This document shows, in pieces, positions 1 to 40,334 of a stretch of 40,334 nucleotides of DNA. This DNA comes from an uncultured bacterium (GTDB taxonomy: Bacteria; Hinthialibacterota; Hinthialibacteria; OLB16). The number at the start of each line of letters is the position of its first letter. Position 1 is the first letter of the stretch. Below the pieces are notes generated by a model. That model saw nothing but the letters and a program-made list of their open reading frames with translations, had not been told where the DNA came from and searched no databases. Position numbers and translations under genes: made by a program. The stretch lies in assembly GCA_964481775.1 (NCBI GenBank), contig CAYZUX010000023.1, positions 1 to 40,334 on the forward strand, read 5' to 3'.

Positions 1-1904
1 TCCAGGCGTTTTTTGACACGCTCGCGTGCCTCCAGGCTTTTGGTGAGGATCACCGTCTGCGCGAAGAAATCATTCTGCAACTGCACATCGAGTGGCAGAT
101 AGAACCGGATCGCCCCGCGGCCAACGTAGGAGCTCCAGTGAGAGATCTCGGGATCCCCTCGAAGGACTTCGTCCAGCTTGTGCGAGGCCCTATCAGTTGC
201 GTAAATCGAAGCGTCGTGCCTGAGCCGCATATCGACGATCAGTTCAGGCCGGTCAGAGGAGGGAAAGAATTGACTTGGCACATACGGTGCTAACGCCAGA
301 GACGCGCAGAATAAGAGTACCGTCACCGCCAGTGTCAGCTTGGAATGACGCATGGTGAAAAGCAGAAAGTGCCGGAACAGAGCCATGACCCGACCACCCT
401 TTTCGTGCTTCTCCTTGTGTTTGGATGACAACATCATCGTGCCAATGAGCGGTGAGAAGATCACTGCAACAAACCATGAGATCAGCAGGGCGATGACCAC
501 GACGGCGAAGAGCGTGAAGGTATATTCACCCGCGGAGCTTTTCGCGAAACCGATTGGTACAAAACCGAGCATTGTGACCACGGTACCGGTCAGCATGGGA
601 AAGGCCGTGGAGTTATAGGCGAAGGTCGCGGCCTGATCCGTATCCCAGCCTTCTTCCAGCTTGGTGACCATGCTCTCGATGGTGATCATGGCATCATCGA
701 CAAGCAACCCCAACGCAATGATGAGAGCCCCCAGCGAGATGCGTTGCAGATCGATCCCAAATGCCTGCATGGTGACAAAAACAATCGCCAACACCAGCGG
801 AATCGAGGTTGCCACAACCATGCCCGCTCGTATTCCCAAACTGACAAAACTAATCACAAGGACAATCGCGATCGCCTCCCATAGGGACTTTGTGAATTCG
901 TAGACAGCGTGGTGAACCACTTTGGGTTGATTGGAAACCAGGAAGGCTTTGATGCCAATCGGAAACTCGGATTTGATTTCCTCGATGGCCTGGTCCAGAT
1001 TTTTTTCGAGTGCGATGATGTCGCCACCTGAGCGCATCGAGAGCGCCAGACCAATCGCATCTTTCCCATTGACTCGGAATAATGGTTGCGGCGGGTCGGC
1101 ATAACCGCGTGTGATTGTTGCTATGTCACTCAGGCGCAGTATTTCGCCGTCGATGACGAAATTGATCTGCCTCAGGTCCTTTTCAGACTCAAACCGGCCG
1201 GACACATCCATGAGCATGGCTTCATCCTTGGTCTGGATCACACCGGAGGGGACTACGGCATTTTGGTCCACAAGCGCTTTGACCAGCTCCATGCGGTCCA
1301 TACCGAGTTCGGCCAGGCGTTGTGTCGAAAACTCAATGTAAATCCGTTCGTCCTGAGCCCCCATAATTTCCGCTTTCGCAACGTCCTTAACCTGGAGCAT
1401 GCGCGAACGGGCCTGCTCCACATAGTCGCGCAGTTCCCTGTGCGAAAATCCATCGGCCATAAAACCATAGATGATTCCATAGGTGTCGCCGAACTCGTCG
1501 TTGAAGAACGGTCCCACGATGCCTTGGGGGAGGGTTTGCTTAATATCACCAACCTTTTTTCGAACCTGATATTTGATCTCGGGAACATCCTTTTTGGGAG
1601 TGGACTCGAGCAGATAGACGAAAATGGTTGACTGTCCAGCTAACGTATAACTCTTCAGGTAATAGAGATTGGGCGTCTCCTGAAGCTTCTTCTCGATGCG
1701 ATCAGTCACCTGCTGCATTGTTTCTTCCTGGGTTGCGCCCGGCCAAAGCGTCTGGACGACTATCGTTTTAACCGTGAATTCAGGATCTTCGTTACGCCCG
1801 AGGCTCAGATACGCCCGGACCCCGGCTATGAGGCTCATCAACATGAAATAAATGACGAGTGACTTGTGGCGGATTGCCCATTCGGATAAATTGATGCCTT
1901 TCAT
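1..1904 (-). CDS. RND (HAE1/AcrB-CzcA superfamily) efflux permease, N-terminal ~634 codons; 3' part runs off the window start
   Basis: The minus-strand frame with ATG at 1904-1902 reads MKGINLSEWAIRHKSLVIYFMLMSLIAG..., a typical RND transporter N-terminus. A spot check further in (…AVVPSGVIQTKDEAMLMDV…) shows the frame stays open to position 1. It is missing from the ORF track only because it has no stop inside the window. The start overlaps the adaptor stop (ATGA, 1901-1904), the classic MFP-RND coupling. The plus-strand ORFs in 352-1631 are shadow frames. Confidence 0.8.
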   Translation of the reverse strand, partial: MKGINLSEWAIRHKSLVIYFMLMSLIAGVRAYLSLGRNEDPEFTVKTIVVQTLWPGATQEETMQQVTDRIEKKLQETPNLYYLKSYTLAGQSTIFVYLLESTPKKDVPEIKYQVRKKVGDIKQTLPQGIVGPFFNDEFGDTYGIIYGFMADGFSHRELRDYVEQARSRMLQVKDVAKAEIMGAQDERIYIEFSTQRLAELGMDRMELVKALVDQNAVVPSGVIQTKDEAMLMDVSGRFESEKDLRQINFVIDGEILRLSDIATITRGYADPPQPLFRVNGKDAIGLALSMRSGGDIIALEKNLDQAIEEIKSEFPIGIKAFLVSNQPKVVHHAVYEFTKSLWEAIAIVLVISFVSLGIRAGMVVATSIPLVLAIVFVTMQAFGIDLQRISLGALIIALGLLVDDAMITIESMVTKLEEGWDTDQAATFAYNSTAFPMLTGTVVTMLGFVPIGFAKSSAGEYTFTLFAVVVIALLISWFVAVIFSPLIGTMMLSSKHKEKHEKGGRVMALFRHFLLFTMRHSKLTLAVTVLLFCASLALAPYVPSQFFPSSDRPELIVDMRLRHDASIYATDRASHKLDEVLRGDPEISHWSSYVGRGAIRFYLPLDVQLQNDFFAQTVILTKSLEARERVKKRL

Positions 1905-3016
1905 GACGGATCTCCTAACGGATTCACGACTTGACCTTCGTGAAGTTCCTGCACTCCGGCCGTCACAACCAACTCACCGGGTTTCAGTCCATCAATTACA
2001 ATGACGGAGTTTGGTGTATAACGTTCGAGTTTGATTTCACGTAAATGAACGCATTTATCCTTGGAATCAATCACCCACACACCCGGCTTTTCCTTATACA
2101 TTGTCAGCGCTGAAGAGGGAATTTCGATCACAGGAGCGGTACGTAACTCCAAACGTCCAACCACTGTCGTCCCCAGGAGCATACTGGCAGGTGGATCAAT
2201 AAGGCCAACTTTGACCTGGTAGTTCCTTGTGATTGGGTCAGCCTGGGGAGAAATTTCACGGATATGTCCGGTAACCTTGATATCCGGATTATCTGCGAGC
2301 CAGACCTTGACTTCCTGTTTCAAACCCAGACCTTCACGGATGATCTGAGCGGGCATGCCAAATACAGCATCTTTGCCTTCTTCCCGAGCCAGTGTGAGAA
2401 TCATTTGACCCACGCGAACGACTTCACCAGGCTCTGCTCCTTTTTCAGTGATGACCCCATCCGCTTCGGATCTCAATTCCGTGTATCCCAATTGGTCGGA
2501 AGCGGATTTCAACTTGGCCTGCGCCGTGCTTACTTGTGCTTTGGCTGTCTTGTGTTGACGCAGTGCGGCCTCATATTCATCCTTGGGCTTCGCGCCCTGT
2601 TTGAGTAATTCATTAAACCGCTTTTCGTGGGCTTCCGACTGCTCAAGGACAGCTTGTGCCGCCGCGAGTTCAGCCCAGGCTGCCCTCAGCAGGTTTTGCT
2701 CCATTTCATCATCGAGCCTTGCGACAAGTTGACCTGCTTTGACCGTATCGCCGACATTTACAGATCTTTCGATCAGCTTTCCTGAAAGGCGGAAGGCCAG
2801 GTTTATCTCGTCGCGAGCACGAAGATGACCGGTTAAAATGACAGGATCTCCAACTTCACGCCTTTCGATGATGATGGAGCGGACGGGACGAGGAATTGGT
2901 GGAGATTCCATTTGCTTTTCGCACCCGCAGAGGAGCAGGGAAGTCAGGATAGTGAGAAAGGCCAGACAGCCAACGCTGGCTGATTCCTTCCCTTTGTTTT
3001 TTTTCAGAGTGTTCAT
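1901..3016 (-). CDS. RND efflux periplasmic adaptor subunit (membrane fusion protein, HlyD/AcrA family), lipoprotein
   Basis: The ORF track gives 1901..3130 (409 aa). An internal Met at 3016 gives MNTLKKNKGKESASVGCLAFLTILTSLLLCGC, a signal peptide plus lipobox, preceded by a GGAGAA-like RBS. The rest shows coiled-coil and lipoyl/beta-barrel adaptor regions typical of this family (…LAARLDDEMEQNLLRAAWAELAAAQA…). It sits directly upstream of the RND permease. Confidence 0.8.
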   Translation of the reverse strand: MNTLKKNKGKESASVGCLAFLTILTSLLLCGCEKQMESPPIPRPVRSIIIERREVGDPVILTGHLRARDEINLAFRLSGKLIERSVNVGDTVKAGQLVARLDDEMEQNLLRAAWAELAAAQAVLEQSEAHEKRFNELLKQGAKPKDEYEAALRQHKTAKAQVSTAQAKLKSASDQLGYTELRSEADGVITEKGAEPGEVVRVGQMILTLAREEGKDAVFGMPAQIIREGLGLKQEVKVWLADNPDIKVTGHIREISPQADPITRNYQVKVGLIDPPASMLLGTTVVGRLELRTAPVIEIPSSALTMYKEKPGVWVIDSKDKCVHLREIKLERYTPNSVIVIDGLKPGELVVTAGVQELHEGQVVNPLGDPS

Positions 3017-3072
3017 AGCATTCTCCAAATTCTTTCCCTGCTCTATGCAGGGATCATTGCCACCACAAAGTG

Positions 3073-3360
3073 TCAGGATCCAACAGGCAGAGCCTGGGTA
3101 ATTTCCTCCACGACGGCCAACAGCAGGCAATCATCGGCAACAAACTCGGCACCTTGCCGGTGCATCGCCGACAAGCAGGCTTCGCCCTTCGGATCGATGG
3201 AAGTCACTCCGGTCAGGTCAACGCGAAGGTTCGGTCTGCGCTGGCTGGAAAGGGTGTCTTGTAAACACTTCTGAAGTTCATGCACCCATTCACCTGCCAA
3301 ACTCCCTTCGAGTTGGAATGTGAGAGCCTGTGGGTCGTCGTGAACGGTAATTCGCAGCAT
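3073..3360 (-). CDS. STAS-domain protein (anti-sigma-factor-antagonist / SpoIIAA-like fold)
   Basis: The ORF track gives 3073..3483. An internal start at 3360 (MLRITVHDDPQALTFQLEGSLAGEWVHELQKC…LRVDLTGVTSIDPKGEACLSAM) is preceded by AGGAAAGAGGA. The pattern 'L.GEL.......L.......L.LDL..V.FIDS.G' is STAS-like. Confidence 0.5.
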   Translation of the reverse strand: MLRITVHDDPQALTFQLEGSLAGEWVHELQKCLQDTLSSQRRPNLRVDLTGVTSIDPKGEACLSAMHRQGAEFVADDCLLLAVVEEITQALPVGS

Positions 3361-3550
3361 CGTTGATCCTCTTTCCTGCACTGTGATAGGGCAGGGGGTA
3401 TGCCAACGATGCCGCCTCAGTGGTTTCGACTCATAAAGTGATGGATCGCAGGGACTTGCGGATTGGTCGGATCGAATCAGCAAGTGCTATGGAAGGGAAG
3501 TGCCACCTCTGGAGTGCCGAGTGATGGGCAGAGCTGCCCACGGGCGGGCA

Positions 3551-5098
3551 CTACTGGGGTCGAGTAATTCCGAGTCGTTTCATTTTGGCCTGCAAGGTGG
3601 TGCGCTTCATCCCCAGACGGGATGCGGCCCCCTTCGGTCCGGCCAGCACCCAACCGGTCTCGCGAAGAGCACCAAGAATGTGTTCCCGCTCAGCGTCGGC
3701 CAGGGTGCCGGGTATATTGGTTGGCGCTGGAACCTGCGTGGCCCCCTTCTCAAGATCACTGAGAGGAACCTGGAGCGATTGGCCCGGGGAGAGAATAACC
3801 GCACGCTCGATGACATTCTGCAGCTCCCGGACATTTCCCGGCCAGGGGTAGCGAACCAAGGCCTCCATGACCGGGGATGGGATAGACTCTATCCGTCGGC
3901 CCATCCGCAGAGCGAACTGATGGGTGAAGTGGCGAACCAGCCGGGGGATATCGTCCGGACGCTCCCGTAAGGGCGGCAGGACCACCGGGAAAACGTTCAG
4001 CCGGTAATAGAGATCTTCACGGAAATGGCCATCGGCGACCATCTTGGCCAAGTCTCGGTGTGTGGCCGCCACCAACCTGACATCCACCTTGATCGTCTTT
4101 GTGCCGCCGAGGCGTTCGAACTCCTGTTCCTGCAGGACGCGAAGGAGCTTGGGCTGCAGTTCTGTTGGGATGTCACCGACCTCATCGAGGAAAAGTGTGC
4201 CCCGGTGCGCCAGCTCGAACCGGCCCACTTTCTGGCTGATGGCTCCGGTAAACGCCCCCTTCTCATGGCCGAAGAGCTCGCTCTCCAGAAGGCCCATCGG
4301 AATGGCTGCGCAATTGATCTTCACGAAGGTGCGGTCACGGCAAGGACTCAGGTCGTGCAAGGCACGGGCGATGAGTTCCTTGCCTGTGCCGGTCTCCCCT
4401 CGGATCAGTACGGTTGAGCCAGTTGGTGCGACGGTTTCGACCTCCTTCAACACCCGTCGCAGTGAGACACTCTCGCCGACAACCTGTCCGAAGTGGTGCT
4501 CAGTCCGAGCCTCCTCCTCAAGATAGGCCTTCTCCTGGGCAAGCTGGTCCTTTAATGCGGTGAGCTCCTGAAAAGTCAGAGCGTTCTCGACGGCGACAGC
4601 CACCTGGTTGGCAACATGCCTCAGGAAGTCCACATTCGCCATGTCGTAGACGGATGGTTGCTTGCAAGTGAACACCAGGGCTCCCAGCCGCCGCCGGGCT
4701 GTGGTCAGGGGAAGAAAGCAAAAACTCTGAACTCCATGGGGCTGTACACGTTCCAGCAACCGCGGCCATCGACTTAGCTCGTCCACTCTCGACGTGAGGA
4801 GCGGCTGCTGGGTCCGCCACACCAACCCAGCCGGGTCCTCTTCGGGATGGAAAACTAACTCGATGGTGCCGGTGGCTTCGGTGGCCTCTAGGAGGTGCAG
4901 GCGCATCGTATTGGTCGATGCCTCGTGCAGCACCAAGGAGAGGTAATCGAATCGAGCAACCTGGCGCAGTCGAGCGGCCAAGTCATGGAACAGCTCAGAC
5001 AGGTCCCGGTGAGAGATAATCGCTTCCGAAACAGCCAGCAAGGCCTTGTATGCTTCGCTGGTGGCTGTGGCTGGTCGATTTTGTGTGAGATCACCCAT
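3551..5098 (-). CDS. Sigma-54-dependent transcriptional activator (bacterial enhancer-binding protein) with N-terminal GAF domain, AAA+ sigma-54 interaction domain and C-terminal Fis-type HTH
   Basis: Walker A GETGTGKE and the GAFTGA loop (ESELFGHEKGAFTGA) are present. The C-terminal HTH is …AASRLGMKRTTLQAKMKRLGI. The N-terminal ~180 aa are GAF-like. The ORF track starts at 5131; the internal Met at 5098 has an AGGAG RBS 6 nt upstream. Confidence 0.85.
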   Translation of the reverse strand: MGDLTQNRPATATSEAYKALLAVSEAIISHRDLSELFHDLAARLRQVARFDYLSLVLHEASTNTMRLHLLEATEATGTIELVFHPEEDPAGLVWRTQQPLLTSRVDELSRWPRLLERVQPHGVQSFCFLPLTTARRRLGALVFTCKQPSVYDMANVDFLRHVANQVAVAVENALTFQELTALKDQLAQEKAYLEEEARTEHHFGQVVGESVSLRRVLKEVETVAPTGSTVLIRGETGTGKELIARALHDLSPCRDRTFVKINCAAIPMGLLESELFGHEKGAFTGAISQKVGRFELAHRGTLFLDEVGDIPTELQPKLLRVLQEQEFERLGGTKTIKVDVRLVAATHRDLAKMVADGHFREDLYYRLNVFPVVLPPLRERPDDIPRLVRHFTHQFALRMGRRIESIPSPVMEALVRYPWPGNVRELQNVIERAVILSPGQSLQVPLSDLEKGATQVPAPTNIPGTLADAEREHILGALRETGWVLAGPKGAASRLGMKRTTLQAKMKRLGITRPQ

Positions 5099-5362
5099 CT
5101 TGACTCCTAATATAGCCGATTTGACACTCATGTGGGAATCACAAAACGATCAAGTCAAGAGTGAATCCTCAAAATCTACCGCCTTGCCTTACACTCTCCA
5201 AACTGAACCAACTGGACATCTCGCAGGAACTTGGGGAGGGAAATCACGCACGTATTGGATAAAAAAGATTCCGAATTCATGGGGACCATTTCTATCTTTG
5301 ACAGAACTGGTATTCTCGACACCGTCATTTATTCACAAATACTCAAGACGCTGTGTATAAGA

Positions 5363-8300
5363 TTATTTATAATATTCTTCGACAGATCTGATCGATGAAA
5401 AAGGCTGTTGCGGCTTCAGGCTCAAGACCATTGAGCCGTTTTGCAGGGGAACTACTTTGTTGAAAAGGCCATTTTCACTTATGCCGTTGGTCATGTAAAA
5501 TTTCTTGTTCTGCTGATTACGAGTACAGATTATCTTGACCGAGTCGGAGGTGATCTCGATATCAAAAGTGGCGCCCTGGTACTCGATATTACGTGCACCC
5601 AAGGCCGTGATACCGTGACCGGATGGGATATGTGGGGTGATGTGCAGGCCATCTGGGGCTGGATCGATGCCAAAGAAACCAAGGAAGAAGGCCGCGCCCA
5701 GAACACAAGTCTCGGGGAATTCCGAACGCATCCAGCCAACCGAACCGGCACTGCCATCCCCCTGGATAGATTCCCCATAAAACCCGATTTTCTTACTGCA
5801 TAGACGGTCTGGATCGACATATCGGCGAAGGATCGTCTGCAATCGTTCCCACGCGTTGTCAGGGTCGTAATAACGTGCACGGGTTATCACATCGAAACCC
5901 GACTCATAAAGATCTGCTCCACCATTCTGCAGCTGTATATCCCAACGCCACATAAAATTAGGGTCGCCGGGATTATAGGTTGGCCCGGCAGCCGTGCCGA
6001 TCGGGTAGGCCCACCAGGTGGTGTTATAACGGGTTGTCACCCGGGGCGCAAAGAGCCAGCGTCCGTAGATGTCGGGAACCCATGGGCAGCTCCACCACCC
6101 GACTGTGCCAACCGCGTTAGACATTTCGAGCGTATAGAAGCCGGCCTGCTGCTCATCGAAATCCAGTTCGTTAAGAGAATTATCGGAAACATTATGGAAA
6201 GTCTTGTTAGCGATAAGTTGCCCAGTCGTCTGCCGGTAGAGAGTCAGGGTAAAACTGCTGTTACTTGTATTCCAGGTAGGATTATACGAAGCAATGGCAT
6301 TAAAGGGTGCTCGTGCGTAAAAATTCTGTTTCAACTTCGCACCCGGTTGCAACTGATTTGCACTGGTACTGCCTTTATTGGGGTCCGGAATCCATTCTGG
6401 ATTGGCACCAACATACATGATCCTTACTACATTGTTCCGCGTTGCGTTGCTGTGTTGGCTCTCACCGAAATCGAGCCACCTGAAAATGGACTCAATCCGG
6501 TCGGGGTAATCGTCAGTTAAGCCAGCCTCAATGGCCTTGGTGTTGATGAAGGTGAAGCCGAAGTCGTGATCCACTCCATTGACATCGACACAGCCAATGT
6601 AGCGATTCGATCCATCACGATCCAGGTTGGTCCGCCAGAAGGTTTGGTTGTATTTCTGCCGTACAAGTCTAAGTTGATCAGAATAGTATTTGGCCATGGA
6701 ATGATTATCCATGTAATCCTCCAAGTCAGCCATTGCACGAAGGCAAAGGTAGTATTCCGCGTTGGTATAAGCGTCCTTATATCCAAAGGGGAGGATATCA
6801 TAGTAGTTGCTGCCGACATCGGTGGCATGGCGCGCCCCGTGATCGGTCGATCCGGTGTTGGATCCCAGTACCAGCAGGTTCTGCGTGGCTCCAAGGAGGG
6901 TTTCCTGCTGGTAATTCATCAATGTACGGCAGCGGTCGATAATGTTCTGGACCGGGTGGCCATCTTTGTAAGCCTGGCCACCGGTATAGGCATCCGTAGC
7001 TGATCCCCACCATCCAATCATTCCACTGCCCTGAGACATTTCAAGATAATATGGGCCAGCTGGTTGCTGCGGGAAAGAAAGATAATTGAAGGCATTGTCA
7101 ACACAATGGGTGAAGACTTTGCTTGTTATCACGGTTCCCCCTGGATGGGTGTAGAGTGTCAGTGTGAAGGAAGAGTCGGTCATGGCCCAGGTTGGATTTT
7201 GCGAAGCCACTCGTGTAAACGGGGCTGTGGCCGTAAAGGTCTGCCCAAGGGTGCTGCCCGAAGTCAACTGGGCCGGAATGCTGATGCTTGCAGGGGGAGG
7301 GGATTGCACAATGTTACCATTACCATAATCCACCAGAATCACCTGGTCGCCAGTGCCAGAGAGTAGAAAACTCTTGTCGCCGGACCACATGGCATAACGC
7401 CAGATTGCGGCAATATAGATGGCATTTGTGTTGAAATGACGCGTATCTTTACCACCAGGGAAAGGCCAGCCACGTTCAGATCCCCAAACATAGGCCAGTC
7501 CATAATGACCGTAGCCATCATCACCGATGACCCAGTTCATGATCCCATTGAGCAGCCCGTCACGATAGGAATTATTCATGAAGCTGCCCGCTCGCATGCT
7601 CCAATCCGACCAGATACCGGCGTTGGGCCCATACCAGAACACCGAGTGTTGGAAGAGTTCGGTCAGTAGACTGCTGGCGTTGTACGTGACCGCCGGGTCC
7701 GAGAGTGCATTGATGGAGACATCAGGACGGACATAGAATTCCGGAAGTGGTTTATTGCCATCCAGGCTGGTGGAATAGGATTTTGGCAAAACTTTGAATG
7801 TAGTGCTAGCGGAGGAGCCTGCGCGCCCCTCGTTGACCAACGTTAGCTTACTTGTTTGAGGGAGGACGTTCGTAGGAGCGTGGCTGCAATTGAAGATGAC
7901 ATCATTGACCAGCCGCCCCCGGCAGTAAGTGCGTGTCCAGCCCAGGCTGAGTAATTGAGCAGCGCTCTTCTTGAAATGTTCGACCGGTCGATAGCTGCCA
8001 TTAGCTGTGTTGTAGAAGCTTTCAAAGGGCATCTCAAGAGTTTGGTTAGGATTGTAGTTTTGGCCGGTTGCGCGTTGATAAAATCCGTCATCCAAATAAA
8101 CCAGGTCCCATTCATGGCGGATTGTGTGTGCTCCGGAAAAGGTCAACCTCTCCGTCATAATGTTGCCGTTAAGTGTCACCGTTAGTATGGTTCCCTGGGG
8201 TAGGCCAGTAACAACTATTTGATTGCCTTGGATCGTTGCCACGGCTCCCTGACTGGTTAATAAGGTGCCATCAATAAGATAACCCAGATGGCCTGAGTCA

Positions 8301-8551
8301 GCGATCGTGTTGGAGGCGTATTGGCCCTGCCCCAATGCATCCAAACGGAAATCGTTAATCAGACCAGCTGAACCGGAAAGCTGGAAATATCCATTGGAAA
8401 TTGTAAACGATTCGGACTTGTTTCCAGTAGAGGAGGTTAATTCAGCAGCTTGAGGGTTGACCTGGATGGGGTTGGCGGCATCAGATTTGGAATGGTGGAG
8501 CAATACAATGGCCGCAAGGAGTATGAAAGATACCAGGAACCGTTGAAGCAT
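5363..8551 (-). CDS. Very large secreted protein (~1060 aa), carbohydrate-active-enzyme-like, with two internal homologous ~90-aa modules
   Basis: The ORF track gives 5363..8674. The Met at 8551 gives the signal-peptide-like MLQRFLVSFILLAAIVLLHHS and avoids overlap with the upstream gene. The product is Asn/Thr/Gly-rich. An internal repeat APFTRVASQNPTWAMTDSSFTLTLY… / APFNAIASYNPTWNTSNSSFTLTLY… flanks a central domain with (alpha/alpha)6-glycosidase-like motifs. Confidence 0.55.
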   Translation of the reverse strand: MLQRFLVSFILLAAIVLLHHSKSDAANPIQVNPQAAELTSSTGNKSESFTISNGYFQLSGSAGLINDFRLDALGQGQYASNTIADSGHLGYLIDGTLLTSQGAVATIQGNQIVVTGLPQGTILTVTLNGNIMTERLTFSGAHTIRHEWDLVYLDDGFYQRATGQNYNPNQTLEMPFESFYNTANGSYRPVEHFKKSAAQLLSLGWTRTYCRGRLVNDVIFNCSHAPTNVLPQTSKLTLVNEGRAGSSASTTFKVLPKSYSTSLDGNKPLPEFYVRPDVSINALSDPAVTYNASSLLTELFQHSVFWYGPNAGIWSDWSMRAGSFMNNSYRDGLLNGIMNWVIGDDGYGHYGLAYVWGSERGWPFPGGKDTRHFNTNAIYIAAIWRYAMWSGDKSFLLSGTGDQVILVDYGNGNIVQSPPPASISIPAQLTSGSTLGQTFTATAPFTRVASQNPTWAMTDSSFTLTLYTHPGGTVITSKVFTHCVDNAFNYLSFPQQPAGPYYLEMSQGSGMIGWWGSATDAYTGGQAYKDGHPVQNIIDRCRTLMNYQQETLLGATQNLLVLGSNTGSTDHGARHATDVGSNYYDILPFGYKDAYTNAEYYLCLRAMADLEDYMDNHSMAKYYSDQLRLVRQKYNQTFWRTNLDRDGSNRYIGCVDVNGVDHDFGFTFINTKAIEAGLTDDYPDRIESIFRWLDFGESQHSNATRNNVVRIMYVGANPEWIPDPNKGSTSANQLQPGAKLKQNFYARAPFNAIASYNPTWNTSNSSFTLTLYRQTTGQLIANKTFHNVSDNSLNELDFDEQQAGFYTLEMSNAVGTVGWWSCPWVPDIYGRWLFAPRVTTRYNTTWWAYPIGTAAGPTYNPGDPNFMWRWDIQLQNGGADLYESGFDVITRARYYDPDNAWERLQTILRRYVDPDRLCSKKIGFYGESIQGDGSAGSVGWMRSEFPETCVLGAAFFLGFFGIDPAPDGLHITPHIPSGHGITALGARNIEYQGATFDIEITSDSVKIICTRNQQNKKFYMTNGISENGLFNKVVPLQNGSMVLSLKPQQPFSSIRSVEEYYK

Positions 8552-8616
8552 TGCAGTTTTTGTTAGTCCTGCAGTGTTAAAGTCTCCTTGGGTACCCTTT
8601 AAGCTCGACGCTAAGA

Positions 8617-10707
8617 TTAAAGAGACTCGAAATGCAATCGGATGGATTGCACTGCCATGATACGCGTTCCACACTGATTCAACCTTCCTTCCATCGGCTT
8701 AATAATCGGTAATGCATTTCCTGCATGATCTGTGACGCGCATCTTCTTTCCTTCAAGTATAGGAATGACAATTTCAAGATCCTCCGCAATGACCTCATCT
8801 TTAAATTCAATTTCAATAAAAGCCTCACCCACCGACATGCACCGCAATGAGAGGTTGAGCCGGATATTTTCACCAGTGGGAAGGATTAAATCCCTGATTG
8901 ACAATTCCTTTCCAGTTAACTCCAGGGGAACAAGGGGTGCGATACGGAGTCGCTGATTCATTCGATCATAGTCGATTCCGAACAGAAACTCGATGATGGC
9001 CTGTATATACAGAGATGCCGAGAAGCCGTAGCGGCTCACTCCTTCCCCCTTTCCGGTGCTCGGGACAATCCATTCATGGTAGTTCCTGTTGAAAGCTCTG
9101 ATGGTTGCCCAATTTAGCTCGGCCGCAAGATCGTGTTTTCCGGCATCCACTAGTCCGGCCATGACCGACCGGTTACGCATCGTCCAGACACTGCCGAACC
9201 ATGGATTCGTGGAACTGCCAGTGTAAGTTCCGATGGCCTCACCCCAACCCTTTTCCGTTTTGGCGAGGCTGGTTACGGGTAAGGCACCCCAGTTGAAAAG
9301 CGCTGGATCAAGAAGCTTGGGGATCAGCCGTTCAACTCTCTCCGGCGGAGCGATTTGGAAGCGCATCGGCTCAAACGTCGTGGATAAAAGCCGTTTTGTT
9401 GTCTTACTTTCGTGAACATTGTAATTGAAATAGGCTCCGTCGGTCTCACTCCACATATACTTGTTCATGGCCTCACGCAAACGATTAAAGGCGTTCCGGT
9501 AATAGGTGGTTTCTTCGGTCTTTCCAAGACTTTCAGCCAACACACTCACGTTGCGGCACCCTTCCGCAACCAGCACATTGAGATCAACGGGGGCGATTGT
9601 CGCGGGCAGTTCAAGAAACGGTTCACCATGGGTTTCCTCCGCCGTGCATGTGACCAATCCCGTTTTTTCGTCTCTCTTCACGGGGGAGAGCCACCATTCC
9701 AGGTATTTTTTCATGGACTGATAGATCTCTTCACGGAGTCTCAGGTCTCCGGTTCTGCGGGCCACGTCATAGGCTGCCTCGAAATACCACGGCATGGAGC
9801 TGACGTCAGCAGGTTGGCCGCGAACAACTGACTGGCCGAATAGATCGATTCGTCCGTCGGGATTCATGTTTTGGACGCCGATAAAACCCCGGATAATTCC
9901 TTCGGCCAACCCCTCGTTGGCCCATTTCGCCCCTGCGACGTTAAGGCTGGTATCAAACTGCCACCAGCACTCTCCATAGCTTCCTCCCGGTCCCAAAAAA
10001 GGATACTCAAATCCATAGAGGGGAACGTCCGTAAAAAGACACTCGTCGAGCACCTTGAATGCATCCTGGAAGTCCTCTTGTGAGATTCCCGGGATGCTGA
10101 CCTTCGGCACGACGTGATCGCTGGCCACATCTGGCCTGGGTGGGACCTTGCGAGGCTCTCCATCCGTGAATTCTATCCAATCGATCCAGATATCACCTTT
10201 TACCCGTAGGACTGGCCGGAAACGAATCTGGTCTATCGTCCCGGTCCATAGATTGTCCACATGACAGACCACCTCCTGCCAGTCTTTACAATAGGGTTTC
10301 ATGGGGAGATGGACCGTTCCCCAGATGCTTGACTTCCCTTCGATCCAGACATTTTTGTCTGGATTTTCTGCTGTTCTCCAATCGAAAAAAAAGTCGGTTT
10401 CCGGGGAGTAGTTTAAAATACGCATGCGGATTTTCTTAATCCGCGAAGCCGGAATATCCAACCCTTTGGGTGAAATGATATCTAATTCAGGATCAGGCGC
10501 GGCCAGCGTTGCCTTGACGAACATTTGGGCGTGGTATTCCCAGTCCATACGTTGTGGATCTGCCTGGAAGGTCAGCCACAAGGTCCCACCACAAACGGCG
10601 CCTCTGAGCGATTGGGGAACCGTCCAGCCTTCCCGATCACCCCAATGATTGAAGTCCCATCTTCTTTCGACGCTAGTACAGGACATGAGGATATGAAATA
10701 ATAACAA
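8617..10707 (-). CDS. Six-hairpin (alpha/alpha)6 glycoside-hydrolase-like protein (GH63/GH78-like fold) with N-terminal beta-sandwich domain
   Basis: 696-aa ORF. The C-terminal half (…DLFGQSVVRGQPADVSSMPWYFEAAYDVARRTGDLRLREEIYQSMKKYLEWWL…) has the Trp/acidic-rich pattern of six-hairpin glycosidases. No family assignment is possible by eye. Confidence 0.5.
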   Translation of the reverse strand: MLLFHILMSCTSVERRWDFNHWGDREGWTVPQSLRGAVCGGTLWLTFQADPQRMDWEYHAQMFVKATLAAPDPELDIISPKGLDIPASRIKKIRMRILNYSPETDFFFDWRTAENPDKNVWIEGKSSIWGTVHLPMKPYCKDWQEVVCHVDNLWTGTIDQIRFRPVLRVKGDIWIDWIEFTDGEPRKVPPRPDVASDHVVPKVSIPGISQEDFQDAFKVLDECLFTDVPLYGFEYPFLGPGGSYGECWWQFDTSLNVAGAKWANEGLAEGIIRGFIGVQNMNPDGRIDLFGQSVVRGQPADVSSMPWYFEAAYDVARRTGDLRLREEIYQSMKKYLEWWLSPVKRDEKTGLVTCTAEETHGEPFLELPATIAPVDLNVLVAEGCRNVSVLAESLGKTEETTYYRNAFNRLREAMNKYMWSETDGAYFNYNVHESKTTKRLLSTTFEPMRFQIAPPERVERLIPKLLDPALFNWGALPVTSLAKTEKGWGEAIGTYTGSSTNPWFGSVWTMRNRSVMAGLVDAGKHDLAAELNWATIRAFNRNYHEWIVPSTGKGEGVSRYGFSASLYIQAIIEFLFGIDYDRMNQRLRIAPLVPLELTGKELSIRDLILPTGENIRLNLSLRCMSVGEAFIEIEFKDEVIAEDLEIVIPILEGKKMRVTDHAGNALPIIKPMEGRLNQCGTRIMAVQSIRLHFESL

Positions 10708-10715
10708 AATTATGA

Positions 10716-13700
10716 TTAGAAAACATCTCCTTTTTGATTCAGCGATTCTGGCCCAACCAGATTAATACCGAGAATTCCGATGCCACCATCTGTTTCATAA
10801 ACACGTATCTCTATGGACTCCAGAATCCGCGTAGGATCAGCTGGGATGGTGAAAGCGGAAATCGATTGAAGCCAGTTTAGTTCCAGGGTTTCCACCTCAG
10901 TCGCAAATGGCTTTGTCATGCAATCAATGTTTCTGCCATAGATCAGCGGTATCATCTGGCGTGACCCATCAACATAATGTAACACGACACTACCCACTTC
11001 CATTCCGGTCAAGCGGATTTTGAATTCACTTGCCGTAAGAAATTCTATTCCTTTGACTCTTTTTCCAACAGGCAAGGAGAGATTAAACGGTTTGCCTGAA
11101 TGTGGTGTTCCAATTCTCAGGTCATACATTTCGAGATTACCAATCTCCAGCATGATGACGTTCGGCCAGCCAGTGGGAACCTGAAATTTGTAGCGCCCTA
11201 CGGCAAGGTTGCCTTCGGGTGAATCAGATTGAACGACATTCGTGAGATCGATTTTGATCGGGCCCCCGCCCCAGAAATTATATCTGTTCACTGAATCGCT
11301 GTTGAAATAGGGACTTAGTGAATAGTGTTCGCGAACCCCCTCAAGCACCATTGAGCTGGCAATCGCCGCTGGAGGATCGAATTCCATGTCGTGAGGAATC
11401 ACACGGTCGCGTGAGTGGGAAACCAGAAAGAGTGTACGAGGACCCATGCCATGGGTCAGTTGTCCTTCGAGTGTCACGTCGTTCACCCGGAAATCGGAAA
11501 ATATTTCTTGAGGATCTTCCACTTTCATATCTTGTTCCGGAAGCCTCCACTTAACCTTGCTTCCGGGAGTTATGTGGGATGGCAGCATCACATTTTTTTC
11601 TGGTGCGCGTGAAATAAGGTGAATCTTGTGAATCCTGGCCGGATTGAGATTGGCTCGGATATACCCGCCTGACGGGTGTGCTTCGAGGATCCAATTCAAG
11701 TCTTGGCCTCTCTGATCGGTGATGGATTCCGGAATGTGACCATGAAGCGGCAATCGCACATTGAGAGATTGTGGATGGCCAGACAATTCAAGGATGTATG
11801 TTCGATCTCCATGTGTTCCCTGGATTTGCATGGTGATGTCGCCGACGCGGAGCTGGGCTGACTGCCACGTTGTGGGAATTGATGGCTGCCATTCGATGGG
11901 CATTTTCGAATTGACACGCACAAAACCAAAGAGTCCAGAGACAACAGATTGAACATAAGCACCAGCGGGATTGGCGAAACCGTAATCCGGTTGTCCAAAA
12001 CCTGTGTCGCTCAGGCGCTCGGGAAAGCTACCGGGGGAATCAGTCAGGACGGTGACAGCCAATGCAGTTCCGTGTAACAGCGCCAACCCACGCTCTGGAC
12101 GTCCAGCTCGAAAATAGGCTTCAGCCGCCTCGGCCATTTGTACTGGATGCACTTGATCATTACCAAAAAGAGGTGGTTTGTAATCCCCAGTACGCATCAA
12201 GTGATCATCCAGCCAAAGCGTGCGATCAAGGGTCTTCAGGCAGACCCATGACTGTATGGCTGGTAGGTTTGAATAAAGCTGGGGAAATACGTAATCTGTA
12301 TAATAGTTTGCCTTCATTCGCATGCCCTGTGTGTCGATTCCGGCGATAAATTTTCCGTCGTCGGGTGACCAGAAACGCCGGAGGATTTCACTCTGCATAT
12401 ATGCAGCACGGTGGTGCCAATCTTCAGCCTTTTGCCGTTCACCTCGAGCCAATGCCATTTCAGCCATCATTACTAGGTTGTGAGCGATCATAGTCGAAGG
12501 AGTGAAGGCATCACCGGGCAGACTGAGATGATCGGCCTGGTAGAGAAACATGTTGCATCCCTGGTGCCAGTTCATGAGCAGGTTTCCTTCAGGATCCCTG
12601 ACTTTGCACATCTTTTCGAGACTATTGACGGTTTTCTCCCAAAGCTGGTTCAGGGTCACTGTATCGTCTGTTGCACGCCAATACCGGTGAAGTTGAAGAA
12701 TGTAATAGGGAAGACCTTCCTCGAATCCGTGATTGCCTGTAGTAAAAATCGATCCGTCAGCCATCCGGTTAGGGCAAGGTCCATCTACACTTTCACCAAA
12801 AAAAATCATGGCGTTCCGTGCTCGTTCGAGCTGGCCCAAAGCAATGGCTGCAGAAATCTGATAATTATTGACGATATAGCTGTTCCATTTGTGCAACCCT
12901 TCCAGCCATGCAGGCGGTTGATAGGCGTAATCCAGATTGACTACTGCGGCATGGAAGGCGCTATTCAAATATGGATCGGGGCTCTGAAGTCGGGCCTTGT
13001 CCAGAAGTGAATCGAAATAGGTCCGAGCCTCTTCACAGTATTCAGAAAATTTCTCTAACACAGGAAATGAATCCTGATCTGGTAGATTCGCACTTTCGAT
13101 CTGATATGCCAGCATTCGAAATTCATAAGGTTTTGATCTTGGCTTGATCTGGTGATGAAAAACAAGGCGATTTCCCATTCCATCTGATTCATCCGATGTG
13201 CTGATCTCAACTGATCCCAATGGTTCCGCTTTGATTTCGACTGTAATGGGTGTAGGTCCCTGGGCTTTGTACAATGGAGATGTTAAATCGAGCGATGCAC
13301 TAATTTTGCACCCGTGAGGTTTTACCTCAAGTTCGTTATTTTCAGCATCGTTCGTCTCACTAATGATATATGCTGCTTGCAGTATGGGATCTTTGCATAC
13401 CACTCCTCCATAAAAAAGGTCTATATTAGCATCATTATTGGCCATTCCTTGAATTTGGTGATAAACGATGCTTAATTGCACACAAATTCCTCGATTTGTC
13501 AGGGTAGATACGATTTCAATTATGAATGGAAAAATCTCTGTGGCGGCAAACTGATGTATAGTGCCCCATGGAAAGAAATGGGTTTTGGGGTGATCCATCT
13601 CATCAAGCCAGTGGTTCTTTCCACCGTATCGAATTCTTACTCGCAAATCACCCATGACGACAAAGGAAGGATTGAGGTCAGCAACACGGAACGTACGCAT

Positions 13701-14048
13701 CATGGCAATCCGGGGCAGATCTCCGGATACAAGGATAACCGGATCACGCCGTGCCACCCAGTTGAATGTCCAGAGACCGGCATGTGGTCGATCCTCCCCC
13801 TGACTTAATCGAATTAGGTCATTATCGGGCCATGTATTGTTGCCTCGTTGACGGTCGATCAGTTCAAAACTACCACTTTCATTAAGCAGACGATATTGAG
13901 CTCCTGATAATGGTTCATATCCTTTAGTTGTTGGATCCATTTTTGGTTCTGAACCTCCAACCGCAGCTATTTCCAATTGGAGCAACATGATGAATATGCA
14001 CTGCAGCATCAATGTCCAGAAAGGAAATAATGATAATAAAGGAGCCAT
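10716..14048 (-). CDS. Large secreted six-hairpin glycoside-hydrolase-like protein (~1110 aa)
   Basis: The ORF track gives 10716..14090. The Met at 14048 gives a signal peptide MAPLLSLFPFWTLMLQCIFIMLLQL. The central region (…NSYIVNNYQISAAIALGQLERARNAMIFFGESVDGPCPNRMADGSIFTTGNHGFEEGLPYYILQLHRYWRATDD…) is typical of (alpha/alpha)6 catalytic domains such as rhamnosidase/glucosidase-like families. Confidence 0.5.
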   Translation of the reverse strand: MAPLLSLFPFWTLMLQCIFIMLLQLEIAAVGGSEPKMDPTTKGYEPLSGAQYRLLNESGSFELIDRQRGNNTWPDNDLIRLSQGEDRPHAGLWTFNWVARRDPVILVSGDLPRIAMMRTFRVADLNPSFVVMGDLRVRIRYGGKNHWLDEMDHPKTHFFPWGTIHQFAATEIFPFIIEIVSTLTNRGICVQLSIVYHQIQGMANNDANIDLFYGGVVCKDPILQAAYIISETNDAENNELEVKPHGCKISASLDLTSPLYKAQGPTPITVEIKAEPLGSVEISTSDESDGMGNRLVFHHQIKPRSKPYEFRMLAYQIESANLPDQDSFPVLEKFSEYCEEARTYFDSLLDKARLQSPDPYLNSAFHAAVVNLDYAYQPPAWLEGLHKWNSYIVNNYQISAAIALGQLERARNAMIFFGESVDGPCPNRMADGSIFTTGNHGFEEGLPYYILQLHRYWRATDDTVTLNQLWEKTVNSLEKMCKVRDPEGNLLMNWHQGCNMFLYQADHLSLPGDAFTPSTMIAHNLVMMAEMALARGERQKAEDWHHRAAYMQSEILRRFWSPDDGKFIAGIDTQGMRMKANYYTDYVFPQLYSNLPAIQSWVCLKTLDRTLWLDDHLMRTGDYKPPLFGNDQVHPVQMAEAAEAYFRAGRPERGLALLHGTALAVTVLTDSPGSFPERLSDTGFGQPDYGFANPAGAYVQSVVSGLFGFVRVNSKMPIEWQPSIPTTWQSAQLRVGDITMQIQGTHGDRTYILELSGHPQSLNVRLPLHGHIPESITDQRGQDLNWILEAHPSGGYIRANLNPARIHKIHLISRAPEKNVMLPSHITPGSKVKWRLPEQDMKVEDPQEIFSDFRVNDVTLEGQLTHGMGPRTLFLVSHSRDRVIPHDMEFDPPAAIASSMVLEGVREHYSLSPYFNSDSVNRYNFWGGGPIKIDLTNVVQSDSPEGNLAVGRYKFQVPTGWPNVIMLEIGNLEMYDLRIGTPHSGKPFNLSLPVGKRVKGIEFLTASEFKIRLTGMEVGSVVLHYVDGSRQMIPLIYGRNIDCMTKPFATEVETLELNWLQSISAFTIPADPTRILESIEIRVYETDGGIGILGINLVGPESLNQKGDVF

Positions 14049-14169
14049 TTTGGATGTAATAACTTTACCAGAACAAGTTGATCTCAGCATGTAATCATAC
14101 TCTTCGGCGAATAAAAATAGAGATGATCCATCAGAGCGATGTGAATAAGGTGTTGGATCATTCCGTCAA

Positions 14170-16437
14170 TTATTTGTTAAGCACAAAGGATACATCCGCA
14201 CGTACAGGTATTCCCTCACTGTGGCGTATATCCAACTGATCTATCGCCAGTGCATAATGAGTTGTAGCATCCTCAGCGACAACACTGATAACATGTCTAC
14301 CAGCATCCAGAGGTTTTAGATCCAATGTGTACTCATTGCCTTGAATACTCCCCGCAACCTTTTCACTATCCAACAATACTGTGAAGGATGAAGGGGGATT
14401 TCCGATCAGTTCCCAACCGATACGTAAGGTATCTCCAGACAATGTTGCTCCTTCGAGTGGGGGGTATACGGCAAGCAGTGAATCGCGAGCGACCGGTTGC
14501 TTGAACAAGTCCACCATAGCTTGAGTCAGATTTGCATAGTAGTAACCCCACCCGCCATGATCACCACGATAGCCGGCCATGGTCAGAGATACTGGCTCAA
14601 GGTCATCGGACAGTTCAACGCTGTAACTGTCACCATACATCCCATTATCGTAAGGATAACCTTCGTTTTGACCTGTGAATTCATTCCATTGGTGAAAGGT
14701 GACGAACTGAGGTCGCTGAGCAAGTGCGGGTCTGAAAGACCGCAGGAAAGTCGTCCCATTACGCCTGCCATATGCCTCATTTCCCAGCCAACCGGTTCCT
14801 GTAAAGCAAGCTGGTGTCGGTGTAACAGCTTCAGGTTTACCATCAACACAAGTAATAACAGGTTCAACAGAGCCGTCCATCCAGGACCAATATCCATATC
14901 TATCCATCCTGTTGTCCTGTAATTGCGTCCCCACATAACGGATAGTGAATCGGTCATTATTGATTTTTGGTCCTGGTAATTGATCCGCTGGTGTGGGAAG
15001 TGTATACAATAGGGTGATGAGTGGTTTCCCATCATAAATCACCCACAAATCATGAAAACGTGGATTCCTGATAAATGATTCGTAAAGCCAATCAAGTTCT
15101 TCATTGACTGTTTCGGTAGTATTTGATGGACCATTACACAAGAATGCCATGATGACCATGGCGGGAACCTGATAACCCTCATCTCGAAGTTGTGCCAGCC
15201 CTTCAAGCATAAGTGTTGTCACATGAACTTGTGAAACTCCGAAGGCGTTGCGATTGCTCCAGTGTTGCTTCCCATGTGAATCAGGTTCAATATGAATGGG
15301 CCAGTCGGCAATCAGATAATCAATCCCTAAATCAAGAAACCACAAAATCTGCTGACGAATGACATCTGGGTGAAAGGATTCATAAAATCCAGTTAATGGC
15401 ACCGCCTGGGTATTCTGCCAATAAAATCCGTTTGGAAAAAAATAACTTCCCCATTGCATCCCTATGAGATGATTCGGATCACGACGACAAGGGATCGAAC
15501 GGCGACGAACTTCCACTTGGAAAGATTTGGATACAATGGCAGTCTGCGGCAATAAGCGACCTGCAAATAGATCATCACGATGAATGTTTCCGGGCCAGGT
15601 TTCAAATAACGCATTGGGCAATATGTCATCCCACAGCCTTCCCAGAATTCGGACTGGTGTGACTGAGCACATAGACGTTTGATCCGATTCGAGAGGAACA
15701 GGGCTTAAACATGAGGGGGACTGTACCCAAGATATCCAACTTCGATCCGTTGTGATAAAACGGTCTATCCCCTCGATCCGCATTCGTAATTGTGCAGCGA
15801 GACAAGCTAAACTGGTGTTGTTAGATGCCTCAATGGAAATCGTATTCACACCAATTATGAACAGTTCAGGGGAGATTACCATACAAGTATCGGCTTGAAC
15901 TCCAGTTGCCTCACCCAGTAAGTTGTCGTTGATAATCACCTTACATTGACCATTGACAGCAATCCGGATATCCGCTTCACTTACCGATGTATTGAGAGTG
16001 AATCGATTTCCCAGGTGTGCTGTTTTACTTTGAGCATCCTGCGTCCAAATCCAGCAGGTGTCGAAAATATCGGGGATACCCCGTACAACTATTTGTTGAA
16101 GACCAACATTGGGCAGGGGCAGTATAATTCGTGCACGCCCTTTTGTGTTTGTTACCTCATGTGACCCCCAACGTCGTTCATTTACATATGGCAGTATAAG
16201 ACAATTTGGAATAGGTACACCATTTTCATCACTGACAAAGACATCTAGGCATACGGATCGACCCATCTCAATGACAGATGGATCCAGATGCACCTGGATC
16301 TGTAAGGATGATGCAAATGAATTCATGCTACAGGCTGTCACTATGGCTATGATGAATGGACCTTTTTCAGAAATAATTACCACTATCGTTTGGCCTTGAT
16401 AATATTTGTCATTGGGGGATGATGACATCAATGTCAA
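14170..16437 (-). CDS. Putative secreted glycoside hydrolase (TIM-barrel GH-like core) with C-terminal Ig-like/beta-sandwich domain; possible lipoprotein
   Basis: 755-aa ORF. The N-terminus has a lipobox-like …FIIAIVTAC. The core (…GIDYLIADWPIHIEPDSHG…MVIMAFLCNGP…DLWVIYDGKPLI…) resembles GH-like TIM barrels. Family is not resolved. Confidence 0.4.
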   Translation of the reverse strand: MTLMSSSPNDKYYQGQTIVVIISEKGPFIIAIVTACSMNSFASSLQIQVHLDPSVIEMGRSVCLDVFVSDENGVPIPNCLILPYVNERRWGSHEVTNTKGRARIILPLPNVGLQQIVVRGIPDIFDTCWIWTQDAQSKTAHLGNRFTLNTSVSEADIRIAVNGQCKVIINDNLLGEATGVQADTCMVISPELFIIGVNTISIEASNNTSLACLAAQLRMRIEGIDRFITTDRSWISWVQSPSCLSPVPLESDQTSMCSVTPVRILGRLWDDILPNALFETWPGNIHRDDLFAGRLLPQTAIVSKSFQVEVRRRSIPCRRDPNHLIGMQWGSYFFPNGFYWQNTQAVPLTGFYESFHPDVIRQQILWFLDLGIDYLIADWPIHIEPDSHGKQHWSNRNAFGVSQVHVTTLMLEGLAQLRDEGYQVPAMVIMAFLCNGPSNTTETVNEELDWLYESFIRNPRFHDLWVIYDGKPLITLLYTLPTPADQLPGPKINNDRFTIRYVGTQLQDNRMDRYGYWSWMDGSVEPVITCVDGKPEAVTPTPACFTGTGWLGNEAYGRRNGTTFLRSFRPALAQRPQFVTFHQWNEFTGQNEGYPYDNGMYGDSYSVELSDDLEPVSLTMAGYRGDHGGWGYYYANLTQAMVDLFKQPVARDSLLAVYPPLEGATLSGDTLRIGWELIGNPPSSFTVLLDSEKVAGSIQGNEYTLDLKPLDAGRHVISVVAEDATTHYALAIDQLDIRHSEGIPVRADVSFVLNK

Positions 16438-17797
16438 GTGTTTTACAGGCTATTTTCATGTGTTCAGTGTAATCACCATAAATCATGTGTATATGATTGC
16501 TGCGTAATTCTTTAAGGAAACCTTCTGCTGAACAATCCAGTTTGATGAAAGCTTGAGGTTGCTGGTAGTTTACTTCCCGTAATGCTTCACGATCACGTTC
16601 CTCAGCCGTCCCTGTCGTAATAAGCATGGAATGACGATCCCGGATGCGGCTGAGCCTGGCAAGAGTCACTTTTCCGGGTTTTGCAACATATTGTGGACAG
16701 GCTCCTCCAATTTTCCAACGGAATTCACGTAAACCCTCTGTTTCCCAATAGACTTCCTTTCGGTTTTTTGCAAACTCCGTTGGTTGTGAACCGCAATTGC
16801 AGAGAGTCATAGAAGCATTATTACAGCAAAACTTCAACACATCGGCGAAAAGCGAAGGGCCGCCGCTGATCAATCTCATGATCTGCATTGTCAGGGCTCC
16901 ATTGGCATCTGATTCGCAACCACAGACCAGACTTTCTTTAGGTCCATAGAAATCATTTCTATCATTAAGCAAGGCGATTGCAAGACAAAATGTTGTGTAT
17001 ATTTCAGGCAATTCAGGTAAACACTTGACAGCAATAAAATCATATCCTTTTTCACGTATTAATTCCAATAATGCAATATATAGCCTGATTTGTGAGAGCA
17101 TTACTTTGTCGGTTGGAACAACTCTTCCAAATTCCTTTTTCACCCAATCCAGGAATCGATTGGGTTCATCATTCTCTATAGCTTGAGCTCGTTCCACAAC
17201 CTGGACTTGTTCCCAATTATCCACATCGATGCCAAATTTATTACGCCATTCGACAGGATCGATTAGTGCTGTATACATCCCCATGGAACGGAATCCTCCA
17301 TTACCGAATGTCTGCCCCCGAAGACGCATTGCAGCAGAATACCCTCGTATCAGTACTTCCAGGTTTTCTACAAATATCTTGTCATCGGCTACCCCATGGA
17401 CCAATGTGTTGGGGATTCCCATCACATCCAGTGAACCACGAACGATACTTGCACCGACAATTCCATAGGAGCCTGGAGAAGCATCAGACCACACGATGAC
17501 TGGTAAATCTGCTGAAAGGCTGGCAGTGATTGAAGTATTCGCATATGTCCAGGTGGCAACCTGTAATATCAGGACTTCAGCATGTTGTGCACGCAGTTCT
17601 TCTCCCTGACATTTCATCTCATCGTTAGTTCGTGAAATGCCTTGTTTCGTGACCACTTCACAACCCATATCCTTAAGCATGTTGATCGCTTTGGCATGGA
17701 TGGCACAAGCGTGGTCAACGATGGCCTGTGGCCATGTTGTATCCTGGGACATTGTTGTGATCAGGCCGACCCGAGGAATGTGAGTATTACGTTTCAT
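16409..17797 (-). CDS. L-fucose isomerase family protein (FucI/AraA-like, COG2407-type short form)
   Basis: 462 aa. The N-terminal Rossmann-like segment (RVGLITTMSQDTTWPQAIVDHACAIHAKAINMLKDMGCEVV) and C-terminal …NHIHMIYGDYTEHMKIACKTLDIDVI are typical of the L-fucose/L-arabinose isomerase family. A 29-bp overlap with the downstream GH gene suggests one operon. Confidence 0.5.
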   Translation of the reverse strand: MKRNTHIPRVGLITTMSQDTTWPQAIVDHACAIHAKAINMLKDMGCEVVTKQGISRTNDEMKCQGEELRAQHAEVLILQVATWTYANTSITASLSADLPVIVWSDASPGSYGIVGASIVRGSLDVMGIPNTLVHGVADDKIFVENLEVLIRGYSAAMRLRGQTFGNGGFRSMGMYTALIDPVEWRNKFGIDVDNWEQVQVVERAQAIENDEPNRFLDWVKKEFGRVVPTDKVMLSQIRLYIALLELIREKGYDFIAVKCLPELPEIYTTFCLAIALLNDRNDFYGPKESLVCGCESDANGALTMQIMRLISGGPSLFADVLKFCCNNASMTLCNCGSQPTEFAKNRKEVYWETEGLREFRWKIGGACPQYVAKPGKVTLARLSRIRDRHSMLITTGTAEERDREALREVNYQQPQAFIKLDCSAEGFLKELRSNHIHMIYGDYTEHMKIACKTLDIDVIIPQ

Positions 17798-17926
17798 TTT
17801 AATCTCCCTTCTCCTTTTTTTACAAAGTAAATTTTTACAAATAAAACAGAAACTGAAGGTTGATTGTGTTTTACCAGTTCTTCGTCTTTTGAGCCACTGA
17901 AATAAAACAGAATATTTATATACTGT

Positions 17927-19945
17927 TCATTTCTCATCTACAGTCATGTTGATATTATGATTAATCTCGATATTCTGATTGGTTCCTTTGAGAATTGGTT
18001 TTCCAGAGGAGATGATGGTATTACCGAATATCGATCCATCCTGAAGATTCTCGAGTAGAAGGCTTGTTGTTGTATCACTGAAAAGATTGGTTGAGACAGC
18101 TAGTCCCAACTGATCTTTGAGAATAAGTCCGGTTTGACAGCAATCAAGAATATTCCCAGTCATGGTCAGATTCCTGGAATCCCGTGCATGAATTCCCTGT
18201 AAAAAACCTTTTAACATATTTCCGGTAAGGGTAGTGTTCCTGGATTTATAAAAAACAATTCCATTTTTTCCCCGGTCAGCCAGTCCTCTAAAGGTATTAT
18301 TATTTAAGGTAATATCCTCACATTCATGCAGGATGACTGAGGAGCCTTTTGTTCCAGTAAACTGATTGTTAGCAATCGTTGCCTGACAAACGCGATTTAA
18401 AAACATGCCAGTTTCCTGAATATCCTCGAGGATTGGGAGGTAATATGTTTTATTTCCGGTAATTTTTACACCCTGCATCCAGACTGAACTTTTTAACTTT
18501 TCGTTCTTGTTAGATTCATTTCCATTAGAATCAATAATATTTATTAATATGTCAGATTGGTGTGGATATTCCTTTTCTCCTAATGTAATTGGATTGCGGA
18601 AATCATTAAAGATGTTATCTGTTATCATGATATCTTTGACCGCAACATCGGATTGAATCAATGGATTGGTTGTGCGTATATAAATGCAACGGTCACCACC
18701 ACCTGAAGAAAACTCATTACTATGAATTGTCAATCCCCTGAGATTACCTTCAATATAAAAGAATGCTCCATCTTTTGGAGTTTTTCCTGCACAGCAATTA
18801 TATGTAAACACTATCGAACGGCTGATGAGTTCTGAGCCAAAACCTGGATCGATCCCACCCGGCTTGGGTGGCAGGTTAAGATAAATACCCGACCAATTTG
18901 GATCTTCAGATGGATTCGGAAGCCAAAGAGAGTTTATGTAACAATGGTCGATAATCATGTTGTAGACTGGATTGGTAGGAGGATTGCTGAACCTTTCATC
19001 ATCCTTGGATATGGTTGTCCCATCCATATAAATAAATTGAGAGCCAATATATGTGCAATGGATTAACTCAACCTGCTCCATAAAATGGCCTTCACTTTTG
19101 AAGAAGGTATTCCATTGATGTGGTTCATCAGTAGGAGCCGGAGCATAGGCATTGACGTCAATGAATTTAGCAGGTCCAGCAATGGTATCACCCTGATTAA
19201 TATATATCGCATTATGAACATGGAGAATAAACATACTGTGGACATATACATTCAACCATGGCCCGAGGCTACGGATGCCGGTTTTGAATGGACGGTAAAA
19301 TCCATCTATAACGATATTGTTACCAGTTGCATTGATATTAACATTCAGGATTTGTGGATCAGTATGCCACGAAGGTTGAGTCACTTGAGTTTCCAGGAGG
19401 ATAGCAGTCTGATGTGGGTTTTTATCCCACTCTGAAGAGTTTTGCTGTTGAAAATCTGCTGATTGGATTGAAAGATTTTCAACCGTACAATTGCTATGAG
19501 CTATTTTAATAGTAGATCTTACATCAAGGTTTTTCTGCCTAATAATAGTAGAATTAATACCATCTCCAGAAAAGGTTTGGTATTTTGCAGTAGTAAAAAT
19601 ACTGGCATCTTGTCCTGGCGCAGAACCATTAAAATAATAGGTGCCGGCTGGAAAATGAATGCGACAACACTCCCCTATGCCAGCAACACTCAATATCTCG
19701 TTCATACGAAGTGTGTTGTTGTTAGCAATGGTTTCCTTATAGGACGCGCTAGAGATGATGGGTTCTTTCACAAAGTATCCATCGACTCGAGTCACATTGA
19801 TAAAATTCTTTGAATTTGAAGTTACATTTGTTTCCATATTCGAGTTCATCTGTGTTTTCTGATTATGATTCTGTTCTTCCGTGAAACAGAATTGGACCAA
19901 AGTAGTTAAAAAAAACATAAAAGTGATTACAGATAAATTGATCAT
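17927..19945 (-). CDS. Secreted right-handed parallel beta-helix repeat protein (pectate-lyase fold; polysaccharide lyase/hydrolase-like)
   Basis: Signal peptide MINLSVITFMFFLTTLVQFCF. PbH1-like repeats include …NNQFTGTKGSSVILHECEDITLNNNTFRG…IVFYKSRNTTLTGNMLKG…SRNLTMTGNIL…. The gene is AT-rich and Asn-rich. Confidence 0.6.
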   Translation of the reverse strand: MINLSVITFMFFLTTLVQFCFTEEQNHNQKTQMNSNMETNVTSNSKNFINVTRVDGYFVKEPIISSASYKETIANNNTLRMNEILSVAGIGECCRIHFPAGTYYFNGSAPGQDASIFTTAKYQTFSGDGINSTIIRQKNLDVRSTIKIAHSNCTVENLSIQSADFQQQNSSEWDKNPHQTAILLETQVTQPSWHTDPQILNVNINATGNNIVIDGFYRPFKTGIRSLGPWLNVYVHSMFILHVHNAIYINQGDTIAGPAKFIDVNAYAPAPTDEPHQWNTFFKSEGHFMEQVELIHCTYIGSQFIYMDGTTISKDDERFSNPPTNPVYNMIIDHCYINSLWLPNPSEDPNWSGIYLNLPPKPGGIDPGFGSELISRSIVFTYNCCAGKTPKDGAFFYIEGNLRGLTIHSNEFSSGGGDRCIYIRTTNPLIQSDVAVKDIMITDNIFNDFRNPITLGEKEYPHQSDILINIIDSNGNESNKNEKLKSSVWMQGVKITGNKTYYLPILEDIQETGMFLNRVCQATIANNQFTGTKGSSVILHECEDITLNNNTFRGLADRGKNGIVFYKSRNTTLTGNMLKGFLQGIHARDSRNLTMTGNILDCCQTGLILKDQLGLAVSTNLFSDTTTSLLLENLQDGSIFGNTIISSGKPILKGTNQNIEINHNINMTVDEK

Positions 19946-20023
19946 ATAAAATTTCCTTCATTCCATAGATTAAAAAATATCAGAAGACCAATGTTTACAA
20001 ACATATCCTTGAATTCTCAAAAA

Positions 20024-21979
20024 CTATAAACGATTCCGGTGTCCTGGTACCGTTCCATCGTCAGTTTGATCGCGTACCAAAGAATTGAGACGGAACAACA
20101 ATGTGTATATATCCCGCGTACCTCCAATTAAAAACCAGAGAGTAGTAAAGACACCAAGACTAGAATATATCATAACGTAAACATACCAGAATTTGGCCCA
20201 TGAGTCATCAACCGTATTTCTAGTCAGCCCAATAAAAGTTCCTACCAGAAAAGCAACAAACCAGCATGTAGCCCAGATGATGGTGCCCAAATAGAGAACG
20301 CGATCAAAAAAAGTAAATTCCGGTCCCATATCAAGGAACTTCCTAAAATTGCTAAGTCGATTGGCATGATCACCTTGATTCCGAATTTCATCTTTTATCG
20401 CATATTCGCCTCGATGTAACATACGGTCCATGTTGAAAGGTTCTTTTTTCAGCAAGATATTATCTAAGAGTGAAATGGCAACGTAGACAACACTGGCGGA
20501 AATCCAACAGATGAATGACATGACTTGACCATTAATTGGAAAAACTTCGTCTGACTGCTGAATAATAAAGCCAGCGAATGCGAGAATGGCGGCGGTCAGC
20601 ATAGCACCCCATGCAGCAGTCGTAGTACCTCTCTTCCAATAGAGACCTCCTATGAGGACTGCTCCAGAACCACCACCAATGGCGGTGACAACAGCAATGA
20701 ACATGAAAATAAAACTTTTGATTGGAACTAAAAGGCTCCAAAAATAGACAAAAACAGAAACACCAAGAATCGACCAACGCAAAACACGTAAATGTTGAAT
20801 AGTTGAAAAAGATCTTTTTCGGAATGGAAGGATTATATCCTGAATAAACATGCTACCATAAGTATGAAGTGCCGTGTCAGTCATAGCTATAAATGCTGCT
20901 ATAATTGTGGCACCGAATAGTCCGATTAATCCAACCGGTAAAAATGTGCTGATTACAACCGGGACTGTTATCTGTTTGACAACCTGGGGGTCTTGCACTG
21001 TCTTAAGCACTGAATTTGCAGCTCTGGAAAGATCAGCAAAAGCCGGTTCATGCATAATCGCAAAAGCTGTGATCGGCAACACAACCAGGACGATATTCAG
21101 TGTCATCGCACGCCAGATTGCCATGATAGATCCCATACGAGCTTCATGAGGTGTGCGCGCAGCTCCACTATAACCACCTCCTCCTGATCCACCGATTGCA
21201 TTATAAAAGAATCCGAAGCCAGCGATTAGAAAATAATAAATGTTGAAGTCCTTGACGTTCCCAGTTCGGAAAGGATTCAGCATTGAGGAATCGGGATCTA
21301 CGGATTTGAGCCCACTTATCACTTTATCCCAATCAAAAAGGATAAGGCTGTAGAGGAGGATAACCAGAAAAACAATGTTACAGAACATCCCCTGCGCGAA
21401 ATCTGTTATCATTACCGAGACCTGACCGCCGACATATGTAAAAAACAAAGCGATGATCATCAGGAAGAGCATCAAAGAAGCATACATCGAAAATTCGATG
21501 CCTATACAAAAAAAATGATGGGGCAGTCCACAATAATTTATGATGAAGTTGGTCCCAAGTCCGGGTGTGATTCCGAAAGCGAGTAAACCTGCCAAATAAC
21601 CGACTATTCCTGTAAAGATGCGAAAAGCTCGACTATATCGAATCTCGAAAAATTGGCCTAAAGTTAATGCACGTGTTTGACGGTAACGATAGACAACAAA
21701 TCCCGAAAGAGTCACGACAAAATACAAGGGTGATATCATGAATCCCCACCAAATGGGGGGGAATCCCGCACTGTAATGCATTTCGAAGAAAGCCATCAGG
21801 TTCAGGACACCCAGACTTGCAATACCAATCGAAATGCTTAACAGGTACCGATCGGCGCAGCGATTACATGCCAGGAAATCCGCTACACCTCTAACATACC
21901 GGCGAGTATATAGTGCAAGCCATATGAGAAGAATCAGTACCGAAAAAATAATCGTCCAATCAAGAAGATGAATTTTCAT
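20024..21979 (-). CDS. Sodium:solute symporter (SSS/SLC5) family transporter with C-terminal extension
   Basis: The ORF track gives 20024..21991; the Met at 21979 (MKIHLLDWTIIFSV…) is more likely the start. It has more than 13 predicted TM segments. The SSS-like N-terminal region is …VADFLACNRCADRYLLSISIGIASLG…. Two extra TM helices follow a charged loop near the C-terminus. Confidence 0.65.
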   Translation of the reverse strand: MKIHLLDWTIIFSVLILLIWLALYTRRYVRGVADFLACNRCADRYLLSISIGIASLGVLNLMAFFEMHYSAGFPPIWWGFMISPLYFVVTLSGFVVYRYRQTRALTLGQFFEIRYSRAFRIFTGIVGYLAGLLAFGITPGLGTNFIINYCGLPHHFFCIGIEFSMYASLMLFLMIIALFFTYVGGQVSVMITDFAQGMFCNIVFLVILLYSLILFDWDKVISGLKSVDPDSSMLNPFRTGNVKDFNIYYFLIAGFGFFYNAIGGSGGGGYSGAARTPHEARMGSIMAIWRAMTLNIVLVVLPITAFAIMHEPAFADLSRAANSVLKTVQDPQVVKQITVPVVISTFLPVGLIGLFGATIIAAFIAMTDTALHTYGSMFIQDIILPFRKRSFSTIQHLRVLRWSILGVSVFVYFWSLLVPIKSFIFMFIAVVTAIGGGSGAVLIGGLYWKRGTTTAAWGAMLTAAILAFAGFIIQQSDEVFPINGQVMSFICWISASVVYVAISLLDNILLKKEPFNMDRMLHRGEYAIKDEIRNQGDHANRLSNFRKFLDMGPEFTFFDRVLYLGTIIWATCWFVAFLVGTFIGLTRNTVDDSWAKFWYVYVMIYSSLGVFTTLWFLIGGTRDIYTLLFRLNSLVRDQTDDGTVPGHRNRL

Positions 21980-22165
21980 AGAATAATACAATACAATGTT
22001 ATGGTATGATTTTGATAATCACAAAGCTCTTAGGGAGAAACTACAATGATGTTGAAACAATGAATAGACCGCATTATAAAATCAATAAAATATATTGTGT
22101 TCATAAAATAATACTCGTGACTTATTGCCGGAACGTCAGAGATTTTCACTTGTTTTACTGGCCAA

Positions 22166-22825
22166 TCAGGGCCCCAGAATTACAAGATCTCCACTACTGA
22201 CTGTTCCATTGGTGGGAGAATAGAACTCGGCATTTACCGTGTAGTCAGATCGGATCATAGCATATTCTGGCATGGCATCCTCATCTTTATCCGGGCCAAC
22301 ACTGCAAATCATATACTGCCATTTATTTTTATACATGCCCGGATTGTATAGATCAAGATTCTTCCATCCATCACGTATTGTCGGAAATGCTTTCCCAGGG
22401 AAATCCCAGCGAAGACGTCGGGTAGTACGATATCGAACTCCATTCGATCCTCCTGGAGAATCAAGGGGAACACCCCCGAAATCTTTATAGTCGATTGCAA
22501 AAAGATCATCGAATATCTTTGTAATGTATTTTACGGGCGTAGTCATCTCATTTGGAAGCAACCCCCAATTGTGACTATAGGGCATGGGTAAAAACCAGAT
22601 CCAACCTCTTGGATACTGTCTCCAATCCTGGTTGTATTCCTCAAATGTCGTTCGAAGGGTGTGAAGCTCTCCCCTTGATTTTGTTACCCTGGCGCGAAGC
22701 TGAGCTTCAAGAAAATTAGGTAATGCGATTGAAATAAGAATTAGAATGATTGCAATCACGATTAATAGCTCGATGAGTGTAAAACCTCGGAAATCATGTC
22801 TCCTCGGACAAAATATCTTCATCAT
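22166..22825 (-). CDS. Prepilin-type N-terminal cleavage/methylation domain protein (DUF1559-like, typical of Planctomycetes/Verrucomicrobia/Lentisphaerae)
   Basis: The N-terminus MMKIFCPRRHDFRGFTLIELLIVIAIILILISIALPNF is a class III signal (G/FTLIELL) type IV pilin/pseudopilin motif. An AAGGAGAA RBS lies upstream. Confidence 0.75.
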   Translation of the reverse strand: MMKIFCPRRHDFRGFTLIELLIVIAIILILISIALPNFLEAQLRARVTKSRGELHTLRTTFEEYNQDWRQYPRGWIWFLPMPYSHNWGLLPNEMTTPVKYITKIFDDLFAIDYKDFGGVPLDSPGGSNGVRYRTTRRLRWDFPGKAFPTIRDGWKNLDLYNPGMYKNKWQYMICSVGPDKDEDAMPEYAMIRSDYTVNAEFYSPTNGTVSSGDLVILGP

Positions 22826-22840
22826 ATTAATTCTCCTTAC

Positions 22841-22883
22841 AAAAAAAGGTTATCAGGCCCTCTCCTGGAGGAAGAGGGCCTGA
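22841..22883 (-). terminator. Rho-independent terminator downstream of the beta-helix gene
   Basis: A GC-rich inverted repeat tcaggccctctcc-tgga-ggaagagggcctga (22853-22883) reads on the minus strand as a hairpin followed immediately by a T7 run (A7 at 22841-22847 on plus). The RBS and ATG of the prepilin-like gene follow directly. Confidence 0.55.
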
Positions 22884-22897
22884 TTAGAATTATCACC

Positions 22898-24553
22898 TCA
22901 ATACAGATGCCAGGTTTTCACTTCAGAAGCTCCACTGTTTTTTACCTCATCTGCCCCAAGATCTGCGATAGAATTCTGAGGTCGTGTCTGGCCATCAATA
23001 TCGATCGTAATCGATGTACCAGCTGCTACATCCTGCGCCGGACTCTCTATGTCTGTCGGAAGGCGTCCATCACTGGTAAGCAGAGGATCACCCGTTATCG
23101 TATCTTCAGGAGTCGAGGTGAAATTTGCAGCCCCAGGATTGATTAGGTTCAGCGTACCATTTAATGGAAGCCATGAATTGATGGCAACCGGGGTTGCCTC
23201 AAACATGCCATCAAATATTGTGTAGTTTGCATTGATCACGTCGCTATCGGCATGACCACTAGTCAACATCCAGCCTCCCGCCATCGATGAGTTGGGAAAG
23301 AGAGTACAATGGACAAGATTTATCTCATCATTGGTCTTCTTGTCGGTCATAATTCCCCACGTCTGGTTCATATTAAAGATGCAGTTTGTTGCATTCAGTG
23401 TGAGTTTTCCGGCTCCGCCCCAATCGATTCCAAAGACCGAGCCAACATGATAGACAATCCCCGCCATTGTGCCTGCAGGAGGACTATGCAGGATACAGCG
23501 GTTCAAGTTGATATTTGCCGGATTTTCGAGGTTGCCATCCCCTGTTTCAAGACCGTCACGAAGAACTGCATCGGTAACATTAAGGGTTCCATTGGTTACC
23601 TGGCAGAATGCTCTTCCACCAATCACACCATTATCCAGCTTGTCACTGGGGCCGTTTCCATTGATATTCACAGTAGCGCCATTGTTCACACGGAAAGGAA
23701 CACCACCATTAGACCATGGATCACTGGAAAACTCATTGATAATCTTGGGATTATTCAGAGTGATCGTACAGCCGGCAGCGCCCCCAGGAGCAGCCTGATC
23801 GATAATGCTGTTTTGCCAATCAAAGGTACAATTGTTGGCTATGACAATTGCACCCGCGGTCCGTCCGGCGATCGGAGGATAGCTTGGAGGGCCTACAAAA
23901 TTGGAATCATTAAAGGTCAGGATTCCTGATCCCATGTTGCTGAATGTCAAACCACCATGGTACTGGTATTCAAGCCGGTTGAAAGTAACGTTGATGTCTC
24001 CTTGCAACCAACCAGCATTTGGACCTGCGGCGGCAAGCACGACATCGTTGAAGATGCAATCATTTGGCGCGGTTCCCGCCACAAACAGCTGACCAACCAC
24101 ACCAGCATTTCCCGAGATGACGACATTTTCAACCAATGCACCACCATTGTTTATCTCCAAGACAAGATATCCGTCGTCATAGTTGAGTGTCATCTTGTTG
24201 GTGGGGCTATCGCCTTGCAGGGTAAAGGGGGTGCCATAGACACGGATAAACTTGGTGTTCGGAGCTCCCGGATGGGTGATGGTGACAGAGGCGCCTGGTG
24301 CCGCTTTAATTGTTAGATTGTTGACATTCACATCGATCGGGGGTGTCTCAGAATTATAGGTTCCATCTGCGAGGATGATCACATCGGAATCGGCTGCGGC
24401 CGCAACTGCTGCAGTGAGCGTGGGTTGATCAGCAGGGACATTGATGGTCCCCGCAAACCCCACACTGGTGAAAAGCAACATAAGGACAATGGTTGGATGT
24501 AATACAGGAAATTGAGCTGAGACTCGCCTTTCAATATTTCTTACAGATCTCAT
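22898..24553 (-). CDS. Secreted Gly/Asn/Thr-rich beta-helix repeat protein (adhesin/polysaccharide-active-like)
   Basis: The ORF track gives 22898..24589. The Met at 24553 (MRSVRNIERRVSAQFPVLHPTIVLMLLFTSVGFAG) has a GGAGG RBS and a signal peptide. Repetitive …NNGGALVENVVISGNAGVVGQLFVAG… segments are consistent with parallel beta-helix turns. Confidence 0.5.
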   Translation of the reverse strand: MRSVRNIERRVSAQFPVLHPTIVLMLLFTSVGFAGTINVPADQPTLTAAVAAAADSDVIILADGTYNSETPPIDVNVNNLTIKAAPGASVTITHPGAPNTKFIRVYGTPFTLQGDSPTNKMTLNYDDGYLVLEINNGGALVENVVISGNAGVVGQLFVAGTAPNDCIFNDVVLAAAGPNAGWLQGDINVTFNRLEYQYHGGLTFSNMGSGILTFNDSNFVGPPSYPPIAGRTAGAIVIANNCTFDWQNSIIDQAAPGGAAGCTITLNNPKIINEFSSDPWSNGGVPFRVNNGATVNINGNGPSDKLDNGVIGGRAFCQVTNGTLNVTDAVLRDGLETGDGNLENPANINLNRCILHSPPAGTMAGIVYHVGSVFGIDWGGAGKLTLNATNCIFNMNQTWGIMTDKKTNDEINLVHCTLFPNSSMAGGWMLTSGHADSDVINANYTIFDGMFEATPVAINSWLPLNGTLNLINPGAANFTSTPEDTITGDPLLTSDGRLPTDIESPAQDVAAGTSITIDIDGQTRPQNSIADLGADEVKNSGASEVKTWHLY

Positions 24554-25348
24554 TAGTTTAACCTCCGAGATTAGAAATTCGAGTGACAAGAACCTAACTG
24601 GTTATGTTCACTTCGGTGTTGATTGAGGTTGATCTTAACTATTATTCGATTACAGAAAGCCAATAGTAAGGAAACGATTTCTACATGTCAAGCTTTATTT
24701 TAGAAAAAATTTCTTTTTTTTTGAGGGCTGAATTCTCTCCAAAAGAGGATATATTTGCGTCTGATTCATCCCAGAGAGAAAAAAAATTTGAGTTTTTCCT
24801 CTGATTTTTGTTGTCCTGGAAGATCATCGAGACACTTTTACTGGGTTAAGATATTCCTCCTCAGGCTGAGAGGACTTTAGTATGGAAAACGAATTTTCGA
24901 AGATCAAAGCCTTGGAATATTTCCGAAGAAAGGCTGCTCGTTTTCCTTCACTTTTTCACAAAACAAGGTCAACCGAGCTCAAGTCCCCCTGGAAAGACAT
25001 TTTATCGAATAACACCTTGATAATGCAGGTCTTAACAACAAATGAAGGGTACCCCCTTTCCCCATTTTATTCACCCACGGGGAGGTCTCACTCAAAAGGG
25101 AATAGCGCCGTTCCAAAACCAAGGCAGACCATCCGAGGATGAGGGCTGAGAAGATTAGGATTAGGAGTGGTGGCGAGACGATGAGTCGATCCTTGATGAA
25201 TCAAGCCAAGACAATATGACCTTACCAATGGTCCGTGAGTGAAAATCAGGCTAAGGCTGGTTAGAATTCGGATGCGTCTCGAAAAGGGGGCGTGCCATCA
25301 TCACTTTGATCATGCAAAATTTTTCGAGAAGTTCTACCATCGTTGCTA

Positions 25349-25377
25349 TTGACAAATGAAAATGTTTTGCGTAGTGT
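25349..25377 (+). promoter_or_regulatory. Candidate sigma-70-type promoter for the RpiR-family regulator gene
   Basis: TTGACA (25349-25354), a 17-nt spacer, then TAGTGT (25372-25377), about 55 nt upstream of the probable start at 25434. This is a by-eye match only. Confidence 0.25.
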
Positions 25378-25433
25378 GCGGATTCAGTTTATTCATTTGG
25401 ACATAAAGAATGAGGAATGGAATAAGGATAACT

Positions 25434-26369
25434 ATGAATTCGTCCGTCTCAAATGGCTCGTGTCTTGCCCGCGTACGAGCCTATTGTCCACGTGAAGGTG
25501 GTTCAACGCAAAGAATTGCGAGGCAAATTCTTGAACACCCACAGGATGTTCTTCCAATGTCGATTGTCCAAATTGCAGGGGTTTGTGAAACCAGCCCCTC
25601 AACAGTGACACGTTTCTGCAGGATTCTGGGTTACTCAGGGTTCAAGGAATTCCAGCTCGATCTGGCGACAACGCTTGCTAACTATAGTCCTGATGTTGAA
25701 GAAAGTTTCGACAAGTCCGATTCGCCAGGTAGCATTATCAGGCGTGTATTTGAGCGTAATAAGCAAAGTCTGGAGGATACCCTGTCCCTGCTTGATGAAA
25801 AAACGATGGACAGGGTGGCTATTGCCTTGACAAGAGCAAGACGGATTTATCTGCTTGGGATCGGTGGTTCCGGTCTGGTGGCAAGGGAAGCGGCCCAGCG
25901 CTTTATGAGTCTGGGTTTGACTGCAATCGCTGTCTTCGATCCCTATGATCAGGTGTTCGCAACAAGTAATGTCGGGCGAGAAGATGTCATTTTTGGTATC
26001 AGTCATACGGGGCGGACTCTGTCAGTTCTCGAGGGAATCCGTGAAGCACGAAGACATCATGCCCATGTCATTGTAGTCACCAACTACCCTGATTCTCCTT
26101 TGGCAAAGGAATCTCATGAACGCCTGATCACCTCTTATCGGGAACACCGTTTTAATGCCGCTGTATCCTCCTCGAGAATAGCGCAAATGTGCATTTTTGA
26201 CGCCCTCTATTTTATGGTCGGAAGTCGTACTTCCGAGGAGGCAAGAAGGCTTGCAAAATCAGCCGAAGAGAGGGTGCAACGGTTGTTGAGAAATCGATAT
26301 TCACGGACATCCGTTGCAACAAAAGACCGCTCTGTACCTTCAGAGGAAAAAATGATGAGTGATGAATGA
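25434..26369 (+). CDS. RpiR/MurR-family transcriptional regulator (N-terminal HTH_6 + C-terminal SIS sugar-phosphate-binding domain)
   Basis: The ORF track starts at 25410. The Met at 25434 has AAGGATAA 4 nt upstream. The HTH is …STQRIARQILEHPQDVLPMSIVQIAGVCETSPSTVTRFCRILGYSGFKEFQ. The SIS domain is …RRIYLLGIGGSGLVAREAAQRFMSLGL…VIFGISHTGRT…. Confidence 0.8.
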   Translation: MNSSVSNGSCLARVRAYCPREGGSTQRIARQILEHPQDVLPMSIVQIAGVCETSPSTVTRFCRILGYSGFKEFQLDLATTLANYSPDVEESFDKSDSPGSIIRRVFERNKQSLEDTLSLLDEKTMDRVAIALTRARRIYLLGIGGSGLVAREAAQRFMSLGLTAIAVFDPYDQVFATSNVGREDVIFGISHTGRTLSVLEGIREARRHHAHVIVVTNYPDSPLAKESHERLITSYREHRFNAAVSSSRIAQMCIFDALYFMVGSRTSEEARRLAKSAEERVQRLLRNRYSRTSVATKDRSVPSEEKMMSDE

Positions 26370-26472
26370 GGGTTATCAGGGAGGATAACAGGGACAAGAA
26401 AAAACCGCTTGGTTTTGATTATTAGTGGAGCCTGCTGGTCATCTCAATAAAATTACAGGAGGAATATCAAAG

Positions 26473-27822
26473 ATGTATACGCGTTACTATGATCCAGAAA
26501 TCTTCATCCAGATGCTGGATGGCATTGATCTGGATGATCATGTGGTTGCTTCATATTATCTGAAAGACCGGATAGAGGGACAGAAGTGGCTTGACCATTT
26601 TGCTCTTATCCAGGCCATGGGGCTTGAGGGTTCCACGGGAACATGGGAAAAAGTGGAGGAAGACACCGCTGATGTGCGAATTGCGATGTCCAGCAAGATG
26701 GTGGGATACCACGAGATTCCGGCCGAGGATCCTTACACGAAGTCAGCCGTGGTTCAGTTGGCATTTCCGATCCGGGCATGGGGTGATAACCTCCCGATGA
26801 TGTTACTTGCAATTGCTGGTAATTGCTTTGCCTATTCAAAAAATATCATGTTGACAGACCTCTTTATAGGAAAGAACCTGTTAAAAATGTTTAAGGGGCC
26901 GAAGTTTGGTGTTCAAGGTGTTCGTGAACTGACTGGTGTTAAAGACCGTCCACTCTCTCTTCACATCATCAAGCCGAAGATGGGGATGACACCGGAACAG
27001 ACCGCCAACCAGGTGGCACAAACAGCTGCTGGCGGAGCGGACATGTGTAAAGATGATGAGATGCTGGCCGATGCATACAATAATACTATGGAACAACGTC
27101 TTCCTCTGGTTATGGAAGCGATCAACCGTGCCGCTGATAAAACGGGCAAGAAGATGATTTACCTTTGCAGCATCACTGATGAAAGTCAGAAAATGATCGA
27201 TAAGGCGAAAAAAGCTATAGAGCTCGGGGCAAATGGACTTCTCGTGACCTATTCAGCCGGTCTTGCAGCCTTGCGGAAACTGACTTCTGATCCTGATATC
27301 ACAGTTCCGGTAATGCTCCATGCCTCTCATATGATCGCCATGATGAAACAAATTGCCTGGCCTGTGCTGGCGAAACTGTGTCGTCTGTGCGGGGCCGATC
27401 TCATGTTGACACCGACGATCTGGTCATCCATTCCGATGGTATCAATGGAGGAGGGAATTCGGACTTCTTTCATGCAGCTGGCTCCATGGGGACATATCAA
27501 ACCAACTTTCCCGATGCCATGTGCCGGTGTCTATCCTGGGCTGGCTCCAATCATTATCGGCGAGTATGGAACTGATATCGTAATCCCTGCGGGTGGCGGT
27601 ATGCTTGGTCATCCAGATGGTTACACAGCGGGTGCGAAAGCTTGGAGACAGGCAATCGATGCGGCACTGTCCAATGAGAACTTTATCGATTACGCCAAAA
27701 AACCAGAAAACAAGGAATTAAGACGCGCGATCGAGAAATGGGGCTATATTGAACGACCCAAATCACCTTGGTTGCGTGTGGCTCCTGAGTTTCATCCAAA
27801 AACGATGAAGTTTGATGACTGA
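26473..27822 (+). CDS. RuBisCO large-subunit homologue, RuBisCO-like protein (form IV-like; not predicted to be a carboxylase)
   Basis: The ORF track starts at 26425. The Met at 26473 (MYTRYYDP…) has an AGGAGGAA RBS. A by-eye alignment to form I RbcL gives [11 protein letters not shown] vs STGTWTTVWTD; GNCFAYS…[37 protein letters not shown] vs GNVFGF…[47 protein letters not shown] vs GGLDFTKDDE; and …[27 protein letters not shown] vs …[26 protein letters not shown]. Positions equivalent to H294/R295, H327, K334 and S379 appear substituted (LHASH, [16 protein letters not shown], PCAGV). Confidence 0.8.
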   Translation: [449 protein letters not shown]

Positions 27823-27893
27823 TGCCGCCTGCATCCTTATGGATAGTTGAGTGAAATGAGGATGATAACGTCTGGATGATGGGGAGCAAATTG

Positions 27894-29378
27894 ATGGATC
27901 GGAATTATTACCTTGCGATAGACCTGGGTGCCGAAAGTGGTCGCGCTGTAATAGGGTCGATTGATGAGGGAAAACTGATGGTTGAGGAAATCCATCGATT
28001 CCCGAATGCTCCCGTAACCATATGTGGAACATTGTACTGGGACATCTTGAATATCTATGCCAATATCATTGAATCCCTGGATCGGTACCAACAACGATTT
28101 GGGGATTCAGTGAATGGCATTGGCATCGACAGCTGGGCAGTTGACTTTGGCTTGATTGATCGATATGGGAACCTTCTTCAAAATCCAGTCTGTTATCGTG
28201 ACTCCCGGACAGAAGGGATGTTTGAAAGAGTTGAGAAATCACTGTCAAAGAGAGAGGTATTTGACATTACTGGGATAGGTCTTATACCGATCTATACTCT
28301 CTGTCAGTTGAAATCATTGCGCATTCACCAGCCGGAATTGTTGAAATCAGCTGAAAAGCTCCTTTTGATCCCGGATCTTCTGAATTATTTTCTGTGCGGT
28401 AGTGTCGGCTGCGAACAGACAAATGCTATCACCACACAGCTTTATGACCCGCGCCAGGGTACCTGGAGTCATAAGATTTTTGACCTGATGGATTTTCCGT
28501 ATTCCATAATGGCCGATATCAACGCTCCTGGTACCTATTTGGGGGAACTGAGAGATTCCATCAAAGTCCAAACAGGTCTACGAAATGCTCCGGTAGTTTC
28601 TGTTTGCTCACATGATACTGGTTCTGCAGTTGCTGCTGTTCCAGCAGCAGTGGAAAATTATGGTTTTATCAGTTCCGGAACATGGTCTGTTGTCGGAATG
28701 ATGACGGGTGAGTTGATAACCACTGACGAGGCATTTTCCGCCAATGTCTGCAACGAACTGACAGCGGAGGGATTATTCCTGTGCCGTAACATAATGGGTT
28801 TGTGGTTGTTACAGCAAGCTCGCGCTGCATGGAGACGCAAAGGCATATCATATAGTTATGACGATCTGGTTCATTTGGCAGGTGAGGCTCCCCGTTCAGG
28901 ACCTCTTGTAATGGTTGATGATCCGACGTTCCTTCATCCAACAGACATGGTGGAGGCAATTCGTGTGTTTTGCCAGAAGACAGGACAGAAATCGATTTCA
29001 TCCGATGCTGGCTTTGTCTGCTGTATACTTGAAAGTCTGGCATTGGCGTACCGTCAGGCGCTAAACCAGATTCATCGCATCACCGGTCGTAGAAGTGAAA
29101 TCCTCCACATCGTTGGAGGGGGTGCTCTAAACTCTGTTTTGTGTCAATATACTGCAAACGCCACGGGAATAACCGTTTTGGCAGGTCCTCAGGATGCGAC
29201 TGCAACAGGCAATATCCTGGTTCAGGCACTATCACGCGGTGATTTGAAATCAATCAAGGAAATCCATGAAGTTGTTCGATCCTCAAGTCGTTTGGTTCAA
29301 TATGAACCATGTGACAATAAATATTGGGAAGATCGAATTGCCTACTACAATAAAATAATCAAAACACCTGAAGATTGA
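27894..29378 (+). CDS. FGGY-family carbohydrate kinase, rhamnulokinase (RhaB)-like
   Basis: The ORF track starts at 27876. The Met at 27894 has a GGGAG RBS. The N-terminus MDRNYYLAIDLGAESGRAVIG…EIHRFPNAP…GTLYWDI and IDSWAVDFGLIDRYGNLL match the RhaB pattern (VAVDLGASSGRVM…EIHRFNN…WDVD; IDTWGVDF). The length (~494 aa) fits. Confidence 0.75.
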   Translation: MDRNYYLAIDLGAESGRAVIGSIDEGKLMVEEIHRFPNAPVTICGTLYWDILNIYANIIESLDRYQQRFGDSVNGIGIDSWAVDFGLIDRYGNLLQNPVCYRDSRTEGMFERVEKSLSKREVFDITGIGLIPIYTLCQLKSLRIHQPELLKSAEKLLLIPDLLNYFLCGSVGCEQTNAITTQLYDPRQGTWSHKIFDLMDFPYSIMADINAPGTYLGELRDSIKVQTGLRNAPVVSVCSHDTGSAVAAVPAAVENYGFISSGTWSVVGMMTGELITTDEAFSANVCNELTAEGLFLCRNIMGLWLLQQARAAWRRKGISYSYDDLVHLAGEAPRSGPLVMVDDPTFLHPTDMVEAIRVFCQKTGQKSISSDAGFVCCILESLALAYRQALNQIHRITGRRSEILHIVGGGALNSVLCQYTANATGITVLAGPQDATATGNILVQALSRGDLKSIKEIHEVVRSSSRLVQYEPCDNKYWEDRIAYYNKIIKTPED

Positions 29379-29409
29379 TTCTTAAAAGAATGATCAGGAG
29401 GAAAGAAAG

Positions 29410-30396
29410 GTGCTTGCTGGACATTCATTCGGAGCTTGTTTACCCACATTCGGGAGTTGCGCGGATCGCTACTGCCTTGGCGGTTATGGTGGTGGGGGGG
29501 AAACCATCAAGGAGATGATAGACCTTTCCCTGAAGGTTAAAGGAATAGATGGGCTTGAACTGGTTGGTAATTGGCATGTCAATGATAACAATATACGTGA
29601 AATTGGAGCCATGTTCAAAGACAGGAATCTCAAAATTCCGATGTTGGTTCCAGACCTTTGGACACAGGCTAAATGGGGCAAGGGTAGTCTTGCTGCACCC
29701 GACGCAGTTACCCGGCAAGCGGCAATTGATGAAGTCCGCAAGGTGATGGATTGGGCGGCAGAGTTGAATTGTCCTTATGTGGATGTTTGGCCGGGTCAGG
29801 ATGGTTATGATTATTGCTTCCAGACTGATCACCTTGCTGCTTGGGAATGGCTACATGATGGTCTGGCAGCCTGTGCTTCTCATAATGATAAGGTAAAAGT
29901 TCTGGTCGAATACAAACTTAAGGAGCCAAGGACACATATTATTGTCAACAGTGCCGCAAAAACTCTCCTGCTCCTGGAAGATCTTCCCAATGTTGGCTGT
30001 CTACTGGATATTGGACATTCACTTGCCGCGGGAGAAAACATCGCGGAAGCTGCTTCACTACTAGCCCGTTATGGGAAGCTGGATTACCTTCACCTCAATG
30101 ATAACTATCGGTCTTGGGATGATGACATGATGCTTGGCTCGGTTCATCTTGTCGAGACCCTCGAACTGGCTTATTGGTTGAAACGATTGAACTATAATGG
30201 TTGGCTCACTCTCGATATTTTCCCTTACCGGGAGGATGGTGTTCGTGCCGCAACCCAGTGTTACCGGTGGATGGAAGCTCTGTTTTCATGTATTGAGCGT
30301 GTCGGGATGGACGAAATTGGATCAGTCATTAAGACAGGCGATGGATGTTCGGCAGTTGAAATTGTTCGGCGAGCATTTGGCCTGGAAAAAGACTAA
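29410..30396 (+). CDS. Xylose-isomerase-like TIM-barrel sugar (phosphate) isomerase/epimerase
   Basis: GTG start at 29410 with a strong AGGAGGAAAGAAAG RBS. The motifs …CLLDIGHSLAAGENI… and …LDYLHLNDN… are typical of the AP-endonuclease-2/xylose-isomerase-like (beta/alpha)8 family, which includes ketose 3-epimerases, OtnI-type isomerases and L-rhamnose-isomerase relatives. Confidence 0.65.
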   Translation: MLAGHSFGACLPTFGSCADRYCLGGYGGGGETIKEMIDLSLKVKGIDGLELVGNWHVNDNNIREIGAMFKDRNLKIPMLVPDLWTQAKWGKGSLAAPDAVTRQAAIDEVRKVMDWAAELNCPYVDVWPGQDGYDYCFQTDHLAAWEWLHDGLAACASHNDKVKVLVEYKLKEPRTHIIVNSAAKTLLLLEDLPNVGCLLDIGHSLAAGENIAEAASLLARYGKLDYLHLNDNYRSWDDDMMLGSVHLVETLELAYWLKRLNYNGWLTLDIFPYREDGVRAATQCYRWMEALFSCIERVGMDEIGSVIKTGDGCSAVEIVRRAFGLEKD

Positions 30397-30470
30397 TCTC
30401 ATTGTCCAAGATTGATTTCAATAAAAATCTGATAATGGCTGAGATGGCTGATACTTTAAATGTGAATATT

Positions 30471-30499
30471 TTCTTCACATGGATTCCACGCGGTATAAT
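30471..30499 (+). promoter_or_regulatory. Candidate promoter with consensus -10 hexamer in the 183-bp gap upstream of the lipoyl/E1/BMC gene string
   Basis: TATAAT at 30494-30499 with a weak -35 (TTCTTC, or TTCACA at non-ideal spacing). This is a by-eye match only. Confidence 0.2.
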
Positions 30500-30579
30500 T
30501 TCATGATAAGAATAGATCCGAAACTTCATGACCGGGATAGGGTCAGTCGGTTTCTTTGTTCAAAGGATGGGAATAGTAC

Positions 30580-31053
30580 ATGGTAGTTGCAATCAAAGTA
30601 CCAGACATGGGAACAACTGTGGATACAGTTATTTTAACAACCTGGCTGGTCAAAGAAGGCGAACATATTTCTCGTGGAGATCCAATTGCGGAAATTCAGA
30701 CTGATAAAGCGAATGTACAGCTTGAATCCGTTGCAGAAGGGATTCTCTTGAAGTGTATTGTGGAGGAGAATACAGAGCTTTCGGTAGGCCAAATTCTTGC
30801 CTACATTGGTTCGGCTGGGGAAATTATCGATGATGCGGCAATACCGGATTCCTCCTGTAATCCTGTTAAAAATGAGCAGTTTACTACAAGTCCAGAATCC
30901 TCATCGATAATATCAGTTCATGAAAACCCAACTGGTGAAGCTGCTGGTGATTCAGGTAAGTCTAATGACGGGAAAAAACGGGTCAAGGGTTCAACTCCGG
31001 TTTCGAAGATGGTCCGTAACCTGGCCCGGAAACACCAATTGGATTTGAATTAA
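30580..31053 (+). CDS. Lipoyl-domain protein with linker and the N-terminal half of a peripheral-subunit-binding domain (E2-like, lacking any catalytic acyltransferase domain); reads in frame into E1-alpha across a TAA
   Basis: The lipoyl-lysine motif is IAEIQTDKANVQLES within MVVAIKVPDMGTTVDTVILTTWLVKEGEHISRGD…. A Pro/Ser/Ala-rich linker follows, then GSTPVSKMVRNLARKHQLDLN-stop. The PSBD consensus (…RKLA.[23 protein letters not shown]) continues directly after the stop as VRGTGKGGSITREDV in the same frame. Confidence 0.75.
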   Translation: MVVAIKVPDMGTTVDTVILTTWLVKEGEHISRGDPIAEIQTDKANVQLESVAEGILLKCIVEENTELSVGQILAYIGSAGEIIDDAAIPDSSCNPVKNEQFTTSPESSSIISVHENPTGEAAGDSGKSNDGKKRVKGSTPVSKMVRNLARKHQLDLN

Positions 31054-31098
31054 GTCCGGGGCACAGGGAAGGGCGGAAGCATTACTCGTGAGGATGTA

Positions 31099-32100
31099 AT
31101 GCGTTTGGTGAACTCCACATCACCTGTGACTCCCATACCTGATGAAAACGATCCTTCATTTCTACTTGATCTTTACCGGAAAATGCTTCTGATCCGAAGG
31201 TTTGAAGAGCGCGTCAAATACCTTTTCCTTGAAGGTATCATGCCGGGTACCATTCATCAGTATCAGGGTGAGGAGGCTGTGGCGGTAGGAGTATGTGCCA
31301 CACTTAACCGGGATGACATCATAACAAGCACGCACCGTCCGCATGGTCACGCAATAGCCAAGGGGATTCCCATCAATTCATTGCTCAATGAATTGTTCGG
31401 AAAGACAACGGGTTGTTGTCGTGGTAAGGGAGGTTCGATGCATGTGGGCGATCTGGAACTGGGCATGGTTCCTGCCATTGCCATTGTGGGTGGAAATGTC
31501 CCACTGGCAACAGGTTGTGCTCTTGCATTTAAGATGAGGGGAGAATCGAGGGTAGCGGTTTCCTTCATGGGCGACGGAGCCATTAATGAAGGTGCCTTTC
31601 ATGAGGGTGTGAACATGGGTGCTATCTGGTCACTTCCTGTAATCTACGTTATCGAAAATAACCTGTACTCAGCATCGACACCGATTGGGAGCACAGTTAA
31701 GTTGTCAAAACTCTCTGATCGGGCCTTAGGCTATGGAATCCCTGGTGTCACTATTGATGGAAATGATGTCATGGAGGTCTACCGTGCAAGCCGTGAAGCT
31801 GTGGACCGTGCTCGAAAGGGGAAAGGTCCTACGCTGATCGAAGCCATCACCTATCGAATAACTGGTCACTCACGACGCGATCCCTGTAATTACCAGCCGG
31901 AAGAAGAGCGCAATGAGGCGATAAAGAAAGAACCAATTGGGCGATTTGAAAAACACCTGATTGAAACTGGCCTTATCAACCGGGATCAACTGAACCAGAT
32001 TAGCAAGGAAATAGATTTAGAGATTGAAGAGGCTGTTCAGGAAGCCATAAATGGACCAGATCCAAAACCAGAAGACGCTTTACAAGATGTCTTTGTGTGA
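31099..32100 (+). CDS. TPP-dependent 2-oxoacid/acetoin dehydrogenase E1 component alpha subunit
   Basis: …LYRKMLLIRRFEERV…IHQYQGEEAVAVGVCATLNRDDIITSTHRPHGHAIAKG…. The TPP motif is GDGAINEGAFHEGVNMGAIWSLPVIYVIENNLY. It is in the same frame as the upstream lipoyl ORF, with a GAGGA RBS before the ATG at 31099. Confidence 0.85.
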   Translation: MRLVNSTSPVTPIPDENDPSFLLDLYRKMLLIRRFEERVKYLFLEGIMPGTIHQYQGEEAVAVGVCATLNRDDIITSTHRPHGHAIAKGIPINSLLNELFGKTTGCCRGKGGSMHVGDLELGMVPAIAIVGGNVPLATGCALAFKMRGESRVAVSFMGDGAINEGAFHEGVNMGAIWSLPVIYVIENNLYSASTPIGSTVKLSKLSDRALGYGIPGVTIDGNDVMEVYRASREAVDRARKGKGPTLIEAITYRITGHSRRDPCNYQPEEERNEAIKKEPIGRFEKHLIETGLINRDQLNQISKEIDLEIEEAVQEAINGPDPKPEDALQDVFV

Positions 32101-32115
32101 GAGAAGGAAAGAATT

Positions 32116-33132
32116 GTGTCAAAAAAATCGATTGCTGAAGCCTTGCGTGAAGGTTTGCGTGAAGAAATGTTACGCGATGAGAGGGTTTTCTGTATTGGTG
32201 AGGATATTGCCATCCCAGGCGGATGGGGAGGAGCCTTCACCGTTACCCTGGGTTTGGAAAGCGATTTTGCTGACCGGATGATTAATACACCCATATCAGA
32301 AAATGGTGCGTTTGGTGTGGCTTGTGGAGCAGCGATGATGGGGATGAGACCAATCGCCGATGTTCAATATGGGGATTTCCTGTTCTGCGCCATGGATCAG
32401 GTTGCCAACAACATTGCAAAATTACGATATATGTCTGGAGGCAAGCTCGAGGTCCCAATCGTCATGCGTGCACCTGTCGGAGCCACCGGACGCGGAGCAC
32501 AACACGCTCAGAATCTCGAATCTATCTTTCTCTCCATTCCCGGAATCAAAATAGTGTGTCCCGCGACTGCTTATGATGCCAAGGGCTTACTAAAAGCAGC
32601 TGTTCGTGATAATAATCCTGTTCTTATGTTTGAACATAAGTTACTTTATGGCTCAAAAGGGGCACGGGCTGAATCGGGCTCACTGGATGCATCCAGTGAA
32701 ATCCCGGATCATGATTATATTGTACCCATTGGCAAAGGTATTGTTCGACGGGAAGGCAGTGATGTGACCATTGTCGGGACCCTGTTGATGATGCATTACG
32801 CTTTGAACGCCGCGGAAGTACTTGCAGCTGAAGGAATAAGCGCGGAAGTTATCGATCCCAGATCCCTGAATCCTTTTGATTGGCCTATCCTGGAGAAATC
32901 GGTCAGGAAAACCACTCGGTTGGTGACCGTCGAGGAAGGTCCATGCTTTGGTGGAATTGGTGCGGAAATATCAGCAACTGTTTCCGAACGATTGGGGGAT
33001 TACCTGACTGCCCCGATTTCTCGTGTGGGTGCACCCAATATTCCCGTACCCTTTGCCCCCATCATGGAAAACTATTATCGTCCAGATGTAAATAAGATCA
33101 TTGAAACTGTCCGGCAAGTGTGTGATAATTGA
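32116..33132 (+). CDS. E1 component beta subunit (transketolase-like pyrimidine-binding and C-terminal domains)
   Basis: GTG start with a GAAGGAAAG RBS, 15 nt after the E1-alpha stop. Motifs include …VFCIGEDIAIPGGWGGAFTVTLGLESDFADRMINTPISENGAFGVACGAAMMGMRPIADVQYGDFL… and …HAQNLESIFLSIPGIKIVCPATAYDAKGLL…. Confidence 0.85.
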   Translation: MSKKSIAEALREGLREEMLRDERVFCIGEDIAIPGGWGGAFTVTLGLESDFADRMINTPISENGAFGVACGAAMMGMRPIADVQYGDFLFCAMDQVANNIAKLRYMSGGKLEVPIVMRAPVGATGRGAQHAQNLESIFLSIPGIKIVCPATAYDAKGLLKAAVRDNNPVLMFEHKLLYGSKGARAESGSLDASSEIPDHDYIVPIGKGIVRREGSDVTIVGTLLMMHYALNAAEVLAAEGISAEVIDPRSLNPFDWPILEKSVRKTTRLVTVEEGPCFGGIGAEISATVSERLGDYLTAPISRVGAPNIPVPFAPIMENYYRPDVNKIIETVRQVCDN

Positions 33133-33175
33133 TCAAATGCCAGATTTTTTAATATTATTCCGTTAGGATACTGAA

Positions 33176-33796
33176 ATGACTGAACTGCGTAGTTTTATCA
33201 TACTTGATAATCTTCAGGAACAGTTGGCCTCATTCATGGCATCGACTGTCCAGGGGTATATGCCAGTGGCAGGAATGGCTTCCTTGTTTGTGGAGGTAGC
33301 ACCGGGTATGGAGATTGTCAGATTGCTGGATCGAGCTGTAAAAGCAACCGGTGTCCGTCCCGCGATTCAGGTTGTCGAGAGAAACTTTGGTGCTTTAGAA
33401 GTTCATTCAGATTCCCAAGCCGATGTTCGCCAGGCAGGCCTGGCAATTCTGGAGGCACTGGGAATGACGGAGGAGGACAGGATGAAACCAAGAATCGCTT
33501 CGTCCACGGTCATCCGGAAGGTGGATCCCTATCATGCCTCATTAATTAACAAAAGTCGTTCAGGTTCTTTATTGCTTGCCGGTCAGACTTTGTTTATTCT
33601 CGAGACACAACCAGCCATGTATGCAGTGCTGGCGTCCAATGAAGCGGAAAAGGCCAGCAAAGTGACCCTGGTGGATATACGTCCATTTGGAAATTATGGA
33701 CGATTGTACCTGGGGGGGGATGAGGCTGATGTCGTGGTGGGAAGTCAGGCCGCGATAAACTCGTTAATCAATCTTTCTGGGAAAGAAACCAACTGA
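33176..33796 (+). CDS. BMC-T shell protein (tandem BMC-domain, probably permuted PduB/EutL-like)
   Basis: Two BMC-like halves. The second ends …[35 protein letters not shown], which matches the canonical BMC C-terminal pattern G.V..V.GDV.AV..A. Confidence 0.65.
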
Positions 33797-33810
33797 GAGG
33801 AGAAAGTAAA

Positions 33811-34116
33811 ATGGCGGATGCACTTGGGATGATCGAAACACAAGGATTTGCAGCGATGGTGGAGGCCTCGGATGCGATGGTCAAGGCTGCCAAGGTTGAG
33901 CTTGTGGGATATGAGAAGACAGGTGGAGGCTATGTTACAGCGATTATCAGGGGAGATGTGGCCGCTGTTAAAGCCGCCTGTGAGGCGGGAGAACGGGGTG
34001 CGCGGGGAGTGGGTCAAGTCATATCAATCCATATCATCCCACGACCCCATACGAATGTAGACCTGGTTCTTCCTTTAGGCCGCAAAGAGGAAGCCGCCAA
34101 AGAAGCCGGAAAGTAG
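33811..34116 (+). CDS. BMC-H shell protein (PduA/EutM-type hexamer)
   Basis: [64 protein letters not shown] is a textbook Pfam00936 single-domain sequence with a short charged C-terminal tail. Confidence 0.9.
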
Positions 34117-34123
34117 AATTTCC

Positions 34124-34420
34124 ATGCAGATTGGCAGAGTGATTGGAACTGTGGTATCCACCGCTAAAGAACCCATGTTGGAAGGCCGGAAGCTGCTGGT
34201 GGTTCGTTCCCTCGATCTGAATGCGAAGGCGACAACAGGTTATGTGGTGGCAGTTGATTCGGTGGATGCGGGGATTGGTGATGTGGTCCTTGTCGCTCAG
34301 GGAAGTTCAGCCCGTTTGACAGGTGCCACAAAGGACCGTCCATGCGATGCGGTGATAATCGGGATTGTGGATTCATGGGATGTTGGCGGCGTAACCAAAT
34401 ACAGGAAAAGTGAAGAATGA
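34124..34420 (+). CDS. BMC-P vertex protein (EutN/PduN/CcmL family)
   Basis: MQIGRVIGTVVSTAKEPMLEGRKLLVV…GYVVAVDSVDAGIGDVVLVAQGSSARL…AVIIGIVDSWDV follows the EutN/CcmL pattern. Its stop overlaps the AldDH start (ATGA at 34417-34420). Confidence 0.85.
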   Translation: MQIGRVIGTVVSTAKEPMLEGRKLLVVRSLDLNAKATTGYVVAVDSVDAGIGDVVLVAQGSSARLTGATKDRPCDAVIIGIVDSWDVGGVTKYRKSEE

Positions 34421-35793
34421 CCCAGCGACAGCCAGTGTCAAGCCAGTCCTTGTGTTCTCCCTCCGTCTCCAGTGAGGGACCATGTTTTCCCTGTGTCGAT
34501 GCAGCAGTCACACGTGCATGCACAGCTTTCGAGGCTATGTCTGGTATGAACCTCGATACTCGTATTCGTGTGGTGGCTGCCATGCGCCAGGCAGCCAGGA
34601 ATCATGTCAAGGAATTAGCTTCACTGGCGGTCGAGGAAACGGGGCTTGGAAGGGTTGAGGATAAGGTTCGAAAAAACCTGCTGGTCACTATCAAAACTCC
34701 CGGTCCGGAATTCCTGGAACCTGTCGCTCAAAGCGGCTCCCGTGGTTTGATGTTGATGGAACGGGCGCCTTATGGAGTGATAGCATCCATTATTCCCGTT
34801 ACCAATCCCACTACCACGGTAATCAACAATGGGATAGCCATGATCAGCGCAGGGAACGCAGTGGTTTTCAATGCTCATCCCGGGGCCAAACGATGTTCCA
34901 ACCGTTGCATAGAAATTCTTAACGAAGCGATTATGGGCGCAGGGGGTCCCCCTGATCTGTTGACGGCGATTCCAGATCCAACGATCGGGACAGCACAGGC
35001 GTTAATGCGCCATACGAAGATCGCTTTGCTGTGTGTCACGGGGGGACCTGGAGTTGTACGCGAAGCCATGAATTGTGGCAAGAAGGTGATCGCCGCGGGA
35101 GCAGGAAATCCTCCCGCGGTCGTCGATGAAACCGCTGACATAAGTAATGCGGCAAATTCCATTGTCGCTGGTGCTTCTTTGGATAACAACATCATCTGCA
35201 CGGACGAAAAGGTCGTGGTAGTTGTCGATTCCATCGCTGATGATCTGAAGCGTCATATGCTGGCCCTGAATTGCGTTGAAGTTTCCGGAATTGATTTGCA
35301 GCGAGTATGTCGCTCGATCTTCAAATCCATTGAGGGCCGTTTTGGAACAATAAATACGCAAATGGTGGGTAAGGATGCCAGTATGATTCTGTCCGGGGCA
35401 GGGATCAATTGCCCCGCAGAAACACGTTTGGCTCTTTGCGAGGTTGACCGGGATCACCCGCTCGCCTGGACTGAGCAACTGATGCCAATTCTTCCGATTG
35501 TCCGAGCCAAGGACGTGGATGAGGCCATTTCCCTGGCGGTTGCTTATGAAAATGGACGGCGCCATACAGCGACCATGCATTCCACGAACATAGAAAAGTT
35601 GAATAAGATGGCTCGGATAGCCAACTGTTCAATCTTTGTCATGAATGGACCCTCCTTTGCCGGCCTGGGAATGGGTGGCGAGGGATATGCCTCGTTTACA
35701 ATAGCCAGTCCGACTGGAGAAGGTCTGACAAGTCCGATCAGTTTTACACGTGAGCGCCGTTGTACTCTGGTCGACACGCTAAGAATCGTGTAG
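34417..35793 (+). CDS. CoA-acylating aldehyde dehydrogenase (PduP/EutE-like BMC signature enzyme) with ~40-aa N-terminal extension
   Basis: …ERAPYGVIASIIPVTNPTTTVINNGIAMISAGNAVVFNAHPGAKRC…; the catalytic Cys context is LDNNIICTDEKVVVV. The N-terminal MTQRQPVSSQSLCSPSVSSEGPCFPCVDAAVTRACTAFEAMSGM precedes the conserved core. Confidence 0.85.
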   Translation: MTQRQPVSSQSLCSPSVSSEGPCFPCVDAAVTRACTAFEAMSGMNLDTRIRVVAAMRQAARNHVKELASLAVEETGLGRVEDKVRKNLLVTIKTPGPEFLEPVAQSGSRGLMLMERAPYGVIASIIPVTNPTTTVINNGIAMISAGNAVVFNAHPGAKRCSNRCIEILNEAIMGAGGPPDLLTAIPDPTIGTAQALMRHTKIALLCVTGGPGVVREAMNCGKKVIAAGAGNPPAVVDETADISNAANSIVAGASLDNNIICTDEKVVVVVDSIADDLKRHMLALNCVEVSGIDLQRVCRSIFKSIEGRFGTINTQMVGKDASMILSGAGINCPAETRLALCEVDRDHPLAWTEQLMPILPIVRAKDVDEAISLAVAYENGRRHTATMHSTNIEKLNKMARIANCSIFVMNGPSFAGLGMGGEGYASFTIASPTGEGLTSPISFTRERRCTLVDTLRIV

Positions 35794-35923
35794 TCCATAC
35801 TATTTTCTGATAAAAAGAGTAGAGTTCAAGATTGTAATAAATTGGGTTAGTGATAATTATTGTACCATCAGATAAACTTGTCACCAGATAATCCAAACAT
35901 AAAATAAAACGGGAGATATTCGA

Positions 35924-36481
35924 TTGGCTGTACTTGGGATGGTGGAGTTTAACAGAATTGCTACTGGCATTCATGCAACAGATGCCATGGTGAAGGCAGC
36001 TGAAGTTGAACTTATCGAATCCAGACCGATTACACCGGGCAAGTATATCTCGCTCGTGACTGGAGATGTGGCTTCTGTGAGTGCTTCCGTCAAAGCGGGT
36101 ATTGAAACAGCGGGTCTTGATGGAGTGATTGAGTCCTTTGTGCTCCCAAACCTTCATCCGCAAATTTTGCCCGTGATGCAAGGATACAACCCGGTTCCTG
36201 ATAAGGAGGCGGTCGGTATACTCGAAACAACTGGTGTTGCCGCTATTATTACAGCAACAGATGCAGCTCTAAAGGAATCTCCCGTGATTCTCGTTCGTCT
36301 TCATCTGGGTCTTCACATTGGAGGAAAGGGTTACGCAGTACTTGTGGGTGAGATTGCGGATATCGAGTCTTCAATCATGGCGGGAACCCGACAGGCTGGA
36401 AATCAACTTATCGATAAGAAAATTATTCCGAATCCTTATGAGGAGATATACCAATACCTCATGAAGAAACCTCACTGGTAA
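35924..36481 (+). CDS. Fused double BMC-domain shell protein (non-permuted tandem, BMC-T-like pseudohexamer)
   Basis: Domain 1 is MAVLGMVEFNRIATGIHATDAMVKAAEVELIESRPITPGKYISLVTGDVASVSASVKAGIE. Domain 2 is AVGILETTGVAAIITATDAALKESPVILVRLHLGLHIGGKGYAVLVGEIADIESSIMAG. Both are BMC-H-like. Confidence 0.75.
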   Translation: MAVLGMVEFNRIATGIHATDAMVKAAEVELIESRPITPGKYISLVTGDVASVSASVKAGIETAGLDGVIESFVLPNLHPQILPVMQGYNPVPDKEAVGILETTGVAAIITATDAALKESPVILVRLHLGLHIGGKGYAVLVGEIADIESSIMAGTRQAGNQLIDKKIIPNPYEEIYQYLMKKPHW

Positions 36482-36497
36482 GGATGATAAACTCGAT

Positions 36498-36782
36498 ATG
36501 ATTCCTGCACGAGTTATTGGCAGAATGGTTCTCAATCAAACTCTGCCGGCATTTCAGGGAGTTCCCTTTCTTTTGGTGGAGCCCATTAATGAAAAAATGA
36601 TCACTTCGGGGGATTATATGGTTGTCTGTGACGCTATTGGTGCCAATCTGGGTGAAACGGTATTTCTCGCCCAGGGACGGGAGGCGACTTTCAATCTTCC
36701 CGACCCATTCAATCCGGCCGACATGACGATAATTGCCATAATTGACCAAATAACGACCGGTCAGGATTCTCAGAAGGAATAG
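36498..36782 (+). CDS. BMC-P vertex protein paralogue 2 (EutN/CcmL family)
   Basis: MIPARVIGRMVLNQTLPAFQGVPFLLVEP…GDYMVVCDAIGANLGETVFLAQG…MTIIAIIDQI. Confidence 0.8.
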   Translation: MIPARVIGRMVLNQTLPAFQGVPFLLVEPINEKMITSGDYMVVCDAIGANLGETVFLAQGREATFNLPDPFNPADMTIIAIIDQITTGQDSQKE

Positions 36783-36790
36783 TTCAAACA

Positions 36791-37063
36791 GTGAAAATTG
36801 CACGTGTTGTGGCCCATGTTGTCTCAACCCAGAAGGTGATCAAGTATCACGGGATGAAAACATTGCTGGTAAAACCGTTACGTCTGGATGGAAGTGAGGA
36901 GGGCTCCACTTTTGTTGCCATAGACCGGGTACAGGCTGGGATCGGTGATATGGTATTATTAATGCAGGAGGGCAGCTCTGCTCGTACAATGTTTTATGAT
37001 GAACAAATGCCTGCTAGAAGTGTGATTGTCGGGATTATTGATCACCTGGAGATTAATGAATGA
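36791..37063 (+). CDS. BMC-P vertex protein paralogue 3 (EutN/CcmL family)
   Basis: MKIARVVAHVVSTQKVIKYHGMKTLLVKPL…STFVAIDRVQAGIGDMVLLMQEGSSAR…VIVGIIDHLEI. Its stop overlaps the aldolase start (ATGA at 37060-37063). Confidence 0.85.
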   Translation: MKIARVVAHVVSTQKVIKYHGMKTLLVKPLRLDGSEEGSTFVAIDRVQAGIGDMVLLMQEGSSARTMFYDEQMPARSVIVGIIDHLEINE

Positions 37064-37824
37064 TGACTGAGCTCGACATAAGAAAGGCAATATGTGAGGC
37101 CGGTAAAAGGCTTTATCTAAAAAATCTTGTTGCTGCGACTGATGGAAATATCAGTGTTCGGATTGGACCTGATCGATATCTTTGCACCCCAAGCGGAGTT
37201 TCGAAATATGATATGGCCCCTCATCATATTCTTATTGCTGACGGGCGAGGGAAACGGATATCTGGCGAGGGTAAAGTAACCTCCGAGTTTTTTACTCACC
37301 TTGCGGCGTATGAAGAACGAGCTGATGTGAGGGCTGTGGTTCATGCCCACCCACCAAAGGCCGTCGGATTTTCACTGGCGGGTGTTTCCATGGCGGAGTG
37401 TGTATTACCGGAAGTGGTTTACACGATAGGCGGTATTCCAACCTCCACCTATGCGACACCAGCTACTAAAGAAGGAGGGGAATCCATCAGGGAATTGATC
37501 CGCAAGTGTGATGCTCTGGTGATGGACCGTCATGGCGCAATTACTGTCGGAGTCGATGTTTATGACGCTCTTTTCAAAATGGAAAAGATCGAACATGCGG
37601 CGGATACTCTACTGGTGGCGCATCTATTAGGAAAAATTCGGACATTGGATTCAGAACAAATCATAAAATTACAGGGAATCCGGAAGTCCTATGGCGTATC
37701 AGGATATGCATATCCCTGTCATGAAAAGTCCTCGACACAATCTGAAAAAAATAAAGACGGAAACGAATCCTCAGACTTGGATAATATTATTGAGGATACC
37801 TTGCGAATTCTGGGCGGTGGGTAA
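37060..37824 (+). CDS. Class II (metal-dependent) aldolase, L-fuculose-/L-rhamnulose-1-phosphate aldolase family, with C-terminal encapsulation-peptide-like extension
   Basis: …ATDGNISVRIGPDRYLCTPSG… and the zinc-ligand motif VVHAHPPKAV, with Glu in TSEFFTHLAAYEE. Beyond the ~210-aa core lies a low-complexity linker (KSSTQSEKNKDGNESS) and an amphipathic DLDNIIEDTLRILGGG tail. Confidence 0.85.
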   Translation: MMTELDIRKAICEAGKRLYLKNLVAATDGNISVRIGPDRYLCTPSGVSKYDMAPHHILIADGRGKRISGEGKVTSEFFTHLAAYEERADVRAVVHAHPPKAVGFSLAGVSMAECVLPEVVYTIGGIPTSTYATPATKEGGESIRELIRKCDALVMDRHGAITVGVDVYDALFKMEKIEHAADTLLVAHLLGKIRTLDSEQIIKLQGIRKSYGVSGYAYPCHEKSSTQSEKNKDGNESSDLDNIIEDTLRILGGG

Positions 37825-38167
37825 GATATTGGTAAAAAAAAAGGATCGTGGCATAAAGTAATTATTATGTAGCAACAAATACTTCATTCCAGAATTACTT
37901 CTATCGCAGGACAGAAAGACCAGAATCCATCACCATCACCCTATGGAAGAAGAGGGTGGAAAATTATGTAAAACAATTTGCAAAACCAAACCAATAGTTT
38001 ATTATTTGATGAGTATGTTCATGATTAATCAATAAAAAGCATGTGTCCAGATTTGACTATTTGATTTTTATTCCAGGTTGAGTTTTATCGATTAAAGACT
38101 AATGAAAACATGGACTTCCGGATTTATTCTTGTTTTAATATTATTAATCCAAACCAAGGAGACGGTT

Positions 38168-39457
38168 ATGACGGCAACAAAAAATTCCCTAATGGCAACA
38201 ATCAAATCCCTGATGGAAGAAAAAGGTGTGCGCCGCCACGAACAGTCTGGCTACTATTATTACACCAGTTACGTGGACCTTTATGACTGGGAACTCTACT
38301 TTGATACAATTGCTCTGGCCTATGTTGGCGGAGAAGAAATTGCAATTCAGGGCCTTCGATTGTTTTGTGAGGCTCAAAAAACTGATGGATTTATCAGCCG
38401 GAGAATTCTTCAAAAACCTCTTCCAGAGAAAATCCCTGATCTTCATCGGAGGATATTCGCCGAGGAACAATTAGAACACTGTAAGCCCTTTCTTTTTCAG
38501 ACTTCGTTGATAATCAGCCGAACCAGAGGCAATGTGAACTGGCTTCGCCGAGAGGATTACGATGCACTTAAGAAATACCTGGACCACTGGTTATCATGCT
38601 GGGACCGTAATTCGAATGGACTGTGTGAATGGAGTAGTGCCCCACATAGTGGCTCGGATACTCAGTTGGAACGAATTGGACCTTGGCGATCGCGGTATTG
38701 TGAAGGTGTTGATTTGAACTGCTTTATAGTTTATGAGTGCCAGGCTGCCGCCTATATCTCTGAGGCAATGGGAGAAACCGAAGATTCGCAAAGATTTAGA
38801 CGAGAAGCTCACAGACGATCTCAGCTGATTCGAGATTTGCTCTGGGATGATCAGGAAGGTTTCTTCTATGATCGTGATGCGCGCACGGGGAAACAAATCA
38901 AAGTTAAATCCGCCGCCGCCTTTTTGACCCTGTGGGCGGGAGTTGCGACACCGGCTCAGGCTCAAGATCTTGTTCAGAGATACCTTTTGAATCCGGAGGA
39001 ATTCTGGCGTCCATTTCCGATATCGAGTTATGCCCGGTCAGAGCCATCCTACACACAATTTTATATCCCAAAGCCTGATATGGACCCTCTTAATGCTCTG
39101 GGACCCGGCCATGCCAACTGGTGCGGTGGGATGTGGCCTCATTGGAATTACCAGATCGTCCATGGACTGATTGAATATGGTTTCAAAGAGGAAGCTGGAA
39201 TTATAGCTGATAAACTTTTTGAGGCTGTTTCCAGAGAAGAAGGGCTGTTCGAATGGTATGATGCCGAGACAGGAGCCGGACAAGGTCTGAACCCCTTTTG
39301 GGCCGGTGCTTCCATCATGGGTGTGGTTCTCCCGGAAGAACTTCGGCAGGAGTTCAACCCCTCTCAGCCGGATTCTGTTGAGAAATTATTGAAATTTGAA
39401 ACGATGCGTTCAGCCCTCGGAATAGATAGTGTCTTTAACCCAAAGATAATACATTGA
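38168..39457 (+). CDS. Six-hairpin (alpha/alpha)6 glycoside hydrolase-like protein (GH63/GH37-like)
   Basis: The ORF track starts at 38102, which would add a hydrophobic MKTWTSGFILVLILLIQT leader. The Met at 38168 has a strong AAGGAGA RBS 7 nt upstream. The motifs …WDRNSNGLCEW…, …FFYDRDARTG… and …ANWCGGMWPHWNYQIVHGLIEYGFKEEAG… fit GH63/trehalase-like folds. Confidence 0.5.
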   Translation: MTATKNSLMATIKSLMEEKGVRRHEQSGYYYYTSYVDLYDWELYFDTIALAYVGGEEIAIQGLRLFCEAQKTDGFISRRILQKPLPEKIPDLHRRIFAEEQLEHCKPFLFQTSLIISRTRGNVNWLRREDYDALKKYLDHWLSCWDRNSNGLCEWSSAPHSGSDTQLERIGPWRSRYCEGVDLNCFIVYECQAAAYISEAMGETEDSQRFRREAHRRSQLIRDLLWDDQEGFFYDRDARTGKQIKVKSAAAFLTLWAGVATPAQAQDLVQRYLLNPEEFWRPFPISSYARSEPSYTQFYIPKPDMDPLNALGPGHANWCGGMWPHWNYQIVHGLIEYGFKEEAGIIADKLFEAVSREEGLFEWYDAETGAGQGLNPFWAGASIMGVVLPEELRQEFNPSQPDSVEKLLKFETMRSALGIDSVFNPKIIH

Positions 39458-40081
39458 CGCTCCTGAAAGAATCCCTTCCGCAACGGTTCATTCTGAATGA
39501 ATCAGTTTGACTTTCTCAGATTCCTCATGGAGAAGTTGAGTTGAAAAAAGGATACTCAAGGATAGTCGGCATTCCCGCCGATGTATTTGTTTTCCAAAAG
39601 AACATGTGAGCAAGGGGGTTTGCTATGGTAATTGTATTGTCTTTCCCGGTCTGGTCTTGAATATGGCGAAGGACCAGGTCCGGGCCGATATTTTGACATC
39701 TGTTGTGGGTCCTGCCAGAATGGGTGTTTACAGGAGAGTATACAGTGATGGGGATATAACCGATTTATGAATGCTATCCCCTGTGGTCTGTGATCTGGGC
39801 GATCATCATTACAAGGGAGAGAAGCTGCCGGTGGGCAGTTCCTCCTGGCAACCCTGAGAAGCACGTGAGCAAATACGCGGGAGTCTTTCAGGAATCTCTA
39901 AATGGCTGACGGGTGTAAAAATCGAGACAACGTCAAAACAGTGCGGTGGAGTTTTCGTGGCTGGACGATTTGAGGAAGAAATATGTGGACAGCACCTGTT
40001 GACCTGACGGATGGGCAGAGGAAGACAGGGGTGCCAGGTAGGAGCCGGGTCGGCGAAGAGTCTTTTCAAGTTGGCGGGAAT

Positions 40082-40334
40082 TAGATCATTGACCTTACGT
40101 GCAGGATAGACAAGGACACGTTGCAGCAAATCGGAAAGGGAGCCAGTTCGGGAGTGGTAACGCCCTGATGGCATTTCTGGCAGGGGTACTTGAACCGGAC
40201 ATGCTCGCGGATCTGGAGTTGCGTGGGGAGGTAATCGAGTTGTTCAGTGATGGTTTCGCCGAAGGGCTGCTGAAGCCCGCCACAGCAGGGGCAGATCCGC
40301 TTTTCTTCGGGAAGCGTGTGTTCGATGCGTATGC
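40082..40334 (-). mobile_element. IS66-family transposase (TnpC-like) fragment: zinc-finger region only, truncated and decayed (remnant)
   Basis: The minus-strand frame entering from beyond the window end reads IRIEHTLPEEKRICPCCGGLQQPFGETITEQLDYLPTQLQIREHVRFKYPCQKCHQGVTTPELAPFPI, then a stop at 40082-40084. This matches the IS66 TnpC CxxC…CxxC segment (…CP.CGG.L..IGE..SE.LD..P....V..H.R.KY.C..C…V.AP.P.RPI). The expected downstream …GLLA.V.VSKY.DHLPLYRQ… is absent or frame-broken, and only ~620 bp remain before the GH gene. Confidence 0.55.

What the first reader, a model, noticed from the sequence alone, without database searches (positions are those of the whole stretch)
25434..30396. RpiR-controlled trio (RuBisCO-like protein, rhamnulokinase-like FGGY kinase, TIM-barrel isomerase/epimerase) feeding a BMC: candidate new ketose-1-phosphate pathway
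Four co-oriented genes with short gaps lie directly upstream of the BMC string: an HTH+SIS regulator, the RuBisCO-like protein, a RhaB-like kinase and a xylose-isomerase-fold enzyme. Together with the encapsulated class II aldolase this gives the logic isomerase, then 1-kinase, then (RuBisCO-like protein step), then aldol cleavage to DHAP plus aldehyde, then CoA-acylating aldehyde dehydrogenase inside the shell. The canonical L-fucose/L-rhamnose route needs no RuBisCO-like protein and no extra epimerase. Their presence suggests a non-standard substrate such as another 6-deoxy- or 5-deoxy sugar, a methylthio-sugar from the DHAP shunt, or a rare ketose. Alternatively the extra steps converge several sugars onto one aldolase substrate. 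A separate FucI-family isomerase lies 9 kb upstream on the other strand within the glycosidase block, so the sugar entry step may be split between two loci.
Basis: inference. Interest (0 to 1): 0.8.

Follow-up and report, generated by a model that had tools for sequence, protein, structure and literature searches.

The report
Conserved RuBisCO-like sugar-cleavage cassette beside microcompartment
The four genes are real, but they form the front half of a widespread, uncharacterised sugar-breakdown cassette built around a RuBisCO-like enzyme and a thiamine/lipoyl-dependent cleavage enzyme, and this cassette only rarely sits next to a bacterial microcompartment.

Summary
RpiR (25434-26369), a RuBisCO-like protein (RLP, 26473-27822), a rhamnulokinase-like FGGY kinase (27894-29378) and a xylose-isomerase-fold two-metal isomerase (29410-30396) are co-oriented.

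The unit was cut too short. In 78 species-level genome loci labelled with more than 12 phyla, this RLP (51-87% identical) travels with the same regulator, kinase and isomerase.

Shell genes are adjacent in only 2 of the 78 (one separated by unrelated genes), plus one metagenome contig. Of about 25 relatives of this shell with readable upstream flank, one carries the cassette.

Neighbours elsewhere point to L-rhamnose or another methyl-ended sugar.

The RLP keeps the Mg/carbamate and first-phosphate sites but has an apolar pocket where RuBisCO binds its second phosphate. No cassette enzyme carries an encapsulation extension.

In the window, lipoyl-E3-binding-E1alpha is one gene split by a C>T stop at 31051.

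Best reading, by inference: an aldolase-independent, RLP plus TPP/lipoyl cleavage route for a deoxy-ketose 1-phosphate. Here it shares sugar activation with a PVM-type aldolase/aldehyde-dehydrogenase microcompartment. No paper describing it was found.

The parts
25434..26369 (+). RpiR-family regulator (HTH_6 + SIS sugar-phosphate sensor domain), first gene of the cassette
   Evidence: Pfam PF01418 at 55 bits and PF01380 at 92 bits. Called as 311 aa in sibling assemblies. An RpiR lies next to the RLP in 53 of the 85 sequences scanned.
26473..27822 (+). RuBisCO-like protein (form IV), a discrete, highly conserved clade. It is not a carboxylase.
   Evidence: PF00016 and PF02788. Nearest models are MtnW-type NF007095 at 275 bits (cutoff 409) and form III at 234 bits (cutoff 497). 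E60, W66, N123, K175, K177, K201, D203, E204 and G381 are invariant in 52 family members. R295 is A/G/P/N, H327 is L, K334 is I/L. 1148 homologues have E<=1e-20.
27894..29378 (+). FGGY sugar kinase, rhamnulokinase-like (probable ketose 1-kinase)
   Evidence: TIGR02627 at 416 bits (cutoff 528); fuculokinase at 124 bits. Kinases in other cassette loci are also rhamnulokinase-like at 345-373 bits. Adjacent to the RLP in 41 of the 85 sequences scanned.
29410..30396 (+). Xylose-isomerase-fold isomerase with two-metal ligands. Its nearest characterised relative is D-apiose isomerase.
   Evidence: PF01261. 37% identical over its full length to PDB 3KTC / Pectobacterium atrosepticum protein P0273, which UniRef names D-apiose isomerase. 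Xylose-isomerase ligand equivalents are E181, K183, E217>D, H220, D245>H, D255, D257 and D287. 59-78% identical across cassette loci.
30580..32100 (+). One gene: lipoyl domain + E3-binding domain + TPP-dependent E1 alpha subunit. In this assembly it is interrupted by an in-frame TAA at 31051-31053. There is no E2 catalytic domain.
   Evidence: PF00364 and PF00676. The reading frame continues through the stop. Sibling assemblies L132 and L133 are 99.97% identical, read CAA at this codon, and give a 506-aa product with PF00364+PF02817+PF00676. The same fusion occurs in L002, L005 and L067. TIGR03182 scores 351 bits, below the 394 cutoff.
32116..33132 (+). TPP-dependent E1 beta subunit
   Evidence: PF02779 and PF02780. 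NF006667 at 340 bits; weaker similarity to DXP synthase (78 bits) and transketolase (70 bits). Adjacent to the RLP in 54 of the 85 sequences scanned.
33176..33796 (+). BMC-T shell protein (CsoS1D-like)
   Evidence: PF00936; PF27545 CsoS1D_N in the precomputed annotation. 45 metagenome relatives at 49-84% identity.
33811..34116 (+). BMC-H shell protein
   Evidence: PF00936 at 102 bits.
34124..34420 (+). BMC-P vertex protein 1
   Evidence: PF03319 at 103 bits.
34417..35793 (+). CoA-acylating aldehyde dehydrogenase (EutE/PduP type)
   Evidence: NF011927 at 610 bits, above the 403 cutoff. Its C-terminus RRCTLVDxFRIV is the conserved end of the family, not an extension.
35924..36481 (+). BMC-T shell protein (tandem BMC domains)
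   Evidence: PF00936, two stretches, 135 bits.
36498..36782 (+). BMC-P vertex protein 2
   Evidence: PF03319 at 73 bits.
36791..37063 (+). BMC-P vertex protein 3
   Evidence: PF03319 at 91 bits.
37060..37824 (+). Class II aldolase (FucA/RhaD superfamily) with a C-terminal encapsulation-peptide-like helix
   Evidence: PF00596 at 148 bits. No NCBIfam equivalog cutoff is reached. The C-terminal amphipathic helix LDNIIEDTLRIL after a linker is conserved in relatives.
16409..17797 (-). FucI-family sugar isomerase, a probable entry-step isomerase of the same system
   Evidence: PF02952 at 60 bits. Weak match to sulfoquinovose isomerase and L-fucose isomerase models. Orthologues lie beside or inside the cassette in L004, L012, L014, L082 and L083.

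Best explanation
The region is the front half of a conserved catabolic cassette. Its members are RpiR, an RLP of a distinct clade, a RhaB-like ketose 1-kinase, an apiose-isomerase-like two-metal isomerase, and a TPP-dependent E1alpha/beta that carries (or sits beside) its own lipoyl acceptor.

Shown:
- the gene content;
- its conservation in 78 genomes;
- its usual independence from BMCs;
- its occurrence beside L-rhamnose genes;
- an RLP active site that keeps the Mg/carbamate centre and first-phosphate site but has an apolar pocket at the second-phosphate site.

Inferred mechanism:
1. A methyl-ended sugar is isomerised to its ketose. The most likely sugar is L-rhamnose or another 6-deoxy-L-hexose; a 5-deoxypentose is possible.
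2. The kinase phosphorylates the ketose at C1.
3. The RLP, through an enediolate, moves the carbonyl away from the phosphate end. This is what the Rhodospirillum rubrum RLP does with methylthioribulose 1-phosphate.
4. The resulting acyloin is cut by the E1, in effect a reverse DXP-synthase or acetoin-dehydrogenase step. The cut releases a triose or tetrose phosphate and loads an acetyl or lactyl group on the lipoyl arm, for transfer to CoA.

A non-oxidative transketolase transfer would be pointless for a CH3-CO- donor. That would explain why an E1/lipoyl system stands where the related D-apiose cluster has a split transketolase.

In this lineage the cassette has been joined to a PVM-type BMC. 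The BMC's encapsulated aldolase and AldDH most likely take the same kinase product (ketose 1-phosphate > DHAP + lactaldehyde or acetaldehyde > acyl-CoA). The window would then hold two parallel cleavage routes under one regulator, not one linear route through the RLP into the shell.
For: - Census: around 80 RLP copies in the 85 sequences scanned, there are E1a 56, E1b 54, RpiR 53, TIM 53, FGGY 41, full E2 38, short lipoyl 16, BMC 3.
- Rhamnose context: rhaM + RhaT + FucI-like (L083), GH78 (L082), GH106 (L084, L032). A RhaEW-type SDR domain scores 400 bits. All kinases are rhamnulokinase-like.
- RLP residues: E60, W66, N123, K175, K177, K201, D203, E204 are invariant. R295, H327 and K334 are replaced by A/G/P/N, L and I/L, as in MtnW.
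- The isomerase is 37% identical to D-apiose isomerase. In Pectobacterium and Streptomyces that gene sits in a TIM + FGGY + split-transketolase cluster.
- An Arthrobacter plasmid has fused E1alpha-beta + an 85-aa lipoyl protein + FGGY + an aldolase.
- E1alpha keeps the GDG...NN TPP motif. Its nearest plasmid relatives (44-50%) are mostly generically named TPP-dependent E1 alpha subunits; two older annotations call them acetoin dehydrogenase E1 alpha and one pdhA.
- No cargo-type extensions on cassette enzymes. The aldolase has one.
- The BMC family usually lacks the cassette.
- Cassette-then-BMC order is conserved in L001 and L096. An aldolase or BMC lies next to RpiR-RLP in a different order in the spirochaetes L034 and L040.
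Against: - No enzyme was assayed. The substrate and the RLP reaction are inferred from residues, neighbours and precedent.
- Strictly rhamnose-specific markers are seen in only 7-9 loci.
- The isomerase's nearest characterised relative acts on D-apiose. Apiosidase-like domains occur in 3 loci.
- Several loci (L022, L033, L055, L072, L082) have RLP + TIM but no E1 within 10 kb, and carry a URO-D-family gene instead.
- The window and several other loci lack an E2 catalytic domain, so how the acyl group leaves the lipoyl arm is unexplained.
- About 10-12 loci also encode an LsrF-equivalog, an RPE-like epimerase and an SDR. Their place in the scheme is only guessed.
- All loci are MAGs, so some taxonomic labels may be binning errors.
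Confidence: 0.4

Rival explanations
1. The isomerase, kinase and RLP (for example as an epimerase or carbonyl-shifting isomerase) convert a non-standard deoxy-ketose 1-phosphate into the substrate of the encapsulated class II aldolase. The AldDH then makes acyl-CoA inside the shell.
For: All genes from 25434 to 37824 are co-oriented with gaps of at most 183 nt. No + strand terminator-like site lies between genes. The same cassette-then-BMC order occurs in L001 and L096 despite 45-87% protein identity. An encapsulation-peptide-bearing aldolase lies directly upstream of RpiR-RLP in L034, and a whole BMC lies nearby in L040. Aldolase-like partners (an LsrF-family class I aldolase fold plus a RhaW-like SDR) occur in 10-12 other loci.
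Against: Most cassette loci show no aldolase of either class within 10 kb. This BMC family normally has no cassette upstream. The E1alpha/beta and lipoyl partners are more faithful to the RLP than any aldolase, and this model gives them no role. The RLP has no encapsulation extension.
Confidence: 0.2
2. A pathway for a branched or carboxylated deoxy-sugar of the pectin RG-II type, such as L-aceric acid (3-C-carboxy-5-deoxy-L-xylose) or a D-apiose relative. An apiose-isomerase-like enzyme makes the ketose. The kinase adds the 1-phosphate. The RLP decarboxylates the resulting beta-keto acid, as the apiose-pathway RLP OiaC does, giving a 5-deoxy-pentulose 1-phosphate. That product is split to DHAP plus acetaldehyde (aldolase/AldDH BMC), or to DHAP plus acetyl-CoA (SDR plus LsrF).
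For: The isomerase's nearest characterised relative is D-apiose isomerase. Apiosidase-like PF13204 plus DUF5060 occur in 3 loci, with GH78 and GH106 rhamnosidases nearby. The RLP matches the OiaX model at E=1e-43. The LsrF-equivalog scores 498 bits against a cutoff of 297, and its cognate substrate is exactly the C4-oxidised 5-deoxy-pentulose 1-phosphate (chemistry from established knowledge of LsrF). RuBisCO's E60, N123 and K177 are retained.
Against: The OiaX score of 150 bits is far below its 700 cutoff and below the MtnW-type score of 275 bits. There is no DUF1537 kinase. K334, which holds the carboxylate in RuBisCO, is replaced by I/L. E1alpha/beta has no obvious job. Aceric acid is rare compared with the breadth of the cassette. 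The primary paper on apiose pathways could not be read.
Confidence: 0.12
3. Two unrelated modules that are merely neighbours. The RLP cassette and the aldolase/AldDH BMC act on different substrates and were juxtaposed by rearrangement within a polysaccharide-utilisation island.
For: Each module usually occurs without the other. In L040 they are separated by a PfkB kinase, a response regulator and an MscS channel, and the BMC has its own DeoR regulator. L092 shows this BMC family scattered among unrelated genes.
Against: The 43-nt gap and shared strand in the window. Conserved order in three loci (window, L001, L096). A second, differently ordered association in spirochaetes (L034, L040). The window BMC has no kinase, isomerase or regulator of its own other than those of the cassette.
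Confidence: 0.13
4. A salvage or disposal route for S-adenosylmethionine by-products (5-deoxyribose or methylthioribose). This would be a variant of the methionine-salvage, DHAP-shunt or MTA-isoprenoid-shunt pathways, with the RLP acting as MtnW-type enolase or as methylthioribulose-1-P isomerase.
For: The nearest RLP models and structures are MtnW enolases. The apolar tail pocket resembles MtnW. The chemistry of each step has its closest precedents on C5 substrates: R. rubrum RLP, DXP synthase, LsrF, ribulose-phosphate epimerase (established knowledge). Many hosts are probably anaerobes rich in radical-SAM enzymes (inference from the taxonomic labels).
Against: The catalytic Lys of MtnW (K98, at the position of RuBisCO N123) is Asn in all 52 members. 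Scores are below both MtnW cutoffs. No MtnK, MtnA, MtnB, MtnX, MtnD, MtnN or MtnP families appear among the commonest neighbour families. The neighbours are glycosidases, sugar transporters and rhamnose genes.
Confidence: 0.08

Closest known systems
RLP clades IV-YkrW (MtnW, 2,3-diketo-5-methylthiopentyl-1-phosphate enolase) and IV-DeepYkr (Rhodospirillum rubrum methylthioribulose-1-P 1,3-isomerase)
   Same: RuBisCO large-subunit fold. Carbamylated Lys plus Asp/Glu Mg site. K175 retained. Second-phosphate site and loop-6 Lys replaced by apolar residues, implying a monophosphate substrate with an apolar tail. Best PDB match is 2OEK at 207 bits.
   Different: Retains RuBisCO's N123 where MtnW has its catalytic Lys. 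Retains E60/T65/W66 and K177. Below both MtnW cutoffs. No methionine-salvage neighbours; the partners are a RhaB-like kinase, an XI-fold isomerase and E1alpha/beta-lipoyl. No R. rubrum reference sequence was available to test against.
D-apiose transketolase pathway cluster (D-apiose isomerase, apulose kinase, split apulose-4-phosphate transketolase). Pathway names are recalled from Carter et al. 2018, which could not be read here. The isomerase name comes from UniRef and JGI.
   Same: The same triad logic: a 3KTC-family TIM-barrel isomerase + an FGGY kinase + a two-subunit TPP enzyme under a sugar-phosphate-sensing regulator. The isomerase is 37% identical.
   Different: The kinase is RhaB-like rather than GlpK-like, at 22% identity. 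The TPP enzyme is a PDH/acetoin-type E1alpha/beta with a lipoyl acceptor, not a transketolase. An RLP is added. The regulator is RpiR rather than SorC.
Canonical phosphorylated L-rhamnose / L-fucose pathway (RhaA/RhaI or FucI, RhaB/FucK, RhaD/FucA, and the bifunctional RhaEW)
   Same: Rhamnulokinase-like kinase. FucI-family isomerase. rhaM, RhaT, GH78 and GH106 neighbours in some loci. A RhaW-type SDR domain in about 10 loci. A class II aldolase in the window.
   Different: No RhaA. The isomerase is not a RhaI orthologue (58 bits against a 531 cutoff). Most loci have no aldolase. RLP and E1/lipoyl have no counterpart in the canonical pathway.
PVM-type bacterial microcompartment (Planctomycetes/Verrucomicrobia; fucose/rhamnose; Erbilgin 2014, Sutter 2021)
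   Same: Class II aldolase signature enzyme with a C-terminal encapsulation peptide. Acylating AldDH. A triplet of BMC-P plus BMC-H (PMC8217296 main text and Supplementary Data 2).
   Different: Two BMC-T proteins are present. No PTAC, acetate kinase or lactaldehyde reductase in the window. It is fused behind an RLP/E1 cassette. The catalog mentions RuBisCO only for carboxysomes and lists no E1 family (PF00676) in any BMC locus type.
Acetoin dehydrogenase (AcoABC) and pyruvate dehydrogenase E1/E2 systems; DXP synthase
   Same: Heterotetramer-type E1alpha/beta with a GDG...NN TPP motif. Lipoyl acceptor and E3-binding domain. Full E2 in 38 loci.
   Different: E1alpha falls below the PDH equivalog cutoff (351 against 394 bits). 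In this lineage the lipoyl and E3-binding domains are fused to E1alpha and no E2 core is present. No E3 gene in the cluster. The genomic role is sugar catabolism next to an RLP.
AI-2 processing LsrK/LsrG/LsrF
   Same: An FGGY kinase, then an isomerase acting on a phosphorylated keto-sugar, then a C-C cleavage that yields acyl-CoA plus DHAP. A true LsrF-equivalog (498 bits) accompanies the cassette in about 12 loci.
   Different: There is no LsrG or LsrK orthologue. The LsrF-like gene is absent from the window. The substrate is not AI-2, to judge from the polysaccharide context.

Membership tests
Bona fide RuBisCO (form I-III carboxylase) | Complete set of catalytic and second-phosphate residues, including R295, H327 and loop-6 K334 | tested here: not met
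   R295>A, H327>L, K334>I in the window, and A/G/P/N, L, I/L across 52 family members. Form III model at 234 bits against a 497 cutoff.
RuBisCO-like protein (form IV) superfamily | RuBisCO large-subunit N- and C-terminal domains with the K201/D203/E204 metal site but an incomplete carboxylase residue set | tested here: met
   PF02788 plus PF00016. K175, K177, K201, D203 and E204 are invariant.
MtnW / YkrW DK-MTP-1-P enolase | Score above the equivalog cutoff, and the catalytic Lys at the position of RuBisCO N123 | tested here: not met
   NF007095 at 275 bits (cutoff 409); TIGR03332 at 227 bits (cutoff 514). The position is Asn in all 52 members, where G. kaustophilus MtnW aligns 'GKL'.
MtnW / YkrW DK-MTP-1-P enolase | Methionine-salvage gene neighbourhood (mtnK, mtnA, mtnB, mtnX, mtnD) | tested here: not met
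   None appear among the commonest neighbour families of 340 flanking ORFs, nor in the Pfam-annotated loci.
R. rubrum-type RLP (methylthioribulose-1-P 1,3-isomerase) | Sequence membership of the DeepYkr clade and isomerase activity | not tested
   No reference sequence or structure of that clade was available in the tools. The functional analogy is inference.
Apiose-pathway RLPs (OiaC/OiaX) | Score above the NF042437 cutoff, and a DUF1537 kinase neighbour | tested here: not met
   150 bits against a 700 cutoff. The kinases are FGGY, not DUF1537.
Rhamnulokinase RhaB (equivalog) | TIGR02627 / NF007925 score above the cutoff | tested here: not met
   416 bits against 528, and 375 against 639. It is the best-matching FGGY subfamily by far, so 'RhaB-like' holds but orthology is unproven.
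D-apiose isomerase (3KTC family) | Close sequence relationship, and clustering with apulose kinase and split transketolase | tested here: inconclusive
   37% identity over the full length, E=7e-68. The partners differ: a RhaB-like kinase and E1alpha/beta instead of a GlpK-like kinase and transketolase.
Xylose-isomerase-type two-metal aldose-ketose isomerase | Metal ligands E181, E217, H220, D245, D255, D257, D287 and K183 | tested here: met
   Alignment to Thermus xylose isomerase 1BXB gives E, K, D (for E217), H, H (for D245), D, D, D.
2-oxo-acid / acetoin dehydrogenase complex | E1alpha/beta with a TPP motif plus a lipoyl-bearing E2 with a catalytic acyltransferase domain plus E3 | tested here: not met
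   E1alpha/beta and the lipoyl + E3-binding domains are present. There is no 2-oxoacid_dh catalytic domain and no E3 gene in the window. 38 other loci do have a full E2.
PVM-type / aldolase-signature metabolosome | BMC-H, a BMC-P triplet, acylating AldDH, and a class II aldolase with a C-terminal encapsulation peptide | tested here: met
   Compared with the descriptions in PMC8217296, main text and Supplementary Data 2.
PVM-type / aldolase-signature metabolosome | RLP, kinase, isomerase or E1 as encapsulated cargo (terminal encapsulation peptide) | tested here: not met
   No N- or C-terminal extension relative to orthologues from loci without shell genes nearby.

The most novel reading that the evidence does not exclude
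The RLP and the lipoyl-tethered E1alpha/beta together form a previously unknown, aldehyde-free way of splitting deoxy-sugar phosphates. The RLP 'walks' the carbonyl of a ketose 1-phosphate toward the methyl end. A 2-oxo-acid-dehydrogenase-type E1 then cuts the sugar chain itself, in effect a reverse DXP-synthase step coupled to lipoyl oxidation, giving acyl-CoA (or acyl-lipoyl) plus glyceraldehyde-3-P or a tetrose-4-P. This would be a new RLP reaction in central sugar catabolism, and the first sugar-phosphate-cleaving member of the PDH/acetoin-dehydrogenase family. It would be widespread in uncultured PVC, Acidobacteriota, Spirochaetota, Chloroflexota and candidate phyla, and interchangeable with aldolase + AldDH microcompartments.
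Probability: 0.3. Interest if true: 0.85.

Novelty: new variant of a known kind. Interest (0 to 1): 0.7.

Why it matters
Only a handful of RLP reactions are known: enolase, isomerase, decarboxylase or transcarboxylase, and oxygenase (2023 review PMC10176493). Each new one has revealed a new pathway.

This clade is unusually conserved, at a median of 67% identity across labelled phyla. Its fixed partner set makes its function directly testable in vitro with four or five proteins.

If the E1/lipoyl enzyme really cuts a sugar phosphate, three things follow:
- It extends the chemistry of the 2-oxo-acid dehydrogenase family.
- It explains how many uncultured polysaccharide degraders use rhamnose-type sugars without RhaD.
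- It shows that cells can choose between an aldehyde-free route and an aldehyde-producing route that needs a microcompartment.

For BMC biology, the result corrects a tempting over-reading. The RLP is not a new kind of BMC cargo.

Tried and rejected
1. RLP as a true carboxylase or a carboxysome-like BMC. Rejected on active-site residues.
2. RLP as an MtnW orthologue. Rejected on cutoffs, N123 and context.
3. A shared C-terminal 'DTLRI' motif on AldDH and aldolase as a common encapsulation peptide. Withdrawn: the AldDH end is the conserved core terminus of the family. Only the aldolase has an extension.
4. Shared operator-like k-mers among intergenic regions, as evidence of a regulon. Only trivial A/T-rich or Shine-Dalgarno-like matches turned up.
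5. The promoter/terminator scan gave counts no higher than shuffles. It serves only as absence of evidence for a break.
6. I recalled an 'HO' BMC type as Hydrogenedentes/Omnitrophica. The catalog shows it is the Haliangium type, so it is irrelevant.
7. Ten literature searches combined RLP with microcompartment, acetoin dehydrogenase, rhamnulokinase, rhamnose, LsrF, E1/lipoyl/FGGY and Hydrogenedentes. None found a description of this cassette. The primary apiose paper could not be opened.
8. Context of the closest BMC relative on a 3.25-Mb contig (L092). The shell genes are scattered among unrelated genes, which says nothing about the substrate.
9. The Pantoea plasmid homologue of the isomerase has no informative neighbours.
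10. Distinguishing a 2-oxo-acid-specific from an acyloin-specific E1 by sequence. No reliable signature is known to me, and the plasmid relatives carry mostly generic names.

Full report
**1. What is in the window**

From 25.4 to 37.8 kb, fifteen ORFs as read in this assembly (fourteen genes, since two ORFs are one split gene; see section 5) lie on the + strand. Pfam and NCBIfam identify them as follows:

- an RpiR regulator (25434-26369);
- an RLP (26473-27822);
- an FGGY kinase (27894-29378), whose best model by far is rhamnulokinase at 416 bits, below the 528-bit equivalog cutoff;
- a PF01261 xylose-isomerase-fold protein (29410-30396);
- a lipoyl-domain ORF (30580-31053);
- E1alpha (31099-32100);
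- E1beta (32116-33132);
- then BMC-T, BMC-H, BMC-P, an acylating AldDH (610 bits to NF011927), BMC-T, BMC-P, BMC-P and a class II aldolase.

Gaps range from overlaps to 183 nt. A consensus scan finds no + strand terminator-like site between genes, although such scans do not beat shuffled controls here.

**2. The RLP**

It is not a carboxylase. Alignment to Thermococcus form III RuBisCO and to Geobacillus MtnW, and a 52-member family alignment, give this picture:

- E60, W66, N123, K175, K177, K201, D203, E204 and G381 are invariant.
- The second-phosphate and loop-6 residues are replaced: R295 by A/G/P/N, H327 by L, K334 by I/L.
- The C-terminal domain thus resembles MtnW, implying a monophosphate substrate with an apolar tail.
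- The N-terminal domain keeps RuBisCO's residues. In particular, Asn sits where MtnW has its catalytic Lys.

Scores are below every NCBIfam equivalog cutoff: MtnW-type 275 against 409, form III 234 against 497, OiaX 150 against 700.

The family is tight. 1148 homologues have E<=1e-20, and the top 120 are 69-100% identical and mostly 447-449 aa long. In a library clustered at 50% identity, the family collapses to essentially one representative. The next full-length relatives are at 46, 41, 40 and 39% identity.

**3. The conserved unit is larger than the finding and is usually BMC-free**

A scan of one genome per species returned 78 loci. All are MAGs. Their labels span Planctomycetota, Verrucomicrobiota, Spirochaetota, Acidobacteriota, Armatimonadota, Omnitrophota, Chloroflexota, Hydrogenedentota, Sumerlaeota, Actinomycetota and others. 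Some labels may reflect binning errors.

tblastn with the window's proteins was run over 84 fetched loci plus the window, 85 sequences in all. These are the 78 genome loci, three short fetches of the window's own sibling contigs (L079-L081) and three Pfam-annotated loci (L082-L084; L084 is the same locus as L028). Hits were:

| Gene | Sequences with a hit |
|---|---|
| RLP | 80 |
| E1alpha | 56 |
| E1beta | 54 |
| RpiR | 53 |
| TIM isomerase | 53 |
| FGGY kinase | 41 |
| Full-length E2 | 38 |
| Short lipoyl protein | 16 |
| Class II aldolase-like | 5 |
| BMC-H + AldDH | 3 (window, L001, L040) |

In L040 the BMC and RpiR-RLP are separated by a PfkB kinase, a response regulator and an MscS channel.

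The reverse test agrees. The first shell gene has 45 metagenome relatives, about 25 of them with at least 1.2 kb of upstream flank. Only L096 has the cassette upstream.

The cassette and the BMC are therefore separate modules. They are fused in a narrow lineage (window, L001 from a Hydrogenedentota MAG, and L096). There is a second, differently ordered association in spirochaetes: L040, and L034, where an encapsulation-peptide-bearing aldolase directly precedes RpiR-RLP.

**4. No sign that cassette enzymes are cargo**

Aligned with orthologues from loci without shell genes nearby, the window's RLP, kinase, isomerase, E1alpha and E1beta have no extra N- or C-terminal segments. Only the aldolase carries a linker plus an amphipathic C-terminal helix, which is conserved in relatives. 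My earlier idea that AldDH shares this motif was wrong. Its C-terminus is the conserved family end.

**5. The 'lipoyl protein' and E1alpha are one gene**

The lipoyl ORF stops at TAA 31051-31053, inside an E3-binding (PSBD) motif. The next 15 codons complete that motif in the same frame and run into the E1alpha ATG.

Two independent assemblies of the same organism are 99.97% identical. They read CAA there and were called as a 506-aa product with PF00364 + PF02817 + PF00676. The same fusion exists in L002, L005 and L067.

This lineage therefore has a lipoyl- and E3-binding-tethered E1alpha and no E2 catalytic core. The stop in the window is a strain variant or an assembly error.

**6. What sugar?**

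Three loci with precomputed Pfam annotation put the cassette in these contexts:

- L082, next to GH78 alpha-L-rhamnosidase;
- L083, next to rhaM, RhaT and a FucI-family isomerase;
- L084, next to GH106.

Across all loci the markers are rhaM 4, RhaT 2, GH106 3 and FucI-like 6. Every kinase tested is rhamnulokinase-like.

About 10-12 loci add a triad of three genes:

- an LsrF-equivalog (498 bits, cutoff 297);
- an RPE-like epimerase;
- an SDR that matches the C-terminal dehydrogenase domain of bifunctional rhamnulose-1-P aldolase/dehydrogenases (400 bits).

A Pfam census of 340 other flanking ORFs shows URO-D/MtaA-like proteins as the commonest extra. They appear in 14 ORFs in that census and about 15 loci by tblastn. 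The census also found apiosidase-like domains in 3 ORFs.

The context therefore favours L-rhamnose or another methyl-ended sugar released from polysaccharides. It does not prove it.

**7. The isomerase and the TPP enzyme have an instructive relative**

The isomerase keeps xylose-isomerase metal ligands. It is 37% identical to PDB 3KTC, the Pectobacterium atrosepticum protein that UniRef names D-apiose isomerase.

That gene sits in an ABC transporter - split transketolase - FGGY - isomerase - SorC cluster. A Streptomyces plasmid has the same cluster among pectin-degrading enzymes. From memory of Carter et al. 2018, which I could not open, this is the D-apiose transketolase pathway.

The cassette has the same triad logic: isomerase, FGGY kinase and a two-subunit TPP enzyme. 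It differs in three ways. The kinase is RhaB-like (22% identical to the Streptomyces kinase). The TPP enzyme is E1alpha/beta with a lipoyl acceptor instead of a transketolase. An RLP is added.

An Arthrobacter plasmid carries class II aldolase - fused E1alpha-beta - 85-aa lipoyl protein - GlpK-like FGGY. E2-less E1/lipoyl sets in sugar clusters are therefore not unique to this cassette.

**8. Mechanism (inference)**

A RhaB-like kinase would place the phosphate at C1, next to the C2 carbonyl. A TPP enzyme cannot usefully remove a phosphorylated C1-C2 unit.

The RLP has an enediolate-forming centre and an apolar distal pocket. It is well suited to shift the carbonyl toward the methyl end, as the R. 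rubrum RLP converts 5-methylthioribulose-1-P to 1-methylthio-xylulose-5-P (established knowledge; Imker 2008, cited).

The product would be an acyloin with one of two ends:

- CH3-CO-CHOH-, for a 5-deoxypentose, or for a 6-deoxyhexose after one further shift;
- CH3-CHOH-CO-CHOH-, for a 6-deoxyhexose after the RLP's shift alone.

E1 could cleave such an acyloin in a reverse DXP-synthase or acetoin-dehydrogenase manner. The cut would release glyceraldehyde-3-P or a tetrose-4-P and load acetyl or lactyl on the lipoyl arm.

This explains why an oxidative E1/lipoyl enzyme replaces a transketolase for a deoxy donor. It also explains why most loci need no aldolase.

In the window, the encapsulated aldolase and AldDH would be a parallel outlet for the same ketose 1-phosphate. 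I put this at about 0.4.

Weak points:

- several loci lack E1 (L022, L033, L055, L072, L082);
- in loci that lack an E2 core, the route by which the acyl group leaves the lipoyl arm is unknown;
- URO-D and the LsrF triad have no assigned roles;
- the isomerase's nearest characterised relative acts on a branched sugar.

**9. Rivals**

- A branched or carboxylated RG-II-type sugar with the RLP as an OiaC-like decarboxylase: 0.12.
- Mere neighbourhood of two unrelated modules: 0.13.
- Salvage of S-adenosylmethionine by-products: 0.08.

Evidence for and against each is given in the structured fields.

**10. Novelty**

Ten full-text searches found no description of an RLP linked to rhamnose, E1/lipoyl, LsrF or a metabolosome. 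The BMC catalog mentions RuBisCO only for carboxysomes. It lists no E1 family in any locus type. A 2023 review lists only enolase, isomerase, decarboxylase and oxygenase RLPs.

I rate this as a new variant of a known kind: an RLP-dependent sugar-phosphate pathway. The RLP clade is probably new in function and has an unprecedented partner enzyme. Interest is 0.7.

Noticed in passing
window 31051-31053 (within 30580-32100): An in-frame TAA splits a lipoyl + E3-binding + E1alpha fusion gene. Two sibling assemblies (99.97% identical) read CAA (Gln) and encode a 506-aa protein. A second difference lies at 31007 (A in the window, T in the siblings). A GAGGA motif and an ATG follow the stop, so E1alpha could still be made.
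   Followed up: yes
L006, L011, L015, L028/L084, L030, L046, L070, L082, L083 (e.g. L083:6330-9946): A recurring triad sits next to the cassette: an LsrF-equivalog (3-hydroxy-5-phosphonooxypentane-2,4-dione thiolase model, 498 bits), an RPE-like epimerase, and a roughly 370-aa SDR matching the dehydrogenase half of bifunctional rhamnulose-1-P aldolase/dehydrogenases. It is absent from the window. It may be a CoA-dependent, aldehyde-free counterpart of aldolase + AldDH.
   Followed up: partly
e.g. L082:11361-12482, L083:2291-3394, L033, L055, L072; not in the window: URO-D/MtaA-like proteins (PF01208) are the commonest extra neighbour of the cassette. They often lie right after the isomerase and are present in the loci that lack E1alpha/beta. 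B12-binding domain proteins occur in 3 flanking ORFs. Their role is unknown.
   Followed up: partly
L130 (Arthrobacter plasmid NZ_CP084551.1, 1-4642): A cultured-organism cluster: class II fructose-bisphosphate aldolase - fused E1alpha-beta (694 aa) - 85-aa lipoyl protein - GlpK-like FGGY kinase - sugar regulator - ABC transporter. This is another E2-less E1/lipoyl set embedded in sugar catabolism, and a possible experimental handle.
   Followed up: partly
L004, L007, L015, L018, L021 (e.g. L015:13606-17377): A class III aminotransferase recurs inside or beside the cassette in these five loci. In L015 and L021 it is followed by three roughly 260-aa ORFs. Six Amidohydro_2 (PF04909) matches occurred in the same scan batch, but I did not check that they are these ORFs.
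   Followed up: no
window 5363-8674, 10716-14090, 14170-16437, 22898-24589 (- strand): Four large ORFs (1103, 1124, 755 and 563 aa) have no Pfam match. They lie among GH63/MGH1-like, beta-helix and SSF-transporter genes and may be unclassified carbohydrate-active enzymes. L001 has similar unannotated large ORFs upstream of its cassette.
   Followed up: no
window 16000-22000: GC content falls from about 0.53 at the left end to 0.38 at 18-20 kb, then rises to 0.45-0.50 over the cassette and BMC. GC skew switches sign near 24 kb, where gene orientation flips.
   Followed up: no
window 34417-35793: The AldDH has about 17 N-terminal residues ahead of the family profile (MTQRQPVSSQSLCSPSV). They do not look like an amphipathic encapsulation helix, and its C-terminus is the family core. 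How it is targeted to the shell is unclear.
   Followed up: partly
L034:1686-2424: The encapsulation-peptide-bearing class II aldolase directly upstream of RpiR-RLP in a Spirochaetia MAG is split over two overlapping frames. This is probably a frameshift or assembly error. No shell genes are on that 7.7-kb contig.
   Followed up: partly

What the first reader, a model, noticed from the sequence alone, without database searches (positions are those of the whole stretch)
26473..27822. RuBisCO-like protein (non-carboxylase active site) encoded inside a microcompartment-associated sugar-phosphate operon
The 449-aa product aligns by eye along its whole length with RuBisCO large subunits. The metal and carbamate site is retained: KPK (K175/K177), KDDE (K201/D203/E204), N123 (GNCFA), the STGTW loop and the C-terminal GGG.LGHP segment. 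The residues that bind the second phosphate and complete carboxylation chemistry (the H294/R295 pair, H327, K334, S379) appear replaced. That retained-site/lost-site pattern is the signature of form IV RuBisCO-like proteins that do enolisation or isomerisation chemistry on ketose-1-phosphates or acid-sugar phosphates. Examples are MtnW-type enolases, the Rhodospirillum 5-methylthioribulose-1-P 1,3-isomerase, and the apionate-pathway decarboxylase/transcarboxylase. Here it sits between an RpiR sugar-phosphate regulator and a RhaB-like ketose 1-kinase, and directly upstream of an aldolase/aldehyde-dehydrogenase metabolosome. I know of no described BMC locus in which a RuBisCO-like protein is a component; this is recollection, not a search. 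A plausible role is isomerisation or epimerisation of a ketose-1-phosphate (for example interconverting 6-deoxy-ketose-1-P epimers, or carbonyl migration) so that the single encapsulated class II aldolase can cleave it to DHAP plus an aldehyde.
Basis: partly seen in the sequence, partly recalled or inferred. Interest (0 to 1): 0.88.

Follow-up and report, generated by a model that had tools for sequence, protein, structure and literature searches.

The report
RuBisCO-like isomerase in a sugar-cleavage cassette
The gene encodes a non-carboxylating RuBisCO relative from a widespread, unstudied and very conserved clade; in other genomes it almost always sits with a sugar kinase, an isomerase and a thiamine/lipoate-dependent cleavage enzyme and only rarely with a microcompartment, which points to an undescribed sugar-breakdown route rather than a microcompartment component.

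Summary
The ORF at 26473-27822 (+) is a real, full-length RuBisCO-like protein (form IV). Thirteen of 21 canonical active-site positions are kept: E60, T65, W66, N123, K175, K177, K201, D203, E204, H294, G381, G403 and G404. T173, R295, H298, H327, S379 and G380 are replaced, mostly by apolar residues, and loop 6 with K334 is deleted, so it cannot carboxylate.

Among 60 related genome loci with enough flank, XI-like TIM barrel (49), E1 alpha/beta (47 each), lipoyl/E2 (39), RpiR (39) and rhamnulokinase-like FGGY kinase (32) recur. Microcompartment shell genes (3) and class II aldolase (5) are rare. The shell link is tight only in the window's own Hydrogenedentota-like lineage. No cassette enzyme has an encapsulation-type extension.

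My best reading is a cytosolic enolising isomerase. It would act on a monophosphorylated ketose with an apolar (deoxy or methylthio) tail made by the isomerase and kinase, and feed a TPP/lipoate E1-E2 that cleaves the sugar oxidatively. The chemistry is inferred, not shown.

The clade fails every named equivalog threshold and is auto-annotated as MtnW, although the MtnW catalytic Lys is Asn here. I found no literature on this cassette.

The parts
25410..26369 (+). RpiR/SIS-family sugar-phosphate-responsive regulator
   Evidence: Pfam HTH_6 plus SIS. An RpiR gene is adjacent to the RLP in 39 of 60 related loci.
26473..27822 (+). RuBisCO-like protein (form IV), 449 aa; proposed enolising isomerase of the cassette
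   Evidence: Thirteen of 21 canonical active-site positions are kept and loop 6 with K334 is deleted. It scores below every NCBIfam equivalog cut-off.
27876..29378 (+). FGGY kinase, rhamnulokinase-like (ketose 1-kinase type)
   Evidence: Pfam FGGY_N and FGGY_C. TIGR02627 rhamnulokinase scores 416 bits against a cut-off of 528. An FGGY kinase is present in 32 of 60 loci.
29410..30396 (+). Xylose-isomerase-like TIM barrel (sugar isomerase or epimerase of unknown specificity)
   Evidence: Pfam PF01261. The best PDB match is 3KTC, a structural-genomics 'xylose isomerase', at E 5e-59; it is distant from XylA and RhaI. Present in 49 of 60 loci.
30580..31053 (+). Lipoyl-domain protein: a truncated E2 with a lipoyl domain, a linker and the first half of a peripheral-subunit-binding domain, but no acyltransferase core
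   Evidence: Pfam Biotin_lipoyl at residues 4-76. The sequence ends in ...VSKMVRNLARKHQLDLN. Other loci carry a full E2 (26 loci) or a lipoyl-PSBD-E1alpha fusion.
31099..32100 (+). TPP-dependent E1 alpha subunit (PDH/acetoin-dehydrogenase type)
   Evidence: Pfam E1_dh, E 1.6e-88. TIGR03182 scores 351.5 against a cut-off of 393.85. Present in 47 of 60 loci. Its identity to the window copy tracks RLP identity, r = 0.58.
32116..33132 (+). E1 beta subunit
   Evidence: Pfam Transket_pyr and Transketolase_C. Present in 47 of 60 loci. Identity tracks RLP identity, r = 0.61.
33176..33796 (+). BMC-T (double-stacking, CcmP / HO-5816-like) shell protein; lineage-specific neighbour module
   Evidence: NF053796 scores 265 bits, below the cut-off of 340. 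PDB matches: CcmP 237 bits, HO-5816 212 bits.
33811..34116 (+). BMC-H shell hexamer
   Evidence: Pfam BMC, E 1.4e-29.
34124..34420 (+). BMC-P pentamer 1
   Evidence: Pfam EutN_CcmL.
34417..35793 (+). Acylating aldehyde dehydrogenase (EutE/PduP type)
   Evidence: NF011927 scores 610 bits against a cut-off of 403. It lacks the N-terminal amphipathic helix seen in the L082 and L040 orthologues.
35924..36481 (+). BMC-T (tandem, PduT-like; a Thr sits at the place where I recall the PduT Fe-S pore Cys)
   Evidence: Two Pfam BMC domains. PDB matches 3nwg and PduT. Sequence; the position of the PduT pore Cys is from my own knowledge and was not aligned here.
36498..37063 (+). BMC-P pentamers 2 and 3 (36498-36782 and 36791-37063)
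   Evidence: Pfam EutN_CcmL.
37060..37824 (+). Class II aldolase-family protein with a C-terminal encapsulation-peptide-like helix
   Evidence: Pfam Aldolase_II at residues 10-184 of 254. No NCBIfam equivalog is reached. The tail ...DLDNIIEDTLRILGGG is conserved in kind in L082 and L040 and absent from the aldolase of L086, a locus with no shell genes in the stretch read.

Best explanation
**What it is.** The gene encodes a member of an uncharacterised, unusually conserved clade of form IV RuBisCO-like proteins.

**Proposed role (inferred).** It works in the cytosol as the enolising step of a self-contained sugar catabolic cassette under an RpiR regulator.
1. The XI-like TIM barrel isomerises a free sugar to a ketose.
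2. The rhamnulokinase-like FGGY kinase phosphorylates that ketose once.
3. The RLP binds the ketose phosphate through its intact Mg2+/carbamate site (K201, D203, E204). It uses the RuBisCO-type base and acid set (carbamate, K175, K177, H294, N123) to abstract a proton next to the carbonyl. It then reprotonates elsewhere, so the carbonyl moves along the chain or a centre is epimerised.
4. The rearranged alpha-hydroxyketone is cleaved oxidatively by the TPP-dependent E1 alpha/beta. E1 passes the acyl half to a lipoyl domain (and, where a full E2 is present, on to CoA) and releases the other half as an aldehyde or aldose phosphate.

**Substrate class (inferred).** The residues that bind RuBP's second phosphate are replaced by apolar ones: I173, A295, M298, L327 and C379. 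The far end of the substrate is therefore probably a deoxy-methyl or methylthio group. Candidates are 6-deoxyhexulose-1-P, 5-deoxy-ribulose-1-P or 5-methylthio-ribulose-1-P.

**Most specific version.** This would be a Rhodospirillum-type 1,3-carbonyl migration giving a 1-deoxy-ketose phosphate (DXP-like), which E1-E2 would split into acetyl-CoA plus triose phosphate.

**The microcompartment.** In the window's lineage this cassette has become contiguous with an aldolase/aldehyde-dehydrogenase BMC operon. The BMC probably uses the same kinase product or detoxifies the aldehyde. The RLP itself is not a BMC component.

**Shown versus inferred.**
- Shown: the fold, the residue pattern, the gene neighbourhood statistics and the lack of a terminal extension.
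- Inferred: the substrate, the reaction, and the order RLP then E1.
For: - **Fold and active site:**
- **Distinct clade:** the family scores below all equivalog cut-offs (MtnW 275.5 versus 409; form III 234.4 versus 497; OiaX 149.8 versus 700). It forms its own branch with its own motif in the tree of 50%-identity representatives.
- **Family-wide neighbourhood:** of 60 loci, 49 have XI-TIM, 47 E1a, 47 E1b, 39 lipoyl/E2, 39 RpiR and 32 FGGY, across at least a dozen phylum-level labels.
- **Co-inheritance with E1:** RLP identity correlates with E1a and E1b identity (r about 0.6) but not with FGGY or RpiR identity.
- **Deeper triad:** RLP with FGGY, often with XI-TIM too, recurs in sister clades at 35-46% identity.
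- **Apolar pocket:** the replacements at the P2-phosphate site resemble those of MtnW, whose substrate tail is methylthio.
- **1-deoxy-pentulose chemistry nearby:** a subset of loci add neighbours that fit this chemistry. An LsrF equivalog thiolase occurs in nine loci (483.8 bits versus a cut-off of 297), an Rpe-like epimerase in five, and an SDR resembling the dehydrogenase half of RhaD-ADH in six.
- **Under selection:** the RLP is the most conserved gene of the operon, 88% amino-acid identity to L082 against 51-73% for the other cassette enzymes, with pN 0.08.
- **Not a BMC cargo:** the cassette enzymes of the BMC-linked loci are no longer than those of loci without a BMC. A terminal helix was looked for, and found, only on the aldolase tail and the AldDh N-terminus.
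Against: - No biochemical data exist for any member. All are from MAGs or metagenomes.
- The order of steps and the substrate are inferred from gene content only.
- E1/E2 could be an ordinary pyruvate dehydrogenase placed there because the pathway ends in pyruvate. E1 beta passes a PDH 'subfamily' cut-off.
- FGGY is detected in only 53% of loci.
- The E2 core is missing in the window and in several other loci, so the fate of the acyl-lipoyl product is unclear.
- Other recurrent neighbours hint at different substrates, such as O-methyl sugars or apiose. These are URO-D-like methyltransferases (about 20 loci), occasional B12-binding proteins (4 loci) and apiosidase-like GHs (5 loci).
- LsrF and E1/E2 in the same locus would be partly redundant under the DXP-like model.
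Confidence: 0.5

Rival explanations
1. First reader's model. The RLP is a functional part of the microcompartment pathway. It epimerises or isomerises a 6-deoxy-ketose-1-phosphate so that the single encapsulated class II aldolase can cleave it to DHAP plus an aldehyde, which the AldDh then oxidises.
For: - In the window, L001 and L082/L083 the RLP cassette and the shell/AldDh/aldolase genes form one same-strand array with gaps of 7-183 nt.
- A second, rearranged co-occurrence exists in a Spirochaetales MAG (L040).
- The kinase is rhamnulokinase-like.
- The aldolase carries an encapsulation-type tail.
Against: - Only 3 of 60 family loci have shell genes and 5 of 60 have a class II aldolase within 10 kb.
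- RLPs at 84% identity lack a BMC nearby.
- In L040 the two operons are separated by a response regulator, an unknown gene and an MscS channel, and they have different regulators.
- The model does not explain the near-universal E1/lipoyl partner.
- The RLP has no encapsulation peptide.
Confidence: 0.12
2. MtnW-type enolase. The protein tautomerises a 2,3-diketo-1-phosphate (DK-MTP-1-P or its 5-deoxy analogue) in a methionine-salvage-like or SAM-by-product-salvage pathway, as JGI's automatic annotation says.
For: - The best NCBIfam and PDB matches are MtnW.
- The apolar residues at the P2 site and the shortened loop 6 resemble MtnW.
- Sister clades sit with a HAD phosphatase, an aminotransferase and class II aldolase-family (MtnB-like) genes, which is reminiscent of mtnX, mtnE and mtnB.
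- An aminotransferase occurs in 5 family loci.
Against: - The position of the MtnW catalytic base (Geobacillus K98) is Asn in all 49 family members, and K177 is Lys rather than Met as in Geobacillus MtnW; across the MtnW representatives this position varies and is never Lys.
- Scores are far below both MtnW equivalog cut-offs.
- The MtnW clade is a separate branch.
- Family loci lack an MtnB-type dehydratase (8%). No MtnK, MtnA or MtnD equivalent showed up among the recurrent neighbour clusters that were annotated; these were not searched for directly.
Confidence: 0.12
3. The RLP cassette and the BMC operon are functionally unrelated neighbours in this lineage. They lie in a glycan-utilisation region where catabolic operons are packed together.
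For: - Co-occurrence is rare across the family.
- The window is dense in glycoside hydrolases, transporters and regulators.
- The pattern scans give no operon signal either way between E1 beta and the first shell gene. Promoter-like hexamers lie at 33101-33158, but the counts do not exceed those in shuffled sequence.
Against: - The 44-nt gap and shared strand are conserved in three loci at 86-88% RLP identity, while the flanking enzymes have diverged to 51-73%.
- An aldolase-type BMC needs an isomerase and a ketose-1-kinase, which only the cassette provides locally.
- A second, independent arrangement exists in Spirochaetales (L040).
Confidence: 0.25
4. Acid-sugar-phosphate decarboxylase or transcarboxylase (OiaX/OiaT-like), or a true carboxylase or oxygenase.
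For: - Apiosidase-like GH genes directly follow the cassette in 5 loci.
- RLPs of the apionate pathways are precedents (Carter 2018, as cited in PMC6389311 and PMC10176493).
- The near-complete RuBisCO-type catalytic set, including N123, K175, K177, H294 and E60, is retained.
Against: - OiaX scores 149.8 against a cut-off of 700.
- The kinase here is FGGY, not the DUF1537 type that I recall from those pathways (own knowledge).
- K334 and loop 6, R295 and H327 are missing, which excludes RuBP carboxylation.
- Form I, II and III equivalog cut-offs are not met.
Confidence: 0.06

Closest known systems
MtnW / YkrW 2,3-diketo-5-methylthiopentyl-1-phosphate enolase (Geobacillus kaustophilus 2OEK, Bacillus subtilis 2ZVI)
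   Same: - It is the best sequence match (E 5e-60, about 31-32% identity, TM 0.81-0.89).
- Loop 6 is shortened and lacks K334.
- The KCX/D/E metal site and H294 are kept.
- The P2-phosphate residues are replaced by small or apolar ones.
   Different: - The catalytic Lys at the N123 position is Asn here.
- K177 is Lys here, not Met as in Geobacillus MtnW; it varies among MtnW representatives and is never Lys.
- E60/T65/W66 are retained here. The MtnW-clade representatives have Gly at position 60.
- A conserved tail of about 22 residues extends past the point where Geobacillus MtnW ends.
- The genomic partners are FGGY, XI-TIM and E1/E2, not the mtn genes.
- Scores are below the equivalog cut-offs.
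Rhodospirillum rubrum RLP, 5-methylthio-D-ribulose-1-phosphate 1,3-isomerase (IV-DeepYkr; Imker 2008, Erb 2012; own knowledge and the citations seen)
   Same: - The proposed chemistry is the same: enolisation-driven carbonyl migration on a ketose-1-phosphate with an apolar tail, giving a 1-deoxy-ketose-5-phosphate type product.
- The R. rubrum enzyme gives a mixture of C3 epimers (own knowledge). That would fit the Rpe-like epimerase seen in some loci.
   Different: - No reference sequence was available here, so clade membership is untested.
- I know of no cupin methylsulfurylase partner in these loci.
- The downstream enzyme here is a TPP/lipoate E1-E2.
Acetoin / pyruvate dehydrogenase complexes (E1 alpha-beta, E2, lipoate)
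   Same: - The E1 alpha and beta subunits are PDH-type (203 bits to human E1 alpha).
- Many loci have a full E2 with lipoyl, PSBD and catalytic domains.
   Different: - E1 alpha is below the PDH equivalog cut-off.
- The genes are embedded in a sugar-kinase/RLP operon.
- E2 is often reduced to a lipoyl domain or fused to E1 alpha.
- The substrate is presumably a ketose phosphate rather than pyruvate (inference).
Aldolase-type metabolosomes: HO type II, PVM and PVM-like BMCs (Sutter 2021, PMC8217296)
   Same: - A BMC-P triplet, a CcmP/HO-5816-like BMC-T and an acylating AldDh are present.
- A pfam00596 aldolase with a C-terminal extension follows two BMC-P genes.
   Different: - The catalogue lists no RLP, E1 or lipoyl genes for these types.
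- The window's AldDh lacks the N-terminal EP said to be constant in HO.
- The tandem BMC-T is PduT-like rather than HO-T1-like.
- No phosphotransacylase gene is present among the annotated genes of the array.

Membership tests
RuBisCO superfamily, form IV (RuBisCO-like protein) | Full-length large-subunit fold (N-domain plus TIM barrel) | tested here: met
   Both Pfam domains are nearly end to end. The AF2 model has TM about 0.8 to RLP and form III structures.
RuBisCO superfamily, form IV (RuBisCO-like protein) | Carbamylated-Lys / Asp / Glu metal site retained, but one or more carboxylase-essential residues lost | tested here: met
   K201, D203 and E204 are invariant. R295A, H298M, H327L and S379C are replaced, and loop 6 with K334 is deleted.
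Bona fide RuBisCO (forms I-III) | All canonical catalytic and RuBP-binding residues conserved; equivalog score reached | tested here: not met
   Eight of 21 positions are changed. Form III scores 234.4 against 497, PRK04208 216.5 against 438, and form II 109.4 against 489.
MtnW DK-MTP-1-P enolase | Catalytic Lys at the position of RuBisCO N123 (K98 in Geobacillus) | tested here: not met
   The position is Asn in the window and in all 49 aligned family members. The MtnW-clade representatives all have Lys.
MtnW DK-MTP-1-P enolase | NCBIfam equivalog cut-off | tested here: not met
   NF007095 scores 275.5 against 409, and TIGR03332 scores 227.6 against 513.6.
MtnW DK-MTP-1-P enolase | Clustering with mtnK/A/B/X/D | tested here: not met
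   A class II aldolase/MtnB-family gene occurs in 5 of 60 loci. The partners are FGGY, XI-TIM and E1/E2 instead. MtnK, MtnA and MtnD were not searched for directly.
R. rubrum-type MTRu-1-P 1,3-isomerase (IV-DeepYkr) | Phylogenetic placement with Rru_A1998 / RPA2169 | not testable with these tools
   No reference sequence could be retrieved. 3QFW was not among the best 60 sequence matches or the best 50 fold matches.
OiaX / OiaT apionate-pathway RLPs | Equivalog score; DUF1537-type kinase partner | tested here: not met
   NF042437 scores 149.8 against 700. The neighbouring kinase is FGGY.
BMC cargo / BMC-locus component | Encapsulation-peptide-like terminal extension | tested here: not met
   The RLP is 449 aa in the BMC-linked loci and 447-454 aa in the others, with the same termini. 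The aldolase does have such a tail.
BMC cargo / BMC-locus component | Consistent co-localisation of homologues with shell genes | tested here: not met
   Three of 60 loci have shell genes within 10 kb. Whole genomes were not examined.
HO-type BMC (neighbouring module) | BMC-P triplet, CcmP-like BMC-Tdp, AldDh, pfam00596 aldolase after two BMC-P genes | tested here: met
   the type is described.
HO-type BMC (neighbouring module) | AldDh with an N-terminal EP; shell proteins in HO clades | tested here: inconclusive
   The EP-like helix is present in L082 and L040 but absent in the window. The BMC-Ts is closer to PduT than to HO-T1. No shell-protein tree was made.
Pyruvate dehydrogenase complex | E1 alpha and E1 beta equivalog scores; E2 with catalytic core | tested here: inconclusive
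   E1 alpha scores 351.5 against 393.85 (not met). E1 beta scores 339.6 against 321 for a 'subfamily' model (met). The E2 core is absent in the window.

The most novel reading that the evidence does not exclude
The RLP and the lipoate-dependent E1(-E2) together form a previously unknown, aldolase-independent route for deoxy-sugar catabolism. Candidate substrates are 5-deoxyribose, 5-methylthioribose or 6-deoxyhexoses. The RLP would migrate the carbonyl of the ketose-1-phosphate to give a 1-deoxy-ketose phosphate (DXP-like). A sugar-specific 'ketose-phosphate dehydrogenase complex' would then cleave that product oxidatively to acyl-CoA plus triose phosphate. In Hydrogenedentota this route has been wired to an HO-like microcompartment, which would give that enigmatic BMC class a substrate.
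Probability: 0.3. Interest if true: 0.8.

Novelty: new variant of a known kind. Interest (0 to 1): 0.62.

Why it matters
- **Few RLP functions are known.** Those I know of are an enolase, a 1,3-isomerase, a decarboxylase, a transcarboxylase and an oxygenase. Each one revealed a new pathway.
- **This clade is large and unstudied.** At least 120 clusters at 90% identity are 69% or more identical to the window protein. They span a dozen or more phylum-level labels of mostly uncultured polysaccharide degraders and anaerobes.
- **It is conserved and mis-annotated.** Identity across phyla is 63-86%, and the proteins are systematically labelled as MtnW.
- **The partner is unprecedented for an RLP.** A constant link to a TPP/lipoate E1-E2 inside a sugar-kinase operon suggests a new way of breaking a sugar C-C bond.
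- **It could bear on HO-like microcompartments.** The lineage-specific fusion offers a handle on their unknown substrate.
- **It is directly testable** with four or five recombinant proteins.

Tried and rejected
- **Literature.** Nine full-text searches returned nothing on this cassette. They covered RLP with BMC, rhamnulokinase, FGGY, apiose, 5-deoxyribose/LsrF, candidate phyla, and all RLP papers since 2021.
- **Key RLP papers.** Tabita 2007, Imker 2008, Erb 2012 and Carter 2018 are not held. Statements about them rest on my own knowledge or on secondary citation.
- **Naming the sister clades.** Cluster-member names gave only MAG labels and Firmicutes names such as Anaerofustis, Desulfosporosinus and Lachnospiraceae. 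No named RLP clade emerged.
- **Promoter and terminator scan.** Counts in the operon equal those in shuffled sequence, so it says nothing about operon boundaries.
- **dN/dS.** Synonymous sites are saturated (pS above 0.75), so only pN is informative.
- **Hidden EP on the AldDh.** I looked for an N-terminal EP in other reading frames of the window's AldDh and found none.
- **True carboxylase.** Considered and rejected.
- **MtnW.** Rejected because the catalytic Lys is missing.
- **OiaX.** Rejected on score and on kinase type.
- **Apiose as substrate.** The apiosidase-like GH is in 5 loci and the XI-TIM's best PDB match is an uncharacterised 'xylose isomerase' (3KTC). I could not build a chemically sensible role for an enolising RLP on a C3-tertiary branched ketose, so this is left open.
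- **O-methyl sugar demethylation.** URO-D-like genes occur in about 20 loci and B12-binding proteins in 4. This is recurrent but not core.


Full report
**1. The observation**

The window has an ORF on the + strand whose ATG at 26473 gives a 449-aa product ending at 27822. Close homologues of 447-449 aa align over 99-100% of it, which supports that start.

Pfam finds both RuBisCO large-subunit domains almost end to end. The catalytic domain matches positions 2-299 of 299 at 151.6 bits, and the N-domain matches 11-114 of 120. An AlphaFold2 model built on 40 family members (pLDDT 81.8, pTM 0.83) superposes on solved RLPs and form III RuBisCOs with TM about 0.8 over 410-450 alignment columns. Homology therefore runs along the whole length, not just through motifs.

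**2. The active site**

I aligned 49 family members with spinach RbcL. My recalled reference proved 475/475 identical to 8RUC. I also included the Geobacillus MtnW segment printed. The results are, in spinach numbering.

- Retained: E60, T65 (Thr or Ser), W66, N123, K175, K177, K201, D203, E204, H294, G381, G403 and G404.
- Changed: T173 to Ile, R295 to Ala (variable: A/G/P/N), H298 to Met, H327 to Leu, S379 to Cys (variable: C/A/S/G) and G380 to Ala.
- Loop 6 is about 14 residues shorter. No Lys occurs in the stretch after beta-strand 6, so K334 is lost.

The enzyme cannot be a RuBP carboxylase. It does keep the whole metal/carbamate site and, unusually for an RLP, the N-domain residues and N123.

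**3. Which RLP is it?**

It reaches none of the NCBIfam equivalog thresholds:

| Model | Score (bits) | Cut-off |
|---|---|---|
| MtnW (NF007095) | 275.5 | 409 |
| MtnW (TIGR03332) | 227.6 | 513.6 |
| Form III | 234.4 | 497 |
| OiaX | 149.8 | 700 |

The best solved relatives are MtnW and form III, at about 30% identity.

I searched 1.84 billion representatives and built a neighbour-joining tree of 97 full-length ones, annotated with active-site motifs. The window protein falls in its own clade, with the motif ETWNIKKKDEH-AMLS-CAGGG at the 20 positions listed. Its sister groups are at 54%, 46% and 41% identity.

The MtnW clade is separate and always has Lys at position 123. Every member of the window clade has Asn there. 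The JGI annotation '2,3-diketo-5-methylthiopentyl-1-phosphate enolase' is therefore probably wrong. All members come from MAGs or metagenomes.

**4. Surroundings in the window**

The same strand carries these genes:

| Coordinates | Gene |
|---|---|
| 25410-26369 | RpiR regulator |
| 26473-27822 | RLP |
| 27876-29378 | Rhamnulokinase-like FGGY kinase (416 bits, cut-off 528) |
| 29410-30396 | Xylose-isomerase-like TIM barrel |
| 30580-31053 | Lipoyl-domain protein, 157 aa |
| 31099-32100 | E1 alpha |
| 32116-33132 | E1 beta |
| 33176-33796 | BMC-T (CcmP-like) |
| 33811-34116 | BMC-H |
| 34124-34420 | BMC-P |
| 34417-35793 | Acylating AldDh |
| 35924-36481 | BMC-T (PduT-like) |
| 36498-37063 | Two BMC-P |
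| 37060-37824 | Class II aldolase |

The lipoyl protein ends in half a peripheral-subunit-binding domain, so it is a truncated E2. Gaps between genes are 7-183 nt or the genes overlap.

The aldolase has a C-terminal amphipathic tail (...DLDNIIEDTLRILGGG), as BMC cargo proteins do.

The layout resembles the HO type II BMC of the Sutter 2021 catalogue. Two features differ: the tandem BMC-T is PduT-like, and the window's AldDh lacks the N-terminal helix found in its orthologues. The catalogue lists PF00016 only for carboxysomes.

**5. The decisive test: what do homologues sit next to?**

A scan of one genome per species returned 78 loci with up to 10 kb on each side. They carry labels from Hydrogenedentota, Planctomycetota, Verrucomicrobiota, Kiritimatiellae, Victivallales, Spirochaetota, Armatimonadota, Omnitrophota, Acidobacteriota, Sumerlaeota, Latescibacterota, Chloroflexota, Atribacteria, Aerophobetes, Acidimicrobiia and others. 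I added five metagenome loci.

I ran tblastn with every window protein and made an independent ORF clustering. Counts for the 60 family loci with at least 6 kb of total flank are:

| Neighbour | Loci (of 60) |
|---|---|
| XI-like TIM barrel | 49 |
| E1 alpha | 47 |
| E1 beta | 47 |
| Lipoyl/E2 | 39 |
| RpiR | 39 |
| FGGY kinase | 32 |
| Class II aldolase | 5 |
| BMC shell proteins | 3 |
| AldDh | 3 |

The three BMC-linked loci are these:
- L001, a Hydrogenedentota MAG with 86% RLP identity and the same 15-gene order as the window.
- L082/L083, with 88% RLP identity and the same order.
- L040, a Spirochaetales MAG with 65% RLP identity. Here a DeoR-regulated BMC operon ending in aldolase and a PfkB kinase is separated from RpiR-RLP by a response regulator, an unknown gene and an MscS channel.

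RLPs at 84% identity (P0006, P0008) have the E1 genes but no BMC.

The E2 part varies. It is a full E2 in 26 loci, a lipoyl-only protein in some, and a lipoyl-PSBD-E1alpha fusion in others.

RLP identity to the window correlates with E1 alpha and E1 beta identity (r about 0.6). It does not correlate with FGGY or RpiR identity. The RLP is the most conserved gene of the operon: 88% identity between the window and L082, against 51-73% for the other cassette enzymes.

In sister clades at 35-46% identity, RLP plus FGGY recurs, often with an XI-TIM. The E1/E2 genes were seen there in only one of the eight contexts read, P0291.

**6. Interpretation**

The conserved functional unit is isomerase, kinase, RLP and a TPP/lipoate E1(-E2) under RpiR. 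The microcompartment is not part of it. None of the cassette enzymes in the BMC-linked loci is longer than its counterparts elsewhere, so nothing suggests encapsulation of the RLP.

The residue pattern points to RuBisCO-style chemistry on a monophosphate. The P1-phosphate glycines are kept. The carbamate, K175, K177, H294 and N123 are kept. The P2 site is replaced by I, A, M, L and C, which forms an apolar pocket like that of MtnW, whose substrate ends in a methylthio group. This is an inference from the residue pattern.

The most economical reaction is proton abstraction next to the C2 carbonyl followed by reprotonation elsewhere, meaning carbonyl migration or epimerisation. This is what the R. 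rubrum RLP does with 5-methylthioribulose-1-P (own knowledge). It is also what RuBisCO itself does as a side reaction (own knowledge).

A TPP E1 then fits as the enzyme that cleaves next to the new carbonyl, as acetoin dehydrogenase does (established enzymology). It would give an acyl-lipoyl and an aldehyde or aldose phosphate.

Extra neighbours in a subset of loci fit 1-deoxy-pentulose-phosphate intermediates:
- an LsrF equivalog thiolase in nine loci (483.8 bits, cut-off 297), which makes acetyl-CoA plus DHAP from a 1-deoxy-diketopentose phosphate;
- an Rpe-like epimerase in five loci;
- an SDR resembling the dehydrogenase half of RhaD-ADH in six loci.

Other recurrent neighbours keep different substrates open. 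These are URO-D-like methyltransferases, a few B12-binding proteins and apiosidase-like hydrolases.

In the window's lineage the cassette has been joined to an aldolase/AldDh BMC. The simplest reading is that the BMC aldolase draws on the same kinase product or that the BMC handles an aldehyde from this pathway. Mere adjacency is not excluded.

**7. Novelty and verdict**

I found no paper linking an RLP to FGGY kinases, to E1/E2 or to metabolosome loci. Recent surveys collapse RLPs as an outgroup.

I class this as a new variant of a known kind. It is an RLP, but from an unnamed clade with an unprecedented partner set.

The BMC-centred interpretation is mostly not supported. What replaces it is arguably more interesting and is directly testable.

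Noticed in passing
window 30580-31053: The E2 of the cassette is truncated. It has a lipoyl domain, a Ser/Pro-rich linker and only the first half of a peripheral-subunit-binding domain (ends ...VSKMVRNLARKHQLDLN), and E1 alpha starts 45 nt later. L082 has an 85-aa lipoyl-only protein, while L079 and L081 have lipoyl-PSBD fused to E1 alpha. How the acyl-lipoyl is discharged without an E2 core is unexplained.
   Followed up: partly
window 34417-34500: The window's AldDh begins with a Ser/Cys/Pro-rich stretch (MTQRQPVSSQSLCSPSVSSEGPCFPC). It lacks the N-terminal amphipathic encapsulation-type helix present in the L082 and L040 orthologues, and no such helix is hidden in another reading frame.
   Followed up: yes
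L011, L015, L028, L006, L046, L070, L030, L007, L037 (e.g. L011 5004-7409): A module adjacent to the RLP cassette, divergent from it in most of these loci, encodes an LsrF equivalog (3-hydroxy-5-phosphonooxypentane-2,4-dione thiolase, 484 bits against a cut-off of 297) in all nine loci. A ribulose-phosphate-3-epimerase-like protein accompanies it in five of them, and an SDR resembling the dehydrogenase half of bifunctional RhaD-ADH in six. It hints at 1-deoxy-pentulose-phosphate intermediates.
   Followed up: partly
about 20 family loci (e.g. L023 6695-7798, L015 18691-21001); L084 7180-8954; L088 3699-5819: URO-D/MtaA-like methyltransferase-family genes recur next to the cassette, up to three copies per locus. 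In four family loci and two sister-clade loci they come with B12-binding corrinoid proteins. This could point to demethylation of O-methyl or S-methyl sugars.
   Followed up: partly
L006 15698-17428, L003, L026 3339-4976, L038 19318-21123, L073 13061-14662: Apiosidase-like (PF13204, with DUF5060 in the one representative scanned, L026) glycoside hydrolase genes lie a few genes downstream of the cassette in five loci from different phyla, directly after it in L006.
   Followed up: no
window 27757-27822 (RLP residues 429-449): A C-terminal tail of about 22 residues extends past the point where Geobacillus MtnW ends. It carries family-invariant W433, R435, P438 and P442, and the model confidence is low there. 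It might close over the active site in place of the shortened loop 6, or contact a partner.
   Followed up: no
L086 2565-16751; L091 8001-13841; L087: Sister-clade RLPs (35-41% identity) sit with a HAD phosphatase, a ComB-like phosphatase, a class II aldolase-family protein, an aldehyde:ferredoxin oxidoreductase, a class III aminotransferase and an FGGY kinase. The gene set is reminiscent of an oxygen-independent methionine-salvage-like pathway.
   Followed up: partly
window 1901-24589 (minus strand): Upstream lies a block of large secreted or glycan-active proteins: MGH1/GH63-like and rhamnosidase-six-hairpin-like domains, and a NosD/beta-helix protein. It also holds an SSF transporter, a distant FucI/sulfoquinovose-isomerase-like protein (16409-17797), a prepilin-type N-methylation-motif protein and a sigma-54 activator. 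G+C falls from 0.54 to 0.38 around 18-20 kb.
   Followed up: no
family-wide (P0014, P0017 and others): JGI/IMG labels this whole clade '2,3-diketo-5-methylthiopentyl-1-phosphate enolase', although the MtnW catalytic Lys is Asn in every member. This is probably a propagated misannotation.
   Followed up: yes

What the first reader, a model, noticed from the sequence alone, without database searches (positions are those of the whole stretch)
31021..31110. Single in-frame TAA inside a peripheral-subunit-binding domain: the lipoyl-PSBD module and E1-alpha read as one interrupted polypeptide
The lipoyl ORF (30580..31053) and the E1-alpha ORF (31099..32100) are in the same frame. Translating straight through gives …GSTPVSKMVRNLARKHQLDLN-[TAA]-VRGTGKGGSITREDVMRLVNSTSPVTPIPDEN…. 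The stop at 31051-31053 falls in the middle of a canonical PSBD (consensus …[29 protein letters not shown]…). A folded domain cannot straddle a terminator, so the ancestral gene was almost certainly a lipoyl-PSBD-E1-alpha fusion. Either (a) this is a recent nonsense mutation or sequencing error, (b) the stop is leaky or read through, or (c) the genes have been split, with E1-alpha re-initiating at the ATG 45 nt downstream, which has a GAGGA RBS. Other genes in the window terminate normally with TAA, TGA and TAG, so a reassigned genetic code does not explain it.
Basis: seen in the sequence. Interest (0 to 1): 0.7.

Follow-up and report, generated by a model that had tools for sequence, protein, structure and literature searches.

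The report
Recent stop codon splits lipoyl-E1α fusion
A single C-to-T change has put a stop codon in the middle of a small binding domain and cut a three-part enzyme gene in two; near-identical bacteria from sister samples still carry the intact gene, so this is a young natural mutation and not a new decoding mechanism.

Summary
ORF 30580-31053 (lipoyl domain) ends at TAA 31051-31053, in frame with the E1α ORF 31099-32100. Pfam detects the peripheral-subunit-binding domain (PSBD) only when the stop is bridged. A structure model puts codon 158 between the two PSBD helices.

The ancestral state was found directly. Two contigs about 99.97% identical to the window (JGI 3300022664; SRR6476074) and a 99.0% strain (ERR14964774) encode an uninterrupted 506-aa lipoyl-PSBD-E1α protein with CAA (Gln) at that codon. 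At least 14 more distant protein clusters (50-62% identity) have the same fusion.

The TAA allele recurs in a second assembly (JGI 3300022666). There it is again linked to a change 44 nt upstream (M143K), on a different flanking haplotype. It is therefore most likely a real, young, segregating nonsense allele and not a consensus error.

Readthrough and code reassignment have no support. TAA ends 7 other ORFs, one TAA is TAG in the sister strain, and no orthologue has a stop here.

The likely consequence (inferred) is a free lipoyl protein without a working PSBD, plus a complete E1α restarted at ATG 31099.

This is an ordinary kind of event. The E2-less fusion family and its microcompartment/RuBisCO-like context are the more interesting by-product.

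The parts
30580..31053 (+). Truncated 5' ORF (157 aa): lipoyl domain, disordered linker and only the first helix of the PSBD; it ends at the premature TAA
   Evidence: Pfam Biotin_lipoyl residues 4-76, E 2.5e-18, with no E3_binding hit.
30589..30807 (+). Lipoyl domain (residues 4-76); the lipoyl-lysine K43 of the TDKA motif is at 30706-30708
   Evidence: PF00364, 66 bits. D42/K43/A44 are nearly invariant in the family alignment. The AF2 model shows a beta-barrel over residues 3-77 with pLDDT 75-94.
30853..30990 (+). Flexible linker (residues 92-137)
   Evidence: pLDDT below 50 in the AF2 model. Length and sequence vary in the family alignment.
31012..31098 (+). Peripheral-subunit-binding domain (PSBD, residues 145-173 by Pfam; model helices at 143-151 and 170-180), cut in two by the stop
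   Evidence: PF02817 is detected only when the stop is bridged. The halves match PSBD HMM positions 1-20 and 22-38. The invariant residues G161, G163, G166, R170 and D172 lie after the stop.
31007..31007 (+). Linked derived SNP (A in the window and L001, giving K143; T in all intact alleles, giving M143)
31051..31053 (+). Premature stop TAA (codon 158); CAA (Gln) in L168, L169 and L002
31054..31098 (+). 45 nt that look intergenic but still encode the C-terminal half of the PSBD (VRGTGKGGSITREDV); identical in the intact alleles
   Evidence: no differences in this stretch.
31090..31094 (+). Fortuitous Shine-Dalgarno-like GAGGA (the codons for E-D of the conserved REDV motif), 4 nt before ATG 31099
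   Evidence: Read. SD-like 4-mers are compared across 25 ORFs (here at -9/-8; in the other ORFs that have one, at -10 to -24, most often -11 to -14).
31099..32100 (+). E1α ORF (333 aa): a complete TPP-dependent E1α core with an N-terminal extension of about 14 residues compared with stand-alone E1α proteins
   Evidence: PF00676 matched 1-300/300, E 5.5e-88. N-termini of stand-alone 319-aa homologues align to DENDPSFLL.
32116..33132 (+). E1β partner gene
   Evidence: Transket_pyr plus Transketolase_C. NCBIfam PDH E1β NF006667, 339.6 bits against a cut-off of 321.
25410..37824 (+). Context: a sugar-catabolic microcompartment locus (RpiR regulator, RuBisCO-like protein, rhamnulokinase-like FGGY kinase, xylose-isomerase-like TIM, the broken fusion, E1β, BMC-T, BMC-H, BMC-P, acylating aldehyde dehydrogenase, a tandem-BMC-domain shell protein, two BMC-P, class II aldolase)

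Best explanation
The window carries a young, naturally occurring nonsense allele (CAA to TAA, Gln158 to stop) of a gene that normally encodes one 506-aa polypeptide: lipoyl domain, flexible linker, PSBD and E1α.

Shown:
- The intact allele exists in essentially the same strain and in a 99% strain.
- The stop lies between the two helices of the PSBD.
- The 45 nt after the stop still encode the rest of the PSBD without a single change.
- The allele is seen in two assemblies and is linked to a second derived change 44 nt upstream (M143K).

Inferred:
- Translation stops at TAA and releases a 157-aa lipoyl protein whose PSBD cannot fold.
- Ribosomes start again at ATG 31099, by de novo initiation on the fortuitous GAGGA or by re-initiation after termination 45 nt upstream. 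This would make a complete E1α that still assembles with E1β.
- The net effect would be loss of the covalent and PSBD-mediated tether between the lipoyl swinging arm and E1 (or its PSBD partner). That is a partial or complete loss of function of this E2-less module, not a new decoding mechanism.
For: 1. L168 (JGI 3300022664) and L169 (SRR6476074) differ from the window at only 5 of 19,436 and 4 of 13,045 positions, with no indels. They have C at 31051 (CAA) and encode the 506-aa P0122.
2. L002 (ERR14964774, 99.03% identity) also has CAA. With L002 as outgroup, TAA and A31007 are the derived states.
3. L001 (JGI 3300022666) has TAA and A31007, but carries the FGGY codon of the intact haplotype. 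The stop is therefore present in a second assembly on a different background.
4; at least 14 protein clusters at 50-62% identity have the uninterrupted lipoyl-PSBD-E1α. The column of the stop is Q/S/T/R/K/L/A and never a stop.
5; the PSBD is detectable only across the stop, and the stop lies between helices 143-151 and 170-180.
6; the ORF from ATG 31099 contains a full E1α.
7. L089 shows that a stand-alone lipoyl-PSBD protein plus a separate E1α is a viable arrangement in this family.
Against: - No reads were available, so allele frequencies and read-level support are unknown.
- I could not establish whether the window and L001 come from independent read sets.
- Expression of E1α from ATG 31099 is untested. 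The SD-like motif sits closer to the start (-9/-8) than most of those seen in this window (most often -11 to -14). A predicted hairpin also pairs the AUG, though the signal is weak (z = -2.0).
- The two derived changes lie only 44 nt apart in an otherwise almost identical 19 kb. That is unusual for independent mutations and hints at a short recombination tract or a multi-nucleotide event whose donor is unknown.
Confidence: 0.8

Rival explanations
1. Sequencing or assembly error: the organism really has CAA, and the T is a consensus artefact or a minority-strain base placed into the contig.
For: The window is metagenome-derived. Near-identical contigs from sister samples have C. Haplotypes appear shuffled between contigs, which chimeric consensus of co-occurring strains could also produce.
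Against: The T occurs in two assemblies that differ elsewhere (window and L001). In both it is accompanied by the same second change at 31007. There are no indels or other signs of poor consensus over 19 kb. Even a 'minority-strain base' would still be a real allele.
Confidence: 0.07
2. A tolerated or even favoured gene fission: the TAA allele is maintained in the population because a free lipoyl carrier plus a separate E1α works well enough, or better, so the locus is a snapshot of domain fission and not a dying gene.
For: The family contains fused, lipoyl-only-fused and split members. L089 has a separate lipoyl-PSBD ORF, and other loci have stand-alone lipoyl ORFs next to E1α. The TAA allele sits on two different flanking haplotypes, and all four combinations exist, which suggests it has persisted long enough to recombine. 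The downstream ORF is a complete E1α with a start codon and an SD-like motif.
Against: Unlike L089, this split destroys the PSBD, whose core residues are invariant in the family. The start codon and SD are accidental by-products of the REDVM coding sequence and are identical in intact alleles. No compensatory changes are seen. The closest relatives all keep the fusion.
Confidence: 0.1
3. Programmed or leaky readthrough of the TAA yields the full-length fusion, alone or together with the short product.
For: The frame is preserved and the downstream PSBD half is intact. A modestly stable local RNA structure is predicted (z = -2.0).
Against: The preserved frame and intact codons are explained by the youth of the mutation, since the flanks are identical to intact alleles. 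No orthologue has a stop at this column. TAA followed by G is also used at genuine gene ends in this window (35924-36481 and 37060-37824). From general knowledge of E. coli, UAA is the least leaky stop and UAAG is an efficient terminator. No suppressor tRNA is present in the window.
Confidence: 0.03
4. Reassigned genetic code in which TAA is a sense codon.
For: None beyond the in-frame stop itself.
Against: TAA ends 8 of the 25 large ORFs in the window, TGA 13 and TAG 4. The TAA that ends the xylose-isomerase-like gene is TAG in the sister strain L002, a stop-to-stop substitution. Gene lengths match the called orthologues.
Confidence: 0.005

Closest known systems
N-terminal lipoyl-linker-PSBD module of dihydrolipoamide acyltransferases (E2) of heterotetrameric-E1 complexes (PDH of Geobacillus stearothermophilus, acetoin dehydrogenase AcoC) and of E3-binding protein (protein X)
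   Same: Same domain order, lipoyl (PF00364), flexible linker, PSBD (PF02817). Residues 1-180 match E2 and E3BP models and PDB chains (NCBIfam TIGR01349, NF011457; 3duf_I, 1zy8_K).
   Different: There is no acyltransferase catalytic core. The module is fused directly to E1α. No E2 catalytic domain was found in any of 19 fusion loci or in the Pfam tables of the flanks.
AcoA/AcoB-type E1 (acetoin:DCPIP oxidoreductase, PDH E1α/β, heterotetrameric TPP enzymes)
   Same: The E1α part is 72-76% identical to stand-alone 319-aa E1α proteins that JGI names acetoin:DCPIP oxidoreductase or PDH E1α. PF00676 is matched over its full length. The GDG...NN TPP motif is present (read). E1β lies immediately downstream.
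   Different: It scores below the equivalog cut-offs of NCBIfam PDH E1α models (349.8 against 393.85 bits), so the substrate is unassigned. The nearest relatives have the gene order E2-E1α-E1β with a full E2 (61 loci), whereas here only the E2 N-terminal module survives, fused to E1α.
PdhB with N-terminal lipoyl domain (NCBIfam NF008854/PRK11892; from my own knowledge, the Zymomonas mobilis / alphaproteobacterial type described by Neveling et al. 1998)
   Same: A lipoyl domain is covalently fused to an E1 subunit. Residues 1-147 match positions 1-146 of that model.
   Different: That fusion is to E1β, not E1α. From my own knowledge those complexes keep a normal E2. I did not check whether they carry a PSBD in the fusion.
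Ordinary nonsense polymorphism, incipient pseudogene or gene fission
   Same: A single transition creates a stop. An intact allele exists in the same population. The flanks are unchanged.
   Different: The downstream part happens to retain a start codon, an SD-like motif and a complete catalytic subunit, so the result may be a two-gene operon and not a dead gene.
PVM / PVM-like bacterial microcompartment loci (Sutter et al. 2021, PMC8217296)
   Same: Class II aldolase signature enzyme, acylating aldehyde dehydrogenase, BMC-H/T/P shell genes and a sugar-kinase/isomerase context.
   Different: The catalogue text does not mention lipoyl, pyruvate dehydrogenase, acetoin or RuBisCO-like components. 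No PduL/Pta-type or alcohol-dehydrogenase gene is present among the ORFs scanned at 25410-39457.

Membership tests
Peripheral-subunit-binding domain (Pfam PF02817 E3_binding) | A contiguous domain of about 35 residues scoring above the Pfam gathering threshold within one polypeptide | tested here: not met
   Neither real ORF carries it. The 157-aa product has no E3_binding hit. Only half-matches are found, HMM positions 1-20 and 22-38, on either side of the stop. The bridged sequence scores 42.5-47.7 bits against 23.7, so the intact allele is a member and the window's products are not.
Peripheral-subunit-binding domain (Pfam PF02817 E3_binding) | Two-helix fold with a conserved GTG-x-GG-x-I-T-R-x-D loop/helix 2 | tested here: met
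   This holds for the intact allele. The model has helices at 143-151 and 170-180 with pLDDT 72-80 for residues 141-180. G161, G163, G166, R170 and D172 are invariant in 15 sequences.
Lipoyl domain (PF00364) | HMM match above threshold and a lipoyl-lysine in a DKA motif at the hairpin tip | tested here: met
   66.1 bits against 22.1. T-D-K43-A is present and nearly invariant. Actual lipoylation is not testable here.
TPP-dependent 2-oxoacid/acetoin dehydrogenase E1α (PF00676) | Full-length E1_dh domain, a TPP-binding GDG...NN motif and an adjacent E1β gene | tested here: met
   PF00676 matched 1-300/300, E 5.5e-88. GDGAINEGAFHEGVNMGAIWSLPVIYVIENN was read. E1β is at 32116-33132.
Pyruvate dehydrogenase E1α equivalog (NCBIfam TIGR03182 / TIGR03181) | Score at or above the curated equivalog cut-off | tested here: not met
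   349.8 against 393.85 bits, and 270.2 against 411.35 bits. Substrate specificity should therefore not be called pyruvate.
Complete 2-oxoacid/acetoin dehydrogenase complex operon | E2 catalytic (acyltransferase) domain and E3 encoded with E1 | tested here: not met
   The Pfam scans of the large ORFs in the window show no such domain. A custom catalytic-domain HMM finds nothing in the window or in 19 fusion loci. No 2-oxoacid_dh domain and no E3-type (Pyr_redox_2/Pyr_redox_dim) gene appears in the flanks listed; the only related entry is a faint Pyr_redox hit in an amine-oxidase/DAO-like gene of L005. The rest of the genome could not be examined.
Nonsense allele of an intact gene (recent pseudogenisation or fission) | A sense codon at the same position in near-identical DNA, with the reading frame and downstream codons unchanged | tested here: met
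   CAA in L168 and L169 (99.97% identical) and in L002 (99.0%). There are no differences in 31054-31098.
Programmed stop-codon readthrough | The stop is conserved at the same site in orthologues, with a readthrough-favouring context or element | tested here: not met
   No stop at this column in 15 aligned fusions. All 12 fetched loci with a full lipoyl-PSBD-E1α fusion (7 distinct genes) have one uninterrupted reading frame. TAA|G is also used at genuine gene ends in the window. Readthrough efficiency itself is not testable here.
Alternative genetic code with TAA as sense | TAA absent from genuine gene ends and present at conserved sense positions | tested here: not met
   8 of 25 ORFs end in TAA. 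A TAA/TAG stop-to-stop substitution separates the two strains.

The most novel reading that the evidence does not exclude
The TAA allele is not a dying gene but a domain fission caught in progress within a natural population. Fused (CAA) and split (TAA) alleles of an E2-less lipoyl-PSBD-E1α module would then co-exist and recombine. The split form would remain functional, with a free lipoyl carrier and E1α restarted at a pre-existing internal start, and possibly with a different distribution between the microcompartment lumen and the cytoplasm. A distant relative (L089) already has a fixed split arrangement, which makes this conceivable.
Probability: 0.12. Interest if true: 0.5.

Novelty: new member of a known kind. 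Interest (0 to 1): 0.3.

Why it matters
For annotation, the two ORFs should be flagged as one disrupted gene (Q158*). They should not be annotated as a 'biotin/lipoyl-binding protein' plus a 'PDH E1α'. The strain-level polymorphism gives a natural experiment for asking whether the PSBD tether matters.

More broadly, the analysis exposes a widespread lipoyl-(PSBD)-E1α plus E1β cassette. I found no description of it in the searchable literature. It lacks any nearby E2 core, and it recurs next to a RuBisCO-like protein and a xylose-isomerase-like enzyme. In this species it sits inside a PVM-like microcompartment locus that lacks the usual phosphotransacylase and alcohol-dehydrogenase recycling enzymes.

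That context, not the stop codon, is what a microcompartment or 2-oxoacid-dehydrogenase specialist might want to follow up.

Tried and rejected
- Exact-pattern scans across the stop (first stop base left free) in metagenome contigs and genome contigs found nothing. Those collections do not hold this species.
- Protein-based scans of the same collections gave only relatives at 74% identity or less. They were useful for the architecture survey but not for allele counting.
- Literature searches found no paper describing this fusion or the source samples. I searched for lipoyl/E1 in microcompartments, for lipoyl-E1α fusions, for RuBisCO-like proteins with microcompartments, and for the sample accessions. 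One search failed on a term that was too short.
- No tRNA, and hence no suppressor, is present in the window.
- RNA folding around the stop gave only a weak signal (z = -2.0). I do not build on it.
- I considered and rejected code reassignment and programmed readthrough.
- I first took the 73 loci with an 'upstream LIP/PSBD segment' for split fusions. Sizing the ORFs showed that 61 of the 69 with a full lipoyl match are complete E2 genes placed before E1α. Only L089 is a true lipoyl-PSBD/E1α split.
- I did not determine the organism's taxon. An N-terminal methylation-motif protein and the PVM-like locus hint at the PVC group, but this was not tested.
Full report
**1. Observation**

ORF 30580-31053 (157 aa) ends with TAA at 31051-31053. 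ORF 31099-32100 (333 aa) is in the same frame. Translating 30580-32100 gives one stop only, in ...ARKHQLDLN*VRGTGKGGSITREDVMRLV....

Pfam finds Biotin_lipoyl in the first ORF and E1_dh in the second. It finds E3_binding (the PSBD, PF02817) only if the stop is bridged. The match covers residues 145-173 and scores 42.5-47.7 bits against a cut-off of 23.7. An HMM I built from the family matches PSBD positions 1-20 just before the stop and 22-38 just after it.

An AlphaFold2 model of the intact protein (mean pLDDT 76) shows four parts:
- a lipoyl barrel (residues 3-77);
- a disordered linker (92-137);
- two PSBD helices (143-151 and 170-180);
- E1α from residue 192.

Codon 158 therefore lies between the two helices of a domain that cannot fold from either half.

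**2. The intact allele exists in the same population**

A protein search with the bridged sequence returned P0001, an uninterrupted 506-aa protein from Logan run ERR14964774. Its contig (L002) is 99.03% identical to window 27075-37875 and has C where the window has T at 31051, so CAA (Gln) against TAA.

A cluster look-up then found P0122, another 506-aa protein. It is encoded on JGI 3300022664 contig Ga0247854_1002658 (L168) and on a 29-kb SRR6476074 contig (L169).

These two contigs are 99.97% identical to the window, with 5 mismatches in 19,436 bp and 4 in 13,045 bp and no indels. The differences are:
- 28950 and 28952, in one FGGY-kinase codon;
- 31007, K143 against M143;
- 31051, stop against Gln;
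- 40315.

The 45 nt after the stop are identical in all alleles.

**3. The stop allele is seen twice and is linked to a second change**

JGI 3300022666 contig Ga0248168_1017656 (L001) carries the same 157-aa and 333-aa ORFs. It has T31051 and A31007 like the window, but carries the FGGY codon of the intact contigs.

With the 99% strain L002 as outgroup, TAA and A31007 are derived, and the FGGY ATT codon is derived. All four combinations of the two site pairs therefore exist: the window, L001, L168/L169 and L002. This means either recombination within the population or mosaic consensus of co-occurring strains.

Either way, the T is not a random consensus error of one assembly. The adjacent accession numbers suggest that the samples are sisters from one project. 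That is an inference, and I found no paper on them.

**4. The family**

At least 14 protein clusters at 50-62% identity have the same lipoyl-PSBD-E1α architecture. In an alignment of 15 sequences the PSBD residues G161, G163, G166, R170 and D172 are invariant, and all of them lie after the window's stop. The stop column itself is variable (Q/S/T/R/K/L/A) and is never a stop.

A survey of the 172 fetched loci plus the window showed the following:
- 12 loci with a lipoyl-PSBD-E1α fusion in a single reading frame. These are 7 distinct genes, because several loci are repeat fetches of the same contig.
- 7 loci with a lipoyl-E1α fusion lacking a PSBD.
- 61 loci in which a complete E2 (lipoyl-PSBD-catalytic, median tail 233 aa) precedes E1α. 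These include the nearest E1α relatives at 73-74% identity, which suggests the fusion arose by loss of the E2 catalytic domain. That is an inference.
- One true split, L089, a Planctomycetota MAG. It has a 161-aa lipoyl protein with a complete PSBD, a TGA, a 33-nt spacer, and then a 325-aa E1α starting at GTG.

Covalent fusion is therefore not obligatory in this family. However, the window's break differs from L089 because it destroys the PSBD.

**5. Rival explanations**

- **Code reassignment** is excluded. TAA ends 8 of the 25 large ORFs, TGA 13 and TAG 4. The TAA that ends the xylose-isomerase-like gene is TAG in L002.
- **Programmed readthrough** has no support. The stop is not conserved. 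Its flanks are identical to the intact alleles, so no dedicated element can have evolved. TAA|G also ends genuine genes in this window. From general knowledge of E. coli, UAA-G terminates efficiently. No tRNA gene lies in the window, and the local RNA fold is unremarkable (z = -2.0).
- **A pure sequencing error** is unlikely for the reasons given in section 3, but it cannot be formally excluded without reads.

**6. Most likely mechanism and consequence**

Shown: a CAA-to-TAA transition converts one gene into two ORFs.

Inferred: the first product is a lipoyl domain with a linker and an orphan helix, and so lacks a functional PSBD. The second ORF starts at ATG 31099. That codon and the GAGGA at 31090-31094 are accidental, since they are the codons of the conserved ...REDVM... 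and are identical in intact alleles. The second ORF encodes a complete E1α, because stand-alone 319-aa E1α proteins begin about 14 residues downstream of this Met.

SD-like motifs precede many genes here, most often at -11 to -14; this one is at -9/-8. E1α is thus probably still made, perhaps at a reduced level, and can pair with E1β (32116-33132). What is lost is the tether between the swinging lipoyl arm and E1, or whatever partner the PSBD recruits (E1β or an E3). The module would be expected to be impaired but not necessarily abolished.

**7. Context**

The gene sits in a PVM-like microcompartment locus. In order, the locus encodes:
- an RpiR regulator;
- a RuBisCO-like protein;
- a rhamnulokinase-like FGGY kinase;
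- a xylose-isomerase-like TIM protein;
- the fusion and E1β;
- BMC-T, BMC-H and BMC-P shell proteins;
- an acylating aldehyde dehydrogenase;
- a tandem-BMC-domain shell protein and two BMC-P;
- a class II aldolase.

Glycoside hydrolases, a fucose-isomerase-like gene and a sodium:solute symporter lie upstream.

No E2 catalytic domain or E3 is encoded in the window or near any fusion examined. The RuBisCO-like and xylose-isomerase-like genes accompany the cassette in unrelated MAGs that have no shell genes (L003, L091, L097). The microcompartment catalogue of Sutter et al. 2021 does not mention such components.

**8. Comparison with known systems**

- The N-terminal half is the lipoyl-PSBD module of E2/E3BP proteins.
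- The C-terminal half is an AcoA/PdhA-type E1α. It is 72-76% identical to stand-alone E1α proteins but scores below the NCBIfam PDH equivalog cut-offs.
- A lipoyl domain fused to an E1 subunit is known for E1β (NCBIfam NF008854, matched over residues 1-147; Zymomonas, from my own knowledge). I found no description of the E1α version with a PSBD.
- The stop itself is an ordinary nonsense polymorphism.

**9. Verdict**

The feature is a real, very recent nonsense allele that splits a conserved fusion gene. It is not a recoding event. Interest in the stop itself is low to moderate. The E2-less fusion family and its microcompartment/RuBisCO-like association are the more promising leads.

Noticed in passing
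window 26425-33132; L003 7510-12553; L091; L097: A RuBisCO-like protein and a xylose-isomerase-like TIM gene recur next to the lipoyl-(PSBD)-E1α plus E1β cassette in unrelated MAGs (an unnamed ENA contig, a Bryobacteraceae MAG and a Nitrospiraceae-labelled MAG). These MAGs have no microcompartment shell genes in the flanks fetched, which suggests a conserved and uncharacterised sugar-phosphate pathway module.
   Followed up: partly
window 25410-39457 and 19 fusion loci: No E2 catalytic (acyltransferase) domain or E3 is encoded near any lipoyl-E1α fusion examined. The window's microcompartment locus also lacks a PduL/Pta-type phosphotransacylase and an alcohol dehydrogenase among the ORFs scanned. 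It is therefore unclear how acyl-lipoyl, CoA and NAD+ are turned over.
   Followed up: partly
L089 3667-6205: A natural split form occurs in a Planctomycetota MAG (JAWXCH010000208.1). A 161-aa lipoyl protein with a complete PSBD ends in TGA. A 33-nt spacer in the same frame follows, then a 325-aa E1α from GTG 4186, then E1β.
   Followed up: yes
L010, L017, L024, L030, L055, L090 and others (61 loci): The closest E1α relatives (73-74% identity) have the gene order E2-E1α-E1β, with a complete E2 directly upstream that often overlaps E1α by a few bases. An in-frame deletion of the catalytic domain would produce the fusion.
   Followed up: partly
window 28950/28952 and 31007/31051: Differences between near-identical haplotypes come in tight pairs: two in one FGGY codon (GTG against ATT), and two 44 nt apart in the PSBD. 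All four combinations of the pairs exist among the window, L001, L168/L169 and L002. This points to short recombination tracts, multi-nucleotide events or mosaic consensus.
   Followed up: partly
L145 7979-10261 (Steroidobacter gossypii S1-65), also L143: A stand-alone lipoyl ORF lies just upstream of E1α in another frame. The stop-to-stop segment containing E1α is 761 codons long, possibly an E1α-E1β fusion.
   Followed up: no
L047, L048, L063, L095, immediately upstream of E1α: Short matches to only the first 25 positions of the lipoyl HMM occur in a different frame about 47 nt upstream of the E1α reading frame's open stretch. They could be remnants of a lost lipoyl domain or chance matches.
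   Followed up: no
window 31080-31101: A predicted RNA hairpin pairs the E1α start codon (GUAAUG) with CAUUAC and leaves the GAGGA in the loop. The overall z-score is only -2.0.
   Followed up: no
window 5363-8674, 10716-14090, 14170-16437, 22898-24589 (all on the - strand): Four large ORFs (563-1124 aa) have no Pfam match at E <= 1e-5. They lie among glycoside hydrolases, a fucose-isomerase-like gene and a sodium:solute symporter upstream of the microcompartment locus.
   Followed up: no

Follow-up and report, generated by a model that had tools for sequence, protein, structure and literature searches.

Comparison with described BMC types

The described BMC types with which this locus is best compared are SPU3, whose shell set and gene order are given by Sutter et al. 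(2021, Supplementary Data 2; PMC8217296), and PVM, whose loci carry two BMC-H and three BMC-P genes and are confined to Planctomycetes and Verrucomicrobia (Sutter et al., 2021; PMC8217296). The BMC-P triplet is not specific to PVM, and is found also in the SPU, MUF2, MIC3/4/7, ACI and FRAG types (PMC8217296). BMC aldolases typically bear C-terminal encapsulation peptides, and a cargo protein that lacks one can still piggyback on another (PMC4594438).

The window analysed here (the whole stretch of 40,334 nucleotides, from an uncultured bacterium) has the same shell set as SPU3, namely one BMC-H, a CcmP-like Tdp, a PduT-like Ts without cysteine and a BMC-P triplet, in the same gene order. However, the sugar-phosphate enzymes RpiB and DeoC, usual in SPU3, are replaced in the window by a class II aldolase that resembles FucA and bears an encapsulation peptide at its C-terminus. 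The differences from PVM are larger: PVM has two BMC-H, in contrast to the one BMC-H, CcmP-like Tdp and Cys-less Ts found here, and it has PTAC, acetate kinase, an LDH-like enzyme and a DeoR regulator, all four of which are missing from the window. A text search of the BMC-Tdp tree of Sutter et al. (2021; PMC8217296) found no 'PVM' entry. The 80 nearest genomic relatives of the aldehyde dehydrogenase (AldDH) are mostly SPU3 or MIC7-like loci, with RpiB-DeoC directly upstream of Tdp-H-P-AldDH-Ts-P-P in 52 of them, and the nearest relatives with a name come from the Hydrogenedentota, and not from Planctomycetes or Verrucomicrobia. The shell and the AldDH probably belong to the SPU3/MIC7 lineage.

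An earlier note on this DNA described a PVM-like fucose/rhamnose organelle, with the pentamer triplet as the hallmark. A catabolic BMC with an aldolase and a CoA-acylating AldDH is indeed present, but the type assignment is not supported: comparison with the curated locus types matches SPU3 and not PVM, and the triplet is common to many types. The PVM type was judged improbable on the basis of the single BMC-H, the Tdp/Ts set, the SPU3/MIC7-like neighbours of the AldDH and the Hydrogenedentota relatives.

Shell proteins and cargo enzymes

Table 1 Features of the gene string and the evidence for each
Feature	Position	Strand	Evidence
RpiR/MurR-family regulator, heads the same-strand string	25410..26369	+	Pfam HTH_6 55 bits, SIS 92 bits
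RuBisCO-like protein (RLP), form IV type, 449 aa	26473..27822	+	Pfam RuBisCO_large 151 bits
FGGY sugar kinase, rhamnulokinase-like	27876..29378	+	Pfam FGGY_N + FGGY_C
Xylose-isomerase-fold TIM-barrel protein, putative isomerase or epimerase	29410..30396	+	Pfam AP_endonuc_2 90 bits
Lipoyl domain + PSBD + E1alpha (TPP), 506 aa in sister assemblies	30580..32100	+	Pfam Biotin_lipoyl 66 bits, E1_dh 297 bits
E1beta, transketolase-like pyrimidine-binding + C-terminal domains	32116..33132	+	Pfam Transket_pyr 144 bits, Transketolase_C 131 bits
BMC-Tdp shell protein, CcmP/CsoS1D-type double-stacking permuted trimer	33176..33796	+	Pfam BMC 28.4 bits, single stretch
BMC-H hexamer	33811..34116	+	Pfam BMC 102 bits
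BMC-P pentamer 1	34124..34420	+	Pfam EutN_CcmL 103 bits
CoA-acylating aldehyde dehydrogenase (AldDH), PduP/EutE class	34417..35793	+	Pfam Aldedh 123 bits
BMC-Ts, PduT-like tandem trimer without pore cysteine	35924..36481	+	Two BMC stretches, 135 bits
BMC-P pentamer 2	36498..36782	+	Pfam EutN_CcmL 73 bits
BMC-P pentamer 3	36791..37063	+	Pfam EutN_CcmL 91 bits
FucA-like class II aldolase-family enzyme (signature enzyme), with linker	37060..37824	+	Pfam Aldolase_II 148 bits
Encapsulation peptide DLDNIIEDTLRIL, aldolase residues 239-251	37774..37812	+	Conserved C-terminal helix
GH63/MGH1-like glycoside hydrolase	38102..39457	+	Pfam MGH1-like_GH 128 bits

All eight ORFs of the cassette, from the Tdp to the aldolase (Table 1), score above the Pfam gathering cut-offs in a Pfam profile search. 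The weak Pfam call for the first shell gene is made firm by a sequence search of solved structures, in which its protein matches CcmP over its full length (E 1.5e-69), HO-5816 (E 7.7e-62), CsoS1D and MSM0275, and which therefore identifies it as a double-stacking BMC-Tdp. The gene call in another assembly of the same population (L082) gives Pfam CsoS1D_N + BMC. The BMC-H has the standard interface motifs KAAK and IPRPH. The BMC-Ts matches PduT (3nwg, E 1.3e-46) in the same kind of search, and its PITPGKY, without the pore cysteine, aligns to PVCPGKY of 3nwg. Pairwise identity among the three BMC-P paralogues is only 31–42%, pentamer 2 being 31–33% identical to the other two. Two ATGA overlaps join the stop of pentamer 1 to the start of the AldDH (34417–34420) and the stop of pentamer 3 to the start of the aldolase (37060–37063).

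The AldDH scores 610 bits with NCBIfam PRK15398 (cut-off 403) and matches 5jfl (E 1.3e-114), with its NNIICTDEK aligned to the 5jfl Cys and the catalytic Cys kept. Inspection of its N-terminus and calculation of the hydrophobic moment revealed no recognisable encapsulation peptide: this segment is rich in Ser and Pro, and its moment reaches no more than 0.96, compared to ~2.5 in the AldDHs of loci L003, L084 and L006. The same comparison finds no peptide on the AldDH of locus L001. Since the peptide-less N-terminus is common to the window and L001, at 86% identity, it is an inherited and maintained state.

The aldolase retains the residues that correspond to Glu73 and the Zn ligands of FucA (Glu73, His92, His94 and His155), and FucA is its best solved-structure match. 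None of the NCBIfam equivalogs reaches its cut-off with this PF00596 protein, and 'aldolase' is therefore a family-level call only; its highest partial scores are with the models for ribulose-5-P 4-epimerase and for 3-oxo-tetronate-4-P decarboxylase. The C-terminal peptide has a hydrophobic moment of 2.13. The helix, LDxIIEDTLRVLG, is conserved in listed homologues of at least 245 aa (n=69 in that length class) and missing from those of ~220 aa (n=49), and it fits the pattern of BMC aldolases (PMC4594438). This amphipathic helix probably targets the aldolase into the shell. All of the named aldolase relatives among the listed homologues are Hydrogenedentota or Sumerlaeia.

Read from the genes alone, the prediction of a protein-shelled bacterial organelle containing an aldolase and an aldehyde dehydrogenase is confirmed. 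The earlier note was right about the shell content (one BMC-H, two BMC-T and three BMC-P, the two BMC-T being matched to CcmP and PduT), about three distinct pentamers, and to the nucleotide about both overlaps. It had proposed checking the shell proteins against HMM thresholds and the enzymes for catalytic residues; all the shell proteins lie above threshold, and the AldDH and aldolase residues are intact.

The upstream genes

The gene string begins upstream of position 33176, with seven further genes on the same strand separated by gaps of 15–183 nt; 43 nt separate the end of E1beta from the first shell gene. Outside coding sequence, the + strand has no terminator-like site from 25410 until 39565–39582. 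The best reading is that the BMC cassette forms the downstream (3') half of one operon of about 25.4–37.8 kb. The operon perhaps reaches 39.5 kb, with the GH63/MGH1-like gene possibly closing the transcription unit. Rhamnosidase-like glycosidases are found near the cassette. There is an IS66-like transposase fragment at the contig end.

Other assemblies of this population call the RpiR gene at 311 aa, and in 49 of the 85 related loci an RpiR gene comes before the RLP. The RLP, which has AGGAGG 5' of its ATG at 26473, has homologues of 62–88% identity in about 85 loci. It scores under the cut-off with every NCBIfam equivalog; it keeps the motifs KPK, KDDE and GGGxLGHPDG, is without counterparts of H294/R295, H327 and K334, and has MtnW enolases as its closest solved structures. 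It is likely to be of the enolase/isomerase kind. The kinase gene sits inside the RLP module, and the window has no second sugar kinase. Its protein scores 416 bits with the rhamnulokinase model TIGR02627 (cut-off 528) versus 124 bits for fuculokinase; rhamnulokinase is also the best match for kinases scored from three other loci. The xylose-isomerase-fold protein matches xylose and L-rhamnose isomerase models weakly (43–75 bits), and its gene is present in 18 of the 19 RLP loci with long flanks.

The lipoyl-PSBD-E1alpha protein carries a TDKA lipoyl motif and no E2 catalytic domain, and its best solved relative is a mitochondrial-type PDH E1alpha (E 6e-59). In the window the gene is split by an in-frame TAA at 31051–31053; base 31051 is T here and C (CAA) in L081 and L082. 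E1beta scores 340 bits with the NCBIfam PDH E1beta subfamily (cut-off 321). The upstream enzymes have equal lengths in BMC-linked and BMC-free loci, and the lack of any encapsulation-peptide-like extension makes them probably cytosolic.

The earlier note saw the aldolase and AldDH as the only enzymes, which is so within the eight genes, but the operon adds the RLP, the kinase, the isomerase-fold protein and lipoyl-E1alpha/E1beta. Its proposal of a ketose-1-phosphate substrate would fit the rhamnulokinase-like kinase in the same operon. Its 'complete metabolosome' goes too far: none of the large ORFs on the 40-kb contig was identified as PTAC, acetate kinase or alcohol dehydrogenase, and the metabolosome core is therefore incomplete.

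Distribution of the cassette and the RLP/E1 module

About 85 loci, spread over several phyla, contain the RLP/E1 module, and RhaT, RhaM and rhamnosidase genes accompany it in some of them. The order RLP-kinase-isomerase-lipoyl-E1a-E1b-Tdp-H-P-AldDH-Ts-P-P-aldolase recurs in L084 and L170/L090, whose AldDHs are only 63–65% identical to that of the window. Closer cassettes, L001 (86%) and L172 (72%), have no RLP module. The closest of all is L001, which is 86–98% identical, and because its cassette sits without the module, the cassette can work in other contexts. The eight genes stand alone beside unrelated genes in L001, L003 and L172, and are split in L173. AldDH and aldolase identities are 60–88% across the window, L001, L003, L172, L084 and L170; SPU3 AldDHs are at 53–58%. 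These six form a distinct family of aldolase cassettes.

The slot after E1beta is filled by the BMC cassette in two or three lineages, by an LsrF-type thiolase in L087 (NF006081, scored directly, 490 bits, cut-off 297), by ~73%-identical homologues of that thiolase in L086 and L126, and by a class II FBA-family aldolase in L136. Nineteen RLP loci, L136 not being one of them, have flanks of 6 kb or more in both directions; of these 19, five have an LsrF-like gene, one has a BMC and 13 have neither, and a DHAP-forming lyase is thus not an obligate neighbour of the RLP.

Proposed function

We hypothesise, with a probability of about 0.6, that the locus encodes an aldolase-type metabolosome with a shell of the SPU3/MIC7 lineage, which forms the terminal step of the RLP/E1 sugar operon and yields DHAP and acyl-CoA. 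The functional links rest on gene order, and we infer all of the pathway steps. A 6-deoxy-hexose of the rhamnose kind, freed by the neighbouring glycosidases, would be isomerised, perhaps then rearranged by the RLP, and converted to a ketose-1-phosphate by phosphorylation in the cytosol. This product would pass into the shell and be cleaved there by the aldolase. Besides DHAP, the cleavage would give an aldehyde, lactaldehyde being the likeliest candidate, which the AldDH would immediately convert to an acyl-CoA. NAD+ and CoA would be supplied through the Tdp pore, or recycled by enzymes encoded elsewhere. The sugar is assigned to the rhamnose kind because the kinases match rhamnulokinase best, and because of the RhaT, RhaM and rhamnosidase genes in some loci. 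Lactaldehyde is guessed at from the family to which the kinase belongs, and an earlier action of E1 or the RLP could make the aldehyde a different one. Points against this reading are the L001 cassette without RLP, the 13 long-flanked RLP loci that have neither an LsrF-like gene nor a BMC, the family-level nature of the aldolase call, the AldDH without peptide, the nonsense codon in lipoyl-E1alpha, and the lack of PTAC and alcohol dehydrogenase on the contig.

The least unlikely of the alternatives, which we nevertheless consider rather doubtful, is a self-contained mobile aldolase/AldDH cassette, lying beside the RLP/E1 operon by chance, and acting on fuculose- or rhamnulose-1-phosphate from the standard pathway with no tie to RLP/E1. 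The stand-alone and split cassettes are consistent with this, as are the greater closeness of the window cassette to them than to the RLP-linked L084/L170 and the IS66-like fragment. However, the short same-strand gap between E1beta and Tdp holds no terminator-like site, L084 and L170/L090, which form another and divergent branch, show the same adjacency, other lineages put another DHAP-forming lyase or thiolase after E1beta, and the window's sole sugar kinase belongs to the RLP module.

It is improbable that the locus is a true PVM member, cleaving fuculose- or rhamnulose-1-phosphate and converting lactaldehyde to lactoyl-CoA. The predicted chemistry equals that shown for PVM (PMC4594438), and the peptide-bearing class II aldolase, AldDH, BMC-P triplet, rhamnulokinase-like gene and nearby rhamnosidase-like glycosidases would all suit it, but the shell make-up, the missing Tdp tree entry, the 80 AldDH loci, the Hydrogenedentota relatives, the four missing genes and the wide occurrence of the triplet all argue against it.

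We also think it improbable that the PF00596 protein serves the RLP as an epimerase, a decarboxylase or a dehydratase like MtnB, in the way that MtnB partners the RLP MtnW in methionine salvage, with the AldDH taking an E1-made aldehyde such as acetaldehyde. The family spans all three activities, the partial equivalog matches and the MtnW-like RLP point the same way, and E1 enzymes of the acetoin-dehydrogenase type give off an aldehyde. Against this, the FucA Zn ligand and Glu73 counterparts are all kept, and no solved structure matches better than FucA. Neither E1alpha nor E1beta bears an extension like an encapsulation peptide, which would place the making of their aldehyde outside the shell. 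In BMC-free modules the slot is taken by DHAP-forming enzymes of class I or class II rather than by a PF00596 protein.

Decay of the locus in this strain, with an organelle or pathway that no longer works, is very improbable: the nonsense codon at 31051, the peptide-less AldDH, the absence of cofactor-recycling genes and the transposase fragment would fit, but the nonsense base is a polymorphism (CAA in two other assemblies of the same population), the other 15 ORFs are all intact with catalytic residues kept, the AldDH N-terminus is shared with L001, and cargo without a peptide can piggyback (PMC4594438).

In the preferred reading, that of an aldolase-type metabolosome ending the RLP/E1 operon, the two steps confined in the organelle would be the counterpart of the LsrF-type thiolase of cassette-free modules, whose products, judged from its family assignment, would likewise be DHAP and acyl-CoA. 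The organelle genes would then be the tail of a longer, so far uncharacterised sugar operon with an RLP and a pyruvate-dehydrogenase-like enzyme.

Shell proteins and layout of the cassette

The cassette consists of eight plus-strand genes in the order BMC-Tdp, BMC-H, BMC-P, AldDH, BMC-Ts, BMC-P, BMC-P, aldolase, where H, T and P denote hexamer, trimer and pentamer shell proteins and AldDH is a CoA-acylating aldehyde dehydrogenase. All eight open reading frames score above the Pfam gathering thresholds, with the domains, in gene order, BMC, BMC, EutN_CcmL, Aldedh, BMC (two domains), EutN_CcmL, EutN_CcmL and Aldolase_II. An earlier note on this DNA had read from it one BMC-H, two different BMC-T and three BMC-P, and all of these are found by Pfam, the two BMC-T also by matches to solved structures. 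Although the Pfam BMC score of the first BMC-T is low (28 bits), this protein is unambiguously a double-stacking trimer (BMC-Tdp): it can be aligned along its whole length with CcmP (E 1.5e-69), and also with the HO-shell Tdp, CsoS1D and RMM Tdp proteins. The second is PduT-like (3nwg, E 1.3e-46), with a threonine at the position of the PduT-type pore cysteine (PITPGKY as against PVCPGKY). In the BMC-H the interface motifs are the standard ones, KAAK and IPRPH, and the three BMC-P paralogues are 31–42% identical pairwise.

Two ATGA start/stop overlaps that the same note had placed at 34417–34420 and 37060–37063 are present exactly there. The only sizeable gap within the cassette is an AT-rich stretch of 130 nt between AldDH and BMC-Ts, which contains a promoter-like match and could hold an internal promoter. 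In the related locus L084 the Tdp is called at only 155 residues, with CsoS1D_N alone, compared to 201–208 residues elsewhere; the gene may be truncated or frameshifted in the L084 assembly.

The cassette had been described as a complete metabolosome gene set. This stands for the signature enzyme and the AldDH, and fails for the phosphotransacylase (PTAC) and AlcDH, neither of which was found among the scanned ORFs of the 40-kb contig; the canonical core of signature enzyme, AldDH, PTAC and AlcDH is not all encoded together there.

The cargo enzymes

The AldDH belongs to the PduP/EutE class of CoA-acylating enzymes. It scores 610 bits on its NCBIfam subfamily (cut-off 403), matches the R. palustris BMC enzyme 5jfl with E 1.3e-114, and keeps the nucleophilic cysteine in the alignment. 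The aldolase scores 148 bits on its Pfam model. The counterparts of E. coli FucA Glu73, His92, His94 and His155 are all kept, as are the phosphate-binding GN and TPSG motifs, and the protein is assigned to PF00596 at family level only.

The aldolase runs some 40 residues beyond the FucA fold, through a Cys/Ser-rich linker and into the sequence DLDNIIEDTLRIL, a C-terminal amphipathic helix with a hydrophobic moment of 2.13. The motif LDxIIEDTLRVLG is conserved in the listed members among 69 aldolase homologues of at least 245 residues, and is absent from the listed members among 49 homologues of about 220 residues. A C-terminal encapsulation peptide has been described for BMC-associated class II aldolases (PMC4594438), and DLDNIIEDTLRIL is predicted to be a peptide of this kind.

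The AldDH is different. In the window and in L001, the locus with the closest AldDH, the N-terminus is rich in Ser, Pro and Gln and has no helix (hydrophobic moment 0.96), whereas in L003, L084, L090 and the SPU3-type loci, including L006, the enzyme starts with an amphipathic helix of the type DIExxVRxVLxRL (moment about 2.5). The helix-less N-terminus is of the same length as the N-termini of the helix-bearing relatives. A hidden encapsulation peptide was sought in the 130-nt gap 3' of the gene, which contains no ORF, and upstream of the start codon, where there is an in-frame stop directly upstream; the enzyme has no C-terminal extension, and no replacement peptide was found in it. If it is encapsulated it must piggyback on other cargo.

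Comparison with catalogued microcompartment types

The gene set had been likened to the fucose/rhamnose microcompartment of Planctomycetes and Verrucomicrobia (PVM), the three pentamers being seen as characteristic of that type. The account of PVM used here rests on Axen 2014, Aussignargues 2015 and Sutter 2021. There is a resemblance to the PVM of Planctopirus limnophila, where the signature enzyme is likewise of PF00596 and ends in an encapsulation peptide, where an AldDH occurs beside three distinct BMC-P, and where the predicted chemistry is also cleavage of a ketose-1-phosphate to DHAP and lactaldehyde, followed by formation of lactoyl-CoA.

An assignment to PVM is nevertheless not borne out. 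In Supplementary Data 2 of Sutter et al. [quoted passage not shown] In contrast, the window has one BMC-H, a CcmP-like Tdp and a PduT-like Ts. PVM also has PTAC, acetate kinase, an LDH-like enzyme and a DeoR regulator. Neither PTAC (PduL), acetate kinase, a lactate/malate-dehydrogenase-like enzyme nor DeoR was found among the scanned ORFs of at least 150 residues over the whole contig, and the regulator in the window is of the RpiR type. The BMC-P triplet, taken as a mark of PVM, occurs also in the SPU, MUF2, MIC3/4/7, ACI and FRAG types. The 80 best of 364 genomic relatives of the AldDH are SPU3-like or MIC7-like, and by inference the enzyme lies outside the PVM clade, a placement made indirectly, from the types of the nearest loci. 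[quoted passage not shown] The locus is very probably not PVM, and the family assignment needs replacing.

A comparison with the curated locus types shows that the window fits the shell description of SPU3 and not that of PVM. SPU3 (Sutter et al. 2021) is described with a single standard BMC-H, a triplet of BMC-P, a Tdp of the CcmP clade, and a Ts that has neither PduS nor pore cysteine. A genome scan with the AldDH, taking one genome per species, gave 364 relatives, and the best 80 of the 364 loci were analysed. The closest is L001, from an uncultured bacterium (86% identity), followed by two Hydrogenedentota MAGs (66–67%). The remainder of the best 80 are 53–58% identical, and come from Chloroflexota, Gemmatimonadota, Acidimicrobiia, Eisenbacteria, Calditrichota and a few Planctomycetota and Verrucomicrobiota. 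Nearly all of these 80 loci have the order Tdp-H-P-AldDH-Ts-P-P that is seen in the window, and in 52 of the 80 RpiB and DeoC are found by tblastn immediately upstream of Tdp. The window thus shares with SPU3 its shell inventory, gene order and AldDH clade.

Unlike SPU3, however, the window lacks the signature enzymes PF02502 (RpiB) and PF01791 (DeoC), and has instead a PF00596 aldolase after the last BMC-P. RpiB and DeoC were also not found by tblastn in L001, L003 or L084. In the SPU3-like relatives the signature enzymes lie upstream of the shell genes (tblastn); when the ORFs 3' of the last BMC-P were scanned with Pfam in seven related loci, they gave only hydrolases or no match. The AldDH also differs from that of SPU3 in its apparent lack of an N-terminal encapsulation peptide. 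The loci that end in the aldolase (the window, L001, L003, L172, L084 and L170) are 60–88% identical to each other in AldDH and aldolase and 79–95% in Tdp, and form a group distinct from SPU3 proper.

Two other types deserve comment, neither being described with RuBisCO-like protein (RLP) or E1 genes. Five of the eight SPU5 loci combine an SPU-type shell with a PF00596 aldolase that bears an encapsulation peptide at its C-terminus (Sutter et al. 2021). This is the catalogued type closest to the aldolase cassette of the window, but its BMC-T proteins differ: its Ts is PduS-associated and has the pore cysteine, and its Tdp is of the CsoS1D clade. MIC7, from Eisenbacteria and Latescibacteria (Sutter et al. 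2021), has an SPU3-related AldDH, H, P triplet and Ts, and Eisenbacteria loci are among the nearest AldDH matches of the window; unlike the window, it lacks a signature enzyme and has an additional BMC-H of a specialised kind. In the same catalogue Hydrogenedentes are represented by FRAG6 and FRAG7 loci only. The organelle is a shell and AldDH of SPU3 lineage with aldolase cargo of the PVM style, a type uncatalogued in its phylum in 2021.

It is worth adding that the stand-alone cassettes of Hydrogenedentota type (L003, L172 and L173) are followed by two ORFs, of about 355 and 205 residues, for which no Pfam match is on record and which are matched between loci by size only. These ORFs, which the window does not have, may encode core or cofactor-recycling proteins that have so far escaped recognition.

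The upstream operon

The aldolase and the AldDH had been described as the only core enzymes in the string. This is correct within the cassette, and not for the same-strand string as a whole. Upstream of Tdp on the same strand, with gaps of 15–183 nt, are genes for an RpiR regulator, an RLP, an FGGY kinase, a xylose-isomerase-fold protein, a lipoyl domain with PSBD, E1alpha and E1beta (together, the RLP/E1 module), and the distance from E1beta to the first shell gene is only 43 nt. Between genes on the plus strand, no terminator-like site was found before 39565, in a scan that as a whole did not exceed the shuffled expectation. The coordinates in the earlier note cut the operon in half, and should be extended to about 25410–37824, possibly 39457. 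The window is a complete contig of 40,334 bp, and three other assemblies of the same population have the same gene arrangement.

In these sister assemblies lipoyl-PSBD-E1alpha is a single gene of 506 residues. In the window a C-to-T change turns CAA into an in-frame TAA in the middle of the PSBD, where two other assemblies read CAA, and there is a second difference nearby (A in the window, T in the other assemblies). The C-to-T change is a strain polymorphism or an error. Neither a 2-oxoacid_dh catalytic domain (E2) nor E3 was found in the window, which of a 2-oxoacid or acetoin dehydrogenase complex therefore has E1alpha, E1beta, the lipoyl domain and PSBD only; some related loci, for example L087 and L089, do have a full E2. 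The best match of the FGGY kinase is by far the rhamnulokinase model, with 416 bits against a cut-off of 528, compared to 124 bits for fuculokinase.

The RLP was aligned with MtnW and form III enzymes. It keeps KPK, KDDE and GGGMLGHPDG, and does not have His, Arg, His and Lys at positions 294/295, 327 and 334. We take H294, R295, H327 and K334 (spinach numbering) to be the carboxylase residues of RuBisCO. Because the carbamyl-lysine and metal site is kept and these residues are lost, the protein is an RLP of the enolase/isomerase type and not a carboxylase. It scores similarly to form III and MtnW, and a true form III RuBisCO is ruled out by the active-site alignment. The protein belongs to form IV, does not reach the cut-off of any named RLP family, and has MtnW enolases as its best solved relatives. 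It resembles MtnW/YkrW, the R. rubrum MTRu-1-P isomerase and the apionate-pathway RLPs in keeping the KDDE site and KPK and losing the carboxylase residues, and differs from the assigned families in its conserved neighbourhood of E1/E2, kinase and isomerase-fold genes. A GTG start was considered for this gene; an exact look-up found nothing, and the annotated start is the ATG at 26473.

The surrounding contig contains a polysaccharide-utilisation-like cluster, with GH63/MGH1-like and rhamnosidase-six-hairpin-like proteins, a beta-helix protein, an SSF symporter, a prepilin-type N-methyl protein, a fucose-isomerase-family protein weakly matching the sulfoquinovose isomerase SftI, and three large proteins for which the Pfam search gave no match. 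The contig ends in an IS66-type transposase fragment (zinc-finger motif 'CPCCGG...ITEQLDYLPTQLQIREHVRFKYPCQKC'), interrupted by stops, which is probably the reason for the contig end. An Rfam scan of the window gave no match.

The RLP/E1 module in other genomes

About 85 RLP loci were collected. The homologues are 62–88% identical, on contigs annotated as Phycisphaerae, Verrucomicrobiota, Opitutaceae, Omnitrophota, Armatimonadota and Bryobacteraceae. In a set of homologues (P0002–P0120) from contigs of several phyla the RLP is 69–88% identical, whereas the neighbouring kinase is far less conserved (35–59%), and this points to a strongly constrained protein and to horizontal spread of the module. 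Genes were counted in the 19 loci whose flanks reach 6 kb or more on each side of the RLP. The isomerase-fold gene is present in 18 of these, E1alpha/beta in 15, a lipoyl domain or full E2 in 13 and the kinase in 11. The kinases scored from three other RLP loci are rhamnulokinase-like, as in the window, so that an LsrK-like module kinase is ruled out for all those scored. RhaT, RhaM and rhamnosidase genes occur in some of the loci. URO-D/MtaA-like (methyltransferase-family) genes also recur inside RLP loci, together with DUF6259 and Pfam-less genes.

The gene directly 3' of E1beta varies with lineage, and may be an LsrF-type thiolase, a class II FBA-family aldolase, or the BMC cassette ending in the FucA-like aldolase. 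The LsrF-type gene is often accompanied by an RPE-like epimerase and an SDR resembling the C-terminal domain of RhaD-ADH fusions. LsrF, in the Lsr pathway, yields DHAP and acyl-CoA, and by family assignment the LsrF-type enzyme of these loci would do likewise. An aldolase together with a CoA-acylating AldDH gives the same net products, so that the organelle would be a functional alternative for the last step of the pathway, and this is the main argument of our proposal. The cassette-free RLP loci resemble the Lsr autoinducer-2 pathway (LsrK, LsrG, LsrF) in having an FGGY kinase and an LsrF equivalog; unlike it, their kinase is rhamnulokinase-like, and in place of LsrG they have the RLP, the E1/E2 system and the xylose-isomerase-fold protein. 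The window itself has no LsrF.

In sequence identity, the cassettes not linked to an RLP (L001, L172 and L003) fall between two RLP-linked branches, one represented by the window and the other by L084 and L170. The linkage has therefore been gained twice, or is old and has been repeatedly lost. The upstream enzymes showed no difference in length between BMC-linked and BMC-free loci and no sign of encapsulation peptides, and are therefore probably cytosolic.

Features of the window and of related loci
Locus	Feature	Positions	Strand	Remark
Window	Polysaccharide-utilisation-like cluster	5363–24589	−	
Window	RLP	26473–27822	+	
Window	Second difference from other assemblies	31007		A for T
Window	In-frame TAA in PSBD	31051–31053		C-to-T at 31051
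Window	BMC cassette after E1beta	33176–37824	+	FucA-like aldolase last
Window	AldDH N-terminus	34417–34495	+	
Window	AldDH/BMC-Ts gap	35794–35923		
Window	Promoter-like match	35878–35905		
Window	IS66-type fragment	~39600–40334	−	
L001	AldDH N-terminus	10001–10075		
L084	Short Tdp	16740–17207		
L084, L170/L090	BMC cassette after E1beta			FucA-like aldolase last
L087	LsrF-type thiolase (PF01791) after E1beta	17116–18009		NF006081 490 bits, cut-off 297, scored directly
L086	PF01791 gene after E1beta	11326–end		~73% identical to L087 copy
L126	PF01791 gene after E1beta			~73% identical to L087 copy
L136	Class II FBA-family aldolase after E1beta	10938–11822		
L085	URO-D/MtaA-like genes	11361–12482, 19407–20387		
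L086	URO-D/MtaA-like gene	4064–5197		
L089	URO-D/MtaA-like gene	2291–3394		
L003	ORFs of ~355 and ~205 residues	13463–14557, 14875–15495		
L172	ORFs of ~355 and ~205 residues	11087–12154, 12389–13006		
L173	ORFs of ~355 and ~205 residues	10870–11928, 12089–12706		

Proposed function

What can be read directly from the sequence is a full shell set, an apparently tagged and catalytically intact FucA-like enzyme, an intact CoA-acylating AldDH, and a tight operon with a rhamnulokinase-like kinase. On this basis we hypothesise, with a probability of roughly 0.4 and thus somewhat short of an even chance, that in two or more branches a microcompartment was taken over to serve as the end module of a widespread and undescribed pathway for 6-deoxy-hexoses of the rhamnose type, whose invariant core is the RLP and a lipoyl-dependent E1/E2 TPP enzyme. 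The encapsulated aldolase and AldDH would be a non-orthologous replacement for the LsrF-type thiolase, both routes leading to DHAP and acyl-CoA. In the window, a 6-deoxy-ketohexose-1-phosphate (rhamnulose-1-phosphate, or a form of it rearranged by the RLP or epimerised) would be split inside the shell to DHAP and lactaldehyde, and the lactaldehyde would then be oxidised to lactoyl-CoA. NAD+ and CoA could pass the gated pore of the Tdp, or enzymes encoded elsewhere could recycle them.

Since the RLP and lipoyl-E1 are the invariant core of the module, the true substrate of the aldolase, or the fate of its product, probably involves them. Several schemes for this are chemically reasonable, and the data favour none of them. 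In one, a 1,3-isomerisation would be followed by an acetoin-dehydrogenase-like cleavage, giving acyl-CoA and a triose- or tetrose-phosphate; in another, the aldehyde would be oxidised by way of TPP and lipoamide. Three points count against the model. The cassette of L001 shows that it is able to work without an adjacent RLP module, 13 of the 19 RLP loci with long flanks have neither an LsrF-like gene nor a BMC cassette, and the aldolase is placed in PF00596 at family level only.

Implications

A locus cannot be identified as PVM by its aldolase, AldDH and three pentamers. Here this cargo is plugged into an SPU3-type shell in Hydrogenedentota-like bacteria, which lends support to the idea of a modular exchange of shells and signature enzymes. 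The operon is set in a polysaccharide-degradation neighbourhood, in an uncultured lineage of the sediment or bioreactor type.

The assignment of functions to RLPs is a long-standing problem. The neighbourhood described here points to a conserved RLP family, with homologues up to 88% identical annotated to several phyla, and the three alternative end-modules (LsrF-type thiolase, FBA-type aldolase, and encapsulated FucA-type aldolase with AldDH) constrain the last intermediate of its pathway. In the searchable full-text literature, outside the scope of which lie most subscription journals, no description of the RLP/E1 module was found, and its link with the organelle appears to be undescribed. 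If the microcompartment has indeed been recruited as proposed, this would be, as far as the literature found goes, the first functional link between a form IV RLP and a catabolic metabolosome, and the locus would represent a BMC type absent from the 2021 catalogue.

What the first reader, a model, noticed from the sequence alone, without database searches (positions are those of the whole stretch)
37690..37824. C-terminal tail on the class II aldolase with linker plus amphipathic helix (DLDNIIEDTLRIL): second cargo-targeting signal
Class II fuculose/rhamnulose-1-P aldolases are ~210-215 aa. This one continues for ~40 more residues: a polar low-complexity linker (HEKSSTQSEKNKDGNESS) followed by SDLDNIIEDTLRILGGG. 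This matches the encapsulation-peptide architecture reported for aldolases of the PVM-type organelle. It implies that the C-C cleavage step itself, not only aldehyde oxidation, occurs inside the shell.
Basis: partly seen in the sequence, partly recalled or inferred. Interest (0 to 1): 0.5.

Follow-up and report, generated by a model that had tools for sequence, protein, structure and literature searches.

The report
Microcompartment targeting tail on an aldolase
The aldolase gene next to a cluster of bacterial-microcompartment shell genes ends in a flexible linker plus a short amphipathic helix, a known kind of signal that packs enzymes into the protein organelle, here in a new bacterial lineage.

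Summary
ORF 37060-37824 (+) encodes a 254-aa class II aldolase. Its FucA-like fold ends near residue 217-220. It is followed by a variable polar linker (221-238) and a conserved amphipathic helix (L240-G252, LDNIIEDTLRILG). AlphaFold2 predicts a disordered linker and a confident helix. Sixty-six homologues keep the helix motif (L/M)D-x-h-h-x-x-T-L-x-h-L-G while the linker varies freely. Homologues of 60-70% identity that lack the tail lie outside microcompartment loci (5 of 5 looked up). Tail-bearing ones lie directly after two BMC-P genes (4 of 4). Across 87 loci, tail and shell genes go together (Fisher p = 2e-8). So the encapsulation-peptide reading is well supported, and it is an already described kind: C-terminal EPs are reported on class II aldolases of PVM, PVM-like, GRM5, ACI, MUF2 and MUF3 loci.

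The locus is not PVM-type: it has no PTAC, acetate kinase or alcohol dehydrogenase, and its shell set is HO-like, in Hydrogenedentota-like bacteria. The tail is also not a "second" signal. The adjacent aldehyde dehydrogenase has no EP, because most of its clade has lost the N-terminal one. The aldolase tail is the only canonical EP in the operon.

The parts
37060..37824 (+). Class II aldolase gene (254 aa plus stop), last gene of the shell/AldDH/aldolase operon
   Evidence: ORF. Pfam PF00596 E = 2.8e-43. Best fold match is E. coli FucA, TM 0.90. An identical protein, P0001, is in the public collection.
37060..37716 (+). Catalytic domain, residues 1-219. E76, H95, H97 and H158 are invariant and align to FucA E73, H92 and H94 (H158 by numbering offset only); Y211 = FucA Y209.
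   Evidence: Alignments. AF2 10-residue block means of pLDDT are 81-98 through residue 220.
37717..37719 (+). Cys220 at the junction of domain and tail. It is 94% conserved in tail-bearing homologues and absent from tail-less ones.
   Evidence: In 58 of 61 homologues it opens a cluster of 2-4 Cys (CxxCxC in 15). The window protein has only this one Cys.
37720..37773 (+). Linker HEKSSTQSEKNKDGNESS (residues 221-238): polar, no aliphatic residues, predicted disordered, not conserved
   Evidence: Mean column entropy 3.2 bits against 0.78 in the core. AF2 pLDDT is below 50 for residues 223-236. The linker differs almost completely from the 88%-identical P0002.
37774..37815 (+). Amphipathic helix, the encapsulation peptide: D239-G252, conserved motif L240-D-x-I-I-x-x-T247-L-x-I-L251-G252
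   Evidence: AF2 helix 236-250, with a 10-residue block mean pLDDT of 86 for residues 241-250. Conserved hydrophobic positions fall at i, i+3, i+4, i+7, i+8, i+11. muH 0.58, shuffle fraction 0.012. The motif is unique to this gene in the window.
37816..37824 (+). Terminal Gly-Gly and the stop codon
33176..33796 (+). BMC-T, double-permuted (CcmP/CsoS1D-like) shell protein
   Evidence: NCBIfam CcmP model E = 3.7e-79, below its curated cutoff. PDB CcmP 1.5e-69 and HO-5816 7.7e-62.
33811..34116 (+). The single BMC-H shell hexamer gene
   Evidence: Pfam BMC 1.4e-29. The best natural PDB match is H. ochraceum HO-5815, 2e-43.
34124..34420 (+). BMC-P pentamer 1
   Evidence: Pfam EutN_CcmL 1.2e-29.
34417..35793 (+). 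Acylating aldehyde dehydrogenase (PduP/EutE-like) without any recognisable encapsulation peptide
   Evidence: NF011927 E = 2e-183. The C-terminus aligns to the core end of 5jfl. N-terminal EP is absent here and in about 50 of 66 clade members.
35924..36481 (+). BMC-T, tandem (PduT-like) shell protein
   Evidence: Pfam BMC, two domains. TIGR02526 7e-35. PDB 3nwg 1.3e-46.
36498..36782 (+). BMC-P pentamer 2
   Evidence: Pfam EutN_CcmL 2.8e-20.
36791..37063 (+). BMC-P pentamer 3. Its stop overlaps the aldolase start (ATGA).
   Evidence: Pfam EutN_CcmL 6.3e-26. Sequence.

Best explanation
Residues 221-254 of the aldolase are a C-terminal encapsulation peptide.

Proposed mechanism:
- A disordered polar linker holds a 13-15-residue amphipathic helix away from the catalytic domain.
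- The hydrophobic face of the helix (L240, I243, I244, T247/L248, L251) binds the inner face of shell proteins, or bundles with other EP helices.
- The aldolase is presumably a tetramer like FucA, so it would carry four tails. It would then be condensed and enclosed as the shell assembles. The shell is built from 1 BMC-H, 2 BMC-T and 3 BMC-P encoded just upstream.
- The aldehyde released by C-C cleavage would then be formed inside the compartment and oxidised there by the co-encoded acylating aldehyde dehydrogenase.

Shown here: the architecture, the conservation pattern, the predicted disorder and helix, and the tight co-occurrence of tail and shell genes.

Inferred: binding to the shell, the tetrameric state, encapsulation itself, and the identity of the substrate. 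The neighbouring rhamnulokinase-like and sugar-isomerase genes suggest a 6-deoxy-ketose-1-phosphate.
For: 1. Architecture. The fold ends near residues 217-220. AF2 gives pLDDT below 50 for 223-236 and a helix at 236-250, block mean 86 for residues 241-250.
2. Selection pattern. The linker is free to vary and the helix is conserved in 67 homologues. Invariant or near-invariant residues sit on one helical face.
3. Natural experiment among close relatives.
   - Tail-less homologues at 60-70% identity (P0082, P0078, P0093, P0120, P0067) have no shell genes within 10 kb.
   - Tail-bearing homologues (P0007, P0058, P0002, P0031) lie directly after BMC-T/BMC-P/BMC-P.
   - The neighbourhood 'Aminotran_4 ... 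aldolase, then a Zn-ribbon protein of about 350 aa' exists without the shell block (L087, L089) and with it (L083). The tail is present only with the block.
4. Across 87 loci from many phyla, with 'tail' meaning 20 aa or more beyond the core and 'shell' meaning shell genes within 10 kb:
   - with tail, 64 have shell genes and 8 do not; without tail, 2 do and 13 do not (Fisher p = 1.7e-8);
   - with at least 5 kb on both flanks: with tail 42 and 2; without tail 0 and 9.
5. The hydrophobic register (h-acidic-x-h-h-x-x-h-h-x-x-h) matches the N-terminal EP IEAVVREVMKRL carried by some AldDHs of the same BMC type.
6. The literature describes this feature on class II aldolases of PVM, PVM-like, GRM5, ACI, MUF2 and MUF3 BMCs.
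Against: - There is no experimental evidence for this protein. I found no paper in the held library that tests an aldolase EP directly.
- The association statistics ignore phylogenetic relatedness. Many of the loci are Vicinamibacterales ACI loci.
- Tail-less aldolases do occur inside BMC loci (L013, L030). The catalogue says only about a third of HO aldolases have a possible EP. The tail is therefore not obligatory for BMC association.
- The linker (18-21 aa) is at or just below the 23-81 aa range reported for aldolase EPs.
- The high pLDDT of the helix in a monomer model could reflect docking onto its own domain.
Confidence: 0.8

Rival explanations
1. The tail acts mainly as a cargo-cargo tether rather than a shell anchor. 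It would bind the EP-less aldehyde dehydrogenase, or other aldolase tails, and so nucleate an enzyme core on which AldDH piggybacks. This overlaps with the best explanation, because both functions are proposed for EPs.
For: The AldDH of this operon, and most of its clade, lacks an EP. The aldolase tail was present in all 9 aldolase/AldDH pairs matched by contig, against 4 of 9 for the AldDH EP. The aggregation model for EPs is published (PMC4594438).
Against: No interaction data exist. AldDH could enter by another route, such as direct shell contact or an unrecognised signal.
Confidence: 0.3
2. The tail is a regulatory or structural appendage of the enzyme and is unrelated to encapsulation. 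Examples would be a redox- or metal-sensing Cys-rich segment, a lid over the active site, or an oligomerisation helix.
For: Cys220 is 94% conserved, and 58 of 61 homologues have 2-4 Cys at the start of the tail. In FucA the C-terminal segment (Y209) takes part in catalysis, and the tail follows directly after the equivalent Y211. AF2 gives the helix high confidence in a monomer model.
Against: The window protein has lost the Cys cluster but keeps the helix. Close paralogues outside BMC loci work without any tail. Tail presence tracks shell genes rather than enzyme subfamily.
Confidence: 0.07
3. The extension is a meaningless low-complexity read-through or an annotation artefact.
For: The linker is low-complexity and diverges even from the 88%-identical homologue.
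Against: The helix motif and the reading frame are kept in 66 homologues down to 60% identity, with invariant T247 and L251.
Confidence: 0.01

Closest known systems
C-terminal encapsulation peptides of BMC-associated class II aldolases (PVM, PVM-like, GRM5: Aussignargues et al. 2015, PMC4594438; ACI, MUF2, MUF3: Sutter et al. 2021, PMC8217296, Supplementary Data 2)
   Same: Same enzyme family (PF00596) and same terminus. Same architecture: poorly conserved hydrophilic, Cys-enriched linker followed by an amphipathic helix of 12-17 aa. It is absent from non-BMC homologues. The hydrophobic register relative to a terminal 'LG' or basic residue matches the tails seen here in Clostridia, Latescibacterota and ACI loci.
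   Different: The helix has its own lineage-specific motif, (L/M)DxhhxxTLxhLG. The linker is short, 18-21 aa against the reported 23-81. The host is Hydrogenedentota-like, and the locus lacks the PVM core enzymes.
HO-type BMC (Haliangium ochraceum), especially type II loci and the type I satellite 'two BMC-P + aldolase' (PMC8217296, Supplementary Data 2)
   Same: One BMC-H, a BMC-P triplet, one BMC-Ts and a BMC-Tdp, with AldDH and a PF00596 aldolase following two BMC-P genes. The BMC-H is closest to HO-5815. A relative (L084) has exactly the satellite arrangement BMC-T/BMC-P/BMC-P/aldolase.
   Different: HO AldDHs are reported always to have an N-terminal EP, and only about a third of HO aldolases have a possible EP. 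Here the situation is reversed: the aldolase EP is constant and the AldDH EP is mostly lost. HO is described mainly from Deltaproteobacteria. The catalogue lists Hydrogenedentes only under FRAG6 and FRAG7.
N-terminal EPs of PduP/EutE-type aldehyde dehydrogenases
   Same: Same helix pattern. AldDHs of this BMC type that keep an EP read IEAVVREVMKRL, against the aldolase's LDNIIEDTLRIL.
   Different: Opposite terminus and a different enzyme. The window's own AldDH lacks it.
E. coli L-fuculose-1-phosphate aldolase FucA (PDB 1FUA)
   Same: Same fold (TM 0.90). The Zn-binding histidines H92 and H94, Glu73 and Tyr209 have aligned equivalents. H158 is taken as the FucA H155 equivalent from the numbering offset.
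   Different: Only 28% identity. FucA Tyr113 aligns with an invariant Glu118 in my reading of the alignment. FucA has no tail. The substrate of the window enzyme is not established.

Membership tests
Encapsulation peptide (EP) of bacterial microcompartment cargo | Terminal extension that is absent from homologues not associated with BMCs | tested here: met
   Homologues of 60-70% identity and 219-227 aa end at query residues 220-225 and lie outside BMC loci. FucA ends at the equivalent of residue 217.
Encapsulation peptide (EP) of bacterial microcompartment cargo | Predicted amphipathic alpha-helix of about 12-20 residues | tested here: met
   AF2 helix 236-250. muH 0.58, reached by 1.2% of shuffles. 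The conserved hydrophobic positions lie on one face.
Encapsulation peptide (EP) of bacterial microcompartment cargo | Poorly conserved linker, rich in small and hydrophilic residues, between the domain and the helix | tested here: met
   Residues 221-238 have entropy 3.2 bits, no aliphatic residues, and pLDDT below 50. At 18-21 aa the linker is slightly below the published 23-81 aa range.
Encapsulation peptide (EP) of bacterial microcompartment cargo | Encoded with shell-protein genes | tested here: met
   It is the last gene of an operon with 1 BMC-H, 2 BMC-T and 3 BMC-P. Association across 87 loci gives p = 1.7e-8.
Encapsulation peptide (EP) of bacterial microcompartment cargo | Necessary and/or sufficient for targeting cargo into the shell | not testable with these tools
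   This needs a reporter fusion with shell co-expression, or a tail deletion.
PVM-type BMC locus | [quoted passage not shown] | tested here: met
   aldolase, AldDH, 3 BMC-P and 1 BMC-H.
PVM-type BMC locus | PTAC (PduL), acetate kinase, a lactate/malate-DH-type alcohol dehydrogenase and a DeoR regulator in the locus | tested here: not met
   None was found among the ORFs of the 40-kb window that I scanned against Pfam or NCBIfam. The nearby regulator is RpiR-type.
PVM-type BMC locus | Host in Planctomycetes or Verrucomicrobia | tested here: not met
   Named close homologues are from Candidatus Hydrogenedentes/Hydrogenedentota.
HO-type BMC locus (type II) | Single BMC-H, BMC-P triplet, BMC-Ts and BMC-Tdp with AldDH in one locus; aldolase in the main locus in about half | tested here: met
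   Gene order is Tdp-H-P-AldDH-Ts-P-P-aldolase. The BMC-H is closest to HO-5815.
HO-type BMC locus (type II) | AldDH always carries an N-terminal EP | tested here: not met
   The window AldDH has only a 26-aa polar N-terminal stretch with no EP-like amphipathic pattern.
L-fuculose/L-rhamnulose-1-phosphate aldolase (functional assignment) | Score above the curated equivalog cutoff, or biochemical evidence | tested here: not met
   FucA models score 79-93 bits against cutoffs of 264-400, and RhaD 47 against 170. The top hits are an epimerase subfamily model and a decarboxylase model, also far below cutoff. The fold, the aligned metal ligands H95 and H97, and Glu76 are conserved.

The most novel reading that the evidence does not exclude
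In this Hydrogenedentota HO-like metabolosome the aldolase tail is the only encapsulation signal. It would therefore be the primary organiser of the lumen. The aldehyde dehydrogenase has lost the ancestral N-terminal EP and would be recruited by piggybacking on the aldolase, which presumably carries four tails per tetramer. This reverses the HO/PDU/EUT pattern in which AldDH carries the EP. In most relatives a Cys cluster (often CxxCxC) at the base of the tail could add redox- or metal-dependent cross-linking of the cargo core.
Probability: 0.25. Interest if true: 0.45.

Novelty: new member of a known kind. Interest (0 to 1): 0.27.

Why it matters
The tail marks the aldolase as the signature cargo. 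This means the aldehyde is generated inside the shell, in a microcompartment type from a poorly studied candidate phylum that degrades polysaccharides.

Two practical points follow. First, the tail is a short, well-defined targeting tag whose partner shell has an HO-like hexamer, the hexamer of the main engineering chassis. Second, the set of close tail-less paralogues and EP-less AldDHs is a clean comparative system for asking which cargo needs its own signal.

None of this changes current understanding of microcompartments. C-terminal EPs on class II aldolases have been described since 2014-2015.

Tried and rejected
1. AldDH C-terminus as an EP. RRCTLVDTLRIV resembles the aldolase helix (DTLRIL). 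It aligns to the conserved core C-terminus of PduP-like AldDH 5jfl, and it is present in all relatives whether or not they have an N-terminal EP. It is therefore not an EP.
2. Sugar isomerase C-terminus as an EP. The isomerase (29410-30396) ends GDGCSAVEIVRRAFGLEKD, which looked EP-like. The 120 best homologues listed (of 3,500) are nearly all 324-332 aa long (range 315-340), with 96-100% query coverage and the same helix. It is part of the fold.
3. Motif search. I searched all six frames of the window and of loci L081-L089 for the aldolase helix motif, to find further cargo. The only hits at a protein terminus are the aldolases themselves; three degenerate matches lie inside other ORFs. The first pattern was mis-specified and was corrected in the second call.
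4. Lipoyl-domain protein (30580-31053). Its terminal helix reads like the first half of an E2 peripheral-subunit-binding domain. Pfam gives no E3_binding hit, and I left it unresolved.
5. Promoter and terminator scan of 33000-38200. Counts were no higher than in shuffled sequence.
6. Erbilgin et al. 2014, the original PVM paper (PMC3993161), is not held in the library. The EP HMMs of Sutter et al. are held only as truncated text and could not be run.
7. A tail-only profile search of the 1.84-billion-protein library was considered and not run. I estimated that the motif carries about 25-30 bits, too little for significance at that database size.
8. The neighbour-joining tree of the core domain has no support values. 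I used it only as an indication that tail-less sequences are nested among tail-bearing ones.

Full report
**What is there.** The ORF 37060-37824 (+) encodes a 254-aa protein. Residues 10-184 match Pfam Aldolase_II (E = 2.8e-43).

The gene is the last in a co-directional block:
- BMC-T, CcmP/CsoS1D-like, 33176-33796
- BMC-H, 33811-34116
- BMC-P, 34124-34420
- acylating aldehyde dehydrogenase (AldDH), 34417-35793
- BMC-T, PduT-like, 35924-36481
- BMC-P, 36498-36782
- BMC-P, 36791-37063
- aldolase, 37060-37824

Immediately upstream lie an RpiR regulator, a RuBisCO-like protein, a rhamnulokinase-like FGGY kinase, a xylose-isomerase-fold sugar isomerase, a free-standing lipoyl-domain protein and PDH-type E1 alpha and beta subunits. 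No phosphotransacylase, acetate kinase or alcohol dehydrogenase is found anywhere in the window. Sources name the close homologues of the aldolase and the AldDH as Candidatus Hydrogenedentes/Hydrogenedentota.

**Where the enzyme ends and the tail begins.**
- E. coli FucA (215 aa) aligns with its Tyr209 on query Tyr211, so FucA would end at about query residue 217.
- An AlphaFold2 model built on 67 homologues has mean pLDDT 89. Foldseek places it on FucA with TM 0.90 over about 208 columns.
- In the model, 10-residue block means of pLDDT are 81-98 up to residue 220. Residues 223-236 have pLDDT below 50. Residues 236-250 form a helix, with a block mean of 86 for residues 241-250.
- The nearest tail-less homologues (219-227 aa, 60-70% identical) stop within five residues of query position 220.

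The tail is therefore residues 221-254 (37720-37821). It consists of the linker HEKSSTQSEKNKDGNESS, the helix DLDNIIEDTLRILG and a terminal GG.

**Is the helix amphipathic and under selection?** The hydrophobic moment of SDLDNIIEDTLRILG is 0.58. Shuffles give mean 0.27, and 1.2% reach the observed value.

Conservation is more telling. In 67 tail-bearing homologues (60-88% identity), the mean column entropy is 0.78 bits in the core, 3.2 bits in the linker and 1.4 bits in the helix. T247 and L251 are invariant. L240, D241, L248 and G252 are 81-96% conserved. Positions 243 and 244 are always aliphatic-like. The conserved hydrophobic positions fall at i, i+3, i+4, i+7, i+8 and i+11, which is one face of a helix. 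Even the 88%-identical P0002 has an unrelated linker and a nearly identical helix.

- Five tail-less close homologues were looked up (P0082, P0078, P0093, P0120, P0067). None has a shell gene within 10 kb.
- Four tail-bearing ones were looked up (P0007, P0058, P0002, P0031). All lie directly after BMC-T/BMC-P/BMC-P.
- The same neighbourhood, an Aminotran_4 gene, the aldolase and a conserved Zn-ribbon protein of about 350 aa, occurs without the shell/AldDH block and without the tail (L087, L089). It also occurs with both (L083).
- Across 87 loci (79 scorable from 80 species-representative genome loci, plus 8 metagenome contexts), I scored a tail of at least 20 aa against shell genes within 10 kb. 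With a tail, 64 loci have shell genes and 8 do not. Without a tail, 2 do and 13 do not (Fisher p = 1.7e-8).
- Requiring at least 5 kb on both flanks gives 42 and 2 with a tail, and 0 and 9 without.

Caveats:
- The loci are phylogenetically related; many are Acidobacteriota ACI loci.
- The flanks are limited to 10 kb.
- Two tail-less aldolases do sit in BMC loci (L013, L030).
- A neighbour-joining tree of the core domain places a large tail-less group within tail-bearing sequences. This suggests loss of the tail when the gene leaves the BMC context, but the tree has no support values.

**Comparison with what is known.** Aussignargues et al. 2015 (PMC4594438) aligned 23 BMC-associated and 12 other class II aldolases. 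They found an amphipathic peptide of about 17 aa at the C-terminus of 21 of the BMC-associated sequences. It was separated from the domain by an unconserved linker of 23-81 aa that was unusually rich in Cys. Sutter et al. 2021 (PMC8217296 and Supplementary Data 2) report C-terminal EPs on PF00596 aldolases of ACI, MUF2 and MUF3 loci, and possible ones on about a third of HO aldolases.

The feature is thus a known kind. The tails I recovered from Clostridia, Latescibacterota and ACI loci share the same hydrophobic register.

What is specific here:
- the lineage motif (L/M)DxhhxxTLxhLG
- a short linker
- the host locus

**The locus is not PVM.** It lacks PTAC, acetate kinase, an alcohol dehydrogenase and a DeoR regulator. 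Its shell set (one BMC-H, three BMC-P, one Tdp, one Ts) and its gene order resemble HO type II. The BMC-H is closest to H. ochraceum HO-5815 (2e-43, against 4e-32 for PduA). A relative (L084) has the HO type I-style satellite BMC-T/BMC-P/BMC-P/aldolase. The catalogue describes HO mainly from Deltaproteobacteria and lists Hydrogenedentes only under FRAG6 and FRAG7. This looks like an uncatalogued HO-like, incomplete-core metabolosome.

The E1/lipoyl/RuBisCO-like/kinase/isomerase module is absent from the locus of the 88%-identical relative (L085). It is therefore not a conserved part of the organelle operon.

**Not a 'second' signal.**
- The AldDH ends RRCTLVDTLRIV, which superficially resembles the aldolase helix. 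This segment aligns with the core C-terminus of the PduP-like structure 5jfl and is universal in the family.
- Its N-terminal 26 residues (MTQRQPVSSQSLCSPSVSSEGPCFPC) are polar and align with the linker of 5jfl.
- In the AldDH clade of 66 proteins (63-91% identity), only about 13 keep an N-terminal EP of the form IEAVVREVMKRL (460-468 aa). About 50 have none.
- The sampled members of the next clade (55-61% identity, mostly 476-504 aa) carry one, apart from one N-terminally partial sequence.
- The motif occurs in no other ORF of the window or of loci L081-L089 apart from the aldolases themselves.
- The sugar isomerase's EP-like C-terminus is a family-wide structural helix.

The aldolase tail is therefore the only canonical EP in this operon. 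The AldDH EP, where it is kept, and the aldolase EP share the pattern h-acidic-x-h-h-x-x-h-h-x-x-h. This is compatible with a common binding site or with mutual bundling.

**Mechanism.** Most likely (about 0.8), the helix is an encapsulation peptide. Its hydrophobic face would bind the luminal side of shell proteins and/or bundle with other EPs. The aldolase, presumably a tetramer as FucA is (established knowledge, not tested here), would then be condensed and enclosed. The aldehyde product would be made next to the AldDH.

A compatible variant (about 0.3) is that the tail mainly tethers cargo to cargo and that the EP-less AldDH piggybacks. A purely enzymatic or regulatory role is unlikely (about 0.07). 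The window protein has lost the Cys cluster that most relatives carry at the base of the tail yet keeps the helix, and close paralogues function without any tail.

The substrate is not established. All NCBIfam equivalog scores are far below their cutoffs. FucA Tyr113 is replaced by an invariant Glu118 in my reading of the alignment. The neighbouring genes suggest a phosphorylated 6-deoxy-ketose.

**Verdict.** The EP interpretation is well supported bioinformatically. The 'PVM' and 'second signal' framing is wrong. This is a new member of a known kind and of modest interest. The most interesting aspect is the reversal of the usual pattern: the aldolase EP is constant and the AldDH EP is lost.

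Noticed in passing
window 34417-35793: The BMC aldehyde dehydrogenase has no encapsulation peptide. About 50 of 66 close relatives also lack one, about 13 keep an N-terminal EP (IEAVVREVMKRL-like), and the sampled full-length members of the next clade have one. This suggests repeated or early loss of the AldDH EP in this BMC type.
   Followed up: yes
window 37717-37730, and homologues P0002-P0066: Cys220 at the base of the tail is 94% conserved. In 58 of 61 tail-bearing homologues it opens a cluster of 2-4 Cys (CxxCxC in 15, CxxC in 9). The window protein is one of only three with a single Cys. The function is unknown; metal binding or redox sensing are possibilities.
   Followed up: partly
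window 26425-27822: A RuBisCO-like protein lies next to a rhamnulokinase-like kinase and a sugar isomerase, just upstream of the BMC operon. Its best NCBIfam hit is the DK-MTP-1-P enolase model at 275 bits, against a cutoff of 409. Its role, and any link to the class II aldolase, is unexplained.
   Followed up: no
window 30580-33132: A 157-aa free-standing lipoyl-domain protein is followed by PDH-type E1 alpha and beta subunits, directly upstream of the shell genes. The protein has a long polar linker and a terminal helix (VSKMVRNLARKHQLDLN) that reads like the first half of an E2 subunit-binding domain. No E2 catalytic domain or E3 is in the window. The module is absent from the closest relative's locus (L085).
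   Followed up: partly
L083 3309-12154; L087 8168-11949; L089 8897-12064: There is conserved synteny: an Aminotran_4 gene, the aldolase, and a protein of about 350 aa with an N-terminal CPxCR...CRxCGE zinc-ribbon motif and no Pfam hit. It exists with the shell/AldDH block inserted (and the aldolase tail present) and without it (tail absent). The Zn-ribbon protein is also downstream of the aldolase in L084, L086 and L088, but not in the window.
   Followed up: partly
window 33811-34116: The single BMC-H is most similar, among solved structures, to the Haliangium ochraceum HO-5815 hexamer (2e-43). That hexamer is the basis of the main synthetic-shell model system.
   Followed up: partly
window 5363-24589 (minus strand): A large minus-strand block encodes polysaccharide-utilisation-like genes. 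It includes a fucose-isomerase-like gene (16409-17797), GH63/trehalase-like and rhamnosidase-like hydrolases, a beta-helix protein, an SSF transporter and a prepilin-type N-methyl protein. Three large ORFs have no Pfam hit: 14170-16437 (755 aa), 5363-8674 (1103 aa) and 22898-24589 (563 aa).
   Followed up: no
window 37060-37824, residue 118: The position equivalent to FucA Tyr113, a catalytic residue from the neighbouring subunit, is an invariant Glu within an LPE motif in this whole clade. The best NCBIfam hits are an epimerase subfamily model and a decarboxylase model rather than FucA. The reaction catalysed may therefore not be a classical fuculose or rhamnulose-1-P cleavage.
   Followed up: partly
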